This document shows positions 1 to 64,000 of a stretch of 64,000 nt of DNA, one piece after another; position 1 is the first letter of the stretch, and each line of letters starts with the position of its first letter. The DNA lies in the IMG/VR virus record IMGVR_UViG_3300032225_002400, positions 11,745 through 75,744 of that record. One strand, given 5' to 3'. The notes beneath the pieces were generated by a model that saw only the letters and a program-made list of their open reading frames with translations, was not told the DNA's origin and ran no database searches. Made by a program: the position numbers and the translations under genes. The DNA comes from a virus (lineage: Duplodnaviria > Caudoviricetes).

Positions 1-1
1 T

Positions 2-367
2 AATTGGTTAAGGTCTGATACACTTGAAAAACTTAGTGAGTTTAATACAGATATAATAACTTACAATATAATAGTCACAGGGCAGCTTAGAGATGAAATA
101 TGTAAACAATACCCTAATACTACACATCATTATTTAGGTGAAATAAGATGGGTTAGAAAAGACCAACACCATGGCTCAATGTTGTATAAAGTTTTAAAAG
201 CGAAAGAAGTAGGTGGATATGAAAAACATTTACCAAATGGAGAAAGAACTGATGAAGATTTTGCTTTATGGAATAAAATGAGAAAAGCAGGCGCTACAGT
301 ACAATATGTAAATCAAGAACTTTTATATTATAGAAGGCATAAACAAAACTTTAATAAATTCTCATAA
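2..367 (+). CDS. GT2-family glycosyltransferase, C-terminal part (5' truncated by window edge)
   Basis: Frame is open from position 2 (NWLRSDTLEKL...) through the listed 62-aa ORF; EDFALW..M..G and YYRRH..N are typical GT2 C-terminal motifs. Confidence 0.7.
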   Translation, partial: NWLRSDTLEKLSEFNTDIITYNIIVTGQLRDEICKQYPNTTHHYLGEIRWVRKDQHHGSMLYKVLKAKEVGGYEKHLPNGERTDEDFALWNKMRKAGATVQYVNQELLYYRRHKQNFNKFS

Positions 368-999
368 TGCAAGATTTATGTATACTTATTCCTACAATTA
401 ATAGAAAAGACCTATTAATGAATGCTTTAAAAATTTATTCTAAATTAATTCCAAATATTACAAAACTTATATTAGATAATGGAAATCAAGATATTCCTTG
501 TGTTGATGATAATACTTGGGTTTGGAAAAGCGAACAAAATCTTGGCGTAGCAGCTTCATGGAACTTTTTAATATCAAAAGCCATTATTAATGATTTTAAA
601 TATTTTTTGATTCTTAATGATGATGTAGTTTTACAAAGAAATGAAAATGAATTAAAGCAGATATTAAATAAAGGAACAATAGAAAACTTTTATTTATGTA
701 GACCTTTTTATAATTGGTCAAGCTATATTTTAACTAAAAATATTTATGAAAATGTAGGTGCTTTTGATGAAAACTTTAAAAAAGCATATTTTGAAGATAA
801 TGATTATATGTATAGAATGAAACTTGCACAAGTAAATATTAATTATGTTGATGAACTAAATCCTGATATATACTTAAATAGTCAAACTATTGAAAAAAAT
901 CCAACATTAAGTGGGTATATTGAAAATAGAGAATACTTTATACAGAAATGGGGAGGACCTCCAAATAGTGAAACTTTTAAAACTCCTTTTGGTAAATAA
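367..999 (+). CDS. GT2-family glycosyltransferase
   Basis: ILIPT, ILDNG, NLGVAASWN, LILNDD (DxD-like), GAFDENF..AYFEDNDY. Confidence 0.85.
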   Translation: MQDLCILIPTINRKDLLMNALKIYSKLIPNITKLILDNGNQDIPCVDDNTWVWKSEQNLGVAASWNFLISKAIINDFKYFLILNDDVVLQRNENELKQILNKGTIENFYLCRPFYNWSSYILTKNIYENVGAFDENFKKAYFEDNDYMYRMKLAQVNINYVDELNPDIYLNSQTIEKNPTLSGYIENREYFIQKWGGPPNSETFKTPFGK

Positions 1000-1095
1000 T
1001 TATTATTTCTAATATAAATTTTATAATTTTATTCATATATTTTATATATAAAAATTTTACTTTATGATAAATATTATTAAATAAGTTAGTTAAAA

Positions 1096-1308
1096 ATGGT
1101 AAAAACAAAAAAACTTAGATTGTATACATGTAATTTTTTTCATGATGTAAAAAGAAAAGTTTTATGTATTGATATTTTTATAAATAACAAGTTAATTCAT
1201 AAAGCTCAAATGATTTGTATAAATAGAAAAAATACAAAAGATATAATCGATAATTTTGATGATGAAATGGCTAAAGAAATTAAATCACTTGAACTAGAAA
1301 TATTATGA
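1096..1308 (+). CDS. hypothetical protein
   Basis: 70-aa ORF coupled to next gene (ATGA overlap). Confidence 0.5.
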   Translation: MVKTKKLRLYTCNFFHDVKRKVLCIDIFINNKLIHKAQMICINRKNTKDIIDNFDDEMAKEIKSLELEIL

Positions 1309-1658
1309 TAAATAAATTGATAACTTTTTTGCTAGGAGCTTCACTATGTTTTTTAGGGATGTATTTTATAAATACAAGAAAAATAGATTCAGTTATAAAA
1401 CAACTTAAACTTGAAAATGATTCATTATATAGAGCTAACTTAGTATTAGATTCTATTGAAAGTAAGTACATACAAGAATTAAATAAAGCTAATTTTGAGG
1501 TTTTAAAACTTGAAAAAGAAGATAATGACATGGAACATAAAGTTTTAGATATGAATAAAAAAATAATCATTATAAATAAAAAATATGAAAAAGCTCTTAA
1601 TTACGCTGATAGCTTTGGCTCTGATGACATCAAAAGGTATTTCTCAGAACTTAAATGA
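1305..1658 (+). CDS. N-terminal TM, coiled-coil protein (i-spanin-like)
   Basis: Hydrophobic N-terminus, then heptad-rich helix; overlaps next gene by 74 nt. Confidence 0.45.
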   Translation: MINKLITFLLGASLCFLGMYFINTRKIDSVIKQLKLENDSLYRANLVLDSIESKYIQELNKANFEVLKLEKEDNDMEHKVLDMNKKIIIINKKYEKALNYADSFGSDDIKRYFSELK

Positions 1659-2001
1659 TTCTGTTACATGCATACCTAATTATCAACTCAGATTAGCAAT
1701 AAATATAATTGAAAAAGGCAAGGTTACACAAGAAGAGCTAGACTCTACTAAACAGCTTGTAACTTACCTAAATACAAGAATATTCAAAAAAGACAGCATT
1801 TTAATGTTATATAGTCAAAGAGACATTAATTGGAAAAAAATTGATGATATTAATAAACAAAAAATAAGTAATCTAAATCAAGTAATAAATAACTCAAATA
1901 AAATTATAGATATACAAGCTAAATCAATAAGAAGAGGTAAATTTGGCAAAATAGCCCTATTAGTCCTTGGATTTGGAGCAGGAATTTTTATTTCTCATTA
2001 G
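1585..2001 (+). CDS. secreted coiled-coil protein with C-terminal hydrophobic segment (spanin-like)
   Basis: Signal peptide MKKLLITLIALALMTSKGIS|Q, coiled coil, C-terminal IALLVLGFGAGIFI. Confidence 0.45.
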   Translation: MKKLLITLIALALMTSKGISQNLNDSVTCIPNYQLRLAINIIEKGKVTQEELDSTKQLVTYLNTRIFKKDSILMLYSQRDINWKKIDDINKQKISNLNQVINNSNKIIDIQAKSIRRGKFGKIALLVLGFGAGIFISH

Positions 2002-2029
2002 TACTTATATTTTAAAAAATAACCATTAA

Positions 2030-3271
2030 ATGAAAAAGCAAATTCACATGATTTGCCTGTTTGATTACAACGCAATAACAGGTTTTGCAACAGTATCAAA
2101 AAATCTCATATCTAATTGGAGAACAATTTTTGGTAATAACGTAAAAATAGATATTGTAGCTATTAATTATTTTGGAGAAGATTATAATGAAACACCGAAT
2201 ATAAGAGTTATTTCAGCAAAAATAAAAGATGTAGCAAAAGATGATTTTGGTAGATATGTTTTCATGAAAAGCCTTTCTGATATTGATTATGATGTAATGT
2301 TTATTTTACAAGACTTAGGAGTTATTACTCCAATGGTTCCTCATTTAAAAAAGATATATGATGATAAAAAAATAGCTAAAAGAAAACTTTTTAAAAGTAT
2401 TTTATATTTTCCTGTTGATTTTTCATTAACTCAAAACTTAGTTGTTGGAATTGATTTTTTTAACCAATTAGCTACATTCACTGAATATGGAAAAAAAATG
2501 CTTTTAAATTTAAAACCTGAACTCAAACATAAAATTAAAGTAATACCACATGGTAATAATATGAAAAACTACTACCCTATTAAAAATATAACAGAAAAGG
2601 CAGACTTTAAAAAACAATATTTTAAAGATAATGCAGATAAATTTATTGTAGGTTGCGTTAATCGTAATCAATCAAGAAAAGACATTCCTACTACTATTTT
2701 TGGATTTATGGAGTATTGGGAGACTCATAATAGAAATTCTTTCCTTTATTTACACATGGACCCAAATGACCCAATGGGTTGGGATTTAAGAACTATATTA
2801 AAACAAACTCCATTAAAAGAAGGAATTGATTTTATGTTTGCTTCAGATAAAGATGGTGGATTTAAAGGAACATCTATAGAAGATATGAATAAGATATATA
2901 ACTCATTTGATGTGTTTCTAACCACTGCGACTGGAGGAGGATGGGAACTAACTGTAACAGAATCAATGGCTTGTAAAGTGCCTACAATAATACCAAAACA
3001 TACTTCTTTTCAAATACTAGGAGGAGAAAATGCAGAAAGAACTTTTTATATAGAAACTCTTTACCCTATTGTAGCTATGGTTGATAATATAATCAGATTT
3101 CAAAGTGATTTATATGAAATTTCAGATACTTTAAATTTAATATATAATCAATTACAAGACTCTAAATCAGAAGTTTATATTAAAATAGAAGCTGCTTATA
3201 AATTTGTTGAATCATTGGACTGGAAAGATATATCTAATAAATTTGCAGATGATATTAAAAGACTAGGATAA
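2030..3271 (+). CDS. GT4 (GT-B) glycosyltransferase
   Basis: TGFATV at N-terminus, VIPHG, VNRNQSRKD, YNSFDVFLTT..GGGWELTVTESMAC. Confidence 0.85.
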   Translation: MKKQIHMICLFDYNAITGFATVSKNLISNWRTIFGNNVKIDIVAINYFGEDYNETPNIRVISAKIKDVAKDDFGRYVFMKSLSDIDYDVMFILQDLGVITPMVPHLKKIYDDKKIAKRKLFKSILYFPVDFSLTQNLVVGIDFFNQLATFTEYGKKMLLNLKPELKHKIKVIPHGNNMKNYYPIKNITEKADFKKQYFKDNADKFIVGCVNRNQSRKDIPTTIFGFMEYWETHNRNSFLYLHMDPNDPMGWDLRTILKQTPLKEGIDFMFASDKDGGFKGTSIEDMNKIYNSFDVFLTTATGGGWELTVTESMACKVPTIIPKHTSFQILGGENAERTFYIETLYPIVAMVDNIIRFQSDLYEISDTLNLIYNQLQDSKSEVYIKIEAAYKFVESLDWKDISNKFADDIKRLG

Positions 3272-3274
3272 ACT

Positions 3275-3306
3275 AAAAACCCATATAACATCTCGCTACA
3301 TGGGTT
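3275..3306 (-). terminator. intrinsic terminator between convergent genes
   Basis: Inverted repeat AACCCAT (3278-3284) / ATGGGTT (3300-3306) with A-run at 3275-3279, i.e. a U-tail on the minus strand. Confidence 0.65.
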
Positions 3307-3342
3307 CTCAGGAATCGGTGTGTGCCCCCACAGGGGAGCCAA

Positions 3343-3459
3343 TTACTTTTTCATCGCCTTATAGACTAAGTAGCCAATGCCTATCAACGCTAAAGTGTTG
3401 TGCACATTGTTACCACCTAACCAATTCGGAGACTTAATGTCTAAAAATCCTGTACCCAT
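3343..3459 (-). CDS. 38-aa single-TM microprotein (below ORF-track cutoff)
   Basis: Manual translation MGTGFLDIKSPNWLGGNNVHNTLALIGIGYLVYKAMKK*; downstream terminator and upstream promoter box. Confidence 0.7.
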   Translation of the reverse strand: MGTGFLDIKSPNWLGGNNVHNTLALIGIGYLVYKAMKK

Positions 3460-3499
3460 GATTATTGAGTTTAAGGGGTTAAAAATAAAATTACCAATT

Positions 3500-3507
3500 C
3501 AAAAATA
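3500..3507 (-). promoter_or_regulatory. Bacteroidota-type -7 promoter element (TAnnTTTG)
   Basis: CAAAAATA on + = TATTTTTG on -, about 40 nt upstream of the 3459 start. Confidence 0.4.
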
Positions 3508-3540
3508 ATATTTATTTTTATATCATAATAATTTATTTTA

Positions 3541-6500
3541 ATGAGTATGGAGATAAAAGTAGGAGATATAGGTATATTCTCAGGCCGTGTAGATAAAAAA
3601 GCTAAAGTTTTAAGAGTAGATGATACTTATGTCACTTATTTAGAAATTGATGAAAATAAGAAAAAATATATTTATTTAGCAGATTTTAAAAAAAGGTTTA
3701 AAAAAGAAGGAGAAGGAGAAGTAAAGCAACAAAACAAAGAAATTAAAACAAAGGAAATTTCTGATAATAAAAAAATTGAAAAGCCATCAAAGCCTTCGTA
3801 CACAATAGTTGGAATATATTTATCTAAAGATAGAACAAATTATGAAGAAACAGAAAATCTTAATCAAAAAGGTCTTTTAGGATATAGAATTAGATATAAT
3901 AAAGAACCAAATATGTTTTTTGGAAATGTAAACTATTCTTTAGAAGATTTAGATGAGGCAAAAAAAAGAGTGGAGTATTCCAATGAAAATGCTGAAAAGC
4001 AAAAAGAGTTTAAGAAAATAAGAGACGCTGAGAATAAGATAAAAAGAGAAGAAAACAAAATTATTGAGAAACAAAAACTTGAGACTGCAACTAAAGAAAT
4101 TATAGCAAAACCAAGTTTTTTAATGACTTTGTCTGAATACCAAGAAAAAGTTGTACCTATTTTATTACAATATCAAAAGTTTTTGAGAAAAAATAGTGAA
4201 TACTTACAACCTGCTGATTATGAAGGAATTTATCAATATACATATCCTGAATTAGAGAAAGATTTTGAAAATAAGACAATAAAAGGTAGAAGATTTGCAA
4301 TAGGTAAATATCAAGAAAATCCACTTGAAAATTTTAAAGCTTCACATTATCCTGATGATGAAATAGTAGAGATGAATAAAAGTTTTGTGAATAAGCTTAA
4401 AAACTTTTTTACTGAAAGTGAAATTTACTCATTAATGTCAAAAGATGAGTATAAATCAAACAAAAGAGCAGTTAAAAGAGCAATAGATAATGATACATAC
4501 AAAAACCTATTAGAGTCTGAAGAATTAACAGAATCAGAACTTCAAAAAATAGCTGACAGTGTAGACGTATCGATTCCAAAAAAAGTTTTTAGTGTAGAAA
4601 ATGTTAAAATGAAAGAAATGCAACAAAAATTTGCAAAACTTTTATCAGATTTACCTACAATTAATAAAGAACAATTAAATAAGTTAATTGAATCAATAAA
4701 AATTGATTTTAAACCACTTGAAGAAGAAGTATTCATAGAAGAAAAGTTGAAATACACTCAAAAATTTAGAAAATTACTTGAAAAAGAAAAAGTTTATGTT
4801 TCATCTTTAGACATGACTATTAATATATGGGAAGATTTATTTTCTTATGATAAAACTGGTTATGATAAAATAAAAACTGGTACGTATAAAACAAATTATT
4901 ATACTAAACAAAAAGAAGAAATAATTGATGAAAGACAATATGTAATTGGTTTGAAGTTTAAATCAAATTGGGAAACTTTATTTGATAAATATTTAAAAAA
5001 TTATACAGAAAGTTTAAAATATAGTTTTATTAATGCTATTATTAATAATTTTATAAGAATAACAAAACCAATAATAGAAATAGTTAAAATTCATATTGAA
5101 TTAGGTGAAAGAGGTTTTGAAGGTGTTTATAGGTTTAAATTTGATGATGGAAGTTATTTTGATTTCAAAGCAGAAGCAATTAGAGCTGGAGGGTATAATA
5201 TACAAATACTTCATTTGAGATACATTACAAACTTTGAGAATATTACATTAGCAGATGGAAGTAAAATTAAAGGGTATTATAATTTAATTGAAAACTTTAA
5301 TATAAAAAGAATGAAAAAAGGCGGTTCATTAGGTGAAAATATTAAATGTGTTAATTGTGGTTGGCATTGGAATACAAATCAATCAGAAGAATACGACAAA
5401 TATGTTTGCCACAAATGTGGTTTTGATAATACTACTTTTTATTCAAGCCAAATCATGAAAAAAGGAGGAATAACACATGAAGATATTAAAAATAAAACTG
5501 ATAAATATAAAGACATGTTGAAGAGACCTTCTAATTTGTTAAAAATATCTCAAATGCATAAAGTACCTTTATTCTTTTTACAATCTCAATTAATAAAAGG
5601 AATGAAAGTTGAATCAGAGCATACAACAAGAGAAGCTGTATCAAAAATTATTGCTCTTCATCATTTAGAAGAAGACCCTAGGTACTATATTAAACTTGAA
5701 AAAATAGAAGGTCATATAATGGCTGATGGTGGAAAAGTAAATAAAATAAAATATGAAATTAAAATAAAATCTCAATCTAGTAAAGGAAAAGAGTATGAGA
5801 AAGAATTTTATGCAAATGATATTTTATTAGCCACAACAGAAGCAAAATTTAAGGGTTATTCAACAAACCAATATGTAGGATATAATAATGCCTTGAGAAT
5901 AGAATATTATTCTTCGTTAAATAAAACAGGCTTTAAAACGTTATTAGGTGAAGATATTTTTAAAAATATTGATTTTAAAAAATACCCCTTTTATATATCT
6001 CATTTTAATAAGTTATCTTTAAAAGATATAAAAAATATGATTGATTATACTAATAATGAACAAAAAATGTCTGATAGTGGAGATACTAAAAGTATTTTTT
6101 ATAAAGGATATAAAATAGGCGATGATGGTATGTATAGACGAATGAATACAATGGCTAAAGGAGGAGAACTTGACCCAGATAATAAAGCTATTAAATCTGC
6201 TATGACACATAAAGCTGGTTCTGCTGGAGGATTATTAGTTGGTAATAGACATTCAGAAGGTGGAATAAAAGCAATAAATAAAAGTACAAATTCACCTATT
6301 GAAATGGAAGGCGGCGAAGTAGTTATAACCAGAAATGCTGTTAGTGATAATAAGAAAAGAGAATTTGAAGGCAAAATGATGACTAATAGAGAAATACTAT
6401 CTAGAATAAATGAGTCTGGTGGTGGTGTTTCCTTCGCTTCTGGCGGTGATGTACCATCTAGTTGTAAATGCTCTGGTAAATCGTATAAGTATGGTGGAAA

Positions 6501-6546
6501 AAGTGTATCAGATTATGATATTATAAATAGTATGAATAAAAATTAA
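3541..6546 (+). CDS. multidomain polyprotein 1 (AGGYNIQ domain, Zn-ribbon, DUF5661-like, GxxHxxGG...ExEGGE domain)
   Basis: Modules separated by MKKGG/MADGG/MAKGG/FASGG; CxxC..CxxC at about 5347-5418; KGMKVESEHT..IALHHLEEDPRYY. Confidence 0.7.
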   Translation: MSMEIKVGDIGIFSGRVDKKAKVLRVDDTYVTYLEIDENKKKYIYLADFKKRFKKEGEGEVKQQNKEIKTKEISDNKKIEKPSKPSYTIVGIYLSKDRTNYEETENLNQKGLLGYRIRYNKEPNMFFGNVNYSLEDLDEAKKRVEYSNENAEKQKEFKKIRDAENKIKREENKIIEKQKLETATKEIIAKPSFLMTLSEYQEKVVPILLQYQKFLRKNSEYLQPADYEGIYQYTYPELEKDFENKTIKGRRFAIGKYQENPLENFKASHYPDDEIVEMNKSFVNKLKNFFTESEIYSLMSKDEYKSNKRAVKRAIDNDTYKNLLESEELTESELQKIADSVDVSIPKKVFSVENVKMKEMQQKFAKLLSDLPTINKEQLNKLIESIKIDFKPLEEEVFIEEKLKYTQKFRKLLEKEKVYVSSLDMTINIWEDLFSYDKTGYDKIKTGTYKTNYYTKQKEEIIDERQYVIGLKFKSNWETLFDKYLKNYTESLKYSFINAIINNFIRITKPIIEIVKIHIELGERGFEGVYRFKFDDGSYFDFKAEAIRAGGYNIQILHLRYITNFENITLADGSKIKGYYNLIENFNIKRMKKGGSLGENIKCVNCGWHWNTNQSEEYDKYVCHKCGFDNTTFYSSQIMKKGGITHEDIKNKTDKYKDMLKRPSNLLKISQMHKVPLFFLQSQLIKGMKVESEHTTREAVSKIIALHHLEEDPRYYIKLEKIEGHIMADGGKVNKIKYEIKIKSQSSKGKEYEKEFYANDILLATTEAKFKGYSTNQYVGYNNALRIEYYSSLNKTGFKTLLGEDIFKNIDFKKYPFYISHFNKLSLKDIKNMIDYTNNEQKMSDSGDTKSIFYKGYKIGDDGMYRRMNTMAKGGELDPDNKAIKSAMTHKAGSAGGLLVGNRHSEGGIKAINKSTNSPIEMEGGEVVITRNAVSDNKKREFEGKMMTNREILSRINESGGGVSFASGGDVPSSCKCSGKSYKYGGKSVSDYDIINSMNKN

Positions 6547-9500
6547 AATTATAAAATAAAAATTATGGCAAAGTCTGCATTAGACAAATTAAAGTCTAAA
6601 ACTAAATTAAAACCTAAAACTTTAGTAGGTAAACAAAAAAATCTTGATGTCAATAAAAATGGCAAGTTAGATGCTCAAGACTTCAAAATGTTGAGAAAAG
6701 ATGAAATGGCTAAAGGTGGAGAGGTTAGTGAAGAAAAAATGATTCAAAAACTTACAAAACAGTTTGAAGGTAAAGATTTATGGGAAGATGAAATTTTAGA
6801 TGAGTATGAAGTAAAAATGTTTGATTGGGAAACTGAAGATGAAGATATTGAAAAATGGAAAAATAAAAATAGCAAAAAGAATTATATAGTTCCATTTAAC
6901 TCAGAAGATGATTCACATATATTTATTTTAGTTCCAAAAAACAAAATGGCAGAAGGTGGACAAACTTTCAATGCTGATTATTGGGAAGATTACTATGATG
7001 GAGATAGAAAAATAAATTTTATGCACCCAAATGTACAAATAGCAGAATTTGTGGGAAGTATAGTTCATGAATCGGAAGAAGAAAATAATTTTATATTATC
7101 AAAAAAAGATTATGAAGATATTTTAGATTTATCTTATAAATTTCATCAGAAAAAAGGTTATTTAAGTGCAAGTATTGTAGAATCTATGATTATGCAAGAA
7201 TCTAAAGGTGAATACAAAAAAGGTGGTACAATAGCTCAAGAAAATAATGATATGCTACAAAGCAATATAAAAGAAATCAAACATCATGCTGATGAATTAA
7301 AAGATATTGTTACAAATAAAACAGAAGTTGAACCATGGGTTATTGCTAAAACTGAAAGAGCTTCAACTGATTTATCAGATGTTACTCATTATCTAGATGG
7401 AGAAAAAGATAAAAGTTTAGAAATGCCTTTTGAACAAGGTGGTTATATGGCTGATGGTGGTGAACTTTCCGGGCTTACAGCTAACATTTATAGAAGCGAT
7501 TACGATAGCCCTACAAATAAAATGTATGGTAAAACTAATGTTACTATAATTGACAAAGAAGTTCCTGAAATTTTCAAACCTAATGAATCTAGACCTGCTG
7601 TTAGATTAATTAGAAGAAAATTCCGTTTCGGTAGTGATGAATATGAATATATACATGCAGTACCTTATAACCAATCTGATAGCGAAGGTATGTTTGGTGG
7701 CACATTTATTTATTCTTCAGATAGTAGATTCCCATCAAAATATCCAATACCTTTACATGATAGAGTTGAAATGAAAAAAGGTGGCTATATGGCAGAAGGT
7801 GGAAATGTACAAATAGAAAGAATTTCAACTAAAAAAGATATAACACAACGTTCTTTGTCAGAAAGTGAAGTTAGAAATGCAATTGATGATAAATTTGATG
7901 AAATAATGCTGATTGATTTACCAAAACTTACGATGTTTTATAAACAAGACTCTGAAAGTAGTAATTTAATTGATGAATCATTCGCAGATATAAAAGCTGC
8001 AAGAAGAAAAATCATGCGTTCATCAAGTCCAGGAGATAGATTAATGGAAAAAGGTGGCTACATGGCTAAAGGTGGAATGACTGCAAAAGATAGAAAAATA
8101 GCTGACCATATAGTTAAAACATATAACATGGATGAGCCAGGAATGTCACCTGTTTATGCTAACCAATTAAGAAGAGAAGAATCAAGACTTAACAAAACTT
8201 ATGGTCGTGATTGGCAAAAAACAATGACACCTGCAGAAAAAGTGAATAAATTTTTAGACGCAGTAAGACTTTCTGATAATAGTATTACATTAAAAGATAT
8301 TACTGTAGAAGCATCTCCACGTGGAAACTGGGTAGTATTTGAACATGGAAAAGTGATTATGACTGTTAATCATGATATGCTTGATGAAGAAACAATTAGA
8401 ACTTATAATTTAGAACACCATAATTAATTAAATATGCAAGAATATATAAATAAACAAATTGTTCAGTTAGAACCTATTACTACTTTAAGAGATAAACAAG
8501 GTTTTAGATTTTATTCTACAAATGATGGTAAAACATTATACGCAGAAAAAAATAGTAAAATTTATAATGTAAGTGAAGATAGTTTACAACCAATAGGTGA
8601 AGTTCCATTAGCTCATAGAAGATTTGAATTTGTTGGAATAGTAAATGATGAAGATATAGCTAAATTAGGAATTTTATATTATGAAAATCAAACATTTGGA
8701 AGAGTTCGAAAACAATTTGGCATGGCTAAAGGTGGACAAATTGAAATAGGAGATTATGTTAAAATAAAAGAAACTTATGGTGGTGGAAGTGGTATAGTAG
8801 AAGATATTATGAACAACTTTGTAGTTGTAAAAACAAAAGAAGGTAAAAAATCTTACCATCTAAGTGATTTAATTGCATATTCTTCTGCATCAGAAGCTGC
8901 TTATGATTTAGGTGATGAAGATAATGAAGATTATGAAGATGATTATGCTAAAGGTGGACAAATAGCATTAAGAGATGCAAAATATACTATGAGTTTAGCT
9001 TTTGATAATGCTGGGTTTTCAAAAGCATTTAAAGACTTAAAAAGATTATCTAACAATGTATTTTTATTACAAGTATCTAGTTATATTAAAGATAATGATA
9101 CTTTACAAAAAATTGTAAAAGAATTTAATGAAACTTTGAAATCAAATTTTGTTGTAGATAAAAATAGTTTCAAAAAAACTTTTAATGGTAATGAAATAAA
9201 AATTGAAAATAAAACTTCAATGGCTGATGGTGGAGAATTAGAATCAAAAAAACAATACTTACTTGAGTATCTTAATAATTTTCCGAAGAATGCTGAATCA
9301 TGGCGTCAAGCTACTGATGAAGTAAGAGACATTGCCAGAATGGCAAGAATTACTTATTTAGAAGTAGATGAAAAAGAATATGAGCCGTTAGATTTTAAAA
9401 CATTAAAAAGTCCAGCAGAATGGAATACATTAGGTAGAGAGTATATTACTGATATGTATAATAGAATGTCTGATAAAGCTAAAAAAGAATTTCTTGATGC

Positions 9501-11163
9501 GTTTGAACATACATTTCAAAATATTAAAGTTGGAGATACAATTAGAATAAAAGAAGGCTTGGGTTTAGGTAGTTTAATGAATTTAGAAGGAGAAGATTTA
9601 GAGGTAGAAAAAATTACAAGACACTATTTTGCATCTGGAACTAAAAAATACTATCATGTAGAATATGATGGTGATAAATATGAAGTTAGAGAAGATTTTG
9701 TTGATAATGAAAGAATGGAGAAAGGTGGTGAACTTCCTACTTTTACAAAAGAAGAATGGTCAAAAAAACAAAAAGATAGTAAACTTAAAACTGAAGATGG
9801 TAAATACTACATCATGAAATATGATGATGAAATAGGAACTTACTTACAAGAAGTTAAAGTTTTAGAAGATGGTGGTGAATTATCTAAATCTCAAGAATTA
9901 AAATCTAAAATTGAAAAAATATTAGATAAAGTTTTACCTGGATTTTACAAAAATGTTTTTGTTAGAAAAAATTATTTTGATAATGGAGAATACATAGGTA
10001 TTATAATGGCTGCATCTAATTATGAAATTAATAGAGTTAAAGGACAATATCCACAAGATGTTAGCTTGATGTTAGATGTAAATGATATGGATTTACATGT
10101 TCAAGTTTTTGGAGGAAATGGTGGAAATAGAATTTATCTAGTTCCTGATAAAAATGACCCTAAAGAAAAATATCTAGCAATGGCTGGTGTAAAGATTCCT
10201 TTCAGGACACCTAAAAAAGAAGAAAAATTTGTATTACAAGCTATTGAAAAATTTGCTGAAAGCTATAAAAATGCTTTAAAAGAAAATAAAGATAGATTAT
10301 TTTATAAAGAATATGTTGATTATGATACATTAATTATGGCTGATGGTGGTTTTGTAGATAAATCAGATGAAGAGCTAAAAAGTATGAATGATGATGAGCT
10401 TTTTGCATATTTAGATGCTAAAGCAGCTTATATGAAACAATATAAAAGACCATTATCTGCGTATAAAGCAAAAAACTTTGCAGCAAACGCTACTGCAGTT
10501 CAATATCAAAAAGAAGGTACATCAAAACTTGAAGATAATTTTCCAGACATTAAAAAAATAAATGAACAAACTTCAAGAGACACTTCAAATTATTTAAACA
10601 ATAAGTTAGAAAATGGTGGAGAAACAACTTTTGAAGACAAAGTAAAAGCTATTCAAAAAAATCTTTTAAAAAATAAAAAAGTTCCAGCAATAGTTCAAAA
10701 AGACTATGGTAAAACTTATAATAAAGCTGAAGCAAAAGAATCAGCACAAAGAATAGTAGGTGCTCAAACTGCTAAGATGATGGAAATGAGAAATAAAATG
10801 TCCAAAGGTGGTAAAACTTCTGTGTCTCCATTAAAAGATAGAATTATTGGTTCAAAAAAAAACAAAGTAGGAACAGCAAGCTCTAAAACTTCAGCAAAAG
10901 AAATAGAACTTAGTGAAACAATTATTACATCATTAAGTGAAAAAGCAAAAGAATATAACAATAAACACTCAAAAAAAGTAAGTACTAGCACATTAAAAGC
11001 AGTAATGAGAAGAGGTATGGGAGCATTTAGTAGTAGCCATAGACCAGGAATGACAAGACAAGGATGGGGATACGCTAGAGTTAATAAATTTTTGTTAAAA
11101 AAAGGAGGAAAAAAAGTAAAAGCAACTTATACTCAAGATGATGACCTATTAGAAAATGGAGGT
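5311..11163 (+). repeat. dispersed protein motif [MLFY]-x-x-G-G-[EQK..]-[LVI], about 24 copies
   Basis: e.g. 5311, 5455, 5719, 6151, 6433, 6706, 6946, 7213, 7429, 7447, 7771, 7789, 8044, 8062, 8722, 8944, 9220, 9715, 9862, 10336, 10606, 10798, 11149. Confidence 0.9.
6565..8427 (+). CDS. multidomain polyprotein 2
   Basis: Nine xxxGG motifs; EF-hand-like DVNKNGKLDAQDF; MFGGTFIYSSDSRF..PLHDR module. Confidence 0.7.
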   Translation: MAKSALDKLKSKTKLKPKTLVGKQKNLDVNKNGKLDAQDFKMLRKDEMAKGGEVSEEKMIQKLTKQFEGKDLWEDEILDEYEVKMFDWETEDEDIEKWKNKNSKKNYIVPFNSEDDSHIFILVPKNKMAEGGQTFNADYWEDYYDGDRKINFMHPNVQIAEFVGSIVHESEEENNFILSKKDYEDILDLSYKFHQKKGYLSASIVESMIMQESKGEYKKGGTIAQENNDMLQSNIKEIKHHADELKDIVTNKTEVEPWVIAKTERASTDLSDVTHYLDGEKDKSLEMPFEQGGYMADGGELSGLTANIYRSDYDSPTNKMYGKTNVTIIDKEVPEIFKPNESRPAVRLIRRKFRFGSDEYEYIHAVPYNQSDSEGMFGGTFIYSSDSRFPSKYPIPLHDRVEMKKGGYMAEGGNVQIERISTKKDITQRSLSESEVRNAIDDKFDEIMLIDLPKLTMFYKQDSESSNLIDESFADIKAARRKIMRSSSPGDRLMEKGGYMAKGGMTAKDRKIADHIVKTYNMDEPGMSPVYANQLRREESRLNKTYGRDWQKTMTPAEKVNKFLDAVRLSDNSITLKDITVEASPRGNWVVFEHGKVIMTVNHDMLDEETIRTYNLEHHN

Positions 11164-11457
11164 GAATTAAAAAAAGAAATGAAAGTTTCTGACAAACCAA
11201 AATTTAAAAAACTACAAGAACTTGAAAATAAAATTTTACATTCAAGAAATAGAGCAAGAAATTTTATGGATTGGAATGAAGGTAGTATAGGAACTAATTA
11301 TAATATAAAATGGCAAAAAATGATTAAAAAATTAAGAGGTTGGGATGATTATGCCTCTATAAGCGAACAAAGTAATAATACTAAACAAGAATGGAAAGAA
11401 TATTGTAAAGAAGTTGGTGCAGTAGAAAATTATAATTTTGGAGATGTTATAGCATAA
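8434..11457 (+). CDS. multidomain polyprotein 3 (includes DUF5824-like module)
   Basis: Ten xxxGG motifs; LKAVMRRGMGAFSSSHRPGMTRQGWGYARVNKFL..DDDLL module. Confidence 0.7.
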   Translation: MQEYINKQIVQLEPITTLRDKQGFRFYSTNDGKTLYAEKNSKIYNVSEDSLQPIGEVPLAHRRFEFVGIVNDEDIAKLGILYYENQTFGRVRKQFGMAKGGQIEIGDYVKIKETYGGGSGIVEDIMNNFVVVKTKEGKKSYHLSDLIAYSSASEAAYDLGDEDNEDYEDDYAKGGQIALRDAKYTMSLAFDNAGFSKAFKDLKRLSNNVFLLQVSSYIKDNDTLQKIVKEFNETLKSNFVVDKNSFKKTFNGNEIKIENKTSMADGGELESKKQYLLEYLNNFPKNAESWRQATDEVRDIARMARITYLEVDEKEYEPLDFKTLKSPAEWNTLGREYITDMYNRMSDKAKKEFLDAFEHTFQNIKVGDTIRIKEGLGLGSLMNLEGEDLEVEKITRHYFASGTKKYYHVEYDGDKYEVREDFVDNERMEKGGELPTFTKEEWSKKQKDSKLKTEDGKYYIMKYDDEIGTYLQEVKVLEDGGELSKSQELKSKIEKILDKVLPGFYKNVFVRKNYFDNGEYIGIIMAASNYEINRVKGQYPQDVSLMLDVNDMDLHVQVFGGNGGNRIYLVPDKNDPKEKYLAMAGVKIPFRTPKKEEKFVLQAIEKFAESYKNALKENKDRLFYKEYVDYDTLIMADGGFVDKSDEELKSMNDDELFAYLDAKAAYMKQYKRPLSAYKAKNFAANATAVQYQKEGTSKLEDNFPDIKKINEQTSRDTSNYLNNKLENGGETTFEDKVKAIQKNLLKNKKVPAIVQKDYGKTYNKAEAKESAQRIVGAQTAKMMEMRNKMSKGGKTSVSPLKDRIIGSKKNKVGTASSKTSAKEIELSETIITSLSEKAKEYNNKHSKKVSTSTLKAVMRRGMGAFSSSHRPGMTRQGWGYARVNKFLLKKGGKKVKATYTQDDDLLENGGELKKEMKVSDKPKFKKLQELENKILHSRNRARNFMDWNEGSIGTNYNIKWQKMIKKLRGWDDYASISEQSNNTKQEWKEYCKEVGAVENYNFGDVIA

Positions 11458-11468
11458 AATTAATATAA

Positions 11469-12008
11469 ATGAATATAGACCAACAAATATATAATACAGC
11501 TATTCAGCAAGGATTTAATCCTGTAGCAGCTAAATTAATAGCAGCTCAGGCTAGATTTGAAAGTGCTGACTATACTAGTAATGTTTTTAAAAATAATAAT
11601 AATACTAGTGGTATTAAATTTGTAGGGCAACCTAACGCAGTTCAAGGAACTCTTTCTCCTGAAGGTAACTACTACGCTAAATTCAATACAATTCAAGATT
11701 CAATTAATGACAAAATAGTTAGAATTTATAATATCACAATGGGAGGTATTTCTCCTGACGAACTTAAAAGCTCAAATAATGCAGACGATTTTGCAACTAA
11801 ACTAAAGAAAAGAAATTATTTTGGTAATTATAGCTACGCTACTGCGCAAGGTCAAAAAGAAGCAGCAGCTTACGCTTCTGGTTTAAAATCAAAAGTTTTA
11901 AAAATAAATATTATAGCTTTTGTACAAAAAAATAAAATTGCTATTGGTTTTGGTTTAATTTTACTTGGAAGCGGTTTATGGTATTACTTCAAAAATAAAA
12001 AGAAATAA
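11469..12008 (+). CDS. GH73-like glucosaminidase/muramidase with C-terminal TM anchor
   Basis: IAAQARFES, NNNTSGIK, YAKFNTIQDS; C-terminal IAIGFGLILLGSGLWYYFKNKKK. Confidence 0.75.
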   Translation: MNIDQQIYNTAIQQGFNPVAAKLIAAQARFESADYTSNVFKNNNNTSGIKFVGQPNAVQGTLSPEGNYYAKFNTIQDSINDKIVRIYNITMGGISPDELKSSNNADDFATKLKKRNYFGNYSYATAQGQKEAAAYASGLKSKVLKINIIAFVQKNKIAIGFGLILLGSGLWYYFKNKKK

Positions 12009-12010
12009 AT

Positions 12011-12505
12011 ATGTATGGTCCAGCAACATATCTTGCGACAAGAGATTTTATAAAAAAATATGGAATTGGTGTTGCAAACTCAATCAAAGGAACAGGATTG
12101 TATTTTCCTGCAATTATGGCTCAATCTGCTTTAGAAAGTGGATATGGCAAGTCGATACCAGAAGGCTCAAATAATTTTGGAGGTATAAAATATAATCCTT
12201 CTTTAAATGGTGTAGTTGGTTATGTTTCAGCAGATACTACTGAATATAAAAATGGAAAACCATATAAAACTATACAGAAGTTTTCAAAGTTTAAAGACGT
12301 AGAATCTGGATTTAAAGCTCACATACAAGTATTACTTTCTGATAGATATAAAACTGCTAGAGATAAAGCAAAAAGTCCTGAAGAACAAATTCTAATGATT
12401 GCAAAAGCTGGGTATACAACAACAAAACCACAATCATACTTAAATCTCATGAAAGGTATTATTGAAGCTTCAAGAGATATTTCAAAATTAGGTAGAATTT
12501 CTTAA
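12011..12505 (+). CDS. GH73 / FlgJ-type peptidoglycan hydrolase
   Basis: IMAQSALESGYG, SNNFGGIK, FSKFKDVESGFKAH, IAKAGYTT. Confidence 0.85.
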   Translation: MYGPATYLATRDFIKKYGIGVANSIKGTGLYFPAIMAQSALESGYGKSIPEGSNNFGGIKYNPSLNGVVGYVSADTTEYKNGKPYKTIQKFSKFKDVESGFKAHIQVLLSDRYKTARDKAKSPEEQILMIAKAGYTTTKPQSYLNLMKGIIEASRDISKLGRIS

Positions 12506-12514
12506 ATTTATATT

Positions 12515-12661
12515 ATGAATAAAAAAACTTTGATGTATTTAGGCGTAGGAACAATATTAGCTATGGGAGTATGGCTTATATATAGAAATAATAGAAACAA
12601 TAAAATAGATGCAACACCAGTGTCTTATGATGAAGCAATTAAAAACTTGGAAAATATTTAA
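12515..12661 (+). CDS. 48-aa single-TM protein
   Basis: Manual translation MNKKTLMYLGVGTILAMGVWLIYRNNRNNKIDATPVSYDEAIKNLENI*. Confidence 0.7.
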   Translation: MNKKTLMYLGVGTILAMGVWLIYRNNRNNKIDATPVSYDEAIKNLENI

Positions 12662-12682
12662 TTACAATAAAACCATAAACAA

Positions 12683-13234
12683 ATGAGAAAGTTTGAAAAA
12701 AAAATCAATGAACTTGGATTAGAAAAAGGTAAATTATCAAAAAACCTTAATGAAGTTATCAGAAACTTTGAATTAGCTGAAGATGAACTAAAATCATTAA
12801 AACTTGAACTTAAAACTGCTGAAAAAGAAGAAGATAATGAGGATGAAATAGATAATTTAGTTTCAAAAATTGAAGAAACAGAGTCTCAATTAGAACAAAC
12901 AGATGATTATCTAGTTAAAAAGATTGAAATTCATCACAAAAATGGAGACATGTATGCTATGAGAGCAGAAAAAATGAGAGAAGCAAGAATAGCAAAATCT
13001 GCCAATAAAAATTCTATTCCTACTGCAGAACCTAAACAAATTGAGCAACCTAAAGTTGAACCTATTGTAACTATTAAAGAAGAAGTAAAAGCTCAACAAA
13101 AAAGCACACAGGAAACTCCATTAGTTAAAAATGAAGAAGAGAAAGAAAAGAAAAAAACTAATTGGATTTTATGGGGTGTTTTAGGTGTCGCAGGTATATT
13201 TGTTGGCATAAACTTATTTAAAAATAAAAGATAA
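12683..13234 (+). CDS. coiled-coil protein with C-terminal TM anchor
   Basis: Acidic heptad region; C-terminal NWILWGVLGVAGIFVGINLFKNKR. Confidence 0.7.
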   Translation: MRKFEKKINELGLEKGKLSKNLNEVIRNFELAEDELKSLKLELKTAEKEEDNEDEIDNLVSKIEETESQLEQTDDYLVKKIEIHHKNGDMYAMRAEKMREARIAKSANKNSIPTAEPKQIEQPKVEPIVTIKEEVKAQQKSTQETPLVKNEEEKEKKKTNWILWGVLGVAGIFVGINLFKNKR

Positions 13235-13515
13235 TGACATATCATATCACTAATTATACTAAAGAACAAGCTAAAAGACACAATGTCATTGTAAAACCAT
13301 CTACAAATCCAAAAAAGAAAATAGATGTTTTCAATAAAAAAGGCGAAAAAATAGCAAGTGTTGGAGCTTTAGGATTTGGTGATTATCCAACTTTTATAAA
13401 AAAGTATGGTCTTGAATATGCAGAAAAAAGAAGACGTGCTTATAAGTTTAGACATGAAAAGGATAGACACGAAAGAGGAACTAATGGTTGGTATGCAGAT
13501 AAATTACTTTGGTAA
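13234..13515 (+). CDS. small basic protein, DUF5754-like
   Basis: KKKIDVF..KIASVGALGFGDY..RRRAYKFRH..GWYADKLLW; family recalled from giant-virus proteins, unverified. Confidence 0.55.
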   Translation: MTYHITNYTKEQAKRHNVIVKPSTNPKKKIDVFNKKGEKIASVGALGFGDYPTFIKKYGLEYAEKRRRAYKFRHEKDRHERGTNGWYADKLLW

Positions 13516-13524
13516 AATATATTT

Positions 13525-13698
13525 ATGAAACATTTAAAATCTATGACTTTTAACTTTATCTTATATTTTGGTATGATTTGGGCGAGTACTGCAATTAGTA
13601 TTGAAACTTATATGCTATATTTATATTTTTCAAATCAAAATAAAAAAATAAAAGTTATCACAAATAAAGTAGAAAATATAATTGATAAAATAAGATAA
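13525..13698 (+). CDS. 57-aa membrane protein
   Basis: Manual translation MKHLKSMTFNFILYFGMIWASTAISIETYMLYLYFSN...KIR*; fills the gap between coupled genes. Confidence 0.6.
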   Translation: MKHLKSMTFNFILYFGMIWASTAISIETYMLYLYFSNQNKKIKVITNKVENIIDKIR

Positions 13699-13699
13699 A

Positions 13700-14008
13700 A
13701 TGTTTAGTTATCCTAATTTATGGGTCATGTTAACTGGTATCATATTAGGATTATTTATTATAATATCAAGTGTTTATTTTGTAAATAAAATGTTTGTAAA
13801 TGATACAAAAGATGTACTTGTAAGATTTATTATACTTGTATTTACAGCCTTGGTAGCACTTTATATAGTAGATAAAGTAATTGCTTTTAGAATAAAACTT
13901 TTACCAGATGATACTAATAAAGAACTTTTTGACCTGATAAAAACGCTGATACTTATGATTTTTTCATATTATTTTGGTACAAAGAACAATTCAAAAGAAA
14001 ACCATTAA
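13700..14008 (+). CDS. 3-TM membrane protein, holin candidate
   Basis: Three hydrophobic segments, FSYYFG near C-terminus, upstream of endolysin. Confidence 0.55.
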   Translation: MFSYPNLWVMLTGIILGLFIIISSVYFVNKMFVNDTKDVLVRFIILVFTALVALYIVDKVIAFRIKLLPDDTNKELFDLIKTLILMIFSYYFGTKNNSKENH

Positions 14009-14054
14009 ATATTAAAATATTATTACTTAATTTTAATTAATAAATAAATAGTAT

Positions 14055-14315
14055 ATGAAAAACTTTTTAATTAGAATGTTCAGTGATAAAAGTGATATTA
14101 ATCCTAAAGTTGTAGTTGGTTTTATCTCTTTTATAACAATGATTATATATGGTTTGACAGATGTTGTAACAGGAGCAATTGGAAAAGAGTTTATAGTTGA
14201 ACCAATAGTTTTCAATGGTTTGATGTATACAACTTTTGGTTGTTTAGGAATAGCAGGAGCTGAAGCAATATTTGGTAATAAAAATATTTCAAAAGATGAA
14301 ACAAAGTCTGAATAA
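14055..14315 (+). CDS. 2-TM membrane protein, holin candidate
   Basis: Two TM segments, directly upstream of GH19 gene. Confidence 0.5.
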   Translation: MKNFLIRMFSDKSDINPKVVVGFISFITMIIYGLTDVVTGAIGKEFIVEPIVFNGLMYTTFGCLGIAGAEAIFGNKNISKDETKSE

Positions 14316-14320
14316 ATTTT

Positions 14321-14917
14321 ATGATTGAAAAATTAAATGGTAAGTTACCACAGGCTGTTTTAAATGAGCTTCCATTAGTAATGGATAAGTTTGGTATTTC
14401 AAATCCTACAAGATTAGCTCATTTTTTGTCTCAAGTAGCTCATGAAAGTGGAGATTTCAAATTTGTTAATGAAAACTTAAACTATAGCGCTAAGAGTTTA
14501 ATGTCTGTATTTAAAAAATATTTTCCAACTGAAGCTTTAGCTATATCTTATGAGAGAAAACCTGAAAAAATAGCTAATAAAGTGTATGCAAATAGAATGG
14601 GAAATGGAGATGAAGCTTCAGGAGAAGGTTATAAATACAGAGGTCGTGGATATATACAATTAACTGGAAAAGATAATTACAATGCATTTTCTGCCTTTAT
14701 TGGCGAAGATTGTTTAGCAAATCCTGACTTAATTGCAACAAAATATCCATTAGCTTCTGCAGCATTTTTCTTTGATAAAAATAAACTATGGGATATTTGT
14801 GATAAAGGACATTCACATGAAATAGTTATTGCTGTAACAAAACGTGTAAATGGAGGAATAATAGGATTGGATGATAGAATTAAACATTTTGAAGAATATA
14901 ATAACTTATTAGCATAA
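14321..14917 (+). CDS. GH19 lysozyme/chitinase-like endolysin
   Basis: RLAHFLSQVAHESG, ENLNYS, YRGRGYIQLTGKDNY, VTKRVNGG..GLDDR. Confidence 0.9.
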   Translation: MIEKLNGKLPQAVLNELPLVMDKFGISNPTRLAHFLSQVAHESGDFKFVNENLNYSAKSLMSVFKKYFPTEALAISYERKPEKIANKVYANRMGNGDEASGEGYKYRGRGYIQLTGKDNYNAFSAFIGEDCLANPDLIATKYPLASAAFFFDKNKLWDICDKGHSHEIVIAVTKRVNGGIIGLDDRIKHFEEYNNLLA

Positions 14918-14921
14918 ATAA

Positions 14922-15416
14922 TTGATTAATATGGATTTAGGAATAGGAAAAGTAATAAAAGACGGAAATGGAAATACATTACTATACACAGCTCTTTTAG
15001 CTGCTGCAATAGCTAATACTATGCCAACACCATTTGATTCAATATACTTTCGTAGAGTTAATAAATTACAAAGAGATTATGATGAAGATAAAATAACTGC
15101 CGAAGAACTTGAATGGCATGTTGCAGCAGAATATTATATATGGACTTCATTGTGGTATGTTGCTTTATTTACAGGAATTTATGCTTTCGGTGGTAAATAT
15201 AAAACTAACGCTAGAATTTTATTAGCAATAAGTGCAGGAGGGTTAGTTTTAGGAGCAATAAATAAAAATATAGAAGTAGATAAAGAAGTAAAAAAAAGAT
15301 TATCACAACCTAAAGCACCGAATATGCCTTTTACAGGTTTTAGTGAAGAAAACTATTGGAATGATACTTTTAACCAATTTCCTTCTTACACTCCCACAGA
15401 TAGCGTAAAAAGATAG
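14922..15416 (+). CDS. multi-TM membrane protein
   Basis: Several hydrophobic segments; PFTG motif near C-terminus. Confidence 0.6.
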   Translation: MINMDLGIGKVIKDGNGNTLLYTALLAAAIANTMPTPFDSIYFRRVNKLQRDYDEDKITAEELEWHVAAEYYIWTSLWYVALFTGIYAFGGKYKTNARILLAISAGGLVLGAINKNIEVDKEVKKRLSQPKAPNMPFTGFSEENYWNDTFNQFPSYTPTDSVKR

Positions 15417-15547
15417 TATATAAATTACTAATTTGATAATAATAAAATAATATAATAATAAAAATTTAATATTATTTTTATAATGTGTATTAAGATGGTG
15501 ATTAAGCAAATGTAGATTTTTAAAAAAAAACCAAAAAAATACAATAA

Positions 15548-16555
15548 ATGCCACCAATTAGTCTCAGAAGCAAATTAGCTAGAGAATATCGTACTAAACA
15601 TCCTGATTATCCTACTAAAAAATTAGCTAGGATAATGTATTCAGAAAACAATCTTACTTTTCTTAATGAAGAAGCTGCAAGGTCTACATTAAGATACATT
15701 GAAGGTAAAAATGGTAATTTTCTAAGGACACGAAAAATAGTACAAAATGGCGAGTTTTTAAAAGAAGAACCTAGACCATACAATCCTTACAATCTTCCAA
15801 AATCAGATGAAACTGCATTTGAACCTTACGTCTTTAAAGGTCATAAGAAAGTTTTAATTTTATCTGATATACATGTGCCATATCATAGTATAGGAGCTAT
15901 AACAGCAGCTATCCAATATGCAAAGAAAACAAAACCTGATGCACTTTTATTGAATGGAGATACTATTGATTGCCATAGACTAAGCAGATTCATCAAAGAC
16001 CCGAAGAAAAGAAACTTTAAGCTTGAACTAGACACATTCAAAGCTTTATTTGATATATTTGAGAAGGAACTAAAATGCAAAATATACTTTAAGATAGGTA
16101 ACCATGAAGAAAGATATGAGCATTTTCTTTATGAAAAAGCAGGTGAATTAGTGGGAGTAGAAGAATTTGAGTTTGAAAATATTATTAAGGCAAGAGCTAG
16201 AGGCATAGAAATAATAGGAGATAAAAGACCAATGAAGTTAAATAACCTTTGGGGCATTCATGGTCATGAATATATTGGCGGTATTTCTGCACCTGTAAAC
16301 CCTGCTAGAGGTTTATTTTTAAGAGCTAAAGTAAGTACTTTTCAAGGCCATAATCATCAAACTTCTGAACACACAGAGCCTACTCTTACTGGAAAAATGG
16401 TAACTACTTGGTCTTTAGGATGTTTAAGTGAATTACACCCAGCTTATATGCCTTTAAATAAATGGAATCATGGCTTTGCGCAAGTTGATTTAGATACTAA
16501 TGGTGAAGATTTTGAATTTATAAATAAACGTATTTTTAAAGGAAAAATTGTATAA
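15548..16555 (+). CDS. calcineurin-like metallophosphoesterase
   Basis: SDIHVPYH, GDTID, GNHE, HGHE, GHNH motifs in canonical order. Confidence 0.9.
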   Translation: MPPISLRSKLAREYRTKHPDYPTKKLARIMYSENNLTFLNEEAARSTLRYIEGKNGNFLRTRKIVQNGEFLKEEPRPYNPYNLPKSDETAFEPYVFKGHKKVLILSDIHVPYHSIGAITAAIQYAKKTKPDALLLNGDTIDCHRLSRFIKDPKKRNFKLELDTFKALFDIFEKELKCKIYFKIGNHEERYEHFLYEKAGELVGVEEFEFENIIKARARGIEIIGDKRPMKLNNLWGIHGHEYIGGISAPVNPARGLFLRAKVSTFQGHNHQTSEHTEPTLTGKMVTTWSLGCLSELHPAYMPLNKWNHGFAQVDLDTNGEDFEFINKRIFKGKIV

Positions 16556-16982
16556 TATGAAAACCATAAAAGTATTTAATCGAGGAAAAGAACTCAATAC
16601 AAAACTTTATCAAGAGTTGAAGGAGTTGGATTACAAAGTATTTAATGGTTGCGATAATGAATTTAAACCTAACCGCGATTGGTGGGTAATAGTTTCAGCT
16701 AATAAAATTGTAGCTTATTGTGGTTGTTCGTTTAATGAAAATATATGTATTTTTGTAAGAGCTTGGGTACAAAAAGAATATCGTGGTCAAGGATTGCAGA
16801 AAAAAATGATAAAATTAAGACTTAAATCAGCCTTTGATTGTAGAATAGCAATAACTTACACAACTGTAGATAATTATCCAAGTGTAAATAGTTTAATTTC
16901 TCAAGGGTTTAAACTTTTTTCTCCTGAATATGCTTATGCAGGTAGACAAATGCTTTATTTTCAAAAAGAATTGAAAAATTAA
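16548..16982 (+). CDS. GNAT-family N-acetyltransferase
   Basis: AWVQKEYRGQGL acetyl-CoA motif A; NYPSVNSLISQGF. Confidence 0.85.
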   Translation: MYNMKTIKVFNRGKELNTKLYQELKELDYKVFNGCDNEFKPNRDWWVIVSANKIVAYCGCSFNENICIFVRAWVQKEYRGQGLQKKMIKLRLKSAFDCRIAITYTTVDNYPSVNSLISQGFKLFSPEYAYAGRQMLYFQKELKN

Positions 16983-17039
16983 TCAAAAAGTATTAATTTT
17001 AAATTATTATTGATAATTTTAAACTAAAATTCAGAATTT

Positions 17040-17150
17040 ATGAATAGTAAAGATTTAGTACCTGCATTAGTAGGGTTTGGAATTAGCTTAGTTGGTATTT
17101 ACATCATTGTAAGAGTTGCTTCAGGAGCATGGGCTTCAGGACAAAAATAA
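17040..17150 (+). CDS. 36-aa single-TM protein
   Basis: Manual translation MNSKDLVPALVGFGISLVGIYIIVRVASGAWASGQK*. Confidence 0.7.
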   Translation: MNSKDLVPALVGFGISLVGIYIIVRVASGAWASGQK

Positions 17151-17160
17151 AAATAAAATT

Positions 17161-17280
17161 ATGGCAAAAGCAACAAAAAAAATAGGTGTGGCAGATATTG
17201 CAAAGCTTGCAAAAAAAATTAGAAAACCTAATGAGAAATGGACCGATGCAATAAAAAGAGCAGCGGCACAATTAAAGTAA
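17161..17280 (+). CDS. 39-aa Lys/Ala-rich basic protein, candidate DNA-condensing core protein
   Basis: Manual translation MAKATKKIGVADIAKLAKKIRKPNEKWTDAIKRAAAQLK*. Confidence 0.65.
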   Translation: MAKATKKIGVADIAKLAKKIRKPNEKWTDAIKRAAAQLK

Positions 17281-17286
17281 TTTAAT

Positions 17287-19035
17287 ATGGCAAAGAAGAA
17301 TGTAGTCATCTTTGATGGGGAAGATAAATTTATCAACCCCAAAAAAGTAGTTTATAGTAAATCAAAAGGACAAGCAAAAAAAGTAGAGTCTTTCAAATCA
17401 ATGAGAGCTGCTAGTGAAGATGAGCAAAATCCTAGTGATGGAGGAGGTTCAGCAACTCAAGAACCTGTAACTCAAGTGGGCGTTCAAAATACTGTAGCTC
17501 CACCTGTTGCACCTATTGAAGTACCTTCACAAAATACTATTTCAAATATTCCTTTGCCTAATGTTACAGAAGTTATTAATGGAAGTGGTTCATCTATTCC
17601 TGCTCCTCAATTACCTGAATTTCCTACATTTCCACAACCTGAAGCACAAGTAACTCCTAGTCCTGTTCCTGCTTTACCTGTTTACGCAACAAGTGATATA
17701 AAGGCTACGCCAATATCTAATATTCAAACTAGTACTGTTACAAAAGAAACAGTAATGGCTCCTGTTCCTCAATTACCTTCGTTCTCTGCTTCTTCTCCTG
17801 TTTCAGGTTTAGGTTTAAGTTTTGGACAAAATGCGACAACAAAATCATGCCCTCCAGGTTTTAGAGATTATTTTGGAACATGTATTCCTATAACAAACAC
17901 TCAAGGTGCTTGTCAACAAGGTTATATGAAAGAATACGAAGGTGGTCCTTGTGTCCCAATTCCTGCTTCAGGTTCTATTGGTGGATGCGCGGCAGGTTAT
18001 GAATATAAATTAGGTTATAGAAGTGGTAGTTTAACTCCTGAAATGGGATGTTACCCTATTGGTTCTACTCAAGATATTAATACAGGAAGTAGCACTGGAA
18101 AAATTTTAGGTGGCGGTGCAGGAACAAATATCGGCGGCGGTGGAACTGTTCAAGGTGGTGGTGGTTCTTATGCAGATACTAGTGAAAAACAAGTTGGTAT
18201 TGGTCAAGGTGGACAAAGTACTGGTCTTACTTGTAATGAAAATCAAATATACGACCCTAAAACAGGAAGCTGTATGCCAAAATATACACCAGCTCCTGTA
18301 CCATGTCCTGCAGGTTTTACTGTAAATAAAGCTACAGGTACTTGTATAGAAAGTCTTAATCCTCAAGATTATAAATGCCCTCCTGTTGATTTACCGACTC
18401 CTCCTAAATGTAAAAAATATGCAGTAGTTGGTAAAGATACATTTGGTTGCGATAGATTTGAATTAGTAGATGATGCAGCTAATTGTCCTGATGTAATTCA
18501 AGAAAAACCTATTGAATGTAAAGATGGTTTAATATATAGTGAAGCGTTAAAAAAATGTGTTAATCCAATTGATGAAACTAAGAGACCTCCATTGACAACT
18601 CCTGAAGGAACTTGTCCTGTTGGTTATGATTGGAGTATTGCTGAACAAAAATGTATTTCAAAATGTGAGGCAGGTAAAACTTATGACCCTGTCAACATGA
18701 TGTGTGTAGAGCCTACTCCGTATACTCCAAAAACGCCTTATTGCTCTGCAAATCAAGTTTGGGATGAAGCACAACAAAAATGTGTATTCTCAGGAATAAT
18801 TACAAAACCTCCTGTTACTTCACAAACTACTACTACAACTACTAAAGCTCCTGAAAAAGATAGTTTAGGTATACTTCCTGTTGGAGGTGGTACAACTGGT
18901 GGAGGTGGTGGAGGTGGTGGAGGAGAAGATACTTCTGCAACAATAGCGAAAAAGAATTACTTTTGGTGGTATGTTGGAGGCGCTATTTTAGCAATTTATC
19001 TTTATAAAAACTATCATAAGAAGAAAAAAAAATAA
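17287..19035 (+). CDS. Pro-rich, Cys-repeat surface protein with C-terminal TM anchor
   Basis: At least 9 C-x2-[GN]-x7-10-C units; C-terminal YFWWYVGGAILAIYLYKNYHKKKKK. Confidence 0.75.
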   Translation: MAKKNVVIFDGEDKFINPKKVVYSKSKGQAKKVESFKSMRAASEDEQNPSDGGGSATQEPVTQVGVQNTVAPPVAPIEVPSQNTISNIPLPNVTEVINGSGSSIPAPQLPEFPTFPQPEAQVTPSPVPALPVYATSDIKATPISNIQTSTVTKETVMAPVPQLPSFSASSPVSGLGLSFGQNATTKSCPPGFRDYFGTCIPITNTQGACQQGYMKEYEGGPCVPIPASGSIGGCAAGYEYKLGYRSGSLTPEMGCYPIGSTQDINTGSSTGKILGGGAGTNIGGGGTVQGGGGSYADTSEKQVGIGQGGQSTGLTCNENQIYDPKTGSCMPKYTPAPVPCPAGFTVNKATGTCIESLNPQDYKCPPVDLPTPPKCKKYAVVGKDTFGCDRFELVDDAANCPDVIQEKPIECKDGLIYSEALKKCVNPIDETKRPPLTTPEGTCPVGYDWSIAEQKCISKCEAGKTYDPVNMMCVEPTPYTPKTPYCSANQVWDEAQQKCVFSGIITKPPVTSQTTTTTTKAPEKDSLGILPVGGGTTGGGGGGGGGEDTSATIAKKNYFWWYVGGAILAIYLYKNYHKKKKK

Positions 19036-19042
19036 TTAAATA

Positions 19043-19450
19043 ATGGAACAAAATATAACTTCTCAACTAACACCAGCTCCTATGGCGCCTCCCCCAGCGC
19101 CTAGTGGTGTTGCTCCTATAGCTCCTCTTCCAGTTGCAGCTCCTCCTATGGCTTCTGCACCTATGGAAGACGGTGGTGCTGTTGTTAAAAAATCAGGTGG
19201 AATAAAAGAATGGTTTAATGATATTAATATAGTTGATGTAGCTGTAAGTGCTGTTATAGTTGGTGCAATATTATACACAGTTCATTATTATAAATTTATG
19301 ATGATGTTAGAAAAATCAGGTTACGCTGATTTGAATACTAAAGTAGCTAAATTACAAAGTGCCATAGATGCTCAAAAAGCTGAAATGAACGCTGCAGGTA
19401 ATGGTAAGCTAGATAGACAACGCAGAAAACCTGTAATGAGATTAGCATAA
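19043..19450 (+). CDS. membrane protein with Pro/Ala-rich leader and MEDGG motif
   Basis: PA-rich N-terminus, MEDGG at 19163, TM VAVSAVIVGAILYTVHYY, coiled coil. Confidence 0.65.
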   Translation: MEQNITSQLTPAPMAPPPAPSGVAPIAPLPVAAPPMASAPMEDGGAVVKKSGGIKEWFNDINIVDVAVSAVIVGAILYTVHYYKFMMMLEKSGYADLNTKVAKLQSAIDAQKAEMNAAGNGKLDRQRRKPVMRLA

Positions 19451-19462
19451 AATATATCCTTT

Positions 19463-19948
19463 ATGAAACAAAATAATAAATATATAATTCTAGGTCTTTT
19501 AGCAATTGGTGGCTATTTATTGTATAGAAAATATATGAAAAATAGTTCAACACAACCTGATTCTAATGTAAATTTTTTGGGTTTAAATATCCCTCCCATT
19601 CTAAATGATTGGAAAGATAATTTTGATAATAAAAGATTAGATGAAATAACCAATAATTATACACCTGACGGTATTTTAGTGTCTACTTTTGGAGATATTC
19701 TAAAAGGTAGAAAAAATATTAAAGACTATTTCAAAGGTTTATTTGAAAAAGATAAATTAAGTGTTGATTATTTAGGTACTCCTGATGTGAAAGACTTGAA
19801 AGATGTTAAAGTATATACAGGTTTATACCAATTTAATTATTTAGAAAATGGTAAAATGAATCATGTTAAATCAAGATATTCATTCATTTCTAAAGAGATT
19901 GATGGTAAAACTTATATATTGAAACAACATTCTAGTGTTGCTAATTAA
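19463..19948 (+). CDS. TM-anchored NTF2/SnoaL-like (DUF4440/SgcJ-type) domain protein
   Basis: W.DNF...LDEI..NYTPDGILV.TF..ILKGR..IKDYF..LF; terminal HSS. Confidence 0.65.
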   Translation: MKQNNKYIILGLLAIGGYLLYRKYMKNSSTQPDSNVNFLGLNIPPILNDWKDNFDNKRLDEITNNYTPDGILVSTFGDILKGRKNIKDYFKGLFEKDKLSVDYLGTPDVKDLKDVKVYTGLYQFNYLENGKMNHVKSRYSFISKEIDGKTYILKQHSSVAN

Positions 19949-19970
19949 AAGTTAAAAAAAACCATAAAAT

Positions 19971-20618
19971 ATGTTAGATTCAATATCTTGGGGAAACCCT
20001 TTGCAAAAGCATTTGCCTTACATTGAAAAAGATAATCTTACTTTTCTTGAAAAGTATTATCCTCAATTAATCAAGTATAGTTTCCCAAAAAACACTTCAA
20101 AAGCTACAAGAGAAGAATTAAATCAACTTGTAGATAATATTGAAGTAGCTAAAGCAAACCCAGAGCATTTAAAAAGATATAAAGCTTATGATAACTCTCT
20201 TGTTAAAATATTTGGAGATGTTATTATTGATAATAATTTAGGAGAAAAAGGAGCTGATTTAGTAGATAAATTATTTGATGATACAGTCCCTTTAATATTA
20301 AAACTTAAATTTTTTTTTCAAAGACCAAGACCGTATCAATTAGCTTATGCTTATAAATTAAAACTTTTCCCATTTTCATCTCCATCTGCAGATTCTCCGT
20401 CTTATCCTGCAGGACATACTTTGCAGTCTGCATTGATTTGCTATGTGTTAGGTAATCATTTTCCTGAAAAATTTGATTATTTCCAAAATTTAGCTAAAGA
20501 TATAGAGTATAGTAGATTGTTTTTAGGTTTACATTACCAATCAGACAATGATTTTGCTCTTTACATATTTGATTTAATCATTAGAGATAAGGAATTTAAG
20601 GCTAAATATGGTTTATAA
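19971..20618 (+). CDS. PAP2-superfamily phosphatase / haloperoxidase-like
   Basis: K.FFQRPRP, SYPAGH, SRLFLGLHYQSD (C1-C2-C3 motifs). Confidence 0.85.
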   Translation: MLDSISWGNPLQKHLPYIEKDNLTFLEKYYPQLIKYSFPKNTSKATREELNQLVDNIEVAKANPEHLKRYKAYDNSLVKIFGDVIIDNNLGEKGADLVDKLFDDTVPLILKLKFFFQRPRPYQLAYAYKLKLFPFSSPSADSPSYPAGHTLQSALICYVLGNHFPEKFDYFQNLAKDIEYSRLFLGLHYQSDNDFALYIFDLIIRDKEFKAKYGL

Positions 20619-21025
20619 TGGAATTATCAGCTTCAGGCGCTTCAGTTCAACGACAGACATATAAAGGTTGGGTAACAATATCTGAGAAGAGATATTATTT
20701 AAAAAGTAAATGGGAATATAGATACGCTATGTATTTAGATTTAATGAAAAGGAATAATCATATTATAGATTGGGAGTATGAACCTAAAACTTTTTATTTT
20801 GAAGGTATTAAAAGAGGAACTACAAACTATAAACCTGATTTTAAAGTCATATTTCCATCGCAAAATGAAGAGTGGTATGAAGTTAAAGGCTTTATGGATT
20901 CTAAATCTGCTACTAAAATAAAAAGAATGGCAAAATATTTTCCAAACATAAAACTTAATGTAATAGATAAAACTTGGTTTAATAATAATTCAAAAGTATT
21001 AAAAAAGATTATTAAAAATTGGTAA
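20618..21025 (+). CDS. PD-(D/E)xK endonuclease (DUF1064-like)
   Basis: KSKWEYRYA, WEYEPKTF, YKPDF, YEVKG. Confidence 0.8.
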   Translation: MELSASGASVQRQTYKGWVTISEKRYYLKSKWEYRYAMYLDLMKRNNHIIDWEYEPKTFYFEGIKRGTTNYKPDFKVIFPSQNEEWYEVKGFMDSKSATKIKRMAKYFPNIKLNVIDKTWFNNNSKVLKKIIKNW

Positions 21026-21069
21026 TAAATTGTAATTTTAAATATATTTACTATGTTTAAAATATAATA

Positions 21070-21486
21070 ATGAGACAAAATGAAAATGTTGATTTACTTC
21101 AAAAAGTTTTAGATAGTGTATCTAGAAGAGGTTATAAAAAAACTTTAGATTTATTATCTTTTAAAATAGAAGATAATGTTGTATTAAGAAAAACTAAAGA
21201 TAAGTTAATAATAGCAGAAGTAATAAAAGCATTCAATATTAGTAAAGATGATTTATTTTTAAGCAGATATGAAAGAGGAGAATTAAAATATGCTATTGGA
21301 TTTTGTGTATATTATTTATATAAGTATAAAACTTTAGGTGAAATTTATAAAACTATATTTAAAAATAAAAATAAAGCTCAATTATCAAAATATAGACAAT
21401 TAATAGTAGAACTTAACCCAAAAATTGAACAAGATAAAAAATATATTACGTTATTAGAAAGTTTAAACGAAATAATAGAAAAATAA
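21070..21486 (+). CDS. DnaA domain IV-like HTH DNA-binding protein
   Basis: IIAEVIKAFNISKDDLFLSRYER..YYL..TLGEI resembles DnaA C-terminal domain. Confidence 0.5.
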   Translation: MRQNENVDLLQKVLDSVSRRGYKKTLDLLSFKIEDNVVLRKTKDKLIIAEVIKAFNISKDDLFLSRYERGELKYAIGFCVYYLYKYKTLGEIYKTIFKNKNKAQLSKYRQLIVELNPKIEQDKKYITLLESLNEIIEK

Positions 21487-21497
21487 AAATAAAATAA

Positions 21498-22655
21498 ATG
21501 AGTACAGAACAAAAAATAACCAATGAAGAAGTAAAACCTACTCCAACTAGTGCTAATTACAATCCTTTCATGCAACAAGTTAGTGAGAAGCCATATTCTA
21601 CTATGAATGTTGGAGTAACACAAGACCAATTAAAAGGAGCAATTCCAGAACCAGTATTTACTCCATTTACAATTGATTCTAACGAGAATCCATATAATAT
21701 GTTAGGTGGAGAAGGACAACCAAGTAGTAATTTAGGTTCAAAAAATAATTCAGCATCTTTTAATCCAATGATGAATGATATTAATGATGGAGATAAAAAG
21801 CTAGGTGCACAACACATGGCTAAATTATTGGTAGATGGTTATGAACAATTACATGTTTTTGGTAATAAAGCTTTACAAGTACCAGAAAGAAAGATTAGAA
21901 AAATGGAACAAGAAGGTCTTATTGACTTATCAATTCCAATTCCGTATGAATATGGTAAAACAATTACTGCTGGAGAGTTTTTACAAGATTTTAATGAGCA
22001 AAATAAAGATGCTTTAACAGTATCAAAAGAATTTAAAAAAGAAGTTACTCCTGTATTAACTAGAGTGTTAGAAAAAAGAGGAGCAGGTTTAACCGATGAA
22101 CAATATTTAGGTTTTTTAGTTGGTAAAGATTTAATTGTAAAATTAGTAATAGTAGCACAATTACGTTCTACTATGAATGATATGATTAATGTAATTAAAG
22201 ACTATACAGAAGCCACAAAAGCTGGAAATGGTGTAACTCCACAACCACAACAAAAAACAACTACACAACAACCAGTAACTCCAACACCTACAACATCTGA
22301 ATATCAATATCAAGAACCTAATCATTCAGCTTCTGATTTTAATTTCCAAGATAATGAAGTTGTAATGAATAGCACTGTTCAACAAATGCAAGTACCTAGC
22401 ACAGGTAAAGCAAGAGTTATTGCACAAATTCAAAAAGAAAAGAAATGGAAAAATGATTCTGATAAATCAGTTGAAAATTCATCTTACGAACAAGCAATGA
22501 AAGAAAGAAAAAATGGAAATAAAAGAGGAAGAAAACCAAAAGATTATATTCAAAATGTAAAAATAGATGAACAAGAAATTGCAGAATCAATTATATTAAA
22601 TGAATCTATTAATCAACCTAAAAAGGAAAAAGACCCTTATTCAGATTTAGATTAA
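21498..22655 (+). CDS. hypothetical protein (packaging/assembly accessory candidate)
   Basis: 385-aa ORF with helical core and low-complexity ends, two genes upstream of the ATPase. Confidence 0.5.
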   Translation: MSTEQKITNEEVKPTPTSANYNPFMQQVSEKPYSTMNVGVTQDQLKGAIPEPVFTPFTIDSNENPYNMLGGEGQPSSNLGSKNNSASFNPMMNDINDGDKKLGAQHMAKLLVDGYEQLHVFGNKALQVPERKIRKMEQEGLIDLSIPIPYEYGKTITAGEFLQDFNEQNKDALTVSKEFKKEVTPVLTRVLEKRGAGLTDEQYLGFLVGKDLIVKLVIVAQLRSTMNDMINVIKDYTEATKAGNGVTPQPQQKTTTQQPVTPTPTTSEYQYQEPNHSASDFNFQDNEVVMNSTVQQMQVPSTGKARVIAQIQKEKKWKNDSDKSVENSSYEQAMKERKNGNKRGRKPKDYIQNVKIDEQEIAESIILNESINQPKKEKDPYSDLD

Positions 22656-22656
22656 T

Positions 22657-22944
22657 ATGAAAGTTAAAAACTTACATTGGATAGAGTTTAAAAAAACAAT
22701 CATATCTTGTATTAAAATATTTGAAAAAGAATCACTTAAGTTTGAATTTCCAATTTATGATGAAGAAGATTTTACAATTCTTGTAGAAGATTGTGAGGTA
22801 TTTCCTATATTTACAAAAAAAGAAGATTTTTTAAAAGTAGAATATGATTTTACATTTTGTGAAACTTTAATTAGAACATTAAGCTTTTCAAAATATAAAG
22901 ATGCAATAAGAATAGAAGTAACTTTGAAAGATAAAAGCGTTTAG
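22657..22944 (+). CDS. hypothetical protein
   Basis: 95-aa ORF tightly packed between neighbours. Confidence 0.55.
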   Translation: MKVKNLHWIEFKKTIISCIKIFEKESLKFEFPIYDEEDFTILVEDCEVFPIFTKKEDFLKVEYDFTFCETLIRTLSFSKYKDAIRIEVTLKDKSV

Positions 22945-22945
22945 T

Positions 22946-23767
22946 ATGTCAAGAGAACCTATGTTGATGGCAGCGTGTGGAAAAAAAGGAGTTGGAAAAT
23001 CGTATCAACACATGATTTTAATGAACCAATATGTTCAAGGAGATTATTATAATGGTGTCAGAGGTAGAAAGTGTTTGATTATGGATGTCAATGATGAATA
23101 TGGTGTAGGTACTTATTATGTACAAGCTTTATCATTGAAAGATGTTCCATTATTTACAGTGCATCCACATATAGAAATAAGAAGAATTAGACCTTTTCAT
23201 CCAAATGGAACTAGAATGACGTTAGATGAATGGGCTCAAGCTTTATTTTATGTGTTAAGTAGATTTAGAAATGGTTTATTATTAATAGAAGATGTCAATA
23301 AATTTATTGGCGACCATTTACCAAATGATTTAGTAGGCTCAATTGCAACTAATAGACATATAGGTTTAGATATTATTCTATCATATCAATCTTTAGGTAG
23401 AATTAATACAAAAATATGGGGTAATTTAAACCAATTAAGGTTTCATAAAAATAATGAAAGTGTAGAAAGACATTCTTTAAAATTTCCTGATAAAGCAGAA
23501 TTTATGAGAATTGCAGAAATTATGGTTAATAATGAATACGCTAGAGGTAATAATAGATACTTTGTTTATGTAGATATGGATGAATCTAAAATTAGAGGTA
23601 ATATTAGTGATGAATTAAGAGATGAAGCTTTAAATGAATATATTAATGAAAACTACAATAATATATTAAAACCTTATTTAGTTCAAAGAAATGGAAGCAA
23701 AAAAAAGCATACTGTAGAAACTGCTATAAAAGAAGTAAAAACTAAATTAATTTCAGCTTACTTTTAG
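22946..23767 (+). CDS. A32/P9-like (FtsK-HerA superfamily) genome packaging ATPase
   Basis: Walker A GKKGVGKS, Walker B LLLIED, then TNRHIGLDIILSYQSLGRI (Arg-finger RH plus conserved Gln); 273 aa with no terminase nuclease domain. Confidence 0.85.
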   Translation: MSREPMLMAACGKKGVGKSYQHMILMNQYVQGDYYNGVRGRKCLIMDVNDEYGVGTYYVQALSLKDVPLFTVHPHIEIRRIRPFHPNGTRMTLDEWAQALFYVLSRFRNGLLLIEDVNKFIGDHLPNDLVGSIATNRHIGLDIILSYQSLGRINTKIWGNLNQLRFHKNNESVERHSLKFPDKAEFMRIAEIMVNNEYARGNNRYFVYVDMDESKIRGNISDELRDEALNEYINENYNNILKPYLVQRNGSKKKHTVETAIKEVKTKLISAYF

Positions 23768-23806
23768 TGTATTTTATTTATTATAATTAATTGAATTGCA
23801 ATATAT

Positions 23807-23853
23807 TATATTTGCAATGTTAAATCTTTTCAGTATTTTTAAATATATATTTG
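23807..23853 (+). promoter_or_regulatory. two Bacteroidota-type -7 promoter boxes upstream of capsid operon
   Basis: TATATTTGCA at 23807-23816 and TATATTTG at 23846-23853 in the intergenic region. Confidence 0.6.
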
Positions 23854-23976
23854 TTATTTAACTAAAAATAGTAATTTATTTTAATTAATAAATTTTGATT
23901 ACTTAATTTTAAACTGTCAATGCTGAATCTGTATTCACAATGGCAATTATTCATAAAACAATTAAATAGTATTAAA

Positions 23977-24084
23977 ATGAATTTCAAAGCAATCGCAGGA
24001 CAATTACTAATTGTTGCAGGTGGTGTTGCTCTTTACATGTTGGCTATAAAGCCTATGTTAGACAAAGCCAATGTAACTAAGTAA
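23977..24084 (+). CDS. 35-aa single-TM protein directly upstream of capsid gene
   Basis: Manual translation MNFKAIAGQLLIVAGGVALYMLAIKPMLDKANVTK*; C-ending codons (TTC, ATC, TAC, GCC) as in the capsid gene. Confidence 0.75.
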   Translation: MNFKAIAGQLLIVAGGVALYMLAIKPMLDKANVTK

Positions 24085-24141
24085 TTATAGAAGTAAACGA
24101 ATTGAAAATTAAATTAATTCAAAAATCAAAATTCATTAAAA

Positions 24142-24843
24142 ATGAGTAGTATTCAACGCTATTTACAAATGGCAAACCGTCAAGTAAACGAATCGTTTAT
24201 TGGCGTAGATGGTTTCGTAGACGATGACATGTATTTTGCAGCTGGAGATAATTTCTTCGGTGCAGACGGAACAGAAGCAGCTCCTGCTGCTGCAGCTCCT
24301 GCAGTTATGCGTTCTCAACCTTACATCTTAACAGTATCTAATGCTTCTAACGCGGCAGTTACTATTGATGTATTTGGAGCTTATATCTATTTGAACAACG
24401 CAGGTTTTTCAGGTGGAAGCTTAACAGTAAGCAACGTAACAATCACTTCAGGATTGTCTAACGTAACTTATTACAACTTATTGAACCAATCATCTGTATC
24501 TCCATTCACAATTGGAAGTACTTTGATTTCTTCAGTAAATGGTACAACTAGCCAAGTGTTACAACCTTTAACACTTAGTACTTTAGATGCAAATGGTAAC
24601 CAAGCAACTAAAATCTTAACTCCAGTTATTGACCCGTATCAACAACAAAGTGGTGTTATTGAATTGAAACAACCATTCAGAATTGATGGTTTTACTAAGT
24701 TAACTTTCAGCATTTATGCTTCAAGTTCAGTTCAATTCCAATTCTACCCTTCTGATACTATCAACATCGCAAGAGGTTTAGGTGGTAACGCTGTATCTAA
24801 ACAATATGGTAGTCCAAAGATTATCAGACCAGCTTCTCGTTAA
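24142..24843 (+). CDS. putative single-jelly-roll major capsid protein
   Basis: About 175-aa beta-strand-rich core after an acidic/Ala-rich N-arm; biased codon use (AAC, TTC, ATC, CGT); promoter boxes upstream and terminator downstream; follows packaging ATPase. Confidence 0.65.
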   Translation: MSSIQRYLQMANRQVNESFIGVDGFVDDDMYFAAGDNFFGADGTEAAPAAAAPAVMRSQPYILTVSNASNAAVTIDVFGAYIYLNNAGFSGGSLTVSNVTITSGLSNVTYYNLLNQSSVSPFTIGSTLISSVNGTTSQVLQPLTLSTLDANGNQATKILTPVIDPYQQQSGVIELKQPFRIDGFTKLTFSIYASSSVQFQFYPSDTINIARGLGGNAVSKQYGSPKIIRPASR

Positions 24844-24866
24844 TTCAAGAAGATTTGGGAAAATAT

Positions 24867-24912
24867 AAAAAGAGGGTGTGAGTGTGATTTTATCTTACTC
24901 CGCCCTTTTTTT
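24867..24912 (+). terminator. intrinsic terminator after capsid gene
   Basis: GGGTGTGAGT...ACTCCGCCC imperfect stem followed by 7 T. Confidence 0.7.
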
Positions 24913-24930
24913 CATTAAAATTTACAAATT

Positions 24931-25350
24931 ATGTCATTACCTAGAGTAAATATATTTAATTACACGGCAGCAGCAAATCCTTATTTTGTTAAAAGTTTAG
25001 CTCATAAATATGGTTATGAGTTTGATAAAGACCAAAAATTAGATACTGTATTGCAACAATTAGTAACTTATGAAGGTGAACCTATAATGATGGAAATAAT
25101 TGAGAATAATCCTGATAAAGATTTATTTATGGATTATTTTGAGAAAAAATATGGCAAAAAAGAAGAAAAGAATAATTCAAATGAATTAGGTGGCGCAAGA
25201 TTACTTGATACTTATATGAATTTCACAGGACAATTACAAGCTGCACAACAAACTGCTGAAAATAAAATGATAACAAAAGAAACAAGTGTTATGGTTTTAC
25301 TTGGTGCAGTACTTATTTCATTCGCAATAATGTTTAAAAATAACAAATAA
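24931..25350 (+). CDS. virion membrane protein, C-terminal TM, NFTG motif
   Basis: C-terminal VMVLLGAVLISFAIMFKNNK; YMNFTG at 25219. Confidence 0.65.
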   Translation: MSLPRVNIFNYTAAANPYFVKSLAHKYGYEFDKDQKLDTVLQQLVTYEGEPIMMEIIENNPDKDLFMDYFEKKYGKKEEKNNSNELGGARLLDTYMNFTGQLQAAQQTAENKMITKETSVMVLLGAVLISFAIMFKNNK

Positions 25351-25351
25351 T

Positions 25352-26011
25352 ATGGCACTTTCAGCAATAGAAACTGTAAAAGAATTAATTTCATACTCAG
25401 TTGTAACAGATAAAAATGGTTTAGTTAAGTTATTAGAAAGAAATGGTATTCAATTACCAAATAATCCTTCTGATAATGAAGTAACTGTTGCTGTTTTAAT
25501 GGCAAATAACAGAAGTGGTGTTTTCAGAAATGAATTAAAAAAATATTTAGGAGCATTAGTTCCAGAAGTATCTAATTACACAGTACAATTAAGTGGAGGT
25601 ATGAATTTCACTGGTACAGATGATTTTTCTTTTACTGCAGGAGATGAATTTTATAATTTAACTGCAGGTCAAGCAAAAAGAGTTACTGATACTAATCCTT
25701 CCGGGAAATCAAAAGTGGGAATAGCATTAGCTAGTATAGGTACATTTTTTAAAGATAATGTACTTACAAAAGACAATATTAATTCAGGTATACAAATTGG
25801 ATTAACTAGTTTAGCTAATAAGACTAATGCACAACAAAATGCTGTTACTGCTCAGTCTTTACAACTACAAAATTATCAAGATACTTTAAGACAACAACTT
25901 CCTAACGCTTCAAAAAAATCTAATACTATGTTATATGTATGGATTAGTGTTGGTGTTTTAGCTGTTGGTGTTTTAGGTTTTGTTTTATATAAATCATATA
26001 AAAAGAAATAA
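25352..26011 (+). CDS. virion membrane protein, C-terminal TM, NFTG motif
   Basis: MNFTGTDDFSFTAGDEF; C-terminal LYVWISVGVLAVGVLGFVLYKSYKKK. Confidence 0.65.
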   Translation: MALSAIETVKELISYSVVTDKNGLVKLLERNGIQLPNNPSDNEVTVAVLMANNRSGVFRNELKKYLGALVPEVSNYTVQLSGGMNFTGTDDFSFTAGDEFYNLTAGQAKRVTDTNPSGKSKVGIALASIGTFFKDNVLTKDNINSGIQIGLTSLANKTNAQQNAVTAQSLQLQNYQDTLRQQLPNASKKSNTMLYVWISVGVLAVGVLGFVLYKSYKKK

Positions 26012-26012
26012 T

Positions 26013-26132
26013 ATGTTAAAAGGTAAAAATTTATTGTTGTTATTAGCAATTGCAGGCGTATCTTATTATTATTTAGTATGGCAAAAAAGCGCTAAAGATA
26101 AAGAAAATGATGCTGCAAAAGCTAAAAAATAA
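26013..26132 (+). CDS. 39-aa single-TM protein (MLKGKNL family)
   Basis: Manual translation MLKGKNLLLLLAIAGVSYYYLVWQKSAKDKENDAAKAKK*. Confidence 0.75.
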   Translation: MLKGKNLLLLLAIAGVSYYYLVWQKSAKDKENDAAKAKK

Positions 26133-26136
26133 AAAA

Positions 26137-26328
26137 ATGATTAATAGTAAAAAAATATTATTAATTGGAGGTGTTTTGGTAATAGCGTATCTTTTATTAA
26201 AAAAGAAAAAAAATACTATTGTTAGTGAAAATGGAAAAGAAAAGATTTCGCAGTTTGACCCTATAAATGTTAAACCAATGCCATGGATAGGTGTTCCAAA
26301 TTCACTTACTGAAATTAAGATAAATTAA
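26137..26328 (+). CDS. N-terminal TM small protein
   Basis: Start reassigned to ATG 26137 (MINSKKILLIGGVLVIAYLLLKKKK). Confidence 0.65.
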   Translation: MINSKKILLIGGVLVIAYLLLKKKKNTIVSENGKEKISQFDPINVKPMPWIGVPNSLTEIKIN

Positions 26329-26329
26329 A

Positions 26330-26464
26330 ATGACTAAAGAGAATAAACAATTATTATTAATAGGTGGATTTATATTTGTTTTATATACACTTTATAAGAT
26401 ATATGAAAAGAAATATCAATCAGTTCCTGATTCAGTAGTAATTCCAACAGAATTTGAAAATTAA
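26330..26464 (+). CDS. 44-aa single-TM protein
   Basis: Manual translation MTKENKQLLLIGGFIFVLYTLYKIYEKKYQSVPDSVVIPTEFEN*. Confidence 0.7.
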   Translation: MTKENKQLLLIGGFIFVLYTLYKIYEKKYQSVPDSVVIPTEFEN

Positions 26465-26491
26465 ATTAAATAACAAACAAAAACTACAATT

Positions 26492-26653
26492 ATGTTAAAA
26501 GGTAAAAATTTATGGATTTTATTAGGTGTAGGTGCTGTAGCATACTATTATTTTATGATGAAAAAGAAAAAAGATGCTGCTTCTGCTGCTTCTACAACTC
26601 CTGCTGTTAAAAACTTTACAGGAGACCATGGTATTTTAGCAAAACAAAATTAA
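26492..26653 (+). CDS. 53-aa single-TM protein (MLKGKNL family, NFTG motif)
   Basis: Manual translation MLKGKNLWILLGVGAVAYYYFMMKKKKDAASAASTTPAVKNFTGDHGILAKQN*. Confidence 0.75.
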   Translation: MLKGKNLWILLGVGAVAYYYFMMKKKKDAASAASTTPAVKNFTGDHGILAKQN

Positions 26654-26676
26654 TTAGAAATTAAAAAAGTAAAAAA

Positions 26677-26928
26677 ATGTTAAAAGGTAAAAATTTATTA
26701 ATTATTGCAGGTGTTGCTGCTGTAGGTTATTATTTATATAAAAAAAATCAAGCTGCTAAAGTAATTGCTCCTTCAACTGCTGCAACTAATTTTACAGGTA
26801 ATTTAGGTGTACTTAATGCTGATGGCGCACATTTAACTGATAGACAAATTAATAGAATTGCAAACGCTAGTCCTGAAAGAGCTCAAAGAATTTATAATAG
26901 AGTTTCAAAAAGAATGGGGATTAGATAA
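26677..26928 (+). CDS. single-TM protein (MLKGKNL family, NFTG/NADG motifs)
   Basis: MLKGKNLLIIAGVAAVGYYLYKK..TNFTGNLGVLNADG. Confidence 0.75.
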   Translation: MLKGKNLLIIAGVAAVGYYLYKKNQAAKVIAPSTAATNFTGNLGVLNADGAHLTDRQINRIANASPERAQRIYNRVSKRMGIR

Positions 26929-26938
26929 AAATTAAGTT

Positions 26939-27331
26939 ATGACAACTACAAAAAAAGTACTTTTATACGCAGGGATATATATTATAGGTTATCAATTATG
27001 GAAATACTATAGTAAGCCTAAAAGCGTATTAGTAAAAGGTTCTGATGCTGACACACCTGAAAAGGTAGAATATAGCACAGGAAAAGAAGGTATGTTAGGT
27101 TCTGATGGTTCTTTAGATACAATGATTAATTTAAAGAAGCCCATCTATATTAGACCTCAAAATTCTATTCCTGATGTATATGATAGAGGTATTGGACAAT
27201 TTATTAATTGTAGTGGTGGTTATATGAACGCTTCAGGTTTTCATGAAAACTTAGCTACGGCTTGTAACGCTAGAACTGTAAAAAAACTTGGCGCTACAAA
27301 AATTGATATTCCTATAATACCTCAAAATTAA
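26939..27331 (+). CDS. N-terminal TM protein
   Basis: VLLYAGIYIIGYQLWKYY; NCSGGYMNASG. Confidence 0.6.
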   Translation: MTTTKKVLLYAGIYIIGYQLWKYYSKPKSVLVKGSDADTPEKVEYSTGKEGMLGSDGSLDTMINLKKPIYIRPQNSIPDVYDRGIGQFINCSGGYMNASGFHENLATACNARTVKKLGATKIDIPIIPQN

Positions 27332-27341
27332 AATAAAAACA

Positions 27342-27578
27342 ATGGCAGAGGCGAAAGATATATTAGATAAAGTAAAACAATTAAAATCTAATTCTGAAAG
27401 CATGGCTTTGAAGAAAATGAAAGGTACAGTTTCAGGAGCTTTAATTGGTATGGGTGGTGGCTTACTAATAGGATTTACAAGAGGCTATAATTTAGTCTCT
27501 TCTGCGTTTGTAGGAGCTTTACTTGGAGGAGTTATATCTCAAGTTTTATTACCAAAATTAGATGATAGCAATGAATAA
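27342..27578 (+). CDS. Gly-zipper 2-TM membrane protein
   Basis: GALIGMGGGLLIG / AFVGALLGGVI. Confidence 0.65.
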   Translation: MAEAKDILDKVKQLKSNSESMALKKMKGTVSGALIGMGGGLLIGFTRGYNLVSSAFVGALLGGVISQVLLPKLDDSNE

Positions 27579-28263
27579 TAAGTATATTAAATTTGCCGCT
27601 TTAGCAGCTATTACAGTAGGTGGTTACTTAGTGATTAAAAATCTATTAGGTAAATCTGTTGGAGTAACAAAACAAGTAGGTGATTCAGAAAGTGGTTTAG
27701 ATAATGGGAAAGCTGCAGTTTCTAATTACTTCCCTTTAGCTAAAGGTAGCAAAGGAGAAAAAGTTAGAGAATTGCAGACTATTTTAGTAGGTATTGATGC
27801 AAATTCACTCCCTAAATATGGTATTGATGGAGATTTTGGAAGTGAAACTGAAGCTGCTTTATTTAAGTATTTGAATAAGAAGCAAGTTGATAATCAAGAA
27901 GACATAGCTACATTAAATTCTTTAAAAACTACAGCTCAATCAAAAGCTTTAGAATCTTCAATTAATGCTAATAGAAGTATAACTGCGAATGAAATTATCA
28001 ATGATTGGAAGCTTAATAATATGAAAAATATATACGCATCTAATGATTTAGGATATGTTATTGGTAATTTATCTGCATCAGGTTTAGAATTAAATTCTGT
28101 AAATAAATTTGCTAAAAAAGGTGAAACTATAGTTAATGGTTTTGAAATAAAAGATATGAAAGTTTTACCTAGTGGTTATATTATGGCTTCTATAGGAACA
28201 GGTACTTTAGGATTAGATAGTAGATTTGCTAAATTTAGCCCTTTTGGTGTCATGATAAAGTAG
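27571..28263 (+). CDS. TM-anchored peptidoglycan-binding (PG_binding_1) protein
   Basis: LAKGSKGEKVRELQTIL..IDGDFGSETEAAL; start probably ATG 27571 rather than 27562. Confidence 0.8.
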   Translation: MNNKYIKFAALAAITVGGYLVIKNLLGKSVGVTKQVGDSESGLDNGKAAVSNYFPLAKGSKGEKVRELQTILVGIDANSLPKYGIDGDFGSETEAALFKYLNKKQVDNQEDIATLNSLKTTAQSKALESSINANRSITANEIINDWKLNNMKNIYASNDLGYVIGNLSASGLELNSVNKFAKKGETIVNGFEIKDMKVLPSGYIMASIGTGTLGLDSRFAKFSPFGVMIK

Positions 28264-28291
28264 TAATTTTAAAATAAAAAATAACCATAAA

Positions 28292-28582
28292 ATGGAAGAA
28301 ATAAATTTAGATAAAAAGCTTACTGCCAACCAACTTTTTAAAGAATATAAAGATGAAGGAGGCACATTGAATTTTTCAGATTGGTTGACTAGAGAAAAGA
28401 CAAAAGGTATTTTCCCTATAAATTTGAATCTAAATCAAGAAGTAAGTAAAAAATTAACTGATTTAAAACAAGAAGAAATGAATAAAACAGTTTTAGGTTT
28501 CCCTGTAAGCACCTTATTAATAGCAGGTGGAGTAATTATAGTAGCAATAGTTGCTGTTAATGTATTAAAAAAGAAAGCATAA
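28292..28582 (+). CDS. small protein with C-terminal TM
   Basis: C-terminal LLIAGGVIIVAIVAVNVLKKKA. Confidence 0.65.
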   Translation: MEEINLDKKLTANQLFKEYKDEGGTLNFSDWLTREKTKGIFPINLNLNQEVSKKLTDLKQEEMNKTVLGFPVSTLLIAGGVIIVAIVAVNVLKKKA

Positions 28583-28866
28583 TGAAAAAAGATAATTTTA
28601 TTTGGTGGGTATTAGGAGGCTTTGGAGCTGTTGCTCTTTGGTATTATTATCAAAATAATAAAAAGAAAAGTGTAAGTACTAAAGAGTTAGTAGTAGATGT
28701 TCTTCAAGAAGAGCAAGATAAGTATAGTACACCTTTTAAAGCTGAGTATAATATTATTATGCCTGCTGATTTAGTGTCAAAGAGAGTAAAAGAAAAGGCG
28801 GCTGTGTTAACTGCAGGTAGATATGAAATACAGCCTGATAAAGTACAAGCACCATTATTTATATAA
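28582..28866 (+). CDS. small protein with N-terminal TM
   Basis: FIWWVLGGFGAVALWYYYQ. Confidence 0.65.
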   Translation: MKKDNFIWWVLGGFGAVALWYYYQNNKKKSVSTKELVVDVLQEEQDKYSTPFKAEYNIIMPADLVSKRVKEKAAVLTAGRYEIQPDKVQAPLFI

Positions 28867-28867
28867 G

Positions 28868-29674
28868 ATGCAGTACAAATTGTGGACAAGATATGAACCA
28901 TGTATGGTTAAAGTTGTGGTAAAAACAAATTCACCTCAACTTATTGTGTTAAAGGCATTTGATGCTACACAAGCCAATACAGTTTTTATGGAAAGGGAAA
29001 AAACTATTGATGGAACGCAAGAGTTGTATGTAAGGATGCCATTATCCCCTAGTTCAACTGCTTTAGCAATTTATAATAAAAAAAATGGCAACTTGGCAAA
29101 AGGTCAAGATAGTTCTTTTGAAGTTTCTCAAATTAAAAAAGAAGATTTGGACATTACTTTAGCTAAAACTAAAATGGACAATTCTTTAGTTAGAAATTTT
29201 GTTGCTTTTGCTCAAAAGTTTGCATTTAACGCTGGTTGGATTCAAGCTCCAAAAGATTATATAAGTACAGTAGGTGCTTTTAAAATAGAATACTTACCTT
29301 ATATAACAAACAACAAAACTAATGCTAAGATGGCTACACCTGCTCGTATAAGTACCAAAAATGGTAGAATACAAGTGTCTCAGGAAGCTTTCTTACCATT
29401 TACTATACCAATGAGAATGGCAATATTATTACATGAGTTTAGTCATTTTTATTTGAATAGTGATATTTCTAATGAAACTGAAGCTGATTTGAACGGACTT
29501 ACAATTTATTTAGGATTAGGCTACCCTATCAAAGAAGCCTATTCTGCTTTTATAGATACCTTTATTGGTTATCCTACTGAGCAGAATAAAAGAAGATATG
29601 ATATAATCAATAGGTTCATTAAAGATTATATTGAAGAATATAAAATAAAAGATGTCTACGCAGTAGGCGAATAA
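28868..29674 (+). CDS. HEXXH zinc metallopeptidase (zincin)
   Basis: ILLHEFSH followed by NETEADLNGL (downstream Glu ligand); start reassigned to ATG 28868 just after upstream stop. Confidence 0.8.
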   Translation: MQYKLWTRYEPCMVKVVVKTNSPQLIVLKAFDATQANTVFMEREKTIDGTQELYVRMPLSPSSTALAIYNKKNGNLAKGQDSSFEVSQIKKEDLDITLAKTKMDNSLVRNFVAFAQKFAFNAGWIQAPKDYISTVGAFKIEYLPYITNNKTNAKMATPARISTKNGRIQVSQEAFLPFTIPMRMAILLHEFSHFYLNSDISNETEADLNGLTIYLGLGYPIKEAYSAFIDTFIGYPTEQNKRRYDIINRFIKDYIEEYKIKDVYAVGE

Positions 29675-29685
29675 AAATAAAAGTT

Positions 29686-30213
29686 ATGGCAGACAAAGGA
29701 GCACTTAGAGTTTATACAGAATTACCATCTTGGGCAAAAGGAGTAGTTGTTGTAGGTGGGCTTGTTGTAGGTTATTTAGCTGTTACATCTATTTTAAGAG
29801 CTATTAAAGCTAAAAAAACAGAGGCTGAATCAAAAGCTGAAATTTCACAAGCTAATACTGAATTAAATACTCAAATAAAATCAGGAAATGGTCCAACAAT
29901 TCAAAGAAGTCAAGCAGAAGTTATGGCTAATGCTATAGTTGCTGCTTCAAATGATTGTGGAACTGATGAAAAACAAATTTATGCTCAATTTGATAAAGTA
30001 AAAAATCAAGCTGATATATTGTTATTTGTAGAAGTTTTTGGTTTAAGAAAGAAAGTAAGATGCCCATTTAGTGATGACCCTAGAGAATCATTTTTTAGTT
30101 CAGATACTCCTCCAATGTCATTATCTGCTATGATAAATTCAGAATTAGATACTACTGAAATTCAAACTTTAAATAATAAATTAGCAACAAAAGGAATTAA
30201 ATATAAATTTTAA
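29686..30213 (+). CDS. TM-anchored protein with annexin-like GTDE repeat
   Basis: N-terminal TM; CGTDEKQIYAQFDKVKNQADILLFVEVFG. Confidence 0.5.
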   Translation: MADKGALRVYTELPSWAKGVVVVGGLVVGYLAVTSILRAIKAKKTEAESKAEISQANTELNTQIKSGNGPTIQRSQAEVMANAIVAASNDCGTDEKQIYAQFDKVKNQADILLFVEVFGLRKKVRCPFSDDPRESFFSSDTPPMSLSAMINSELDTTEIQTLNNKLATKGIKYKF

Positions 30214-30216
30214 TAT

Positions 30217-30831
30217 ATGGCACTTTTTGAATCAGAAAAAACAAGAATAACAGAAGCAAGTAATAGTTATGCACAAAAATATCCTTTAAGTGAGAATATA
30301 TCTAACTTACAAGCTAGTGTTAATGCAGCTAATGTTGATTTAGTTAGTTTAAGAAATGAACAACCTGAAACTGCTGGAGGTAAGCGTGTAAGACAAAGAA
30401 ACATTACTGCTCTATCTAATAGAATTATGCAGCTTCAAAATAAAATTAAAGATTTACAAAGTGGTATGAGTGGAAGTGATATTATTAAAATTGCTTATCC
30501 TTCTTACTCTACTCTTCCAAAAGTAACTAGTCAAACTATTTTAGGAAGTACACCATATAGCTTTCAAATACCTATGTTGAATATGCCAAATAGCGTTAAG
30601 AATATAAAAAAATCAAAACCTGCTTCAAAAACAACTGATACAAGAGATTTAGCTGACAGTATTGCAAATAACAATGGTATACCTGTTGCAGGAGAATCAA
30701 ATGGTGCTGTAGGTGATTATCCTCCTCCTTATGGAGTTCAAAATACAAATACTAAATCAATACTATTATATGGTGGTTTAGCGGCAATAGTGGGAATTAC
30801 AGCTTATTTCATGTTTATAAAGAAAAAATAA
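30217..30831 (+). CDS. helical-hairpin protein with C-terminal TM (paralog A)
   Basis: KYPLSEN..AGGKRVRQRNITAL..RI; C-terminal TM plus KKK. Confidence 0.65.
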   Translation: MALFESEKTRITEASNSYAQKYPLSENISNLQASVNAANVDLVSLRNEQPETAGGKRVRQRNITALSNRIMQLQNKIKDLQSGMSGSDIIKIAYPSYSTLPKVTSQTILGSTPYSFQIPMLNMPNSVKNIKKSKPASKTTDTRDLADSIANNNGIPVAGESNGAVGDYPPPYGVQNTNTKSILLYGGLAAIVGITAYFMFIKKK

Positions 30832-30835
30832 TTAT

Positions 30836-31300
30836 ATGGCATTATTAGGACCAACAGGAAAAAAAATAGCAATAGGAGCAGCAGTAGCAGGTGGTTTAAC
30901 ACTTGCAGGAATAGGAATTGCTAAAAACGCAGAGCAAAAAAGAGTTTTAGCTGCTGAAGATGATATGAAGAAGAAATATCCTTTTTCAGAAAATTGTCTT
31001 GAAATGCAACATATATACAAAACTGCAAAACTTACTTTAGCTCAATTAGAAGCTGAATCAGGTGGAGATGCAGGTGCTAAAAGAGTAAGAGCAAGAAATA
31101 CAGCAGCTTTAAAGAAAAGAATTATAGAACTTGAAAATTATATACCAAATTTAGATTGCTCAAAGGCAGTTTTAGCTCCTGATGGGTTACCACAAGGTGC
31201 TGTTGCTCCTGCATCTAATGTTACTAAATATTTGTTATATGGCGTTGCAGGTGTGATATTATTGGTGGTATTTTCTAACTTAATGAAGAAAAAAGACTAG
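30836..31300 (+). CDS. helical-hairpin protein with TM segments (paralog B)
   Basis: KYPFSEN..AGAKRVRARNTAAL..RI; N- and C-terminal hydrophobic segments. Confidence 0.65.
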   Translation: MALLGPTGKKIAIGAAVAGGLTLAGIGIAKNAEQKRVLAAEDDMKKKYPFSENCLEMQHIYKTAKLTLAQLEAESGGDAGAKRVRARNTAALKKRIIELENYIPNLDCSKAVLAPDGLPQGAVAPASNVTKYLLYGVAGVILLVVFSNLMKKKD

Positions 31301-31302
31301 TT

Positions 31303-31977
31303 ATGGCAATAGACATGATTGAAAATAATGAGCTTGGTGCCCTTGCAAAAAGCAGATTAGGTGATACTAAGCAGTTTACTAATGAAAACCAAAAGTATAA
31401 AAACTTCTCAGGTAATGAGGATGTTTTTCAAAGAGTAGACATTAATGAAGAGTTTGAAAACCTTTTTGGAAGTAAAACATTCAAAGATAATAAAGCAAAA
31501 GCTACTAAAGAAGCTGAAGATTTTGTTGCAGCTTTACCAAAAGGTAATTGTGATGATATTGAGAAAAGCTTGGGAAAACTTGCTTTATATATTGAAGCTC
31601 AAACAAAAGAATTAGGATTAGCTAAAGGCCATGTTACAGAATACCCTAAAAATAGATTAACAGTAGCTAGAAAAGCAGAAGCTGATTTAAAAATGACTCA
31701 ATCTAATTTAGATTGTTTAAATATACAAGCTAAAGCACAATCTGAAGCTAAAAAAGCTGAATTGATAAAGACTTTAACTAATGTTTCAGAAGCTAGTGTT
31801 CAACAAGCGAAAACAGACCTTTTTGGTACTCCTACAGGACAACCTTTGTACGCACCTGCTACAACTGACCAAGGAGCATTAAGTTCTGTTCAAAATGCTC
31901 TTGTTTCTAACAAAAATTTATTAATTTATGGTGGTATTGGAGTAATTGTATTAATTTTATTATTAAGAAGAGATTAA
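31303..31977 (+). CDS. helical protein with C-terminal TM, NFSG motif (distant paralog C)
   Basis: KNFSG at 31402; C..SNLDC like paralog B; C-terminal LLIYGGIGVIVLILLLRRD. Confidence 0.6.
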   Translation: MAIDMIENNELGALAKSRLGDTKQFTNENQKYKNFSGNEDVFQRVDINEEFENLFGSKTFKDNKAKATKEAEDFVAALPKGNCDDIEKSLGKLALYIEAQTKELGLAKGHVTEYPKNRLTVARKAEADLKMTQSNLDCLNIQAKAQSEAKKAELIKTLTNVSEASVQQAKTDLFGTPTGQPLYAPATTDQGALSSVQNALVSNKNLLIYGGIGVIVLILLLRRD

Positions 31978-31979
31978 GA

Positions 31980-32468
31980 ATGAAATATTTAAAACCTGCA
32001 TTAATAATTAGTGGACTTGGCATAATTGGTTATGCCCTTTTCCGTTATTATAAGAAGCAAATAGACTTTGTAAAAGATATTCAATATACCATTTCAGGGT
32101 TAAAAATAGTAAACATTTCAAAAGAAGATGTTACACTTGAAATATTTTTAAAAGTTTATAACGCATCAAATGTAGAAGCTAAAGTAACTGAGATTTATTT
32201 AGATGTTATGATGAATGGCACTAAAGTAGGTTCTATAAATGAATCAAATGAGTTTACAATTATGCCAACACAGACTACTGATGTAAGCTATAAATTTAGT
32301 TTTAATCCAAGTTTAGTAATAAAAAATATTGTTAATATTTTAACTTTAACTGTTCAATTGAAAGATGTTGTAATAGTAGCAGATGGGTATATGAAAGTAA
32401 AAAGTGGTTTTTTATCAACAACAATTCCATTTACATATCAAAACACATTAAAAAAACTTTTAAAATAA
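31980..32468 (+). CDS. LEA_2 (WHy) domain protein with N-terminal TM
   Basis: TM then beta-sandwich pattern LEIFLKVYNASN..LDVMMNGTKVGS..IMP..T.V. Confidence 0.75.
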   Translation: MKYLKPALIISGLGIIGYALFRYYKKQIDFVKDIQYTISGLKIVNISKEDVTLEIFLKVYNASNVEAKVTEIYLDVMMNGTKVGSINESNEFTIMPTQTTDVSYKFSFNPSLVIKNIVNILTLTVQLKDVVIVADGYMKVKSGFLSTTIPFTYQNTLKKLLK

Positions 32469-32474
32469 TAATAA

Positions 32475-32753
32475 ATGGGAGCAACTAATTCATTTACATA
32501 TAGCTTAACTAATGGTTCATTAACAATAAATTCAAGTGATAATGTGTTAAGATTTAGTGTTATGTGTAAACAAGGTACTATATCTTTATTAGGTACTACT
32601 TCTTTTAAAGGATTAACACCAAGTGCAATTACATTTTCAGTAGGTCAAGGTGCTACAGAAACTGCAGCTAGTCCTTCTCAACCTTTAGATGGAATAACTA
32701 TAACAGCAGGAACGGCAGGAGATATTGCAACAATATTACTTTCTACTACATAA
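32475..32753 (+). CDS. small all-beta protein, penton/vertex candidate
   Basis: 92 aa of alternating Ser/Thr/hydrophobic strands, located before the fibre genes. Confidence 0.4.
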   Translation: MGATNSFTYSLTNGSLTINSSDNVLRFSVMCKQGTISLLGTTSFKGLTPSAITFSVGQGATETAASPSQPLDGITITAGTAGDIATILLSTT

Positions 32754-32777
32754 AAATATTAAAAAAAAATCATAAAA

Positions 32778-33176
32778 ATGGAAGAATTTATTTTATCAGA
32801 AACAAGAACAATTTTTAACAAAGCCATAAAAAGATTTGCGAAAGAAAATAAGAAAGATAAATTAGAGGTGTCTTTTCTTTTAAAATTGACTCCAGAAAGG
32901 GAAGTTGGTTATATGTATTGTCAAGACCATACACCATTCAGAGAAACTAATATTAAAGAGATATTAAATGTTAGAGCTTTTGATATGAAGGGATATACTG
33001 TTTTAGTACCACCTCAAATCAAAAATATTATAGAGAAATTAGAGGCTCGAATGAGCTCAAATAATATAGAAGTATGTGTTTACCTAGATAGAGAAGATGA
33101 AGATGAAGTTCGTTATTTTGTATATCAAGATGGTAAATATGTAAAAGAAGTTAATTTACTTGAATTGATTAAATAA
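32778..33176 (+). CDS. hypothetical protein
   Basis: 132-aa ORF with AATCATAAAA leader. Confidence 0.6.
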   Translation: MEEFILSETRTIFNKAIKRFAKENKKDKLEVSFLLKLTPEREVGYMYCQDHTPFRETNIKEILNVRAFDMKGYTVLVPPQIKNIIEKLEARMSSNNIEVCVYLDREDEDEVRYFVYQDGKYVKEVNLLELIK

Positions 33177-33182
33177 TTTGCA

Positions 33183-33935
33183 ATGAGTAGTACATTTTTA
33201 GGAGGAGATAGTTTTAGTTTATTTAGTGGTGGCTCAGGAGGAGGCACTAGTGGAGTTGTTGGTTCTAGTGGAACTAGCGGTCAAACTTATGGAACTAGTG
33301 GAACTAGTGGTCAAGGTACAAGTGGAACAAGTGCAACAAGCGGCACAACAGGTACAAGTGGAGTAACAGGAACTTCAGGCTTAACAGGAACTTCAGGAAC
33401 AAGCGGTGTAACAGGCACAAGCGGAACAAGTGGCGTAACAGGAACTTCAGGAACAAGTGGTATGGGAACAAGTGGTACAAGTGGCTCTTCAGGTTCTAGT
33501 GGAAATGGTACTGCAGGAACAAGTGGTGGAACAGGTACGGCAGGTACTAGTGGAGTAAGTGCTGCAGGAACAATAAAAAATTATCAAGTAGTAATAGCTA
33601 CATCAAATGGTTCTTTAAGTAGTGTAACAAGTGCAACTGACCCTGTTGGAGCAAATCTAATAGGTGCTGCAGGATGGACATTCACCATAGATAGTAGTAC
33701 TCAATTTACTATAACACATCCTTTAGGAAATGTTTTTATTAGTGCTTTTACTAATGGTTTAAATGGTTCTAATGTTCTTACAAGAACTTTTTCAGGAAAT
33801 ACAACAGGAAACTATAGTATGTTTCAAAATAGTACTTTTACATCTATCATTTTTTATAGTTTATCAGGTACATTAGCAGGATATGCAACAGTTGGTTTAG
33901 GTACTTTAACAATTAATTTTCAAGCAAAAGTTTAA
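33183..33935 (+). CDS. short fibre with collagen-like G-T-S repeats and C-terminal beta domain
   Basis: Over 100 residues of mostly Gly-X-Y (GTS/GSS/GTA) triplets, then about 120-aa beta-rich head. Confidence 0.75.
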   Translation: MSSTFLGGDSFSLFSGGSGGGTSGVVGSSGTSGQTYGTSGTSGQGTSGTSATSGTTGTSGVTGTSGLTGTSGTSGVTGTSGTSGVTGTSGTSGMGTSGTSGSSGSSGNGTAGTSGGTGTAGTSGVSAAGTIKNYQVVIATSNGSLSSVTSATDPVGANLIGAAGWTFTIDSSTQFTITHPLGNVFISAFTNGLNGSNVLTRTFSGNTTGNYSMFQNSTFTSIIFYSLSGTLAGYATVGLGTLTINFQAKV

Positions 33936-33942
33936 ATAATGT

Positions 33943-36900
33943 ATGGCTCAATTGATAACCCCTCCTATTTGTATACCTGCGAGTATAAACTTTGGGTCTA
34001 CAACAGTTGCTTCAACTTATTCTAATGCACTTTCTCCATGGAATGGTTCATCATTTACATTTAATTGTACATTTTCTGTTTTAATTCAAGAAACAAGTTC
34101 TTACGATACAAATCCAATATTACAATATAATGCCAATAATCTAAGTGTTGGGATGTGGTTTGGACTTCCTAATGGAAATTGCTATAGAATACAATCAATA
34201 ACATCAGTAAACGCACAAGGAACATCCTGTGTATTAGTATTAAAAGATGTTGATTTATACAATTTAGTAGTAGATAATACAGGAAATGGAAACAACTTTC
34301 CTCCTGAAGGTTTTGTTGGGTTATTTTTTACTATAGGTTCAGATGGTCTTCCTGTAATTACACCTACAGAACAAATAAGAAGTCAGATTGGTGATATTAC
34401 CAATTGGCTTAATGATTTACATGATAGATTTAGATTTAGAAACTATATAACTGATTATTTTACATTAAATATTAATGATAATAGTTATACAGGTATTGTA
34501 GAAGGAAACTTTGTTAAAATTAACTCTAGTGGTAGCTTTGTTAAAGTTACAGGAACTACAGAAAATGATTTATTAAGCATCGCAGGTATAGTATCTTCAG
34601 CAGATACACCTGAACAAGGTAATTTAAGAGTTAGACCTTTAGGAAGAGTTGTTAGCAACTTAAATATTTTAGTTGGAAATATTGGAGATGTATTATATTT
34701 TGACCCAAATCAAATTGGTAGTCTTACTTCTACAAAGCCTGCAACAGGCGTTTTTCCTGTTTATATAAAATTAAGCTCGACAAGTGCTATATTAAAGAGT
34801 GGTGGCGTAGGTGCAAGCGGTACAGCAGGTACAGCAGGTTCTAGCGGAACTGCAGGAACAAGCGGAGCAACAGGAACAGCAGGAACTTCAGGTATAAATG
34901 GTGTATCAGGTGGTTTAATATATTGGATGAATCAATCTATTAATACAAGTAGTGCTTTTGGTACACCTACATATAAGCAATTAAGTACTAATCCAACTAT
35001 AACAGGTCAAACAAGTCAAGATTTAACATTAGGAGCAGGAGCTACAGGTACATTTCAAACTTTTGCAACTGATAGCGGTGTTCCGGGTTTAACTTCAATA
35101 CCTGCAGGGAATTGGGCATTTATAGTACACATACAAAATATAAATACAACTAATGGTTGGGATATTTATGTAGAGTTGTATACCTATACAATAGGTGGTA
35201 CTTCAACTTTAGTACTTACAACTAATAGGGTTTTAATTTTAAATAATGTAGATATACAACAAGTTTATGTTGATGGATTTTGGAATGGTGGAGCAATAAA
35301 TTCTACAGATAGATTATATGCTAAAATAATTGGTAAAAATAACGGTACAGGTAGTAAAACTGCTACTTTTTATACAGAAGGAAGTTCATTTTATTCATAC
35401 GCACAAACTACATTTAATGCTCCATCAGGAACAAGTGGTACAAGCGGAGTAAATGGCACATCAGGAACAAGCGGAACAAATGGCACATCAGGAACGAGTG
35501 CTTCTAGCGGAACTTCAGGAACAAATGGAACTAATGGAAGCTCAGGAAGTAGTGGTACTACAGGAACTTCAGGTTCTAGTGGTAGCTCAGGTTCATCAGG
35601 CACTTCGGCAACAAGTGGAACAAGCGGAAGTTCTGGGTCTAGTGGTAGTTCAGGAACTTCAGGTATTTCGGGTAGTTCTGGGACTAGCGGAAATTCGGGG
35701 TCTAGTGGAACCACAGGGACTAGTGGGACATCAGGAAGCTCTGGTATTACACCTTCAGTAAGTGGGGCTAGTGGTCAAATAGCTTACTTTAATGGTACTT
35801 CATCTATTACAAGTGATGCTACCTTTACTTATTCTCCTACTTCTCAACTATTAGTTAATAATAGTGTTACGGCTGCATCAGCAATAGCAAGAGGAACTAA
35901 TCTTACTCCTACTCTTGTAGCAGCAGCTAATGGTGATGTATTAGTAGGATTAGATATTAACCCTACGTTTACCAATGGTGCTTTTACAGGGGTATCAAAC
36001 TATGGAGCAAGAATACAAAAGACTGCATTATTTAATGATACTTGGGCAAATACGCAAGCTATTTTTGGTAGTAGTGGTCAAGGCGGTAAAATAGCCTTTG
36101 CTAGAGGTCAAGACGGTTTTGCAGGTGCTACAATTGGATTTACAAACGCAGGCAGTTCAACCAACTTTGCAATAACAAATGTTTCTGGTGGTTTACTTGA
36201 TATAACGCAGAATGCTGGAACATCTACATCACTAAGTGCTACGAATGCAAATGGCTTCGTATTAATAAGAGCAACAGGTGCTTCAGGCTACTTGCAATTT
36301 CAAACGGCAGGTACCGTAAATGCTCAAGTATTCTCCACAGGTAACTGGCTTTTACAACAAGGAGGTACTTTTACAGATGCAGGATATAAATTAGATGTAG
36401 CAGGAACAACTCGTTTAAACGGATTACAAACCTTTGTAGGAACTACTGCAAGTGATGGAGGACAATTAGGAGCTGAACTTTTATCATCTTCAGGTTGGAC
36501 AAGTACAGGTTGGACAGGCTCTTATCCTTCGTTTACGCATACTACAGGTAATACTACAAACTTAACAAATACGTTGGCTGCGGTTGTAGGTAATAACTAT
36601 GCATTTACTTATACGATTACAACAAGAACGGCAGGTACAATTACCTTTTCTTTTGGTGGATTAACTTTTTCAGGAGCATCTTCTTCAGGTGTCGCTTATG
36701 GAAAAGCTACATCAACCGCTTCATTAGTTATTACACCTACTACTGATTTTGATGGAACAGTTGTTATGTCTATTAAGCAAGTTACCGCAGGTTCAGCAAC
36801 AACTACTTTCCAAAATAGTTCAGCAATTGCAAACATAGAAGTAAGAGCAAGTGGAGCTTCTGCAACTAATACATTTATAGGCTTAAATAGTGGTAGATAT

Positions 36901-38874
36901 AACGTAACAGGGGGAACTCAAAATACTTCACTAGGAAGTGGAACTTTAGCATCTATATTAAATGCTATAAGCAATACTGCAATAGGATATAATGCAGGAA
37001 CTTTGATTACAACAGGTGGTAGTAATACTTTAATAGGAGTAAATGCAGGTCAAACTATTACAACAAGTTCTAATAATACATTAATAGGTTCAAACGCAGG
37101 TCAAGCTAATACTACAGGTTCAAATAATACAGCAGTAGGAGTAAGTGCTTTATTTAAAAATACAACAGGTGGTTACAACACAGCAGTAGGATTACTTGCT
37201 TTGTATAATAACACCACAGGTCAATTTAATAATGCAATAGGTGATAGTGCATTATCAGCAAATACAACAGGTCAGCAAAATAATGCTCAAGGTCATTATA
37301 CGATGTATAACAACACTACAGGTTCTAATAATACTGCCTTAGGTAATAATGCCTTGCTTGCAAATACAACAGGTTCAAGTAATGTGGTAATAGGGAACGT
37401 TGCTGCAAATGCTGCTACTGTAGTTGATAATAGTATTATAATAGGAGCAGGTGCACAACCAAATGCTTCTTCTCAAGCCAACCAAATAGTTATAGGATAT
37501 AATATTACAGGCTTAGGTTCTAACACAACAATAATAGGTAATAGTTCAACGACTACTGCTGCTATTTATGGTAACTTACTTTTAGGAACAACAACAGATT
37601 CAGGATATAAATTAGATGTAACAGGTACAGGTAGATTTACAGGAAATACAACAGTAAATGGTTTGGCAATAGCTGCTACTCCTTCTGCAAATAAACTAAT
37701 TGCTTATGGTTCAACTAATATTGGTTTACCTCAATCTAGTGGTTCTACTTTTACAACAGGTATAGCAAGGTTATATGATTCTACAAATGTTACAATAGAC
37801 TTTGGTACTAATGGTGGTGTTTCTCCATATCCTGCTTGGATTCAAGTTAGAGATGTAACAAATATGGCAACAAACTATCCATTATTATTGCAACCTAATG
37901 GTGGTAATGTAGGTATTGGTACAAGTAGTCCTAGTACTACTTTAGATGTAAATGGTGCAACTAAGATTACTGGACCGGGAAATACTTTAACATTAGCAAA
38001 ATCAAATAATTATCCTGCATTAGCTTGGCAAGGTTCAACATATACTAATTTAATTGAATCAGGTGATGGATATATGGCATTTACGCAAAGTGGTGCTGAA
38101 AGAATGCGTATTACAAGTGCAGGTGATGTAGTAGTAGGTGGAACTTCAGCAGTTAGTTCTGCGGCAGGCAGAGGAAATATTACAATAAATGGTTCTTCAT
38201 CTGCATTTTTAGGATATAGCGTTGCAGGTTCAAGAGTAGGATATTTATTTCACGATGGAGGTACATTCACATTAAATAATGATGTAGCTGGTACTATTGC
38301 ATTTAATAATAATGGTGCTGAAAGAATGAGAATAACCTCAGCAGGTAATGTAGGTATTGGTACAAGTAGTCCTGCTTATACATTAGAAGTCGCAGGTACT
38401 TTTAAAGTAGGTGGTAGTGCATATTTTACAGGTTCAGTTTATAATTATGTAGGAGATTCTAGATTTTTTGCTCAAGGAGGAGGTAGTAATTATTTATATT
38501 CAGGTACTGCAAATATTACATTTGTTAACCAAGCTGATACTGCAACTTTAGCTACTATTAATGGTACAACAGGTGTATATACTCCATTATCGGATATTAA
38601 TAAAAAGAAAGATTTTGAAGCATCTACAATAGGATTAAATGAAATTTTACAATTAAAACCTACATTATATAGATTTAAATCAGAAGATGAAATTTCTATT
38701 AAGCAATTAGGATTTATTGCTCAAGAAGTTAAAGATTTTATTCCTCAAGCATACGAAGAAAGTGGCCAAGAAGATAAAAGGTTCATAGGATTAAACTATA
38801 ATCCAATTGTTGCTGCGTTAGTAAAAGCAGTTCAAGAATTATCAGCACAAGTAGAAGAACTAAAAAATAAATAA
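33943..38874 (+). CDS. long receptor-binding fibre/spike with collagen-like repeats, NTxxG repeats and C-terminal peptidase S74 chaperone
   Basis: GTS triplets at about 34801-34890 and 35422-35750; NTAVG..AL..NTTG repeats at about 36865-37560; SDINKKKD..LKP..Y..GFIAQEV..Y..IV..LVKAVQEL. Confidence 0.9.
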   Translation: MAQLITPPICIPASINFGSTTVASTYSNALSPWNGSSFTFNCTFSVLIQETSSYDTNPILQYNANNLSVGMWFGLPNGNCYRIQSITSVNAQGTSCVLVLKDVDLYNLVVDNTGNGNNFPPEGFVGLFFTIGSDGLPVITPTEQIRSQIGDITNWLNDLHDRFRFRNYITDYFTLNINDNSYTGIVEGNFVKINSSGSFVKVTGTTENDLLSIAGIVSSADTPEQGNLRVRPLGRVVSNLNILVGNIGDVLYFDPNQIGSLTSTKPATGVFPVYIKLSSTSAILKSGGVGASGTAGTAGSSGTAGTSGATGTAGTSGINGVSGGLIYWMNQSINTSSAFGTPTYKQLSTNPTITGQTSQDLTLGAGATGTFQTFATDSGVPGLTSIPAGNWAFIVHIQNINTTNGWDIYVELYTYTIGGTSTLVLTTNRVLILNNVDIQQVYVDGFWNGGAINSTDRLYAKIIGKNNGTGSKTATFYTEGSSFYSYAQTTFNAPSGTSGTSGVNGTSGTSGTNGTSGTSASSGTSGTNGTNGSSGSSGTTGTSGSSGSSGSSGTSATSGTSGSSGSSGSSGTSGISGSSGTSGNSGSSGTTGTSGTSGSSGITPSVSGASGQIAYFNGTSSITSDATFTYSPTSQLLVNNSVTAASAIARGTNLTPTLVAAANGDVLVGLDINPTFTNGAFTGVSNYGARIQKTALFNDTWANTQAIFGSSGQGGKIAFARGQDGFAGATIGFTNAGSSTNFAITNVSGGLLDITQNAGTSTSLSATNANGFVLIRATGASGYLQFQTAGTVNAQVFSTGNWLLQQGGTFTDAGYKLDVAGTTRLNGLQTFVGTTASDGGQLGAELLSSSGWTSTGWTGSYPSFTHTTGNTTNLTNTLAAVVGNNYAFTYTITTRTAGTITFSFGGLTFSGASSSGVAYGKATSTASLVITPTTDFDGTVVMSIKQVTAGSATTTFQNSSAIANIEVRASGASATNTFIGLNSGRYNVTGGTQNTSLGSGTLASILNAISNTAIGYNAGTLITTGGSNTLIGVNAGQTITTSSNNTLIGSNAGQANTTGSNNTAVGVSALFKNTTGGYNTAVGLLALYNNTTGQFNNAIGDSALSANTTGQQNNAQGHYTMYNNTTGSNNTALGNNALLANTTGSSNVVIGNVAANAATVVDNSIIIGAGAQPNASSQANQIVIGYNITGLGSNTTIIGNSSTTTAAIYGNLLLGTTTDSGYKLDVTGTGRFTGNTTVNGLAIAATPSANKLIAYGSTNIGLPQSSGSTFTTGIARLYDSTNVTIDFGTNGGVSPYPAWIQVRDVTNMATNYPLLLQPNGGNVGIGTSSPSTTLDVNGATKITGPGNTLTLAKSNNYPALAWQGSTYTNLIESGDGYMAFTQSGAERMRITSAGDVVVGGTSAVSSAAGRGNITINGSSSAFLGYSVAGSRVGYLFHDGGTFTLNNDVAGTIAFNNNGAERMRITSAGNVGIGTSSPAYTLEVAGTFKVGGSAYFTGSVYNYVGDSRFFAQGGGSNYLYSGTANITFVNQADTATLATINGTTGVYTPLSDINKKKDFEASTIGLNEILQLKPTLYRFKSEDEISIKQLGFIAQEVKDFIPQAYEESGQEDKRFIGLNYNPIVAALVKAVQELSAQVEELKNK
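37903..38373 (+). repeat. exact 30-bp direct repeat inside fibre gene
   Basis: GGTAATGTAGGTATTGGTACAAGTAGTCCT at 37903-37932 and 38344-38373 (GNVGIGTSSP). Confidence 0.9.
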
Positions 38875-38875
38875 T

Positions 38876-39169
38876 ATGAAAACAATTCAACCTGTCCAAA
38901 GTTGGACAAACGGACAATCAGTAGAAGCAACAATTCTAAATGCTTATGCAATCAATGTTGCATTAGGAACATCAGCTACTTTCTATTATAGCCTATTAGA
39001 TGATAATCTAGTTATGGTTGCTCAAGGCAATTTAACTATGAGTGGTGAGGCTTACACACAATGGACAGTTGACCAATATGCTTGGGATTGGATAGCTACT
39101 GAACTTAAACTTACAATCACAGGGGATTATGTTGCACCTATTATAGAGGAATCAGTAGTAAGTGAATAA
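38876..39169 (+). CDS. fibre-associated small protein
   Basis: MKTIQPV..ATFYYSL..GNLTMSGEAY..W..D.YAWDWIA; type commonly found after phage fibre genes. Confidence 0.6.
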   Translation: MKTIQPVQSWTNGQSVEATILNAYAINVALGTSATFYYSLLDDNLVMVAQGNLTMSGEAYTQWTVDQYAWDWIATELKLTITGDYVAPIIEESVVSE

Positions 39170-39185
39170 ATTTATAAAAAAATAA

Positions 39186-39353
39186 CAATGCCAGATAAAT
39201 CAGATATTGCTTTACGCAGTTTATGGAGAAAAAGATGGGGTTGATGAAAAAGGTAATGATATAATGCAAGGGGTAGACTATTCTAAAATAGTGCCAACAT
39301 TAATCGCAGCTATTCAAGAATTAAATGAAAGATTAAACAAAGCAGGGTTGTAG
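39186..39353 (+). pseudogene. orphan C-terminal fragment of an S74 fibre chaperone
   Basis: After in-frame TAA (39183) and with no upstream ATG: ..ILLYAVYGEKDGVDEKGNDIMQGVDYSKIVPTLIAAIQELNERLNKAGL*. Confidence 0.8.
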
Positions 39354-39354
39354 C

Positions 39355-39362
39355 TACATTTG
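39355..39362 (+). promoter_or_regulatory. Bacteroidota-type -7 promoter box
   Basis: TACATTTG about 20 nt upstream of the HNH gene. Confidence 0.5.
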
Positions 39363-39382
39363 GATAATTAAATTAATTAAGT

Positions 39383-39811
39383 ATGAAAGAAATAAATCAA
39401 AAAACTTACAAATGTAAGGTTTGCGATGAAAATTTCATAAAAAGTAAAACCACAGATAGATATTGCTCCCCAAAATGTGCCATAAGCGATTCTAAGCCTA
39501 TTTCTAGGACTTTCACAAAGAAAACAGTATCTATATCAAACAAAAAATTTGATGCTGTAAAAAGCACCTTAAAATCAAATATTATAAAAGAAGAAGGATA
39601 CATAAGTTGTCAATATTGTGGTATCAATAATAGTTTTATGTGGGAGACTCATCATATATTCTTTAGGTCTGAAATGCCCAACCACAAATACCTTAACGAC
39701 CCAAGAAACCTTATTGTCCTATGCTGTCAATGTCATAGATGGTTTCATGAGAAAAAAGACAATAGAAATAGCCTTGTAGAGCAAAGAGGACTAAAAGAAT
39801 TATTTGCATAA
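39383..39811 (+). CDS. HNH endonuclease with N-terminal Zn finger
   Basis: CKVC..YCSPKC; CQYC..ETHHI..NLIVLCCQCHRWFH. Confidence 0.9.
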   Translation: MKEINQKTYKCKVCDENFIKSKTTDRYCSPKCAISDSKPISRTFTKKTVSISNKKFDAVKSTLKSNIIKEEGYISCQYCGINNSFMWETHHIFFRSEMPNHKYLNDPRNLIVLCCQCHRWFHEKKDNRNSLVEQRGLKELFA

Positions 39812-39854
39812 AATTTGTAAAAAATATATTAAATTTGACATTAAATTATAAAAT

Positions 39855-40244
39855 ATGGATATAGTATATAATTGGATATTGCAAAATGGGTGTATGGAAA
39901 CAGCTCCTAATGATGATGGCTTAACAGATGTGGTTAAGTTTATTAATTGGAGAAGGTCTGCTACAACTATTGTAAATGAAAAAGAGTATTATACTTCTGT
40001 TTATGGACAATATGCTTGTTCTTCACCTAATCCAAGCGATTTCACTCCATATCAAGACTTGCTAGAAAGTCAAGTAGAAGCTTGGCTTGAATCAGGTTTA
40101 AATGTACCTAGTATAGATTTAGGTTTAGCAAATGTTTTAGAATCATTAATTAATCCTCCTATTGTAGTTTTGCCTAATCCATGGGACCCTACCACATCTA
40201 CTACAACTACAACTACTACTCAAATTATAGGTAAATCAATATAA
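39855..40244 (+). CDS. fibre-associated protein with Thr-run tail
   Basis: W.L..MET.P..DGLTDVVKFINW..FTPYQDL..V.AWLE; C-terminal TTSTTTTTTT. Confidence 0.6.
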   Translation: MDIVYNWILQNGCMETAPNDDGLTDVVKFINWRRSATTIVNEKEYYTSVYGQYACSSPNPSDFTPYQDLLESQVEAWLESGLNVPSIDLGLANVLESLINPPIVVLPNPWDPTTSTTTTTTTQIIGKSI

Positions 40245-40269
40245 TTTTAATAACAAAAAAATCAAAAAA

Positions 40270-40479
40270 ATGAGTCAAGAAACACAAGAAACAAAACAAT
40301 TGCCTATTCCTTCATTAACAGCAGAGCAAGTTCAAGTTTTGATAAACTACGCTAACGAAAAATTACCAACAATGTATGGTAAAGAAATTTTAAGCTTTAT
40401 TGAGAAAGTAGCTGTTGATTTAGACAGAGCATCTCAAACAAAAGTTGAAGAAGCTCAAATTGTAGAGAAAACAAACTAA
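40270..40479 (+). CDS. hypothetical small helical protein
   Basis: 69-aa ORF followed by terminator. Confidence 0.6.
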   Translation: MSQETQETKQLPIPSLTAEQVQVLINYANEKLPTMYGKEILSFIEKVAVDLDRASQTKVEEAQIVEKTN

Positions 40480-40488
40480 TTACAAGAG

Positions 40489-40515
40489 AGGTAGGGCTAA
40501 AATCCTACCTTTTTT
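40489..40515 (+). terminator. intrinsic terminator at convergence point
   Basis: AGGTAGG-gctaaaat-CCTACCT followed by T-run. Confidence 0.8.
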
Positions 40516-41573
40516 ATTTTATCTAATACAATGCCAAGGGTAATACTTTTATGGCATTCAAATTGTCTTGGCGTATCTTCATGCTCAGGACACCAATTCC
40601 AAGAGCCTTTATTGAAGCGAAATGCAGGATTATGCCAACAACCATGACAAACATCCTCTTTTACTATCCTAATACAATTACTTTGAAATTCATGGTTTTT
40701 TGATGTAAAGTTGGAAATCATATACCCTTTCTTGCCAAGTGCCCAATTTAGCCAACTAATGCCACTAGAAAGGCCTATATACCCATCTGCATGGTGTAGT
40801 ATGTTCATCACATTTTGCAAGCATTTGTCTTCAGGTGTAATAATATTATCAAAATGAGTGCTTTGTTTAGATACTTCAACCACTTTATAGCCCATATTGA
40901 TTAGCTCTTCAATTAGCTCTTGCCAATAATACCAATGCTTTAGTTGAGATGTAGATATGGTCGAAATAGCGATATATTTAGTTTCATAAGGCCTCTCTAT
41001 TGGCTTAAAATCAATTATTGGTAATGTTTCTACAAAAGGTAGGTTTAAGATATTAGTAGCTGTTTTTTGCAAAGGTATGGTAGATGGTAAAACAGGTTCT
41101 TTCATCTTATCATAAAACCAACCTAAATCAAACATAGCATGTATATTGTTAACTACAGAACCTCTAGCCACAAAAGTTAAATCAGAATACATATTTTCAA
41201 ACAAATAATTATGAAAAGTAGAAACATGCACTTTACAATTATAATGTGTACTAAACTCTCTACAATATGGAATCCATGCGATAGTATCTCCTAAACTTGA
41301 GCTTTCAAAATTTATAAATACATTTTTTCCTTCTATTTCATTTAATAAGTTAATCTGTTTAATAGTTCTTCCTTCATACTTTATCAATATACCTATATCT
41401 GAAAAGTACTTTCTATCTAATTTTGCCCAATGTTTTAAACCAAGTTTTACCTCATAAATAATACTATTGTCTTTTTTATCAATAAAAACAACATCGTATT
41501 CTCTATTTTTGCCTCCATCATCTACTATTTCAAAGTAAAGGCCTTGTACATGAGTTAACTTATATTCAATCAT
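40497..41573 (-). CDS. Aah/TibC-like (GT9-related) heptosyltransferase
   Basis: FESSSLGDTIAWIPY..C, STSQLKHW, IGLSSGISWLNWALG, C.GCW..C. Confidence 0.7.
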   Translation of the reverse strand: MIEYKLTHVQGLYFEIVDDGGKNREYDVVFIDKKDNSIIYEVKLGLKHWAKLDRKYFSDIGILIKYEGRTIKQINLLNEIEGKNVFINFESSSLGDTIAWIPYCREFSTHYNCKVHVSTFHNYLFENMYSDLTFVARGSVVNNIHAMFDLGWFYDKMKEPVLPSTIPLQKTATNILNLPFVETLPIIDFKPIERPYETKYIAISTISTSQLKHWYYWQELIEELINMGYKVVEVSKQSTHFDNIITPEDKCLQNVMNILHHADGYIGLSSGISWLNWALGKKGYMISNFTSKNHEFQSNCIRIVKEDVCHGCWHNPAFRFNKGSWNWCPEHEDTPRQFECHKSITLGIVLDKIKKVGF

Positions 41574-41577
41574 AATA

Positions 41578-42597
41578 CTACAAATTATTATATATTTCTA
41601 TGTATTTATTCCTAATTGTTTGACTATCAAAATTTTGGAATTGTTTTACTGCATTATACTTCTTCTCTAAATTTTTACAAACATTTAACCAATCATAAGA
41701 TTCTCTTTTTATTGACATTTCTACAACTAATATGTCATATTTGCTAGATACAAAATTTATACCTTTAATAACTTCTTCGGTATTTAATTCATTCATTACA
41801 TACATCCCTTCAATTTTATCGGTTCCTTTATAAGTACCAACTATTGGTATACAACAGCTTGCAGCTTCTAATAAGGTTAAATTAGGATGACCAAACTCCA
41901 AATTAGATGGGTGTAAGAATATAGTATGGTCTTGAAATATCTTTAACTTTTCTGCTTCAGTAGGATTTGTGTCAATAATAGTCAACTTATCATAGTCTAA
42001 TAAGTCTTTATGAATCTCAAAAAACTTGGTATTGGCATCTGCTCCAACTATAGTGATAGGTAAGTTTAATGATTTAGCAGCTTCAATTCCATATCTAAAT
42101 CCTTTTCTGTCTGCTGCATAATCACCTGCTACTCCGTTATTTGCACACATTAACAATTTATGGTTGCTATAACCAAAATTAGGTATGTAGTAGCTAGTAT
42201 CTACTCCATGAGATAAATAAAATAGCTTGTAGGTATCATCGAAATAATCTACTACATATTCTGCAGGAGCTAAAGAAAACATTGATTTCTTCATAGCCTC
42301 TAATTGTTCTCTATAATTACCACTATTTTTACCAAAATGGTAGCTATGATGGTCATGAGTTGAATAAACATACTCAATACCTCTTTTAGAAGCTTCTAAA
42401 CATAAATTAGCAACATGAATATGTACTATATCATATTTATCAACGTCTACTGAATCTAACCATGTTAAATCTACTTCATGACCTAATTTTCTTAGGTTTT
42501 TAGTATATTCATCCATAATTAGCTCAACAGCTCCCCATCCTCTTTCTCCTGTAGGAAGTATTGGTATACTACTACTTATAACTTGTGCTATTCTCAT
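41578..42597 (-). CDS. GT4 glycosyltransferase
   Basis: IPILPTG..GWGAVE, HGVDT, RKGF, HPS.LEFGHPNLTLLEAASC. Confidence 0.85.
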   Translation of the reverse strand: MRIAQVISSSIPILPTGERGWGAVELIMDEYTKNLRKLGHEVDLTWLDSVDVDKYDIVHIHVANLCLEASKRGIEYVYSTHDHHSYHFGKNSGNYREQLEAMKKSMFSLAPAEYVVDYFDDTYKLFYLSHGVDTSYYIPNFGYSNHKLLMCANNGVAGDYAADRKGFRYGIEAAKSLNLPITIVGADANTKFFEIHKDLLDYDKLTIIDTNPTEAEKLKIFQDHTIFLHPSNLEFGHPNLTLLEAASCCIPIVGTYKGTDKIEGMYVMNELNTEEVIKGINFVSSKYDILVVEMSIKRESYDWLNVCKNLEKKYNAVKQFQNFDSQTIRNKYIEIYNNL

Positions 42598-45299
42598 ATA
42601 AATTTTTTTTCTTGTTTATCAATTAACGAAAATCCTTCTGCTTGGGTAGTTAATCTATTATGAACTATTCCAAATTTGTATGGGCTACCATAAAAAATAC
42701 GGTTAAAAAAAATATCTGACGCATCCCACTTTTCTGTTCTAAGCTTTTCCAAAAGCCACTTTTTAACACTTTTAGGAAACGCAATACATTGAAGCCCAAT
42801 TATATGGTCTGTAACAAATAATAAATCTTGGTTAGGTATGGCTTCTCTAACATGAGATTGTAACCATCCATGCTCTAAAGTTTTTACATCTCCAAAAGAC
42901 ATATAACCAATTTTATTATCTTCTATTATTTGGTAAGAACTTTCTACTTTATTTACAAATTCCTGCATAGGCACTTCTATTATACAATCTCCTTCACATA
43001 CTACCAAAAAGTCAATACTATCATCAAATTCACTCATTATCCCATTTTTGAAGGATTCAAAGCATCCAAAATGAGAGGGTGTAAGGGCTGTTCCCAATTC
43101 CTGAACTTGCTGCTCATCGAAGAGTTCCATAGAAACACAATTGGGTCTTTGACAGTTGTATTTAGGTGGTAAGTCTGCGTAAGGGGTATTTGTGTGTATG
43201 ATATATTCCCATCCGTAGTTTGCCACATGCTTGAGTGATTCTCTACTTTTTTGTTCTCTTTCATCATTTATAGTTGTTTGTAAGTGAATTAATCTAATTT
43301 TTGGTTTCCTAGTTTTAATCTTATAATGTCCTGTATGCTGAAATTTATCAATCGTTTTATTATTAAGAACATACTTTTCATTTTTATATATTCTATCTCC
43401 ATCATAAAAGTCAAGCTCTACTTCAATTTCAAGGCCTTTATATTCAAATTCTTTTTTAAATTCTGTTGTTTTATCAATTTGCCATTTGTATATAAAAAAA
43501 TCTTGCCCTGATTCACGCATAGTTATATTAACCTTTCTATTATCTACATTATAAGTATAGAAATAAAACATATAATTGTTAGGCCTATTTACAATAGGTA
43601 TTATTGAGTAATATTCACTATTAGAAGCTACTCCAAGTCCACTATGTTTTAGTAAAGTTTCTTCTTTATTATGCTCAATCATATAATCTTTTTCTAAACC
43701 TCTTAACTTTTTAACTAAATAATCTTCAAGAAAGTTTTGAGCACCAATATTTTCGCAAATGTTATTGTACTCTTCAGTAGTTCTAACATCATCAAAAGTG
43801 TTTAAAAAAAAGTCCACTTCAAAAGCCATACCATTTGTCTGAATACCTTTACCAAAAGGTGTGTTTAAACTACCTAAATAGGCTTTATATAAATATGGAT
43901 TTGTTTTATCTCCAATATCTAATGCTTTTTCAATTACAGGTATATCTCTAGCATCTAAAACAACATCATAAGTAGTATAAAAGAACGCTTCATATCCCAA
44001 TGATTTTGCGGCCTTTGCGCCATTAAATAAATTAGTCAAAACAGTTAATGACTGATTACTATTCTTCAGGCCATTAATATTAATTTCAGCATGAAAATCA
44101 TTTGTATATCTATAAAATCTAGTATAGTAAGAATGATGAGTTAGTGGGTTATGTTTATCATATATGTAATAGTCTACCATTTTTTGAATATCTTCATCAA
44201 CAGGATAGTGAGATAACAGCATAATCTTTCTACCTAATGGCTTTAAGCTATTAATAGTGTCTTTTGTTAATTGTACTCTACTTTCTAAATTAGGCCAAGT
44301 ACCTACAATTATTAGCTCTCTTTTATTGTTAGTTGCTTTTGCTTGAGTTAATTGTAAAACCTTTTCAGCATCTTCAGAAAGATTTCCTGTTAAATAATGA
44401 AAGTCTTCGTACTCATTCCATCTATTCAAATAGACATCTAAGTTGTAGATAAGTTTGGGTAATTGTTTATACTCAGCAGCTTCTTTTATGACAATAGGGT
44501 TCAATTCCTTATTTCCTCTGTCTCCTTTAGATGGGAAGAAGAAAAGGTCAGCAGCTTTAATAAAGTCTTCTGTATCGCCTCTTTCACCCCAAATAACGCA
44601 GTTTTCAGGCTTTTTATCCATTAATGGTTTCCAATAGCTTTCAAAATTACCTGCTTGATTGCCTAAGAAGTGAAATTTAATTTTGTAATATTTGAGCTTT
44701 TCTGCCATTTCAAATCCATATTTTTGGTTCTTTCTAGGGGTAAATAAACCAATTATTACTGCATGTTTGTACTCATGCTCAAGACCTAGTTTCTCTCTTG
44801 CTATTCTTTTATTTGAAGTTTTTGCATCTATAGGGTATTCAATGATTTCTTGAGGTATATCCAAATGGTCATATTTCATAATATTGTATGGGCTAACAAA
44901 TACAAACTTGTCAGGCATCCATTTTTTGTTTTTTGGATTAAAACTGCTATCATGAGTTGATTCTACTATTTTCCAAGTTCTTGTTTCAGAATATAAAAAA
45001 CTTGACATTTCATCATTCATAAACATTTCGGGGAACTCTTCCATACTGATAACATCAGGTTTGAAATCATCAATAATAGACTTCATTTCATCAAGCTTAT
45101 TATGATTTAAAGAATGAAAATTATTTTGTCCAACTAGATTAATAATTCTATTTCTTTGTACAACAAAAGACCAAGCAAGAAAAGAATGTTCAATGACTTT
45201 AATATCAAAATCATTTTTGATTAATTCTACTTTTTTAACTGAACATTGTGGAGCTCCGCCTGTTGATAAGTGTGGAGTAATAATTAATAATTTCTTCAT
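42594..45299 (-). CDS. multidomain glycosyltransferase (N-terminal GT4 plus two further GT-like domains)
   Basis: PHLSTGGAPQ, GLFTPRKNQ, DLFFFPS..ELNPIVIKEA; C-terminal HFGCFESF..VCEGDC (GT25-like). Confidence 0.75.
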   Translation of the reverse strand: MKKLLIITPHLSTGGAPQCSVKKVELIKNDFDIKVIEHSFLAWSFVVQRNRIINLVGQNNFHSLNHNKLDEMKSIIDDFKPDVISMEEFPEMFMNDEMSSFLYSETRTWKIVESTHDSSFNPKNKKWMPDKFVFVSPYNIMKYDHLDIPQEIIEYPIDAKTSNKRIAREKLGLEHEYKHAVIIGLFTPRKNQKYGFEMAEKLKYYKIKFHFLGNQAGNFESYWKPLMDKKPENCVIWGERGDTEDFIKAADLFFFPSKGDRGNKELNPIVIKEAAEYKQLPKLIYNLDVYLNRWNEYEDFHYLTGNLSEDAEKVLQLTQAKATNNKRELIIVGTWPNLESRVQLTKDTINSLKPLGRKIMLLSHYPVDEDIQKMVDYYIYDKHNPLTHHSYYTRFYRYTNDFHAEININGLKNSNQSLTVLTNLFNGAKAAKSLGYEAFFYTTYDVVLDARDIPVIEKALDIGDKTNPYLYKAYLGSLNTPFGKGIQTNGMAFEVDFFLNTFDDVRTTEEYNNICENIGAQNFLEDYLVKKLRGLEKDYMIEHNKEETLLKHSGLGVASNSEYYSIIPIVNRPNNYMFYFYTYNVDNRKVNITMRESGQDFFIYKWQIDKTTEFKKEFEYKGLEIEVELDFYDGDRIYKNEKYVLNNKTIDKFQHTGHYKIKTRKPKIRLIHLQTTINDEREQKSRESLKHVANYGWEYIIHTNTPYADLPPKYNCQRPNCVSMELFDEQQVQELGTALTPSHFGCFESFKNGIMSEFDDSIDFLVVCEGDCIIEVPMQEFVNKVESSYQIIEDNKIGYMSFGDVKTLEHGWLQSHVREAIPNQDLLFVTDHIIGLQCIAFPKSVKKWLLEKLRTEKWDASDIFFNRIFYGSPYKFGIVHNRLTTQAEGFSLIDKQEKKFI

Positions 45300-46258
45300 A
45301 GTTCTTTTTTAATTACAGTAATAACTTGCTCTACAGATGGATGACATTCGTAGGTTTCTTTTTTTTCTAAGCACCCAATCAATGGTTGTACAGAATCTAT
45401 TGTAGGCCAATATTCAAGAGCATATTTCATATTAGAAGAACAATGTAATTGACAGCCTCCTTTAATGTATGTATGTTTCCATCCTTGTTGTCCATGTCTA
45501 TAAGGTGTTCTAAATTCAGGATTAATTGCAGAACCTAGCTCAAATATATGTGTCTTTGTTGTACCTGATAAATGTAGAATACCACTATCCATAGTGATAA
45601 CAGCTTCGGCATTATTGATTATGTGCCAAGTCTGAGATATGCTAGTTTTATTCATTAGGTTAATTACATCACCATCCATTTGATGAACAGGTTTTTGTAC
45701 ACTAAAGAAGCCTTTTTCAGAACTATCTTTTCCAACCGCTACTACATTATATCCTAATTTATTTAATTCATCAACTAATTTTAACCAATTATCTTGTGAC
45801 CATGTTCTATTAGGCCAACTATTTACTGGATGTATTACTACATATCTCTTACTACCTGATGTACTTTTATCACTAAGTCCTTGTATACAAGCATCTTCTT
45901 CAGTAGGTATGTAAAAACAATCCATCTCATCTTTATTAAGCATAAAACCTAAATGAATAGCATGAAATTGCCTAATATCAATCATATTATGCTTCATTTC
46001 TATACCTCTTTCATTTTTTTCACCTACTAGATAAAAAGAGTTATGCATAATATAATTTTTGTTAAAATATTCTTTATCAATAGATGAAGCTTTATAGCTT
46101 TTTTCTACAAAAGGGTTCATTTTAAACAATTCAGGCAAATTGGAGATAATTGTTATTTTTTTTTGATAAGCTTCGCTTATCTTTTTAATGGTAGGAGTAG
46201 CACATATTAAGTCTCCTAAACCATTACAGTTAGATAAATCAAGACAAATATTATGCAT
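45296..46258 (-). CDS. GT9-family glycosyltransferase
   Basis: GLGDLICATP, VIHP..WPNRTW, NLMNKTS, ITMDSGILHL. Confidence 0.85.
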   Translation of the reverse strand: MHNICLDLSNCNGLGDLICATPTIKKISEAYQKKITIISNLPELFKMNPFVEKSYKASSIDKEYFNKNYIMHNSFYLVGEKNERGIEMKHNMIDIRQFHAIHLGFMLNKDEMDCFYIPTEEDACIQGLSDKSTSGSKRYVVIHPVNSWPNRTWSQDNWLKLVDELNKLGYNVVAVGKDSSEKGFFSVQKPVHQMDGDVINLMNKTSISQTWHIINNAEAVITMDSGILHLSGTTKTHIFELGSAINPEFRTPYRHGQQGWKHTYIKGGCQLHCSSNMKYALEYWPTIDSVQPLIGCLEKKETYECHPSVEQVITVIKKEL

Positions 46259-46330
46259 TTTTAATTATCTTTATTATATAAAAATAACATATTTTACACA
46301 TATTTTATATATTTACCTTAAAATATTTTT

Positions 46331-46702
46331 ATGATAATTGAAATTAGCATAGGTGAAGCTTTTGATAGATTAACTATTCTTAAAATTAAATCAGAAAAGA
46401 TTAAAGATGAGGCAAAGCTAATAAATGTAATAAAAGAGTATTTTTATTTACAAAATCTATTAAAGGAAGAATTGGAAGTAGATGAGGATAATGAATATTT
46501 TAAAAGATTGTTAAATATAAACTCTAAATTGTGGATTGTAGAAGATAAATTAAGACAATATGAGAAAAAACATGAGTTTGGAGAGGATTTTACTAACCTT
46601 GCAAGGTCTGTTTATTTACTAAATGATGCTAGAGCAATGATTAAAAAAGAAATAAATTTAGATTATGGTAGTAAATTTTTAGAAGAAAAATCTTATAACT
46701 AA
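46331..46702 (+). CDS. DUF6165-like protein
   Basis: IEISIGE.FDRLTIL.IK..IN.KLW.VED.LR..E..F..LARSVY..ND.RA.IKK.IN...GS...EEKSY. Confidence 0.75.
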   Translation: MIIEISIGEAFDRLTILKIKSEKIKDEAKLINVIKEYFYLQNLLKEELEVDEDNEYFKRLLNINSKLWIVEDKLRQYEKKHEFGEDFTNLARSVYLLNDARAMIKKEINLDYGSKFLEEKSYN

Positions 46703-46714
46703 TTATAAATCAAT

Positions 46715-47179
46715 ATGATAATAGTTTTTTACGGCCAACCTAGTTCAGGAAAGACTACTTTAGCTAAGTTACTTCAAGAAAGAATTTTTTTACAAAATCA
46801 GCAAACACCAGTAATTATAGATGAAAATGAAATTGAAAAGATTTTTAAACATAAAAATAATTCAAAAGAAAATAGATTAAATAATTTAAAAAGAATTAGT
46901 GATATTGCTACATTTTTAGAAAGTAAGTATAAATTAGTGATTATAAGTGCAATATATCCTATGCAAGATGTAAGATTTTATTTAGATAGTATTTGTATAA
47001 ATGTTGTTTGGGTTTATTTATTTTATGATGGTATTAGAGAAAAAAAAGATTTAGATATAAAAGATTTTCAAATTCCATATTTAAAAGATGAAAATAACTT
47101 TTCAATAAACACTTCTGATTTTAGCCCAAAACTTTGTATTGATAAACTTTTACAACATATAGTTTATAAAAAATACTAA
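46715..47179 (+). CDS. adenylylsulfate-kinase-like P-loop kinase
   Basis: GQPSSGKTTLA; R..N..RI..IA..L..VIISAIYP. Confidence 0.7.
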   Translation: MIIVFYGQPSSGKTTLAKLLQERIFLQNQQTPVIIDENEIEKIFKHKNNSKENRLNNLKRISDIATFLESKYKLVIISAIYPMQDVRFYLDSICINVVWVYLFYDGIREKKDLDIKDFQIPYLKDENNFSINTSDFSPKLCIDKLLQHIVYKKY

Positions 47180-47245
47180 AAATTAGTCAAAATTTAGTAT
47201 ATAAACGCGGAATTATTATATTTTTATATTAAATTTTAACTACCT

Positions 47246-47548
47246 ATGGCTTCTGATTCAACAAGCGCATCATCTAGAACTATAAGTTCAAATGAAAATC
47301 TAACTACTCGTGTAAATCATATTGAGAAAACTATAATGAAAATTAGTCCTCAAATTGATGAAATATATAAAGTTATTGTAGGAAATGATGCATTTCAACA
47401 AGAAGGTTTAATTTCAAGAGTAAAAAAACTTGAAGAACAAAATGATAAAAATAATGCCCTTAGAAATAAATTAATGGGAGCATTCATTTTTGGTGGAGCA
47501 GTTTGGACTATAATTTTAGAAGTAATAAAAAATAGATTTTTTAAATGA
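47246..47548 (+). CDS. coiled-coil protein with C-terminal TM
   Basis: GLISRVKKLE; C-terminal LMGAFIFGGAVWTIILEVI. Confidence 0.65.
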   Translation: MASDSTSASSRTISSNENLTTRVNHIEKTIMKISPQIDEIYKVIVGNDAFQQEGLISRVKKLEEQNDKNNALRNKLMGAFIFGGAVWTIILEVIKNRFFK

Positions 47549-47982
47549 TACCAAAAGGAGATATTACAGCTATAAATCCAATGCAAAAAATGTTTTCTAA
47601 AGGAGACTTAAAAACCATTGGAACTGCAGATGCAATTGGACAGATTGTTGAAATAGCATCTTCTGTAGCAGGTGGAGTAGCTGCTATAAATGATGCAAAA
47701 AAAGCTCAAGAGTTTAAAAATTATTTGTCTAATCTAAGCGATGACCAACAACAAGCTTTGATTAATTCCATAGATAAAGCTAAAACAGAAGAAGAGACTT
47801 ATAGAATTATTGCTGCTGTTATACAAAATGCACAAGCAAAAAGAGTTGAAAACCTTGCAGGTGTAATAGTTCAACAAGAGCAGATAAATAGAAATATTAG
47901 AATAGAAAAAATAGTTATTATATCTTTATTGGGTATTTTAGCTATTGGTTTAATTTATTCAACAAAAAAATCAAATGAATAA
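47545..47982 (+). CDS. helical protein with C-terminal TM
   Basis: C-terminal IVIISLLGILAIGLIYSTKK; resembles 48603 protein. Confidence 0.65.
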   Translation: MIPKGDITAINPMQKMFSKGDLKTIGTADAIGQIVEIASSVAGGVAAINDAKKAQEFKNYLSNLSDDQQQALINSIDKAKTEEETYRIIAAVIQNAQAKRVENLAGVIVQQEQINRNIRIEKIVIISLLGILAIGLIYSTKKSNE

Positions 47983-48100
47983 ATACGAAAAAATATTAAT
48001 TGGAACTTTAGTTAGCATAGCACTAATAAACTTTTATTTGCAATACAAAGCAGGTAAAAAATTAGATGAAATAAAACAAGTACTTAATGGAAAAACATAA
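47975..48100 (+). CDS. 41-aa single-TM protein
   Basis: Manual translation MNKYEKILIGTLVSIALINFYLQYKAGKKLDEIKQVLNGKT*; TAATG coupling to next gene. Confidence 0.7.
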   Translation: MNKYEKILIGTLVSIALINFYLQYKAGKKLDEIKQVLNGKT

Positions 48101-48600
48101 TGCAAAACGAAACCATAAAAAGAGAAAACGATAAAAGGATTGATGAATTAGAGGCTGCTATAGTTGATAATTTCGAGTTGGTAGAATGTCCTGTTGTACA
48201 TAGATTTACAGATGGAATGTACATTAGAGAGATATTCATGCCAAAAGATTCTTTATTAACTAGTAAGATTCATAATACGAATCACCCATATACTATTTCT
48301 CAAGGAATAGTTATGGTACAAATTGATGCAGGAGAATGGGTTGAGTTAGCTGCTCCTTATACAGGTATAACTGTAGCAGGAACTAGAAGAGTTTTATATA
48401 TTGTTGAAGATTGTATTTGGACAACATATCATCCATTTGAAGATATGAAATTGTCCTATAATGATTTAACTGAAGAGGAAAAACAAAATATAGTAGATGA
48501 AATTGAAAATGAAATAATAGAACCTCATCAAAATTATATTACAGGAACTAATATTCATTTAGATTATAAACAAAAGATTGATAAAAATAAAATTGGTTAA
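48100..48600 (+). CDS. cupin-like phage protein
   Basis: HRFTDGMYIREIFMP..SKIH..H..G..AP..GTRR..Y..ED..WTT.H. Confidence 0.7.
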   Translation: MQNETIKRENDKRIDELEAAIVDNFELVECPVVHRFTDGMYIREIFMPKDSLLTSKIHNTNHPYTISQGIVMVQIDAGEWVELAAPYTGITVAGTRRVLYIVEDCIWTTYHPFEDMKLSYNDLTEEEKQNIVDEIENEIIEPHQNYITGTNIHLDYKQKIDKNKIG

Positions 48601-48602
48601 TT

Positions 48603-48953
48603 ATGGCATGGTTAATGACAGGAGCATCAGTTGTTCAAGCAGGTACTGCAGTAGCAAGTACAATTGCAAGTACAAGAGATAATAGATTAAGAACACAATA
48701 TGAACAACAATTAGGTTTATTAGATTTTGACCAAAAAAAGCAGTTAAATGATGCTTTATTAAAAGCCCAAGATGAAACATCTAGACAGCAAATATTAGCT
48801 AATGCTTTAGGAGGTGTTAGTCAAGCTAGAGTACAAACTTTTGGAAATATTGCTTTAGAAAGAGAAAAAACTAATCAAGTTGTAACTATTCTAGGGGTTG
48901 TTGCAGGTATTGGTCTTTTAGGTTTCTTATTATACACAACTAAAAAATCTTAA
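48603..48953 (+). CDS. helical protein with C-terminal TM
   Basis: C-terminal ILGVVAGIGLLGFLLYTTKKS. Confidence 0.65.
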   Translation: MAWLMTGASVVQAGTAVASTIASTRDNRLRTQYEQQLGLLDFDQKKQLNDALLKAQDETSRQQILANALGGVSQARVQTFGNIALEREKTNQVVTILGVVAGIGLLGFLLYTTKKS

Positions 48954-48954
48954 A

Positions 48955-49317
48955 ATGGCAATTTTAGAAGGACAAATACTAACGCCAAATAAAAAGTCAA
49001 TGTTGGCAGATGAGCTTAAAATTGAGTTAGATAACTTGAATAAAACTATCGCTGTTGGTGGTATTGATGCAGGTCAAAAAGAAGCAGTAGATGCAAGTAA
49101 AGTAGCTATTCAAAAAGTTTTAAATAACATATTAAGTAAAAAAGGAGTTGTTACTCCTGATGAAACTGATGACGCTTTAAAAAAAATAGACGAAGCTAAA
49201 AGAGCAAGACTTCAAAATGATTTTTATGGTAGCATAAAGAAATATGGAATTTATATAGCTCTTGTAGTAGCAGCTGGAGTTGGATTATATTATTATACAA
49301 AAAATAGTGCAAAATGA
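48955..49317 (+). CDS. helical protein with C-terminal TM
   Basis: C-terminal YGIYIALVVAAGVGLYYYTK. Confidence 0.65.
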   Translation: MAILEGQILTPNKKSMLADELKIELDNLNKTIAVGGIDAGQKEAVDASKVAIQKVLNNILSKKGVVTPDETDDALKKIDEAKRARLQNDFYGSIKKYGIYIALVVAAGVGLYYYTKNSAK

Positions 49318-49646
49318 ACACGAATGTAAAAAAACTTTTATTAATTTTTGGTGGTGGATTTTTACTTTTTTGGGCTTTTAAAAAAATAAAGCCTATTGAT
49401 GTTAAAAAGAAAACTATTTCTAAAGCAGATTCAAATGCTTCTGCTGATGGAAATTCTGAGGAAAAAATTAAAAATGCTAAAATATGCTTAAAAGCATTTA
49501 TAGAAGCAAAAAAAGCAGGTGAAACAAAAGAATTTTTATCTGATATGAATAGAGAGTTTTCTAAAGAGTATGGATTAAAAGTAATGCCAAATAAAAGTAA
49601 TGGCAAATTATTTATAGCTGATTTAGAAGGAAATAAAGTTATATAA
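49314..49646 (+). CDS. N-terminal TM protein
   Basis: LLLIFGGGFLLFWAFKK. Confidence 0.65.
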   Translation: MNTNVKKLLLIFGGGFLLFWAFKKIKPIDVKKKTISKADSNASADGNSEEKIKNAKICLKAFIEAKKAGETKEFLSDMNREFSKEYGLKVMPNKSNGKLFIADLEGNKVI

Positions 49647-49657
49647 CTTAAATAAGA

Positions 49658-50329
49658 ATGGCAGAAGTACAAGCGATAGCATTAACGCAGGAACAACTAC
49701 TGCAATTTCAAATAGTAAATAATACAAATTTTGCTATTCCTAACATTCCTTTTTTAACACAGAATGATAGTTTTAATGCTACAACTCAATATCAATATAC
49801 ACTTCCTGCTAACTTAAATATACCAACAGTTATTACACCTGTAGTTACTACTTTACTAACACCTGCATTACAAACTGTAATTCCAATAAATGTTACTACA
49901 GGAACGCAATTGACTTATGAGCAAATAACTACATCAATAAGTACTAATAATTATAGTTCTAATTTCTTTTATGCTCAATCTGTAAATTGTAATCAAGTAG
50001 GACAAGTATTTACTTATAATGATTCAGATATTGCAGGTAATGGTACAGTAAATGCACTACCATTTACTTTAGACCCATATCAAAGACAATGCGCTGTTTA
50101 TTACTATCCGCCTGAAAATCTTGTTAATTTCAATGGAACTAGTTCATTAAATTTTACTATGCTTCCAGATACTACATTAAATTTAAAAATATTTTCAAGT
50201 AGCACTTCTCCATCACAAATATTAAACGAAATAACTGGATATAAAGATAATACATTTACTGAAATAGAAACAGCTTTAGGGTCTGATGTATTTACTGATT
50301 ATTGTAACTATTTAATTGATACAGAATAA
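49658..50329 (+). CDS. diverged paralog of the putative capsid protein (minor capsid/vertex protein)
   Basis: TYEQI..QVGQVFT..DIAGN..LDPYQRQCAV..FNG..L.F aligns with TYYNL..QVLQPLT..DANGN..IDPYQQQSGV..IDG..L.F of 24142. Confidence 0.7.
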   Translation: MAEVQAIALTQEQLLQFQIVNNTNFAIPNIPFLTQNDSFNATTQYQYTLPANLNIPTVITPVVTTLLTPALQTVIPINVTTGTQLTYEQITTSISTNNYSSNFFYAQSVNCNQVGQVFTYNDSDIAGNGTVNALPFTLDPYQRQCAVYYYPPENLVNFNGTSSLNFTMLPDTTLNLKIFSSSTSPSQILNEITGYKDNTFTEIETALGSDVFTDYCNYLIDTE

Positions 50330-52731
50330 TGCCAAGTTTTATTATAAATATTAATGGAAATAATTATTCAGTAGGTTATGATGGAACCTTTAATAGTCCG
50401 CAAGGTTTACTTCCTGCATTAAATAATTTAGGATTTGGTACATTTTGGATTGAACAAATAAGTGGAAATAATGTATTAACTACAACAGATAATGTAAATA
50501 TATATGGGACTGCTTCTACTAATCCTGACCCAACTACCACAACAACTACCACAACAACTACATTAAGTCCTATAATTTGGACTTCAACACCTTCTTGTGC
50601 AGGAGATGGAATAAATGGAACAGGTGTAATTACTTTAAGTAATATTACAGGTGGAAGTGGTATTTATTTATATGCAGGAATTGGTACAACTCAACAAAAT
50701 GCTGCAGCAAATGTGTTAAATCCTGCAACAAGAACTACTATTACAGGGCCTACAGTGACATTTAGTTCATTAACTAATGGAATTTATTATACTGCAGTTC
50801 AAGATAATGCAGGAGGATTACATTTCTCTAATCAAATAAATGTATCTTGTAATAATACTACAACTACTACAACTACAATAGCTCCTACAACTACTACGAC
50901 TACAAGTACAACAAGTACAACTAGTTCAACTACTACAAGTACAACACAGCCCGGACCAACGACTACAAGTACAACAACTACTACTACAACATTATTTGCT
51001 CAAACAGTAAGATATGCAAGTAATCAAACAGATGCATGCTTAAATCCTACAGGAACACAGAATGTAACAGGTAATGCCACATCTTTTTGTAGTTGTACTA
51101 TATTTAATTCTGCAGGTTTTGTAACACTTCCTAATGGTAACTATGTATTAGCATATAGTGGTAGTACATTAAATATTAATATATCAGGATTCCCTACTAC
51201 AACAGCTACAGTTTATGGCGGTGGATGTGGAACATGCCCTTTAAGCACTTCAACTACTACTACAAGTACTACACCTCAACAAGTTTGGTATCAATTAACA
51301 AATTGTAACGGCGGTGGTACTGTTTATACAACAAATTATGATATTGGGTATGCGTCTATTAATAATAGAGTTTTTGGAAATGTTTTAGGTGTACCTTCAA
51401 CATTAGTAGTAGCGAGTGTATTATTTAGTAACCCCGGAGGAAGTCAAATTGGAATTGTAAATTCAGGTTTAACAGGTTGTCCTTCTACTTCTACAACTAC
51501 TACAACTACGACATTAGCTGTAGTTACATTATCTACTACTGCATCATGTATAAATGTAGGATTAAATGGGGATGGTAGAATTGTTGCAAATAACTTTGCA
51601 GGTGGTAGTGGTACATATCAATATGCAGGTATTGGAACTTCAGAAGCTAATGCAATTTCTGCAGCTTTAAATCCTGCAACAAGAGTAACAATTTCAGGTT
51701 CTAGTGTAACATTTAGCTCATTAACAAATGGTAACTATTGGGTAGCTATTGTTGATAGTTTAGGTAACATTGGTATATCTACTCAAACATCAGTTTCTTG
51801 TAATGTAACTACTACTACAAGCACAACTACAACTACAACTACTATCCAGCAAGTATGGTATGCAATGGATATTTGTTATGTTGGCGGAACTGCTAATTCA
51901 ACAAATTATGATATTGGATACGCTTCAGTTGGAAGTAGAGTATTTGGAACTGTTTCAGGTACTCCTCAAACATTAGTTGTAAATGCAGTTTTAACATCTA
52001 ATCCAGGTGGAACTCAAATAGGAATTGTAAACTCAGGATTTACAGGATGCCCTGCTACTACTACTACAAGTACAACAAGTACTACAACAACAGCTCCACC
52101 TGTAACAGCAAATATTAGCTCTGTTTGTACAGGAATCACTCAAACAATAACTGTTGATACATTTGGTGGAGGTACAGGAATTTACTTTGCTAGTACAACC
52201 ACTTATGCAGACCCTGGAAGTGCTGTTGCAGGTCCTTTACAATCTGTTTCAGGTTCAATAAGTTATCCTAATCAACCAAATGGAACAAGATATGTTTATG
52301 TAACTTCAACTGCAGGTGCACCTGTTATAAAACAAGGAGGAGACACTTGTACAACGACAACCACTACGACTACAAGTAGCACAACCACTACTACAACGCC
52401 ACCTCCTGTAACTTTAACAATAAATGGCAAGAAATCTACATCTTCAGGAACTTGGTATGTATTTTATAGTACAGACGGTGGTAGTAATTATACAAGATTA
52501 ACCACAGCAGTAACTACAGGTGGATTACAAGTAGGTACTATAAGTGGTATTATTTCAGGAACTAATGTTATATTTGTTGGTGCTCCATTATCATTCATCA
52601 GCACAAATGCTACAGATGGTTCTACATCAACTTATCCTGCTGCTCCTACTAGTTGTCAATCTTATACATTATTCGCAACATCTTCTCAAACGGTATTTAT
52701 TACAATAAGTTCAACAGTATCAGGATGTTAA
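50329..52731 (+). CDS. mucin-like poly-Thr spike protein with duplicated Cys-bounded beta modules
   Basis: Seven Thr-runs separate about 80-aa modules; two modules duplicated (..NPATR..VTFSSLTNG.. and QQVWY..TNYDIGYAS..GIVNSG.TGCP). Confidence 0.8.
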   Translation: MPSFIININGNNYSVGYDGTFNSPQGLLPALNNLGFGTFWIEQISGNNVLTTTDNVNIYGTASTNPDPTTTTTTTTTTLSPIIWTSTPSCAGDGINGTGVITLSNITGGSGIYLYAGIGTTQQNAAANVLNPATRTTITGPTVTFSSLTNGIYYTAVQDNAGGLHFSNQINVSCNNTTTTTTTIAPTTTTTTSTTSTTSSTTTSTTQPGPTTTSTTTTTTTLFAQTVRYASNQTDACLNPTGTQNVTGNATSFCSCTIFNSAGFVTLPNGNYVLAYSGSTLNINISGFPTTTATVYGGGCGTCPLSTSTTTTSTTPQQVWYQLTNCNGGGTVYTTNYDIGYASINNRVFGNVLGVPSTLVVASVLFSNPGGSQIGIVNSGLTGCPSTSTTTTTTTLAVVTLSTTASCINVGLNGDGRIVANNFAGGSGTYQYAGIGTSEANAISAALNPATRVTISGSSVTFSSLTNGNYWVAIVDSLGNIGISTQTSVSCNVTTTTSTTTTTTTIQQVWYAMDICYVGGTANSTNYDIGYASVGSRVFGTVSGTPQTLVVNAVLTSNPGGTQIGIVNSGFTGCPATTTTSTTSTTTTAPPVTANISSVCTGITQTITVDTFGGGTGIYFASTTTYADPGSAVAGPLQSVSGSISYPNQPNGTRYVYVTSTAGAPVIKQGGDTCTTTTTTTTSSTTTTTTPPPVTLTINGKKSTSSGTWYVFYSTDGGSNYTRLTTAVTTGGLQVGTISGIISGTNVIFVGAPLSFISTNATDGSTSTYPAAPTSCQSYTLFATSSQTVFITISSTVSGC

Positions 52732-52799
52732 AAAATTTAATAATGTATATATAATATAATATAAAAGACTTAATTTTATAACCTAAAAAAAACCATAAA

Positions 52800-53789
52800 A
52801 TGTATAAACATAAGACCTTAACACTAATGTGTGTTCAACCTTGCATACAATATTATGCTTGGCAAGTTGAAGTGATGTTAACCAATTTTAAAAATCTTAG
52901 AATCCACGAAGAATTTAATGTCCATACCCTTTGGGCTTTCAATAAGAATGAAGCTGATTGGGAAGAAAAAAGAGCCATTATCAAGAAAGTAGAAGATGCT
53001 TACTCTGATGTGGCTGAATTTCATTATTACGAAGACACAAGAGAATACCCAATAAGTTACATAAGCTCAATAAGGCCTAATGTACTTAAACAGCATTTTC
53101 AAGCATTTCCTGAATTAAGTGATGAAACTATCTTTTATCATGACTGCGATGTAGTTTTTTCTCGTTTCCCTCTATTCTTACATAATTATCAACAAAAAGA
53201 TAATAATTGGTATGTATCTGATACTATTTCATATATAGGCCATGATTATATACTATCTAAAGGAGATGATGTTTTGAAAAAAATGTGTGATATAGTAGGT
53301 ATATATAAAGATGAAGTTAGACTTAGACAAGGACAATCAGGTGGTGCTCAATACATTATGAAAAATGTAGATTATTCTTTTTTTAATAAAGTAGAAAAAG
53401 ATGCTGAAAAGCTATTTAAAGAAATAAACGAACTAAATAACAAAAAGAAACAAGCTGACCCTACTCACCATGAACTACAAATTTGGTGTGCAGATATGTG
53501 GGCTGTATTGTGGAACGCTTGGATGAGAGGCTATAACACTAATGTAATTAAAGAAATGGACTTTTGTTGGGCTACTGACTTATCTAAAACATGGGATGAA
53601 AAGATTTTATTTCATAATGCAGGTGTAACAGGAAGTCCTAATGAAAGACTTTTTTATAAAGGTAAATATATAAATCAATTACCTTACGAAGATGAAGGAT
53701 TAGATTATGATACTGAAAAGGCGTCTTATAAGTATTTTGAAATTATTAAATCAATTGGTAAAAATTCATGTTTATATGGGACTATTTGA
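52800..53789 (+). CDS. GT-A glycosyltransferase, peptidyl-Ser/Hyp O-glycosyltransferase-like
   Basis: YYAWQVEVMLTNF, IFYHDCD (DxD), GGAQY, W.ADMWA..WN; recalled resemblance to plant SGT1/HPAT, unverified. Confidence 0.55.
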   Translation: MYKHKTLTLMCVQPCIQYYAWQVEVMLTNFKNLRIHEEFNVHTLWAFNKNEADWEEKRAIIKKVEDAYSDVAEFHYYEDTREYPISYISSIRPNVLKQHFQAFPELSDETIFYHDCDVVFSRFPLFLHNYQQKDNNWYVSDTISYIGHDYILSKGDDVLKKMCDIVGIYKDEVRLRQGQSGGAQYIMKNVDYSFFNKVEKDAEKLFKEINELNNKKKQADPTHHELQIWCADMWAVLWNAWMRGYNTNVIKEMDFCWATDLSKTWDEKILFHNAGVTGSPNERLFYKGKYINQLPYEDEGLDYDTEKASYKYFEIIKSIGKNSCLYGTI

Positions 53790-54006
53790 TAAAATACAAG
53801 AAATCGTAACTGCATATTCAACTATGATGAATCCTACTGAAGAACAAAAACAAATTGCTGCAAGGAGATTACAAATTTGTATGACTTGCGAGGCTTGGAG
53901 AAATGTCCCTGTAGACCATTGCTCTAAATGTGGATGTGCTACTAGAGCAAAAATATTCACTCCAAAAGGTCAAGAAGCATGCCCGCTTGGCAAATGGACA
54001 ATCTAA
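53776..54006 (+). CDS. small Cys-rich protein (DUF6171-like)
   Basis: RRLQICMTC..CSKCGC..K..CPLGKW; start reassigned to ATG 53776. Confidence 0.7.
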   Translation: MGLFDKIQEIVTAYSTMMNPTEEQKQIAARRLQICMTCEAWRNVPVDHCSKCGCATRAKIFTPKGQEACPLGKWTI

Positions 54007-54015
54007 AATTAATTT

Positions 54016-54516
54016 ATGCCATATTCATATAATCTCTTTAAAGATGAGGTAAAACATAATATTATTAACACATTTGAAAGAGATATACGAATTTTAGATG
54101 TTGGTACAGGATGTGGAACTTATTCAACACTGCTTAAAGATAATTTTCCTAATATGGATGGAATTGAAATTTTTGAGAAATATGTTCAAGATTTTGATTT
54201 GCGTTCAAAGTACAATAAATTATATATATCTAATATATTAGATTTTGATATTAAGCACTATGATTTATTTATAATGGGAGATATTATTGAGCACTTAACA
54301 TTTTATGAAGCTAAAAACTTAATTGATAAAATACATAGAGCAGATAAGTTTATGATGATTGCTGTACCTTATAATTACGAGCAAGGTGCTGAATTTGGTA
54401 ATATATATGAAATACATAAACAACCTGATTTAACTAAAGAGCTTTTTTTAGAAAGATACCCATGTATGAAATATTTAATCGGAGATGACAATTATGGTTA
54501 TTTTACAAACTATTAA
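54016..54516 (+). CDS. class I SAM-dependent methyltransferase
   Basis: ILDVGTGCG, DGIEIF, GDIIEHL. Confidence 0.85.
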   Translation: MPYSYNLFKDEVKHNIINTFERDIRILDVGTGCGTYSTLLKDNFPNMDGIEIFEKYVQDFDLRSKYNKLYISNILDFDIKHYDLFIMGDIIEHLTFYEAKNLIDKIHRADKFMMIAVPYNYEQGAEFGNIYEIHKQPDLTKELFLERYPCMKYLIGDDNYGYFTNY

Positions 54517-54518
54517 TT

Positions 54519-55226
54519 ATGAAACTACCTATTGAATATGTAGATATTATAAAGAAATACATACTTTTCAAAAATGATTGTGGTGTTACAGATATGACAC
54601 GCAGAGGGGGTATTTACGAACATTATATTTTCGACTACATTAGAGAAAAGTTAAATGCACAAGGCACTACAATTATTGATGTAGGTGCTAATTTTGGTTT
54701 CCATACATTAGAGTTTGCAGATTTAGTAGGAGATGAAGGCAAAGTTTATTCATTTGAGCCGCAAAGATTGGTTTATTATCAATTATGTGGTAATGTTATT
54801 TTGAATGGTCATTCTAACATATATCCTCATAATTATGCTTTGAGTGATGAAAAGACCACATTAAAAATGGAAAATCTTCAATATTATTCAGATGAGGCAA
54901 TAAACATAGGTAATGCTCATTTAGATGCTTGTACTCATTTAGCTTATAATATGGTGGATGTAAATACTTTAGATTCATTCAATATTGATAATGTTAGTGT
55001 TTTAAAGATAGATGTGCAAGGATATGAGCCAAAAGTTTTAGATGGAGCAAAAGAAACAATTTTAAAAAATAAACCTGTAATATTTATTGAAGTAGAAGCA
55101 CCTCAATTAAGTATTTATGGGTGGAATGAAAATGACATATTTAGTCGTATAGAAGCATTAGGGTATACTTATAAAAAAGTATTAGATGCTGAACATTTGG
55201 TTGATTATGTTGCAATACCAAAATAA
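54519..55226 (+). CDS. FkbM-family methyltransferase
   Basis: IDVGANFG, SFEPQ, LKIDVQGYE..VLDGA. Confidence 0.9.
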   Translation: MKLPIEYVDIIKKYILFKNDCGVTDMTRRGGIYEHYIFDYIREKLNAQGTTIIDVGANFGFHTLEFADLVGDEGKVYSFEPQRLVYYQLCGNVILNGHSNIYPHNYALSDEKTTLKMENLQYYSDEAINIGNAHLDACTHLAYNMVDVNTLDSFNIDNVSVLKIDVQGYEPKVLDGAKETILKNKPVIFIEVEAPQLSIYGWNENDIFSRIEALGYTYKKVLDAEHLVDYVAIPK

Positions 55227-55228
55227 CC

Positions 55229-55879
55229 ATGATATTAGATTACTTTGAAGGAGCTTTCTACTTGAATTTAGATAAGCGTACAGAAAGAAAAGAAGCTTTT
55301 AAGAAAAGAAGCTCAGAAATTGGAATACAAGCCGAAAGGTTTTCCGCTACTCAATTAGGTGAAGGTGATGTACCAAACCCATTGAGAAATAAAGATTGGC
55401 ATATAAAAATATCATGCACTTATTCTCATTTTGAAATGATTAAAGAAGCTAAAAGAAGAGGATGGAAGAATTGTTTAATATTTGAAGATGATTGCATATT
55501 TGAACCAAATTTTATTGAAAAAATGAAAGTTTGTGTAGAAGAGTTAAAACAAATAGAATGGGATATGTTCTATATGGGTGGAGAGCCTAATGCTGAATGT
55601 TATTCTATTTCTGAAAACTTGGCAAAATGTACTACAGGTCTTTATGGGACACATGCTTATGCAATCAATGAATGTTTTTACGATAAAATTTTAAGCATAC
55701 CCTATACTTCAGGTGTTATTGATACTTTATATTTATTTTATGATAGAAACAATAAGAACTATTTAATGTCAAAAGACTTATTAGTAATACAAGATGAAGA
55801 CTTTGTAAGTGATTTATGGAATGGTAAAATAAAAAGAACAGAACAATATCAAGAAGCCTATAAAAAATGGATAAAATGA
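55229..55879 (+). CDS. GT25-family glycosyltransferase
   Basis: YLNLDKRTER, SC..SH, LIFEDD, THAY. Confidence 0.85.
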   Translation: MILDYFEGAFYLNLDKRTERKEAFKKRSSEIGIQAERFSATQLGEGDVPNPLRNKDWHIKISCTYSHFEMIKEAKRRGWKNCLIFEDDCIFEPNFIEKMKVCVEELKQIEWDMFYMGGEPNAECYSISENLAKCTTGLYGTHAYAINECFYDKILSIPYTSGVIDTLYLFYDRNNKNYLMSKDLLVIQDEDFVSDLWNGKIKRTEQYQEAYKKWIK

Positions 55880-56697
55880 AAAAATTAAGCTTTGTATGTA
55901 CATCATACCGCAGATTTACATGTGTAGAAAGAATTGTTGCTCAATTTCATGCACAAACATACCCAAACAAGGAATTAATCATTTTTAATACAGATGAGGA
56001 GTACCCTTATAGTTTGGGATTTGAGGATAGCTCTATAATAATTGTAAATAATGGAATAAACTACCAAACAGGAACTCCTTATGAAAATAGAGGACAGATA
56101 TGTAGAGATGCTGTAACACATGCTACTGGAGATTATTTCATGTTAGCAGATGATGATGATATTTATTTGCCTTGGCACATGCAACAAGCTGTAGATGGTA
56201 TTGAAGCAAATAGAAAAGATGCTTGGAAACCTGAACAAAGCTTTTTTGCTACTCCTAATAAGGTTGAAATGTGTATGAATACACTTGAAGCTTCAGTTAT
56301 AGTAAAAATGGATAGAATAAGAGAAATAGGGTTTAGAAGTGATATAACAGGGTATGAAGGTTTAAGTTGGTATACTCAATTAAGAGATGAAAAGCACTTA
56401 GATGAGCACAATAGGTACTATGTACCTTCTTATTGCTTCAATTGGTCAGACCCACATGAAATAGCTGGTCATAAACAAAGCGGTGCTATAGGAAGTCCAA
56501 ATAACTTTGAAAACCATAAAGAAGCATCAAAAGATTTTGCTAAAAGACCATTAGAGAAACTTTCTGAAGAAAAAGTAAGGGAAACCTACAAACCATATTA
56601 TCATTTTTTAAGACAACATGTAGAAGATTTCCCTTTAGACTTGGTTAGTAAATACATACCTATTCAGGTATTTCAGGTAGAGAATTTATTGTATTAA
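55876..56697 (+). CDS. GT2-family glycosyltransferase
   Basis: SFVCTSY.R, QTYPNKELII, DYFMLADDDD; ATGA coupling suggests start 55876. Confidence 0.8.
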   Translation: MKKLSFVCTSYRRFTCVERIVAQFHAQTYPNKELIIFNTDEEYPYSLGFEDSSIIIVNNGINYQTGTPYENRGQICRDAVTHATGDYFMLADDDDIYLPWHMQQAVDGIEANRKDAWKPEQSFFATPNKVEMCMNTLEASVIVKMDRIREIGFRSDITGYEGLSWYTQLRDEKHLDEHNRYYVPSYCFNWSDPHEIAGHKQSGAIGSPNNFENHKEASKDFAKRPLEKLSEEKVRETYKPYYHFLRQHVEDFPLDLVSKYIPIQVFQVENLLY

Positions 56698-57610
56698 CTA
56701 CATTAGATTGTTTATTAGATGATATTTTTTTAGAATCAACAATTTTAATATTGTTATCTTCATCTAAACTTAAAAATGCTCCACCTTCTAGTTGATTGTC
56801 CATTTCAACTGCCTTTTTGCCATAAAAATCTTTTGGCAACATTTTAGATAATTGTATTAATGTAGTTTTTTTGACCATCCATAAGTTAGGGTCTTTTCTA
56901 TCATTAAAGTATAAATCATTATCATATCTTGATAAAGCTTTTATTTTCAATATATCAGACTTTGATAATACAGTAAATTGATATTCTCCATTCTTTAATT
57001 TAGCTACTGCATATACAAACTTTAAAGTTGAAGCATTTCTTTCTACATTGAAATTAGGCTTATGAATTATATTAGGTTCAAGACCATAAATAGGCTCAAA
57101 TTCATCTCCTTCAAAAACACATTCAGTGTGTATTTTAGTGATTTCTCCTGACCTTAATAAAATATTAACTAATCCTTTATAACCAATTAGCGGAGTCACG
57201 GTTAATCGAGAATCTATTCTACGAGGTATTAAATAGAACTCACCTAACATATCTGATGGAATTAAACCAATTTCAGCTCCAGCAAGTATTGAAGCAAACA
57301 TAGAGCTTGGATTCTCAGTAAATGCTTGAACTAGTTTTTCATTCTTTTTAAGCTCAGATATTACTATTTGAACAAATTGAGCAGGTTCAATGTTATGCTT
57401 TTTAAGTAAATTAGGAAGCACAGTTTCCTTATATGATTCTATATAAGATTGAAACTTTTGAATTGGAGTTAATTGCTTTTGAACTTGTTTAGGTGTTTCA
57501 ATTGCAATTTCTGATTCTTTTTTTACTTCATCTGGTTTTAACTCAGCAATCAAATCTTCATGCTGTGGAATTTCAAGCTGTACTAGCTCTTTTTTTGTGG
57601 TTTCTTTCAT
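56660..57610 (-). CDS. recT: RecT-family single-strand annealing protein
   Basis: S...S.L.GA.IGL.P...GEFYLIP..IGYKGL...LRSG..V.EGDEF..M.KKT. Confidence 0.9.
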   Translation of the reverse strand: MKETTKKELVQLEIPQHEDLIAELKPDEVKKESEIAIETPKQVQKQLTPIQKFQSYIESYKETVLPNLLKKHNIEPAQFVQIVISELKKNEKLVQAFTENPSSMFASILAGAEIGLIPSDMLGEFYLIPRRIDSRLTVTPLIGYKGLVNILLRSGEITKIHTECVFEGDEFEPIYGLEPNIIHKPNFNVERNASTLKFVYAVAKLKNGEYQFTVLSKSDILKIKALSRYDNDLYFNDRKDPNLWMVKKTTLIQLSKMLPKDFYGKKAVEMDNQLEGGAFLSLDEDNNIKIVDSKKISSNKQSNVVNTINSLPEIPE

Positions 57611-57611
57611 T

Positions 57612-57899
57612 TTATTTTTTGTTTGATTTATTTCCGAAATGGTTTTTCATGCCTTTAATAAGTTGTTGATTAGTTGGAAATTCTTTTTTAGGAATTAATG
57701 ATTCTCCGGTTGTAGGATTTCCATAAATCTTTACATCGTTTTGGTCTACTGTTCTAACATCTCCAGTATCATATAATCTAATTATAAACTGAGGATTAGA
57801 ATGAATTGAGCCACCAATCATAAAGATTGCAACTCCATATCCTAGTGGTGTTTCTACATCAAAAGGGTTTAAGATTTCATGAATTGTTTGTACTATCAT
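57612..57899 (-). CDS. hypothetical protein
   Basis: ORF-track entry starts at GTG 57950; ATG 57899 is more plausible. Confidence 0.55.
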   Translation of the reverse strand: MIVQTIHEILNPFDVETPLGYGVAIFMIGGSIHSNPQFIIRLYDTGDVRTVDQNDVKIYGNPTTGESLIPKKEFPTNQQLIKGMKNHFGNKSNKK

Positions 57900-58018
57900 T
57901 TTATAGTTATTTTGTTCTATAAATTTTAGTATATTGTTGTTTTTCTTCACACCAATATTTTATCCATGCTTTATTATATGGTAAATAAATTATTTGACCA
58001 CATTTGTAGCATCTATAT

Positions 58019-58258
58019 TTAAACATAAGAATCTGCTATAAGTTTCAATTCTTGTTTATTTAACTTATGTGTAATATCTATTTTTTCACCATTTTCTAAA
58101 AATATTTGAACACTAGTTATTACTCTATTTACTTCTTCAGAATCGTAAAATGTATGATACCCATGACCTTCTTCTAAATTAGTTTCTTCTTCATAAGTTA
58201 CATTAAACTCAAAATAAATCTCACCGTATTGAGTTTCTTTTTTAATAATCCTTTTCAT
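58019..58258 (-). CDS. hypothetical protein
   Basis: 79-aa acidic ORF, co-oriented with block. Confidence 0.55.
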   Translation of the reverse strand: MKRIIKKETQYGEIYFEFNVTYEEETNLEEGHGYHTFYDSEEVNRVITSVQIFLENGEKIDITHKLNKQELKLIADSYV

Positions 58259-58350
58259 TTTTTTCTTCTGATTTTACAAGAATTAAAATAATAAAAAATG
58301 CAATAATAAAGCAAAATAAAGTTATCATAGTTTTAATTAAATCATACATA

Positions 58351-59151
58351 TTAATAGTGAATATTTTCAATAACAGGGACAGTTGCTTTTTTATCACAGT
58401 CATCTTTAAATGAACATTCTAAGCAACGAATATAGTTTGGTCTAGCTTCTAATTTGTCAGGATTTTTATAGTGATGCTCTATATAACTTTTTATTTTAGG
58501 AATAACAATATTTTCATGTAAGTTAATATGTTCTTCTTGAATATTAGTTTTTATAATTTTAGCTTTGTTTGGGTCTTTGGAAGAGAATATAAAAAAGTAA
58601 AAAGGTATATCTTCAATTCCATGTATATTCTTTACTAAATATTTGTAATGAATAGGTTGAAGTAAAGTTTTTGGTTTATTTACTAAACTTTCAGTATGCC
58701 AACCATATTCACTCCATTTATCATCAATAAGCCCTGAGTATTTTAAATCAATAATACATTGTTTACCATTCCAATTAGCTCGAATGTCTGATATACCACT
58801 ACATCCATCATGCGACATATATTCACCTACTTGTAATATTTCAATATTATGGTCTTGAATTATTTTATTAAAAAGTTTTACTGCTTGAATAGCTCTTTGA
58901 TAATCTATCTGAAGAGTTTCTTTTGCAGTTCCTTTCCATACCATTTCTGGTTGTGGAATTTCATCTCCAGGTCTTACATACTTAGTACATAAATACTCAA
59001 AGTAAATACCTAATTTGGCAGCAGGGCCAGAAGTAGTAGGAATCTTTTCAAAATATTGTTTTCTGATTTTTAAGCCACATTCTTTTACATTTTCATCATA
59101 ATAGTCAATGTAAGATTTTAGAAGCGATTGTGAGACATTAGGTTTTTGCAT
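58351..59151 (-). CDS. PD-(D/E)xK exonuclease (RecE/Cas4-like)
   Basis: SQSLL, G..FE, ISDI, IIDLK, Q...Y, C-terminal CLECSF.DDC; near recT. Confidence 0.75.
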   Translation of the reverse strand: MQKPNVSQSLLKSYIDYYDENVKECGLKIRKQYFEKIPTTSGPAAKLGIYFEYLCTKYVRPGDEIPQPEMVWKGTAKETLQIDYQRAIQAVKLFNKIIQDHNIEILQVGEYMSHDGCSGISDIRANWNGKQCIIDLKYSGLIDDKWSEYGWHTESLVNKPKTLLQPIHYKYLVKNIHGIEDIPFYFFIFSSKDPNKAKIIKTNIQEEHINLHENIVIPKIKSYIEHHYKNPDKLEARPNYIRCLECSFKDDCDKKATVPVIENIHY

Positions 59152-59303
59152 TTTTTTATGGTTTTTTTGATTGTTCTAATTGTATTAAAAATTACTACCC
59201 ATACACCACCTGTTAAATATACAATAATAACAAATAAAGGTATTGCTACTAAGGTAAATATAAATATTAAAGTTATAATAATAGGCTTAGTTAATTCAAT
59301 CAT
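59118..59303 (-). CDS. small membrane protein
   Basis: Long hydrophobic stretch; 3' end overlaps next gene. Confidence 0.4.
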   Translation of the reverse strand: MIELTKPIIITLIFIFTLVAIPLFVIIVYLTGGVWVVIFNTIRTIKKTIKKCKNLMSHNRF

Positions 59304-59601
59304 TTGAAAAATAATCTTTTTTTATTTCTTTTAAGTTTTTAGCTTTATCTATTACTTTCATTGCATCTTCAATTGTTTCATATTCAACAATAATAGCTTC
59401 ATCTTTTAATATTTCTTCATTTTTGAACTTATGCTTTTCACAATATAAATTATCTCCTGTAGTTAAAAATATATTTTTTTTATAATCAAAAGCATTAGTT
59501 ACTCTCATCAAAGAGCAACTTTTATATTCTGAATAATAAAACCTACAACTACTACATTTTCGTATCATTGGTAGGCTTTTTTGATTTAGATAAAATTCCA
59601 T
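59296..59601 (-). CDS. small Cys-containing protein
   Basis: CSSC..C..YCEKH. Confidence 0.55.
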   Translation of the reverse strand: MEFYLNQKSLPMIRKCSSCRFYYSEYKSCSLMRVTNAFDYKKNIFLTTGDNLYCEKHKFKNEEILKDEAIIVEYETIEDAMKVIDKAKNLKEIKKDYFSND

Positions 59602-59610
59602 TTTTTTGTT

Positions 59611-60063
59611 TTAAAATAAACTAATTTTTGGATAGTCTATTGATGTTTGTTCTATTTTATACACGTCTTTATAGAAAGAAATTACTAATTTATTCAAATT
59701 ATTCAAATAATCTACCATTTCATTAACCATTGTTGTTCTTGGTTTTAAAATAAAAGTTCTAGTTTTTTCGTCAAAATCTTTTGAAACAAAAGAATTAGAT
59801 TTATATACAGTTAAAAGTTTTTCAGTATACTTTTGAATTTCATCTATTAAATCTTTATATTGCTTTCTATTATATTCTAATTCTTTTATTGTTTTAGAAT
59901 GTTGTTTAACTAATTCTTCGCTATTCATTAAAAAAACTTGGTAAGAACTTTCTACCAATGCTTCAGAAAGTTTTCTTTTAGTAGATTCTGTAAGCCCTGG
60001 TATTTCTTTTTCAAATATAAATAAAAAGTTACTAAATATTTTTTCTTTTAAGTTGTTTTTCAT
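59611..60063 (-). CDS. hypothetical helical protein
   Basis: 150-aa ORF. Confidence 0.55.
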   Translation of the reverse strand: MKNNLKEKIFSNFLFIFEKEIPGLTESTKRKLSEALVESSYQVFLMNSEELVKQHSKTIKELEYNRKQYKDLIDEIQKYTEKLLTVYKSNSFVSKDFDEKTRTFILKPRTTMVNEMVDYLNNLNKLVISFYKDVYKIEQTSIDYPKISLF

Positions 60064-60116
60064 ATTTTAGCTTTAAGATTCACTTACTTCTTGTCCAATT
60101 TTGTGAAACTTCGTTA

Positions 60117-60512
60117 CTAAGAGCAGTCTAGGTTTGTACCATTCTGCTCTTTTTTATTTATTTGATTTAATAGGTCTTCTCCCACTTGTTCTAAATCTCT
60201 GCCATTTCTATATCTTCTTACTATGTCAATCATTTTGTTAATACATCCAACTTCCGCTTCTCTATAAGTTTCATAACGACCTATTGTTAATGATATTATA
60301 TTTCTATCAAGTTGTCGAGCAACACATCTTATATTTATTGTACAAACATTTTCTATATCTATAAAATAAGTTAATCTAAAAACCTCCCTAAACCACATAG
60401 ATGCATCATAAATGCCTATTACAGAAGGTAACTCCCCTGTACCTAAACTCCAATCGCAATAACCCAATTTAATTAATTGTTTAAATTCTTTAGTAGGTAA
60501 GCTAGTTATCAT
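60117..60512 (-). CDS. hypothetical phage protein
   Basis: 131-aa ORF; WFRE..Y.TY.EAE pattern. Confidence 0.55.
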   Translation of the reverse strand: MITSLPTKEFKQLIKLGYCDWSLGTGELPSVIGIYDASMWFREVFRLTYFIDIENVCTINIRCVARQLDRNIISLTIGRYETYREAEVGCINKMIDIVRRYRNGRDLEQVGEDLLNQINKKEQNGTNLDCS

Positions 60513-60517
60513 ATATT

Positions 60518-61261
60518 TTAATTTATTTCCTTTTCTTCTTCGTTTAAAATTGGTTTCTCAGGTTCTATAAGTTGTTTCCATTCCATATTAACTGAGTCTA
60601 AATATACTTGAACTAAGTCTCTATTTTTTGGAGTATCTTTATAATATATACAATCTGTTTTATAACATATAAAGTCATCAGCAAGCATAGTTGCTAAAAT
60701 ATTCATGTGTTCATAACAAATATATCTAATATTATTATATACTTTATGATACACTTGATTGTATTTAAAGACTTTAGTTTTTTCACTTAATACTCCATCA
60801 ATAATAATTTGATATTCTTTACTAGAGCTTAAATTAGCAAGAGCAGCTAAACGAATTGACTTATCTTTAATTTGTAAACCATTCTCATAAGTTTTAGGTT
60901 TTATAATTCCTTCAAGATATGCTATTCTCCAATAAGCATGGTCTAAATCTGTAGCAGTAACTTTTCCACGAAATTTTTTATTTTTCTCATTCCAATAATT
61001 TACAGGAAGTTGTTTTTTTGCAATAATTTTTTTATCAATAACATAGTTTTTTACATCATTCAATACCGAACGAAATACCCACATTCCAGCCTGTATCTTT
61101 TTTAATGGAGAAGGAAATAAAAACTTTCTATCTTGCCATATTATCTCATCAGAGTATGAGCCTTTTCTATAATATGCAATACCTTTTTTATTTTTAAGCT
61201 TATCAAATACAAGCTTTTTTTGTTCATCTCTCAGAACTGTAAAATTGTTACTAGAAGACAT
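60518..61261 (-). CDS. minimal family-B DNA polymerase-like palm domain protein
   Basis: Motif A-like ATDLDHAYW (60929-60949), motif B-like RLAALANL, motif C-like YKTDCIYY (60641-60664); no exonuclease domain. Confidence 0.6.
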   Translation of the reverse strand: MSSSNNFTVLRDEQKKLVFDKLKNKKGIAYYRKGSYSDEIIWQDRKFLFPSPLKKIQAGMWVFRSVLNDVKNYVIDKKIIAKKQLPVNYWNEKNKKFRGKVTATDLDHAYWRIAYLEGIIKPKTYENGLQIKDKSIRLAALANLSSSKEYQIIIDGVLSEKTKVFKYNQVYHKVYNNIRYICYEHMNILATMLADDFICYKTDCIYYKDTPKNRDLVQVYLDSVNMEWKQLIEPEKPILNEEEKEIN

Positions 61262-61281
61262 TTTATGGTTATTTTATGGTT
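61261..61281 (-). promoter_or_regulatory. tandem AACCATAAAA leader motif
   Basis: TTTTATGGTT at 61261-61270 and 61272-61281; same motif abuts starts at 19971, 28292, 52800, 59151, 62959. Confidence 0.6.
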
Positions 61282-62162
61282 TATTTTTTTAACTTTTTAT
61301 AAGCGTTTATTTCTGTTTTTTGTTTATCAAATTGAGCTTTAGTTATAACACCTTTTTTTAGTAAACTTTTTAATGAGTTAATCGCTACTCTAATTGCAGT
61401 GTTTATTTCTTTTTTTTGTTCTGCAGGTTTTTTTGGTTTATTTTGTATTGCTTTTCTAATTCTTTTACGTTTCTCTTTTTGTAAAGTTTTAAACTTATCA
61501 GCTAAATAATCTTTAATTTCTTCTACTTTCTTTTTTTCTTTTTTTGGTAACTCATAATCAATTTGCTCATCATCAGATACTGGTTCATTTTGAATGTATA
61601 AAATATATTCAACATAGTAATTATCAGGGTCTCCATTATTCTTTTTTCTAGGCTTAAGTTTTACAATACCTGAAAAGTAAGGGTTATCACCAGAAGGTCT
61701 ATTTTTAGCATCTTCTCTAATTTTTTCTATAATCTTTTTTACACCATTTCCGTAGTAACTATAATTTCTAGTGTTAAATATTTTTGTTTTACCATATCCA
61801 TTAGCATCTATTTTTATATCTAAACAATCAGGAAGAACAGTTTTAATATGATTATCAATTTCATAATATTCAACAAAAGATAAATAAGCTTCAGATAAAT
61901 ATAAAGGGTTACAAATCTCTCTAGGTGGAAGAGCTTTAACAATCTTGTTTAAATCTTTCTTTATTTCTCGTAAAATAATATTTCCTTGAGCTTTGTATTT
62001 TGGAAATACTTCTTTTGAGATTATTGCTCTTTTTGATTGAATACTAAGCTTTTGTTGATTAGGTAATTTAGAGTTTAAATTTCCCAATTCACGTAGTAAA
62101 TAGTTATAAAGTTTTACACCTTTTAATTCATTTACTTTTACTCTAACTTTTTTTTGAGCCAT
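61281..62162 (-). CDS. basic hypothetical protein upstream of mini-PolB
   Basis: 293 aa, very Lys-rich, especially C-terminus. Confidence 0.6.
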   Translation of the reverse strand: MAQKKVRVKVNELKGVKLYNYLLRELGNLNSKLPNQQKLSIQSKRAIISKEVFPKYKAQGNIILREIKKDLNKIVKALPPREICNPLYLSEAYLSFVEYYEIDNHIKTVLPDCLDIKIDANGYGKTKIFNTRNYSYYGNGVKKIIEKIREDAKNRPSGDNPYFSGIVKLKPRKKNNGDPDNYYVEYILYIQNEPVSDDEQIDYELPKKEKKKVEEIKDYLADKFKTLQKEKRKRIRKAIQNKPKKPAEQKKEINTAIRVAINSLKSLLKKGVITKAQFDKQKTEINAYKKLKK

Positions 62163-62202
62163 ACATATAATTTAACCTAACATCGGCAACAAAAATAATC
62201 AA

Positions 62203-62532
62203 TTAATTAAACCTATAATAATATCTAACTAACTCATTTTTGTAATAACCCAATAATTTTGACCTATCTTCTATTTTAATTCTAAATTCACTTCTCAAAA
62301 ACTTATCAACTAATATACAACAAATGCAAAGTAAAAAAAACTTTCTTCCACTTTTTTCATTAGCGTGATAAATTTCTTGCCATTTTAACTTATTATCTTC
62401 AGCTATAGTAGTAAAAACTTTTTCAAAAACTTCATATTGATATTTACACTTATCTATTTCTATTCTATTTGCAAAAGAGCTATCAAAATAATCATTGTTG
62501 CGCAACTTCAACATAACTGAGTTTGGTATCAT
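62203..62532 (-). CDS. hypothetical protein
   Basis: 109-aa ORF. Confidence 0.5.
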   Translation of the reverse strand: MIPNSVMLKLRNNDYFDSSFANRIEIDKCKYQYEVFEKVFTTIAEDNKLKWQEIYHANEKSGRKFFLLCICCILVDKFLRSEFRIKIEDRSKLLGYYKNELVRYYYRFN

Positions 62533-62959
62533 TTTCTATAATTTTTTCGTATTTTTTAATTAAATCAAATCTCAAAAATCGTTGTAACTCAAAACCTTGT
62601 TGTTTAAAGTTTAAAAAAGTTCCATAATCTTTAATTAAAGTTTTAGGAAATACATAAAGTTTATCATCATCTACTCTTAAAGAAATAGTTTTTATGTGAA
62701 TCAAATTACCACTTAATAACTCCCAATTAAAACCAAAACCTTTACTTTTATAGTGATAGTGCTTCTCTAAATCTCTAGTAACGTGTAATATAGCATCTTG
62801 TACATCAACATGACCAAGTAACCTTGGTTTTGATAATTGAGCTAATTTCAAATGAACTGAAGCATGAGTCCATTGTTTATTCTCATCGTAAAATCCACGA
62901 ACTAAAAGTTGATTTCCTTGTTTATCTTCTTTTCCAAAAACTTTTGAACCTACATCCAT
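62492..62959 (-). CDS. hypothetical protein
   Basis: 155-aa ORF with conserved leader. Confidence 0.6.
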   Translation of the reverse strand: MDVGSKVFGKEDKQGNQLLVRGFYDENKQWTHASVHLKLAQLSKPRLLGHVDVQDAILHVTRDLEKHYHYKSKGFGFNWELLSGNLIHIKTISLRVDDDKLYVFPKTLIKDYGTFLNFKQQGFELQRFLRFDLIKKYEKIIENDTKLSYVEVAQQ

Positions 62960-63104
62960 GATTTGATTTTTTTATGGTTTTATAAAAGTTGTTTATTGCT
63001 ATAAATGTCATTAATAAACTGTATACAATAAAAAATAAAGGTACATCAAAAATAAAAAATTTAATTAATATAAAAATATCTTTAGTCGTTGAAAGAAGTT
63101 TCAT
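62922..63104 (-). CDS. small membrane protein
   Basis: Hydrophobic 60-aa ORF overlapping both neighbours. Confidence 0.35.
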   Translation of the reverse strand: MKLLSTTKDIFILIKFFIFDVPLFFIVYSLLMTFIAINNFYKTIKKSNHGCRFKSFWKRR

Positions 63105-63384
63105 ATATAACTTTTTTTAATTTTTCAAGAAACAAAAACTCATGCAATTTAGTAGGAGGAGTAAAAACTAACTCATGAGAAATATATTCATATCTTTCAT
63201 GGTCATTAGATAATTCAAATAGCATAAGCTTAATAGCTTCAATACAATCTTCTTCATGATACATAAAAGAGTACATATCTGTATCTATGTGAAACGAATG
63301 TTGTCCTTTATTTTTCCATAAAGGATTTTCAGAATCACTGTAATTTTCAAAATGTCTTGTTTTAATGTTTACTAAAGTTTTCAT
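63082..63384 (-). CDS. hypothetical early protein
   Basis: 100-aa ORF with repeated leader. Confidence 0.6.
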   Translation of the reverse strand: MKTLVNIKTRHFENYSDSENPLWKNKGQHSFHIDTDMYSFMYHEEDCIEAIKLMLFELSNDHERYEYISHELVFTPPTKLHEFLFLEKLKKVIYETSFND

Positions 63385-63410
63385 GATTTGTTTTTTTTTG
63401 ATGGTTATGA

Positions 63411-63632
63411 TTAATTATTAAAATCAATAATTTTTTTTACATTATTAGAAAGTTCTACAATTAATGATTCAGCAATAAAACCTTTTCTCCATGTATCAGG
63501 GTTTTTTTCCATGTCTTCAATTGTGATTTCCATAACTTTAATAATTCGCTCTCTTAATAATGCGTTTTGCATTGGAGAATTAGTGCTAATTAATTTTCTT
63601 AGCAATTGTTCGTTAGTTTGATTTTTTTTCAT
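63411..63632 (-). CDS. hypothetical early protein
   Basis: 73-aa ORF with repeated leader. Confidence 0.6.
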   Translation of the reverse strand: MKKNQTNEQLLRKLISTNSPMQNALLRERIIKVMEITIEDMEKNPDTWRKGFIAESLIVELSNNVKKIIDFNN

Positions 63633-63650
63633 GATTTGTTTTTTTTATGA

Positions 63651-63956
63651 TTATTTATTGTGTTCGTAAATTGTAAATTGGTCAAACTCATCCATTTCGT
63701 ATGAATATTTGAAATCAATACAATGTAGTGTATCACCATATTGATTAATAATTTCATTAATTGTTTTTTCTAATTGTCTAATACCTTTAAAAGAATAGAA
63801 ATCTGAAAAATCATATTCATGAATTGTATCTTGTTTTACGTATATCATTAATTCATAAGTACAAAAATACTCATCATCATCCCAATATTTTTCTTTAGGT
63901 AAATCTTTTAGAATGTCTTTAACTTTTTGAGTAATTTCAAGTGTTAGTTTTTTCAT
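63651..63956 (-). CDS. hypothetical early protein
   Basis: 101-aa acidic ORF. Confidence 0.6.
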   Translation of the reverse strand: MKKLTLEITQKVKDILKDLPKEKYWDDDEYFCTYELMIYVKQDTIHEYDFSDFYSFKGIRQLEKTINEIINQYGDTLHCIDFKYSYEMDEFDQFTIYEHNK

Positions 63957-64000
63957 GGTTTTTTTAATTTAATGGTTATTTGATAGAGCTAATATACTAA

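Follow-up and report, generated by a model that had tools for sequence, protein, structure and literature searches.

Tailless membrane-containing phages are known almost only with small genomes, such as those of PRD1 (14.9 kb), P23-77 of the Halopanivirales (17 kb), and Salisaeta icosahedral phage 1 (SSIP-1; 43.8 kb), the last being the largest such bacterial virus among those compared here. SSIP-1 infects a member of Bacteroidota, lacks a tail, contains a membrane, and has an unusually large genome for its type. In PRD1, the genes are arranged in the order P9-P20-P3-P22 followed by membrane proteins; its 395-aa coat protein is a double jelly roll, and a protein-primed polymerase is encoded together with a terminal protein. 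In P23-77, the ATPase gene is followed by the adjacent genes VP16 and VP17, encoding coat proteins of single-jelly-roll size, and then by genes for small structural proteins. Packaging NTPases named B204 are found in STIV and STIV2 (Turriviridae), which infect archaea and have genomes of less than 20 kb; the STIV coat is again a double jelly roll.

Here, we report the analysis of the IMG/VR record IMGVR_UViG_3300032225_002400, a contig of 75,744 bp, of which a stretch of 64,000 nucleotides is referred to as the window. The record represents an uncultured and widespread virus, and positions 22946–33176 of the window constitute its particle-building (morphogenesis) core. The genome is most likely that of a bacterial virus, a linear-looking dsDNA molecule of roughly 76 kb, and the particle is most likely icosahedral and tailless, with an internal lipid membrane. 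We consider it probable that the core as a whole belongs to a ~76-kb tailless, membrane-lined bacterial virus with a 233-aa jelly-roll protein as its shell. The gene order, i.e., ATPase, small membrane protein, coat, and membrane proteins, is that of PRD1, whereas the genome (75.7 kb) and the coat candidate (a 233-aa single jelly roll) differ from it. As in P23-77, the ATPase is followed by a coat gene of single-jelly-roll size and small structural proteins, but only one highly expressed coat gene lies by the ATPase, its diverged copy being located 25 kb away. The preliminary description had expected a genome exceeding 64 kb and larger than those of cultured bacterial tailless viruses (about 10–40 kb); indeed, the contig is 1.7 times larger than the 43,788-bp genome of SSIP-1. 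Coordinates of the features are given in Table 1.

Table 1. Features of the morphogenesis core and of the paralogous jelly-roll locus, in window coordinates
Feature	Position	Strand	Remarks
Conserved 385-aa protein	21498..22655	+	a short way 5' of ATPase; low-complexity, basic C-terminal part
Conserved 95-aa protein	22657..22944	+	stop two bases before ATPase start
Genome-packaging ATPase, FtsK/HerA superfamily, B204/A32/P9 type	22946..23767	+	273 aa
Small single-pass membrane peptide	23920..24084	+	54 aa, or 35 aa from ATG at 23977
Major capsid protein candidate	24142..24843	+	233 aa, single jelly roll
Intrinsic terminator	24867..24912	+	directly 3' of capsid gene; hairpin then UUUUUUU
Small proteins, mostly single-pass membrane (hydropathy)	24931..28866	+	139, 219, 73, 53, 83, 130, 78, 233, 96, 94 aa
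Putative zinc metallopeptidase, conserved	28823..29674	+	HEFSH (HExxH) motif in translation; likely true start 28904
Five more membrane-anchored proteins (hydropathy)	29686..32468	+	175, 204, 154, 224, 162 aa
92-aa Ser/Thr/Gly-rich protein and 132-aa protein	32475..33176	+	conserved in relatives
Collagen-like fiber proteins	33183..38874	+	250 aa and 1643 aa; Pfam Collagen 7.8e-14, Peptidase_S74 2.3e-9; just past 33176
Diverged jelly-roll paralogue, candidate vertex protein	49658..50329	+	223 aa, coat-family profile match

Packaging ATPase and adjacent genes

The Walker A (GKKGVGKS, residues 12–19) and Walker B (LLLIED, residues 111–116) motifs of the ATPase contain residues G12, K14, G17, K18, E115, and D116 that are invariant among 37 homologues, as are R137, H138, and Q148 following Walker B. 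The conserved Arg and Gln after Walker B presumably act as the arginine finger and the sensor segment in this ATPase family. The C-terminal 50 residues are helical and a nuclease domain is absent. The composition given in the preliminary description (Walker A and B, the RH..Q segment, no nuclease) is confirmed.

The fold is of the FtsK/HerA type and is closest to a viral packaging NTPase rather than to cellular translocases: STIV2 B204 was the top match by two methods, above HerA, DndH, VirB4, and FtsK. Hence the earlier assignment to the packaging type of tailless viruses is upheld, the closest protein being a packaging NTPase from a tailless virus that contains a membrane. The identity to the B204 proteins of STIV and STIV2 is only 15–17%, and the ~50 C-terminal residues of the present ATPase form an additional helical part. 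Comparison with the P23-77 packaging ATPase by hhalign yielded an alignment of 149 columns (E = 5.9e-5, probability 65%) that includes a shared R..G......Q segment, and with the PRD1 ATPase only the P-loop was aligned. The protein matches no curated sequence model of a packaging-ATPase family in Pfam or PHROGs; the only hits are AAA_22 in Pfam (E = 0.02) and a Zot-like family in PHROGs (0.004), and the PDB profile search yielded HerA (0.021). Some of its homologues carry PF01935.

Two conserved genes precede the ATPase. The 385-aa protein has no Pfam or PHROG match and is found at this position in every relative, even in L009 and G004, which are distant (35% identity); as a guess, it might be a scaffold or a DNA-associated core protein. 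The 95-aa protein, 54–88% identical across relatives, also has no family match in Pfam or PHROGs.

The ATPase and jelly-roll genes remain adjacent in relatives, even at 43–53% identity. They are separated by 374 bp holding one small membrane ORF, whose product has a single hydrophobic segment by hydropathy and occupies the position of P20 in PRD1. The 35-aa transmembrane peptide described earlier is thus present, with 54 aa if the upstream start is used; in relatives, it is called as 35 or 54 aa, with identity of 52–94%. Copies of TAnnTTTG, putatively the promoter boxes proposed previously, are situated 113 and 74 nt upstream of this ORF. Intergenic DNA shows a 2.2-fold higher density of the motif.

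Coat candidate and downstream membrane proteins

The structure model of the 233-aa beta-rich protein comprises an N-terminal helix and flexible arm (residues 1–55) followed by an eight-stranded jelly roll (about 58–221), predicted with confidence. All of the best 50 structural matches listed are jelly rolls; viral capsid or penton proteins are frequent among them, and the best match is the PRD1-type penton P31. The question of whether this protein is a jelly roll, raised in the preliminary description, is therefore answered positively by the predicted structure and the structural matches. C is the third base in half of its NNY codons, compared to the genome mean of 0.15 ± 0.075 (z = 4.6), the strongest codon bias among substantial genes of the genome. 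The gene is also the most conserved of the block (79–99% identity across relatives vs. 68–94% for the ATPase). Directly downstream lies a hairpin with a folding energy of -21.8 kcal/mol (z = -3.74; none of 200 shuffled sequences folds as well) and a seven-U run. The codon-biased gene with its own terminator is as described earlier. Because of the codon bias, the highest conservation in the block, and the strong terminator, we regard the 233-aa protein as the candidate major capsid (main shell) protein.

Neither Pfam nor PHROGs includes a model of this coat family, and none of 50,697 phage records matches it; in metagenomes it is large, with 564 clusters at 50% identity. The proteins of SSIP-1 do not match the HMMs of either the coat family or the ATPase family, and tblastn searches of all phage records likewise gave no match. 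Profile comparison of the coat family revealed no similarity to PRD1 P31, and the hhalign probability was below 1% for each of P23-77 VP16 and VP17. Neither of the latter two ranks within the best 50 fold matches, yet they may share the fold. Of the Halopanivirales-type module proposed in the preliminary description, the likeness in function is retained and sequence similarity of the coat to VP16 and VP17 is not; the resemblance to Halopanivirales is only functional.

Transmembrane-like segments occur in 13 of the 18 ORFs between 23920 and 32468, compared to 26 of 105 elsewhere (Fisher p = 1.6e-4), in agreement with the run of small transmembrane proteins noticed previously. Within the first group of these proteins, four share an NF[TS]G motif, and the second 233-aa protein has a weak match to PG_binding_1 (E = 0.035). 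The HEFSH protein has no Pfam or PHROG match; it is 70–94% identical in relatives and 44% identical in G004, and its similarity to metallopeptidase clusters in the Atlas is a weak lead (scores of 0.82–0.84). The 162-aa protein that closes the second group contains an LEA_2 domain (E = 1.2e-8), and the 92-aa and 132-aa proteins following it have no family matches. The longer of the collagen-like proteins carries its Peptidase_S74 chaperone domain at the C-terminal end; these proteins are probable host-recognition fibers.

Host range and competing interpretations

We infer a host from Bacteroidota, a membrane, and the lack of a tail. A bacterial host is suggested by the encoded endolysins and RecT and by the absence of GGAG or GAGG at positions -20 to -5, where neither was found upstream of any of 123 genes. 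The strong endolysin/glucosaminidase matches (phrog_181, 1.4e-64; Pfam, 3.3e-16), together with the weak PG_binding_1 match, point to a peptidoglycan wall. No polymerase family was observed among the best 25 Pfam families listed, and a 247-aa protein had no Pfam match. It is very improbable that the virus infects a eukaryote or an archaeon, e.g., as a small virus related to the large DNA viruses, in which A32-type ATPases are likewise used. The Pfam matches to DUF5661, DUF5824, and CBM_14, which we take to have a eukaryote-virus flavor, the collagen repeats, and the many glycosyltransferases would fit such an origin. However, apart from the signs of a peptidoglycan wall, the genome encodes phage families of RecT, T4-type alpha-glucosyltransferase, dCMP deaminase, and MazG, its coding is dense and mostly unidirectional, and neither a double-jelly-roll coat nor RNA polymerase or capping genes are among the best families listed.

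The virus could also be a member of Caudoviricetes that employs its B204-like ATPase otherwise and whose terminase, portal, and HK97 capsid genes are too divergent or lie beyond the contig ends, which we consider quite unlikely. The fiber genes do match PHROGs labeled "tail fiber", the contig is estimated by CheckV to be 66% complete, and divergent folds may go unnoticed in the large unassigned proteins; for the proteins of 1001, 620, and 1007 aa, Pfam and PHROGs provided no family beyond two DUF domains. On the other hand, collagen-like fibers with S74 chaperones are not tail-specific, and the colinear genomes G000, G001, and G003 terminate at similar positions, hence little seems to be missing. 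Among phage genes, the large terminase is usually the one found most readily. The search covered the whole 75.7-kb contig, including 11.7 kb outside the window, and three colinear relatives (84–102 kb). Six-frame searches with PF03237 (large terminase), PF05065 (HK97 capsid), and PF04860 (portal) yielded nothing at E <= 1 in these four genomes of 75–102 kb, while control genomes were positive. Other portal families were covered through whole-proteome scans; the best 25 families listed per scan, below which weaker matches could sit, include neither a terminase nor a portal or HK97 capsid. Pfam and PHROG scans of all proteins with at least 270 aa also detected no such gene, each of these proteins either being given another function or having no PHROG match. 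Tailed-phage hallmark genes are thus lacking at a detectable level, including the remainder of the contig, where the preliminary description had proposed to look for them. A different possibility is that the virus is indeed tailless and membrane-containing, with the 233-aa protein serving at the vertices, as cement, or in receptor binding, and with one of the unassigned proteins being the actual coat. This is unlikely: a gene that is the most codon-biased and most conserved of the block and has its own terminator fits a virion protein of the highest abundance, the paralogue beside the Thr-rich protein, which lacks codon bias, is a better vertex candidate, and none of the other proteins combines the size of a double-jelly-roll coat with its beta-rich character.

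Proposed assembly and jelly-roll evolution

If the 233-aa protein forms the shell of a membrane-lined particle, the packaging route that we infer would be as follows. The small single-pass proteins would insert into the host membrane, and the highly expressed jelly-roll protein would assemble into a shell upon that membrane patch. The FtsK/HerA-type ATPase would then dock at one vertex, probably via the small membrane peptide encoded between the ATPase and coat genes, as in PRD1, where P9 docks via P20/P22, and would pump the genome into the preformed membrane-lined procapsid. The paralogue, the neighboring Thr-rich protein, and the collagen-like fibers may form the vertices and host-recognition structures.

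A widespread lineage that has genomes of 75–100 kb and assembles along these lines would shift upward the maximum genome size of bacterial viruses with this type of virion. In that case, the new coat family, for which neither Pfam nor PHROGs provides a model, would be invisible to current viral marker sets, and surveys that classify viruses by tailed-phage markers would mislabel or miss an abundant group.

More tentatively, these viruses may constitute a high-rank undescribed lineage of tailless membrane-lined viruses, with genomes of ~75–100 kb or more, in which coat paralogues have multiplied and some have fused in tandem, representing an intermediate between single and double jelly rolls. 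This possibility, to which we give somewhat less than even weight, would place these viruses within the transition from single- to double-jelly-roll capsids from which, as has been proposed, the PRD1-adenovirus lineage arose, and the two halves of the tandem coat proteins would then still be recognizably alike in sequence. With jelly-roll genes that occur singly, multiplied, and fused in tandem, the family would provide a concrete system for testing the origin of the double jelly roll. Tandem two-domain (double-jelly-roll) versions of the coat family are present in some relatives and absent from this genome, where no double-jelly-roll coat was found and profile search identified two copies, both single-domain. 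The second copy, the paralogue, is related to the coat family with a profile E-value of 9.7e-9 (2e-4 by BLASTP). It lies 25 kb from the ATPase-adjacent gene, shows no codon bias (0.12), and its stop codon overlaps the start of the gene for the 800-aa Thr-rich protein.

Packaging-type ATPase and the jelly-roll coat candidate

The 273-aa ATPase gave nothing significant in Pfam or PHROGs, the best hits being AAA_22 (E = 0.02) and a Zot-like family (E = 0.004), respectively, and neither a single-sequence search of the PDB nor tblastn against 50,697 phage records returned a match. It has 448 homologues in a large protein collection, a few of them with PF01935 (HerA/DUF87 domain). An alignment of 37 homologues displays the Walker A motif GKKGVGKS and the Walker B motif LLLIED, and residues R137, H138, and Q148 are invariant; save for about 50 helical C-terminal residues, there is no second domain. 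The preliminary description of an ATPase with Walker A/B motifs, an RH..Q segment, and no nuclease domain is confirmed for this protein. The AlphaFold2 model built from the same alignment is confident (pLDDT 90.5, pTM 0.86). In a Foldseek comparison with the PDB, the first 14 ranks are taken by B204 of STIV2/STIV (E = 1.3e-8), followed by the Zot N-domain (1e-6), HerA (3e-6), VirB4 (2e-5), and FtsK (3e-4). Profile comparison aligned 149 columns with the packaging ATPase of P23-77, from the P-loop to the R..G......Q segment (E = 5.9e-5, probability 65%), and only the P-loop with P9 of PRD1. Given the rank of B204, the P23-77 alignment, and the lack of a second domain, we class the protein as a small ATPase of the FtsK/HerA type; among solved structures, its closest relative is a motor that packages viral genomes.

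Coordinates of the features discussed (window positions unless a handle is given; L001, the whole contig in genome positions; L023, a locus in the 102-kb relative G004)
Feature	Position	Strand	Remark
Three adjacent large proteins (1001, 620, 1007 aa)	3541-11457		no PHROG match; in Pfam only short DUF5661 and DUF5824
385-aa protein	21498-22655	+	upstream of the ATPase
ATPase, 273 aa	22946-23767	+	packaging motor candidate
ORFs rich in TM-like segments	23920-32468		18 ORFs
Jelly-roll protein, 233 aa	24142-24843	+	coat candidate
Membrane proteins with NF[TS]G	24931-31977		139, 219, 53, 83, and 224 aa
HEFSH (HExxH) protein, 283 aa	28823-29674	+	zinc-peptidase-like motif; highly conserved; no family match
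Second structural cluster	47246-52731		five small TM-like proteins, then the paralogue, then an 800-aa Thr-rich protein
Jelly-roll paralogue, 223 aa	49658-50329	+	diverged second copy
57-base inverted copies	63944-64000 and L001:640-696		exact reverse complements
DNA-modification genes	L001:4301-5506, L001:8192-9049, and neighbours		left arm
Tandem jelly-roll protein, 397 aa	L023:9824-11017 (G004 17225-18418)		two copies

The 233-aa protein likewise has no match in Pfam, PHROGs, or the 50,697 phage records (tblastn), and ESM Atlas offered no useful neighbour; its family comprises 797 clusters at 90% identity and 564 at 50%, on contigs of up to 84 kb. The AlphaFold2 model, built from 106 diverse homologues (pLDDT 87.7, core above 95), consists of an N-terminal helix, a flexible arm (residues 20–41, low confidence), and an eight-stranded beta sandwich. 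All of its structural matches are jelly rolls; those from Foldseek include the small subunit of cowpea mosaic virus, coats of satellite viruses, TNF, and carbohydrate-binding modules, with a best E-value of 1.7e-3. The scores fall in the tool's "common arrangement" range, indicative of a fold class and of no particular kinship. Of the halopaniviral and PRD1 coat and penton proteins, only the P31 penton appears among the best 50 fold matches, and at the profile level no similarity to VP16 or VP17 of P23-77 or to P31 of PRD1 was found.

The fraction of NNY codons with C in third position is one half in this gene and averages 0.15 ± 0.075 over the genome (z = 4.6), which ranks the gene first among real genes for codon bias. 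At its end lies a hairpin (-21.8 kcal/mol) with a tract of seven U behind it. In a comparison of thirteen related loci, its conservation exceeds that of every other gene in the block (79–99% identity, where the ATPase has 68–94%), and it adjoins the ATPase even in relatives at 43–53% identity. Based on codon bias, the hairpin with its U-tract, conservation, and adjacency to the ATPase, we take the 233-aa protein as the probable main shell protein. The codon-biased, beta-rich gene with its own terminator, and the jelly roll proposed for its product, are both borne out by these results.

Membrane proteins and further jelly-roll copies

A run of small transmembrane proteins had been claimed to follow the coat gene, and it is indeed pronounced: a TM-like hydrophobic segment is present in 13 of 18 ORFs of this block, compared with 26 of 105 elsewhere (Fisher p = 1.6e-4), i.e., in 39 of all 123 ORFs, or about a third. 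The local order is the ATPase, a membrane peptide of 35–54 aa, the coat protein, and the small membrane proteins. Five copies of the motif NF[TS]G are present in the proteome, all in membrane proteins encoded downstream of the coat gene, while shuffled proteomes contain it 0.64 times on average and three times at most; it is possibly a docking or processing motif.

Pfam and PHROG scans of the neighbours of the ATPase and coat genes yielded nothing significant. The HEFSH protein is among the best conserved of the block, behind the coat protein and the ATPase, and ESM Atlas provides a weak metallopeptidase lead for it. The 385-aa protein was considered as a double-jelly-roll coat and dropped, its sequence being low-complexity and charged. 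Pieces of the three adjacent large proteins are conserved in the 102-kb relative.

The family profile detects a second, diverged jelly-roll copy in this genome (E = 9.7e-9). It lacks codon bias (0.12), and its stop overlaps the start of the 800-aa Thr-rich protein; we guess that it is a vertex component. A vertex or spike module is a possible reading of the surrounding cluster. In the distant 102-kb relative, the family has six matches in all: the canonical coat gene by the ATPase, three more single copies, and the 397-aa protein with two tandem copies, whose halves match the 233-aa protein at E = 3e-24 and 1e-21. Two other family representatives (P0263 and P0267; 456 and 411 aa) share the two-domain build, whereas no double-jelly-roll coat was found in the genome studied here.

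Virion type and placement

Neither terminase, portal, nor HK97 capsid was found by Pfam and PHROGs among all proteins of at least 270 aa, which have other functions (glycosyltransferases, RecT, DUF932, alpha-glucosyltransferase, phosphoesterase, fibres) or no match, nor among the best 25 families of each whole-proteome scan. Terminase_6N, Phage_capsid, and Phage_portal were also run against six-frame translations of this genome and of three relatives (84, 84, and 102 kb); none had a match at E ≤ 1, whereas control genomes did. The lack of detectable genes of these kinds, previously noted for the window, was seen for the whole contig as well.

The gene order is the same as in PRD1, where P9, gpi/P20, P3, and P22 are followed by membrane proteins. 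In P23-77, ORF14 and VP15, both small, lie between the ATPase and the coat proteins VP16 and VP17, and small structural proteins come next; such a pair of adjacent coat genes, characteristic of Halopanivirales, does not occur here. We consider it probable that the virion is tailless and membrane-lined and that the 233-aa jelly-roll protein forms its coat, and assembly would then proceed as in other internal-membrane tailless viruses. The proposal of a lipid-containing, tailless-type virus with an A32-like ATPase, a single-jelly-roll module, and a genome above 64 kb is supported, the contig measuring 75,744 bp.

SSIP-1 was considered as the closest known virus and rejected: its proteins gave no match to HMMs of the core families, no protein is detectably shared, and the likeness is limited to lifestyle and size. 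A literature search found no description of this lineage, which is not proof of absence. Since the coat shows no sequence relationship to Halopanivirales or Tectiviridae, the halopaniviral layout is absent, a double-jelly-roll coat is lacking, SSIP-1 shares no detectable protein, phage records gave no match to either core protein, and the literature search yielded no description, we would not file the virus in any existing family.

Host and contig ends

The left arm of the contig holds a set of DNA-modification genes. It encodes a T4-type alpha-glucosyltransferase (PF11440, E = 4.7e-15; phrog_2888, 5e-74), as well as a dCMP deaminase, a MazG-like pyrophosphatase, and a thymidylate-synthase family enzyme; this content suggests that the genome DNA may contain glucosylated hydroxymethyl-cytosine. 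The T4-type modification genes, RecT, and the endolysin families (phrog_181, 1.4e-64; Pfam Glucosaminidase, 3.3e-16) point to a bacterial host. GGAG or GAGG is present at positions -20 to -5 in none of 123 genes, and the motif TAnnTTTG has a 2.2-fold higher density in intergenic DNA; both features fit Bacteroidota translation and promoters, and are no proof of phylum. Metagenome bins of related contigs, labelled Gammaproteobacteria, Bacteroidetes, and Chlamydiae, were discarded as a source of host assignment, as this looks like binning noise.

The contig has a G+C content of 28.7%, and the window is its right-hand 64 kb. Coding is dense, with one strand predominating, and a tRNA gene search found none. 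CheckV estimates completeness at 66%. Against this, two relatives (G001 and G003) are colinear with the contig, with termini that differ from its own by no more than a few hundred bases, and G004 shares the gene order from the thymidylate-synthase-like gene on the left to RecT on the right; hence, the contig looks nearly whole. Its final 57 bases recur inverted near the left end, and each copy contains what looks like a promoter, together with the opening codons (MKKL) of a gene that faces inward. They may be an inverted terminal repeat that has collapsed, or a regulatory element (promoter plus gene start) present twice; none of the three relatives has an inverted repeat between its ends. The first 680 bases of the contig are AT-rich and seemingly non-coding.

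Follow-up and report, generated by a model that had tools for sequence, protein, structure and literature searches.

A short linear motif, with the fuller consensus [ED]-x-[FY]-x-N-[AFM]-[STDN]-G, is shared by the N-terminal arm of a probable shell protein and about eight membrane-protein families of a large, uncultured and apparently tailless bacterial virus with a genome size of 76–102 kb. It is a genuine motif, conserved, portable and restricted to these families. We favor, tentatively, the reading that it serves as a portable peptide for assembly or docking: by imitating the shell arm, it would tie membrane proteins, and perhaps a fibre, to the lattice of the shell or to a hub that they share.

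For internal-membrane viruses such as PRD1, PM2 and the giant viruses, the way in which a shell finds a lipid vesicle and comes into register with it has so far been approached only through structures of a few cultured viruses. The motif yields about eight candidate shell–membrane linker families, one defined peptide and one candidate protease, and it covers a lineage whose shell-protein family, when clustered at 50% identity, has 564 representatives in public metagenomic data. A docking code would make shell–membrane registration directly testable with peptides, while a cleavage code would suggest that a zincin drives maturation in a phage with a membrane, of which we know of no description. 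Under either reading, the motif is a useful marker for virion-protein annotation in these genomes. The lineage carrying the arm mimicry, if true, would be a large, widespread and so far undescribed one, made up of membrane-containing bacterial viruses.

Occurrence and conservation of the motif

The analyzed DNA, designated as the window, is a stretch of 64,000 nucleotides from this virus. The original prediction had linked the capsid N-arm to many membrane proteins through shared NF(T/S)G and FxAGDxF strings, and a sequence check found every string that it quoted where it had been placed: NFTG at 25219, 25604, 26612 and 26788, NFSG at 31402, NFLG at 19571, PFTG at 15327, NADG at 26815, NASG at 27227 and NAAG at 19388. 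The pattern F.AGD.F occurs in two places only, the capsid arm (24235) and the 25352 protein (25631). The main instances lie, as had been proposed, in linkers of proteins anchored by transmembrane (TM) helices; about 20 TM proteins are clustered at 19–32 kb beside the shell gene. The sites in membrane proteins are as follows, with the basis of each in brackets.

25213..25230, + strand: Y-M-N-F-T-G in the tail-anchored protein 24931-25350 (orthologs)
25604..25669, + strand: N-F-T-G-T-D-D-F-S-F-T-A-G-D-E-F-Y-N-L-T-A-G in the 25352-26011 protein (orthologs and arm profile)
26612..26623, + strand: N-F-T-G in the 53-aa protein 26492-26653 (family comparison)
26788..26826, + strand: N-F-T-G, followed 9 aa on by a second copy, N-A-D-G, in the 26677-26928 protein (relatives)
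27227..27238, + strand: N-A-S-G (Y-M-N-A-S-G-F) in the 26939-27331 protein (orthologs)
31402..31428, + strand: N-F-S-G-N-E-D-V-F, close to the N-terminal end of 31303-31977, a tail-anchored protein (orthologs)
19388..19399, + strand: N-A-A-G (E-M-N-A-A-G) in the membrane protein 19043-19450 (close loci)
19571..19582, + strand: N-F-L-G in the 19463 protein, a weak and putative instance (ortholog in one near-identical locus only)

In the 24931-25350 protein, the motif lies ~16–20 aa upstream of the C-terminal TM helix and is retained by 33 of 40 unique orthologs as a conserved island amid a hypervariable linker. F-T-G-x-D-D-[FY] is invariant in all 15 orthologs of the 25352-26011 protein, down to 40% identity, and an arm profile matches this family (E = 4e-3 for orthologs and 0.08 for the window copy), in line with the proposed resemblance of this protein to the capsid N-arm, which its segment at 25604..25669 mimics. 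The 26492-26653 protein is composed, in order, of an N-terminal TM helix, a Lys cluster, an Ala/Ser/Thr/Pro linker and the motif, which is present in 23 of 48 family members; relatives of its paralog, the 26677-26928 protein, have two or three tandem copies. Mini-proteins of 46–90 aa contain nothing beyond a TM anchor, a Lys cluster, a linker and the motif. The site reads [YF]-[MI]-N-A-[TSA]-G in 9 of 10 unique orthologs of the 26939-27331 protein, and orthologs of the 31303-31977 protein retain F-[STAV]-[GA]-x-[ED]-[ED]-x-[FY] down to 31% identity. For the 19043-19450 protein, E-[MV]-N-A-[AS]-G is conserved in 12 close loci, while distant orthologs have E-E-F-D-N-M-[ST]-G instead, beside the TM helix.

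NFTG was observed four times in the window versus ~0.3 expected from composition, and N[AF][ATSD]G matched eight times in 8,104 aa (genes at 13.5–34 kb) versus once in the remaining 12,434 aa (Fisher P = 0.003). The loosest pattern, N[AF].G, was merely ~2-fold enriched in the window (20 vs 10.5 ± 3.3), and thus some of the instances originally listed could be noise. Since the codons vary among the instances and the DNA flanks are unrelated, the motif is not a DNA repeat.

Enrichment and conservation in relatives, whose lack the original prediction had named as grounds for refutation, both came out in favor of one short linear code common to the capsid N-arm and many membrane proteins. Orthologs in 14 close loci retain the motif in place. 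In 35 related contigs, which are independent and more distant viral loci (capsid ~50–55% identical), the pre-specified pattern N[FA][TSDA]G, taken over unchanged, was observed 51 times versus 13.9 ± 3.6 times after shuffling (z = 10), and 31 times versus 7.1 in their TM proteins. A profile built solely from capsid arms retrieved 29 non-capsid proteins at E < 1, compared with two from a reversed and none from a shuffled database; all 29 were TM-anchored or small membrane-cluster proteins, and 24 belonged to five motif families. Counted by family across relatives, the motif was carried by the shell-protein arm and about eight membrane-protein families and was absent from the ATPase (0 of 42), the zincin (0 of 37 unique sequences) and other conserved genes.

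The shared code held, but its definition had to be changed: Asn is replaceable, for example by Gly or Asp, in some families, and the previously omitted upstream aromatic and acidic residues form part of the motif (acidic, aromatic, x, Asn, Ala/Phe, x, Gly). The FxAGDxF element turned out to be an acidic/aromatic subtype, F-T-G-x-D-D-F. Among 80 independent hits in distant relatives, 50 have Phe or Tyr at position −2, which lies outside the search pattern, and 41 have Ser or Thr at position +2, where the remainder have Asp, Asn, Gly or Ala; the logo is one-sided, with conservation from −4 through Gly and none after Gly. F-T-G or A-D-G is retained where Gly, Asp, Pro, Ala or Ser stands in place of Asn, with such replacements in the capsid, 25352 and 14931 families. 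Tandem copies are 7–12 aa apart and vary in number (one to three in arms and up to three in small TM proteins), and some sites are near extreme termini (residues 4–14 of the fibre and 9–30 aa from C-termini elsewhere). Being short, located in disordered or linker segments and conserved against variable flanks, the element has the properties of a short linear motif.

Two motif-bearing terminal peptides are transferable between unrelated protein bodies.

15327..15416, + strand: C-terminal tail of the 14931 protein, from P-F-T-G-F-S-E-E-N-Y-W (relatives)
33192..33224, + strand: T-F-L-G-G-D-S-F-S-L-F, N-terminus of the collagen-like fibre protein 33183-33935 (relatives)

Loci L003, L005, L006 and L009, together with 40 database proteins, have the former tail, near-invariant, on an unrelated ~150-aa body. 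In L007 and L008, the latter N-terminus, possibly a member of the F-T-G subtype, is also the start of a 628-aa fibre that is otherwise unrelated.

The probable shell protein and its gene neighbourhood

The shell gene, its arm elements and two conserved neighbors are as follows.

24142..24843, + strand: 233-aa probable major shell protein (AF2 model and gene context)
24190..24213, + strand: arm copy 1, E-S-F-I-G-V-D-G, a degenerate E-x-F-x-N-A-D-G (position-matched family consensus)
24232..24270, + strand: arm central element Y-F-A-A-G-D-N-F-F, overlapping copy 2, F-F-G-A-D-G (relatives)
22946..23767, + strand: P-loop ATPase, encoded ahead of the shell gene (Walker A; no more than weak matches, AAA_22 and Zot-like)
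28868..29674, + strand: conserved zincin (H-E-F-S-H) with an N-terminal beta-sandwich and an M48-like catalytic domain (AF2 and fold comparison)

The 24142 protein is modeled as a helix (residues 3–17), a disordered motif arm (17–46), an Ala/Pro linker and a single jelly roll (56–225). The pLDDT is 87.4 overall and below 50 at residues 19–43, which cover the arm motif region, and the monomer model leaves the arm unplaced. The best matches to the jelly roll are viral jelly rolls, all of them weak: the GFLV capsid (Z 5.9), PR772 chain O (Z 5.7), and FLiP and PM2 (Z 4.6). Designation of the protein as a capsid is plausible but relies on this weak predicted fold match (best Z 5.9) together with the gene context. 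Most of 99 diverse family members have one to three copies of the arm motif, the first beginning at median residue 21 (IQR 20–24) and the last ending up ~10 aa ahead of the jelly roll. The family consensus at the position of copy 1 is N-E-N-[YF]-x-N-A-D-G-F, and the central element in relatives reads F-T-G-[AG]-D-D-F-F-N-A-D-G.

The ATPase, a possible FtsK/HerA (A32-type) packaging enzyme present in 47 loci, had neither a Pox_A32 (PF04665) match in Pfam nor a sequence match in the PDB. The zincin (AF2 pLDDT 90.6) had no Pfam match; its fold matches, BepA (6sar, Z 7.3 over 124 aa) and 3c37 (Z 6.6), are below the clear level of the tool. Its invariant residues include H189, E190 and H193 and, downstream, the two Glu residues E203 and E205. 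In five records, including 90% and 100% complete ones, the two families searched, PF03237 and PF05065, gave no match. The cluster of small TM genes beside the shell gene, with no tailed-phage terminase or HK97 capsid in this two-family search, agrees with a PRD1/PM2-like internal-membrane module.

Proposed docking and alternative readings

If the motif is a docking peptide, the shell protein would display one to three copies on the disordered arm between its N-terminal helix and jelly roll, and about eight virion membrane-protein families would present the same peptide on flexible linkers on the shell-facing, probably cytoplasmic, side of the membrane. Every copy would bind one common site, a candidate being the underside of the shell lattice, where shell arms normally engage neighbors, or a shared hub protein. 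Through mimicry of the shell arm, the membrane proteins would thereby fasten the shell to the membrane and bring the two into register, and the fibre may attach likewise. We infer the binding partner, the membrane topology (from charge patterns alone) and the identity of the 24142 protein as the major shell protein.

We favor docking because of the portable terminal modules, the tandem copies and the mini-proteins consisting only of anchor, linker and motif. Tandem copies in variable number suit avidity binding, and portability of the 14931 C-tail and the 33183 N-terminus is the usual behavior of virion-attachment modules such as fibre N-termini. The stereotyped arm layout and the motif region predicted to be disordered also point to docking, as do the enrichment and conservation in independent relatives, the retrieval of membrane-protein segments by the arm profile and the PM2 precedent described below. 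On the other hand, the one-sided logo resembles a protease site cut after Gly, a conserved peptidase is encoded in the same cluster, the fold scores behind the shell-protein identity are weak (Z below 6), and an outside fibre and inside arms could hardly share a receptor unless the fibre is anchored via a vertex. It is a more doubtful proposition that arm mimicry constitutes an assembly code in which membrane proteins, and perhaps fibres, plug a shell-arm peptide into the same lattice sites, such that an eight-residue motif would specify both particle entry and shell registration.

The motif may instead be a maturation cleavage site, cut after Gly by a virus-encoded protease for which the M48-like zincin is the likeliest candidate; the shell arm would then be removed or trimmed and membrane-protein domains released or clipped, as adenovirus protease processes precursors at one consensus. 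We regard this as the main rival, less likely than docking, and it stays alive because the consensus stops sharply at Gly and the M48-like peptidase, itself without the motif, is encoded within the membrane-protein cluster in 43 loci. Membrane proteins are typical substrates of M48 enzymes. In addition, three neighbouring giant ORFs contain 26 M-x-x-G-G sites, some of which read G-G-Y-M-A-D-G-G and are close to G-G-Y-M-N-A-S-G in the 26939 protein. However, cutting at extreme-terminal motifs or at tandem copies 7–12 aa apart would give tiny peptides only, portable terminal modules suit binding better, jelly-roll paralogs without the arm start at the fold boundary rather than at the motif, and Pfam searches of 60 further proteins revealed no adenain, C39 or other protease family.

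It is improbable that a host factor (chaperone, insertase or membrane-domain organizer) is the ligand of the motif or that the motif self-associates via its aromatics into a cohesive layer; either way, shell and membrane proteins would be concentrated at a single site of assembly with no need for a special receptor from the virus. The FG-like aromatic-plus-Gly composition, multivalency and disorder would fit such a role, but the motif is restricted to this lineage of viruses; sequence data hardly separate this reading from docking. A post-translational modification site is very improbable. N-F-T, N-F-S, N-A-S and N-A-T do match the N-x-S/T sequon, and the genome encodes GT1, GT2, GT9 and GT25-type transferases that could modify Ser/Thr; nevertheless, Ser/Thr occupies +2 in only about half of the hits, and the exchange of Asn with F-T-G or A-D-G retained largely refutes N-glycosylation. 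Chance from Asn/Phe/Thr/Gly-rich composition, or recent paralogy, was rejected despite the modest N[AF].G enrichment and the paralogy of 26492 and 26677, given the z-score in independent relatives, the conserved unsearched flanking positions, the restriction to particular families, the near-empty control searches and the differing codons and flanks. A sortase (LPXTG) signal was also rejected: the motif lies 16–170 aa from C-terminal TM helices or after N-terminal ones, and the LPXTG_anchor model scored 13.8 bits, below the 15.9 cut-off, on another segment of the 25352 protein.

Comparison with known systems

The gene layout, with an ATPase, a shell gene and a run of small TM genes, is similar to that of PM2 and PRD1. 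In those viruses, as proposed here, small membrane proteins or extended proteins (P3/P6 of PM2 and P16/P30 of PRD1) occupy the space that separates the jelly-roll shell from the internal membrane. The PRD1 proteins have been proposed to register capsomers on the membrane. Likewise, PM2 P3 and P6 have been proposed as a template for capsomer registration on the membrane (PMC6356626). Unlike PM2 and PRD1, this virus has a 76–102 kb genome and a shell protein of single-jelly-roll size, and no sequence similarity to the PM2/PRD1 counterparts was found. To our knowledge, neither virus has been described as having a linear motif common to its shell arm and its membrane proteins.

The adenovirus protease sites, (M/I/L)XGG-X and (M/I/L)XGX-G, also represent one Gly-ending consensus common to several precursors, shell-associated and internal, of a jelly-roll virus, and the M-x-x-G-G sites of the neighbouring ORFs add to this likeness. 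However, [FY]-x-N-[AFM]-[STDN]-G does not match these adenain-type sites: its Asn and its aromatic stand at −3 and −5, respectively, from Gly, it lacks Gly-Gly, and only the separate M-x-x-G-G resembles them. No C5 cysteine protease was detected among the 60 further proteins searched with Pfam, the zincin being the sole peptidase found. Encapsulin cargo-loading peptides, the T4 capsid-targeting sequence and the adenovirus fibre-tail motif for the penton base are also short, disordered, often terminal, portable and shell-directing, but those shells have no membrane and their targeting motif is not on the shell protein, whereas here it is on the shell's own arm. The capsid proteins of nodaviruses and tetraviruses, which are jelly-roll viruses, undergo autoproteolysis at N|A or N|F, where Asn is likewise followed by Ala or Phe. 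Asn-dependent autoproteolysis was rejected for the present motif: the sites in those viruses are single, buried and structured with an essential Asn, whereas those here are multiple, disordered and spread over many proteins, and the capsid arm of the window, like orthologs, has Gly or Asp in place of Asn.

Recurrence of a short peptide motif in the window and in related loci

The genes at 13.5–34 kb of the window run in one direction, are closely spaced, and code, in order, for a P-loop ATPase (22946; proteins are designated by gene start in the window), a 54-aa transmembrane (TM) peptide, and a beta-rich protein of 233 aa (24142), followed by ~20 small single-TM-helix proteins, the zincin 28868, and two fibers, one collagen-like (33183) and one of the S74-chaperone type (33943). 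We infer the TM topology and the ATPase class, as well as the identity of 24142 as a shell protein. The original prediction was that NFTG- and NFSG-type peptides link the N-terminal arm of 24142 to many of the membrane proteins, and every string that it quoted was found at its given place. In 20,538 aa, four copies of NFTG were found versus ~0.3 expected, all of them inside 2 kb. Since 26492 and 26677 are paralogs that each carry one copy, these four copies represent three independent genes, in addition to NFSG at 31402. N[AF][ATSD]G occurs eight times in the 13.5–34 kb genes (8,104 aa) versus once in the other 12,434 aa (P = 0.003). The loosest form of the pattern is enriched two-fold only, and lone weak cases, e.g., NFLG at 19571, are therefore not vouched for. 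Codon choice varies among the motif instances and the surrounding DNA is unrelated; thus, the repeat exists at the peptide level, and a DNA repeat or gene conversion is ruled out.

In 14 close relatives, the motif is held in position in the orthologs with drifting flanks. Among the membrane proteins, the 24931, 26939, and 19043 families have Y-M-N-F-[TS]-G-Q, [YF]-M-N-A-[TSA]-G, and E-[MV]-N-A-[AS]-G, respectively, and the 31303 family has F-[STAV]-[GA]-x-[ED]-[ED]-x-[FY]. The sequence of the 25352 family, F-T-G-x-D-D-[FY]-x-F-[TV]-[GA]-x-[DE]-x-[FY], is invariant in 15 of 15 members, down to 40% identity, and the small 26492/26677 paralogs carry two or three copies in tandem.

Gene neighborhoods were sampled around shell-protein homologs at ~50% identity and above, and 35 more distant loci with a shell-protein identity of ~50–55% (807 de-duplicated proteins) served as an independent test set. 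The originally proposed pattern, N[FA][TSDA]G, proved enriched in these loci, with 51 occurrences versus 13.9 ± 3.6 when residues were shuffled inside each protein (z = 10), and the corresponding numbers for TM proteins were 31 and 7.1. In the wider class N[AFM][STDNGA]G, Phe or Tyr lies two residues ahead of the Asn in 50 of the 80 matches, positions −4 and −3 are chiefly acidic, Gly, or Asn, and no conservation was found beyond the Gly. This extends the consensus to [ED]-x-[FY]-x-N-[AFM]-[STDN]-G. Refined patterns of this kind were made post hoc; what carries statistical weight is the pre-specified pattern in the independent loci, the flanking positions, which lay outside the search pattern, and the controls of the arm profile described below.

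The motif was then counted by protein family in 47 loci.

Table. Census of the motif in 47 loci (unique sequences with the motif/unique sequences)
Putative shell protein (24142): 30/42
24931 family, membrane protein: 33/40
26939 family, membrane protein: 9/10
26492/26677 family, small membrane proteins: 23/48
25352 family, membrane protein: 19/63
19043 family, membrane protein: 15/39
31303 family, membrane protein: 8/17
28292 family: 5/36
One further TM family: 5/15
ATPase (22946): 0/42
Zincin (28868): 0/37
21070, 21498, PAP2, and 27342 families: 0

The sole soluble family with a constant match, the 12011 glucosaminidase, was scored as a false positive because the match lies within the enzyme fold. 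The linker of the 24931 family is rich in indels, with the motif as its sole conserved island, ~20 residues upstream of the C-terminal TM helix. Motif-bearing segments also occur on unrelated proteins. The C-terminal tail of 14931, x-F-T-G-F-S-E-E-N-Y-W-N-D-x-F..., hardly varies between two unrelated bodies, one with 161 aa and multiple TM helices and the other with ~150 aa and a TM helix at its N-terminus, and the N-terminus of the collagen-like fiber 33183, M-S-S-x-F-L-G-x-D-x-F-x-F, also starts a wholly different 628-aa fiber in two related loci (L007 and L008). Separately, the TM helices of a dozen proteins in window 12515–32468 have a common [KN]-[KN]-x-L-L-[IL]-x-G-G-(hydrophobic run)-Y, either N-terminal or C-terminal and then followed by a Lys/Arg tail, and this looks like a second shared code within the membrane anchor itself.

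The putative shell protein and its N-terminal arm

The 24142 family comprises 564 cluster representatives (E ≤ 0.001, 50%-identity library). A fold model from a 99-sequence alignment (pLDDT 87.4) has an N-terminal helix (residues 3–17), a disordered segment (19–43), and a beta-sandwich (56–225). The best matches of the sandwich are viral jelly rolls, all weak: the grapevine fanleaf virus capsid (Z 5.9), PR772 chain O (Z 5.7), and FLiP and PM2 proteins (Z 4.6), together with comovirus and satellite-virus capsids by Foldseek (E ~1e-3). Given the weakness of these matches, we take it as likely context, rather than as proven, that 24142 is the shell protein of a tailless, membrane-containing virus. 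Pfam searches of the contig record and of four relatives, including one rated 90% and one rated 100% complete, gave no match to Terminase_6N or to the HK97 capsid, the latter with PF05065 as the one model used for a rival shell protein.

Among 99 diverse members of the family, the arm has mostly NADG, GADG, SADG, and ADGF. A loose pattern occurs 150 times in these arms versus 21 ± 4 in shuffled arms, and 82 of the 99 have at least one copy. At ~50% identity, the arm consists of the helix, N-E-N-Y-x-N-A-D-G-F-x-D-x-D, x-F-T-G-G-x-D-F-F, N-A-D-G, and a short linker to the jelly roll; the first copy begins at residue ~21 (IQR 20–24), and the final copy ends ~10 residues ahead of the fold. The window arm carries degenerate copies, E-S-F-I-G-V-D-G, Y-F-A-A-G-D-N-F-F, and F-F-G-A-D-G, and the segment of 25352 to which it had been likened is indeed arranged in the same three parts. 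With a profile made solely from residues 17–46 of the 99 shell proteins, a search of the 1,612 non-shell proteins of all loci gave 29 matches at E < 1, with the best at 4e-3 (a 25352 ortholog) and the window copy of 25352 at 0.08; a reversed database gave two matches and a shuffled one none. All 29 are motif-type segments in membrane-cluster proteins. Twenty-four belong to the 25352, 28292, 26492/26677, 24931, and 26939 families, and the remaining five come from small proteins that lack an ortholog in the window, including two of a C-terminal-TM family. Several tail-anchored proteins of distant relatives also have arm-like start regions with two to four copies.

Further jelly-roll-like proteins were observed. 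A 223-aa protein (window 49658–50329) resembles the jelly roll of 24142 weakly (E = 8.4e-4, residues 95–206), has no motif arm, and is possibly a second shell or vertex protein; an 800-aa protein with no family match follows it. One relative, a 102-kb record rated 100% complete (loci L016 and L035) has an arm-bearing shell gene and two arm-less jelly-roll paralogs (the set lies at L016 7247–7711 and 9824–11017 and L035 10001–10696), one of which has 397 aa and matches the domain twice. These arm-less paralogs are ~40 kb away, in surroundings with no TM-protein genes. As a matter apart from the motif, the 24142 jelly roll (24142–24843) has many N-x-S/T triplets (N-A-S, N-V-T twice, N-Q-S, and N-G-T) and the genome has at least seven glycosyltransferase-like genes; it is conceivable that the shell is glycosylated.

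Possible roles of the motif

The motif appears to be a short linear signal for assembly or processing. We favor, tentatively, a docking/assembly signal, because the motif peptide is disordered in the model, is multivalent with variable copy number, moves between unrelated bodies, including a fiber N-terminus, the expected place of attachment modules, and is the sole recognizable feature of 46–90-aa proteins beyond a TM anchor, a Lys cluster, and an Ala/Ser/Thr/Pro linker. Since the arm of the shell protein itself bears the motif, arm mimicry is the simplest model: the arms would bind a site on adjoining subunits or on a hub, and the membrane proteins would offer the same peptide to the arm-binding site, tethering the shell to the membrane. 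For such tethering, the closest functional precedent is the PM2 proteins P3 and P6 (PMC6356626). With an aromatic residue, x, Asn, a small residue, a polar one, and Gly, in many cases before another aromatic, the motif may suit a tight turn or hairpin that joins a beta-sheet edge. The motif can be likened to capsid-targeting peptides, i.e., encapsulin cargo peptides, the T4 targeting sequence, and the adenovirus fiber tail; unlike them, it would act in a presumably membrane-containing particle and is present in ~8 membrane-protein families plus the shell protein's own arm. It could let shell-membrane registration be tested with peptides.

The chief rival, that the motif is a maturation cleavage site, is compatible with docking, and we consider it somewhat less likely. 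The motif logo ends at Gly, three giant ORFs nearby have 26 M-x-x-G-G sites resembling polyprotein junctions, and the zincin is kept in 43 loci with an invariant H-E-x-x-H and downstream Glu residues (model pLDDT 90.6), its C-terminal domain being nearest in fold to BepA (Z 7.3, 124 residues) and 3c37 (Z 6.6), both of them M48 peptidases. However, the motifs lie at extreme termini and in tandem arrays with few residues between copies, the motif modules are portable, and Pfam detected no further protease family in 60 additional proteins. The zincin (28868–29674) starts at 28868, as in all orthologs, and not at the upstream ATG at 28823; its N-terminal beta-sandwich, similar to carbohydrate-binding and GOLD-like modules (Z ~7.9), is fused to the M48-like catalytic domain. 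The giant ORFs (window 3541–11457; 1001, 620, and 1007 aa), within which DUF5661 and DUF5824 domains sit, have 26 [MLFYI]-x-x-G-G sites, chiefly M-[AEK]-[KDE]-G-G and partly doubled as G-G-Y-M-A-x-G-G, which is similar to G-G-Y-M-N-A-S-G of 26939.

Host-factor binding or self-association of the motif is improbable. Post-translational modification has a negligible probability, as has chance, which, along with composition, is ruled out by the enrichment in relatives, the conserved unsearched positions, and the arm-profile controls. The motif falls outside the definitions of an N-x-S/T sequon, a sortase/LPXTG-like signal, an adenain site, and an Asn-dependent autoproteolysis site, and alignment by eye with an EF-hand/DxDxDG calcium loop gave a spacing mismatch. 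The C-terminus of 25352 (window 25895–26011; L-P-N-A-S, a TM helix, and K-S-Y-K-K-K) scored 13.8 bits with LPXTG_anchor (cut-off 15.9), probably through generic tail-anchor likeness.

Lineage and gene content of the contig

The zincin, the shell protein, and 24931, 25352, and 31303 belong to no known family of Pfam, PHROGs, or NCBIfam, and neither the region nor its shell protein and ATPase had a match in a phage GenBank collection at the DNA or protein level. In Salisaeta phage SSIP-1, the motif is not enriched, and the ATPase and the profiles of the shell protein and the arm found no counterpart. Related-locus searches with three distant single queries yielded no loci, and a literature search found no description of the virus lineage, the motif, DUF5661, or DUF5824; the phage GenBank records likewise had none of the lineage or the motif. 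The only match in a cellular genome set was a 17-kb contig (L018, CAUYTX010000366.1) binned with a 'Gammaproteobacteria bacterium' MAG. Its shell protein is 97% identical to that of the window, and the 15.8 kb fetched aligns gene for gene with the window membrane-protein cluster; it is therefore probably wrongly binned viral DNA and hence no host evidence.

The source of the window, which spans bases 11745–75744, is a 75.7-kb IMG/VR viral contig with a G+C content of ~29% and a completeness rating of 66%. Outside the 13.5–34 kb cluster, it has phage-type genes for RecT, a T4-like DNA glucosyltransferase, a thymidylate-synthase family enzyme, MazG, a GH19 lysozyme, and glucosaminidases. Contig bases 1–11800 (L017), upstream of the window, encode a T4-type DNA alpha-glucosyltransferase, a thymidylate-synthase-family enzyme, MazG, and DUF932, which suggests modified DNA, perhaps with glucosylated hydroxymethyl-pyrimidine.

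Follow-up and report, generated by a model that had tools for sequence, protein, structure and literature searches.

A pair of adjacent genes close to the end of a linear viral genome encodes a 247-aa protein with the predicted palm fold of a family B DNA polymerase (PolB) and, directly upstream, a basic protein of 293 aa. We put forward, tentatively and as a function that is only inferred, that the smaller protein (hereafter mini-PolB) primes DNA synthesis from the basic protein, its candidate terminal protein, at the genome ends. Such an end-proximal pair, in linear genomes for which no other polymerase was found, may represent a novel and minimal means by which DNA ends are copied. The proposal builds on the predicted fold and on four further observations: the pattern of residue conservation, the linkage of the two genes, the presence of inverted terminal repeats (ITRs) and the absence of other replicases. 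The window, that is, the whole stretch of DNA analysed, consists of the last 64 kb (64,000 nt) of a viral contig of 75,744 nt (G000), and coordinates refer to the window unless stated otherwise.

The mini-PolB gene (60518-61261, minus strand) contains TATDLDHAYWRIAY, KSIRLAALANLSS and ICYKTDCIYYKD in this order, and the motif A-like, motif B-position and motif C-like stretches that a preliminary description had read from the letters are indeed present in the translation; their longer contexts are, successively, TATDLDHAYW, KSIRLAALANLSS and ICYKTDCIYY. The candidate active site consists of D105, Y110, K134 and D203, joined by K229 from the strand that comes next. When 95 diverse family members (23-69% identity to the query) are aligned, only three columns are invariant, D105, K134 and D203. 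Both catalytic-type Asp residues are hence retained (95/95 each); their lack of conservation in homologs had been named beforehand as a finding that would refute the assignment. Y110, located five positions after D105, is aromatic in all 95 sequences (89 Tyr, 6 Phe). Further conserved positions are W111 (90/95), A114 (92/95), Y175 and R179 (87/95 each), M186 (87-92 of 95), T202 (75/95) and K229 (71/95, plus six Arg). Two carboxylates and one lysine as the sole invariant residues have the look of an active site, unlike a decayed relic, and with this conservation the motifs cannot be put down to chance. The claim of a motif B-position helix holds in part: a helix is found at this position and the K134 at its N-terminus is invariant, whereas the stretch RLAALANL itself is only moderately conserved.

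The family is large, stand-alone and without a name. It comprises 227 matches among clusters at 90% identity and 296 clusters at 50% identity, and nearly all members have 230-270 aa. Longer or fused versions did not turn up, although this counts as weak evidence only; the few members of 300-360 aa have no known extra domain and no Pfam match. Sequence comparison offers no link to a described family. Pfam and PHROGs return no family at a meaningful level for the query, Pfam gives zero matches for the 95 members, and a profile of the family against PDB sequences is empty. Alignment with hhalign to the phi29 polymerase, the PRD1 polymerase and a 33-sequence profile of phi29-type protein-primed PolBs yields probabilities below 1%. 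Searches with tblastn found no match for the query and two distant members in 50,697 deposited phage genomes, and none for the query in the PLSDB plasmids. Our literature searches turned up no account of a miniature PolB, nor of this group of viruses.

The protein is predicted to fold as a classical polymerase palm that carries a short insert as its fingers. The AlphaFold2 model, built with the 95-member alignment, has a pLDDT of 93.6 and a pTM of 0.86. In this model, a strand (101-106) ends at D105 and is followed by a helix starting at residue 109, then by three short helices and a hairpin, with K134 capping the helix 134-145; next come a long helix (169-196) and, after it, a beta-hairpin (197-201 and 204-208) that holds D203 in its turn, and the domain is closed by a helix and the strand bearing K229. 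Residues 1-60 form a separate small alpha/beta module, and the ~60-85 residues before the palm consist of a beta-alpha-beta-beta-beta arrangement plus a helix. The 3'-5' exonuclease domain is absent, as had been claimed: the protein has 247 aa only, and its N-terminal 60 residues are taken up by the small module. A fold other than a palm had been named as a refutation of the polymerase reading; the predicted fold is a palm, with its greatest structural similarity to the family B polymerases. Among viral predicted structures, the significant named match is a 290-aa 'divergent family B DNA polymerase', followed by herpesvirus UL8 homologs. Foldseek against the PDB returned nothing for the model at an E-value of 1e-3 or better. 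In the absence of a PDB match at this level and of any profile-profile signal, the link to PolB is structural and topological and does not amount to sequence homology.

The preliminary description had pointed to ITRs and to another replicase as the genomic features to look for, and the ITRs are present in this virus group. The final 57 nt of the contig (63944-64000) are the perfect reverse complement of contig positions 640-696. In this shared stretch, each arm has the ATG and the initial four codons (MKKL) of its first gene, after which the arms diverge; the first right-arm ORF (101 aa, 63651-63956, minus strand) therefore has its start codon inside the repeat. Such a pattern would result from a de Bruijn assembly that collapses an inverted terminal repeat of ~0.7 kb, with the final 57 nt as the inner edge of the repeat. 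A related genome (G003) shows the mirror-image signature, in which 114 nt match a stretch located 792-905 nt from the opposite end. Fully assembled ITRs were measured in two further relatives, a perfect 653-nt repeat in G005 and a 132-nt repeat in G010, both also classed as ITR by IMG/VR, and the 146-kb G009 has a 48-nt near-terminal inverted repeat. A linear genome with ITRs, a feature of protein-primed replication modules, is thus met in this group. Once the repeat is restored, G000 is probably a complete linear genome of ~76.4 kb, despite a CheckV value of 66%. The ITR also carries the region upstream of the first inward-facing gene on both arms (contig 1-696; window 63944-64000). A scan of the right arm for sigma-70 promoters gave fewer matches than shuffled sequence and is hence uninformative.

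The related genomes are held together by a 273-aa ATPase (22946-23767, plus strand), which has only a weak AAA_22 match and is found at 32-91% identity in 10/10 related genomes tested. The ten extra genomes share this protein and are therefore considered one virus group; tblastn of the ATPase against the 50,697 phage records gave no match. We note that ~500 nt of the G000 left arm (contig 3199-3702) are found inverted in the right arm of the relative G001 (82880-84379) at 80.7% identity, which suggests gene exchange between arms.

No other replicase was found, either in profile searches of up to five genomes or in a bulk scan of ORFs. Six-frame profile searches of this contig and four relatives detected no match to PF00136, PF03175 or PF00476, and neither a Prim-Pol (PF09250) nor a DnaB helicase (PF03796) was found in five genomes, of which three have a completeness of 90% or more. 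In the Pfam and PHROG bulk scan of 100 contig ORFs, no polymerase, primase, helicase or terminase is among the best 25 families listed; as only these best 25 are considered, weak matches could stay hidden. The only replication-flavoured match in the contig is a 108-aa ORF with a Phg_2220_C domain. The bulk scans also detected no terminase, portal, HK97 capsid or tail genes, an absence that is consistent with a tailless membrane-containing virus and is no proof of it.

The basic partner (61281-62162, minus strand, 293 aa) is encoded 19 nt upstream of mini-PolB on the same strand. It contains 67 Lys and Arg residues and has a pI of 9.8. Its family comprises 226 homologs, an abundance that matches the mini-PolB family. 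The AlphaFold2 model (pLDDT 81.7) consists of an N-terminal alpha/beta domain, a long helical linker rich in Lys and Arg, and a C-terminal SHOCT-like helical hairpin. Neither Pfam nor PHROGs gives a meaningful family, the only signal being a sub-threshold SHOCT match at the C-terminus. Structural searches of BFVD and a wide PDB search return only generic helical-hairpin matches, the ESM Atlas adds nothing beyond these, and no fold match was found for the N-terminal domain. In an alignment of 38 partner sequences, R149 is invariant and no hydroxyl residue is. In protein-primed modules the terminal protein is attached covalently to the 5' DNA ends by way of a Ser, Thr or Tyr; T126 (36/38), Y182 (36/38) and T/S274 (37/38) are possible priming residues of this kind, none of them proven.

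The linkage of both genes, which is shown at the genetic level only, is strict. The preliminary description had noted that a Lys-rich neighbour of 293 aa precedes the polymerase-like gene, and a comparison of 24 loci (family identity 30-93%) bears this out: all 24 have a partner homolog upstream of mini-PolB and on its strand, as the immediate neighbour in 22 and with one ORF in between in two. Several distant loci show an overlap of 1-4 nt between both genes, which suggests coupled translation. A single PolB gene split by a frameshift into mini-PolB and partner was considered and rejected, as both ORFs hold their lengths and their separate starts in the 24 loci. A distance of 1-25 kb separates the pair from a contig end, and transcription runs inward in every case in which the near end is that of the contig; two contigs have it as their very first gene pair.

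Downstream of the pair, further genes occur on the same strand with varying regularity. A RecT-family single-strand annealing protein (56660-57610, minus strand; PF03837, E-value 9e-26; phrog_148, E-value 5e-45) and an exonuclease-like protein (266 aa, 58351-59151, minus strand; weak match to the exonuclease family phrog_69) are both located downstream in 20 of the 24 loci. A Cys-rich protein of 101 aa (CxxC...C...CxxH, 59296-59601, minus strand) is a module member within the same operon in 14/24 loci and is a possible zinc-binding accessory factor, and a protein of unknown function (150 aa, 59611-60063, minus strand; no Pfam or PHROG family) is a module member in 11/24 loci. The 131-aa ORF directly downstream of mini-PolB (60117-60512, minus strand) is absent from all other loci of the 24-locus comparison and is probably a recent insertion.

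The frequent company of RecT and the exonuclease invites another reading, namely that mini-PolB is an active small DNA polymerase for recombination-coupled or gap-filling synthesis with these two proteins, that the partner is its DNA-binding or processivity subunit and not a primer, and that the ends are handled otherwise. The basic character of the partner, its long helices and its SHOCT-like oligomerisation element would suit such a role, and the lack of an invariant hydroxyl residue in it points the same way. We nevertheless regard this reading as possible but rather unlikely. The pair occurs without RecT or exonuclease nearby in 4/24 loci (L021, L022 and L028, as well as the short L023), its internal linkage is far tighter than that to RecT, and ITR genomes that lack a polymerase, a primase and a helicase still need an activity that replicates their ends.

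Linear ITR genomes, the lack of a polymerase, primase or helicase, and a conserved end-proximal pair make a reduced protein-priming module the most economical reading. According to this proposal, mini-PolB would be the catalytic half of a two-gene module that replicates the genome ends of uncultured linear ITR viruses, a right-hand polymerase cut down to palm and short fingers, with family B as its closest structural counterpart. The two catalytic metals would be bound by D105, with which the motif A strand ends, and by D203 in the motif C hairpin turn; Y110 would act as steric gate for the sugar, and K134 may contact the phosphates of the incoming dNTP. The basic partner of ~300 aa would, as terminal protein, provide the hydroxyl residue that serves as primer, and may also provide much of the DNA binding normally done by the thumb. 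Together, the pair would start DNA synthesis at the ITR ends, with mini-PolB adding the first nucleotides to the partner. After initiation, either the whole genome of 57-146 kb would be copied by strand displacement, or a short protein-linked primer would be handed to host polymerases. This latter division of labour is favoured, since mini-PolB has neither thumb nor proofreading. That the pair, with a PolB palm and fingers, is a self-sufficient protein-priming replicase and the sole virus-encoded replication machinery of these 57-146 kb genomes is a version of the model that we consider possible but unlikely. The palm fold and the invariant Asp residues support the earlier reading of a stripped-down polymerase or nucleotidyltransferase; catalysis, protein priming with the partner as terminal protein, and action at the genome ends are inferences.

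A comparison with PolB, feature by feature, indicates how far the assignment can be taken. The right-hand palm with a motif A strand and a motif C beta-hairpin is met by the predicted fold. Motif A (Dx2SLYPS), with its Asp and the steric-gate Tyr at D+5, is met by D105 and Y110 in spacing and topology, without superposition, and the Ser, Leu and Pro are not kept (H108, A109, W111). In PolBs the steric-gate Tyr is found five residues after the motif A Asp, as in phi29 (D249/Y254), RB69 (D411/Y416) and KOD (D404/Y409). Motif B (Kx3NSxYG) is not met: K134 is followed by xxR-L-A-A-L without NSxYG, and its identification as the counterpart of the motif B lysine is tentative. Motif C corresponds to Y200-K-T-D203-C-I, in which only the second Asp of YxDTDS is present (95/95); its T-D203-C-I resembles the T-D-S-I carried by motif C of phi29. 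The first Asp of motif C is likewise missing from piPolB and PolB2, and piPolB has lost it yet remains active (PMC7544198). Several features are not met at all. There is no N-terminal exonuclease domain (ExoI-III), active or vestigial, and no C-terminal thumb, as the protein stops ~15 residues past the last palm strand; the TPR1 and TPR2 insertions, which belong to the protein-primed polymerases, are missing and would have no space, with all 98 residues between D105 and D203 used by short helices and one hairpin; and neither the query nor any of the 95 members matches the PolB profiles PF00136 or PF03175. For lack of an exonuclease domain, thumb, motif B and profile match, we describe the protein as PolB-like, with regard to its fold and its probable mechanism, and do not count it among the family members.

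The same comparison bears on whether mini-PolB is a DNA-templated DNA polymerase. It might instead be a palm nucleotidyltransferase of another kind: RT-like or untemplated and protein-primed (as AbiK/Abi-P2), primase-like, or a nucleotide cyclase. The best Foldseek matches in the PDB by E-value, none reaching 1e-3, are reverse transcriptases, and since HIV-1 RT shares an aromatic residue at D+5, this residue alone does not separate PolB from RT. Two features of RT-like polymerases, namely a YxDD motif C and RT fingers N-terminal to motif A, are not met, and we consider this group of alternatives quite improbable. A catalytically dead PolB relic retained as a scaffold, in the manner of UL8 of herpesviruses or the C-terminal half of Pol epsilon, is very unlikely: inactivated PolBs typically lose catalytic-type residues, as has UL8 (an inactivated PolB-like helicase-primase subunit of ~750 aa), whereas in the 95 mini-PolB sequences the two Asp and one Lys at catalytic-type positions are the sole invariants, along with an always-aromatic D+5.

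The preferred reading, priming of DNA synthesis from the partner, can be compared with several known systems. In phi29 and PRD1 the gene of the terminal protein (266 and 259 aa) immediately precedes that of the polymerase, close to a genome end, so the arrangement cited in the preliminary description is correct, with the terminal-protein gene first. As with phi29 gp2/gp3 and PRD1 P1/P8, the present group combines a linear ITR genome with a gene for a protein of ~260-300 aa directly upstream of the polymerase-like gene, near the end and directed inward. Common to mini-PolB and the phi29 and PRD1 polymerases are a PolB-type palm, a motif A strand that ends in an Asp, an aromatic D+5 position and a hairpin with T-D-[CS]-I. 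Unlike these polymerases (553-572 aa), the 247-aa mini-PolB has no exonuclease domain, TPR1/TPR2 or thumb, lacks Kx3NSxYG and the first Asp of DTD, and shows no detectable sequence homology to them. Genome sizes also differ, with 57-146 kb in this group against 15-20 kb for phi29 and PRD1.

In Streptomyces, the operon-encoded Tap and terminal protein (Tpg) alone make a 13-nt protein-linked primer, which is extended by Pol I (PMC4513846; PMC5449611). The favoured model resembles this system in its two-gene set of terminal protein and dedicated enzyme and in its extension by another polymerase, a likeness that is functional and organisational only. Tap/Tpg serve cellular chromosomes and plasmids, whereas the pair described here is viral, and sizes differ (Tpg has ~185 aa). 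Sphaerolipoviridae (SH1, HCIV-1) likewise have linear ITR genomes without a canonical DNA polymerase gene, and their replication is described as 'probably protein-primed' (PMC12643093, PMC4958249). They differ from the present group in their archaeal hosts, genomes of ~30 kb and high GC content, and profiles of mini-PolB and of the partner match none of the ORFs of SH1 and HCIV-1. A single conserved motif C Asp is shared with piPolB and archaeal PolB2, both of which, unlike mini-PolB, are full-length PolBs with exonuclease and thumb domains.

We regard the pair as a new take on the theme of protein-primed replication. If active, mini-PolB would be by far the smallest known PolB-like polymerase and would show what the family B architecture can do without once primer and DNA binding come from a partner protein. 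Some viruses with ITRs and a terminal protein have no gene for a canonical polymerase, and their mode of replication is unknown (ICTV Sphaerolipoviridae profile, PMC12643093); an active mini-PolB would make this gap testable. Were the self-sufficient replicase true, it would also serve as a model for the copying of sphaerolipovirus DNA. A compact priming polymerase with its primer protein is, in addition, a possible tool for DNA end-labelling or amplification. With 296 metagenome clusters (50% identity) and yet no representative in the 50,697 deposited phage genomes, the family points to a sizeable undescribed group of linear viruses.

The hosts of this group are probably Bacteroidota. The mini-PolB family also occurs in two binned assemblies: a 132-kb contig of a Sediminibacterium MAG (L119), which hints at a Bacteroidota host, and a 22-kb contig labelled 'Gammaproteobacteria' (L118, 93% identity), whose label is probably a binning error. 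Several further gene groups of the genome are of note. Upstream of the window, contig positions 4301-7417 (locus L002) encode a DNA alpha-glucosyltransferase, a MazG-like pyrophosphatase, a dCMP deaminase and an enzyme with thymidylate-synthase fold, a cluster that suggests glucosylated hydroxymethyl-pyrimidine DNA. Two glycosyltransferase blocks (40497-46258, minus strand; 54519-56697, plus strand) consist of GT9, GT1/GT4, GT25 and GT2 enzymes and an FkbM methyltransferase, unusually many for 76 kb. A protein of 1643 aa (33943-38874, plus strand) combines collagen triple-helix repeats with an endosialidase-chaperone (Peptidase_S74) domain at its C-terminus and is probably a fibre or spike.
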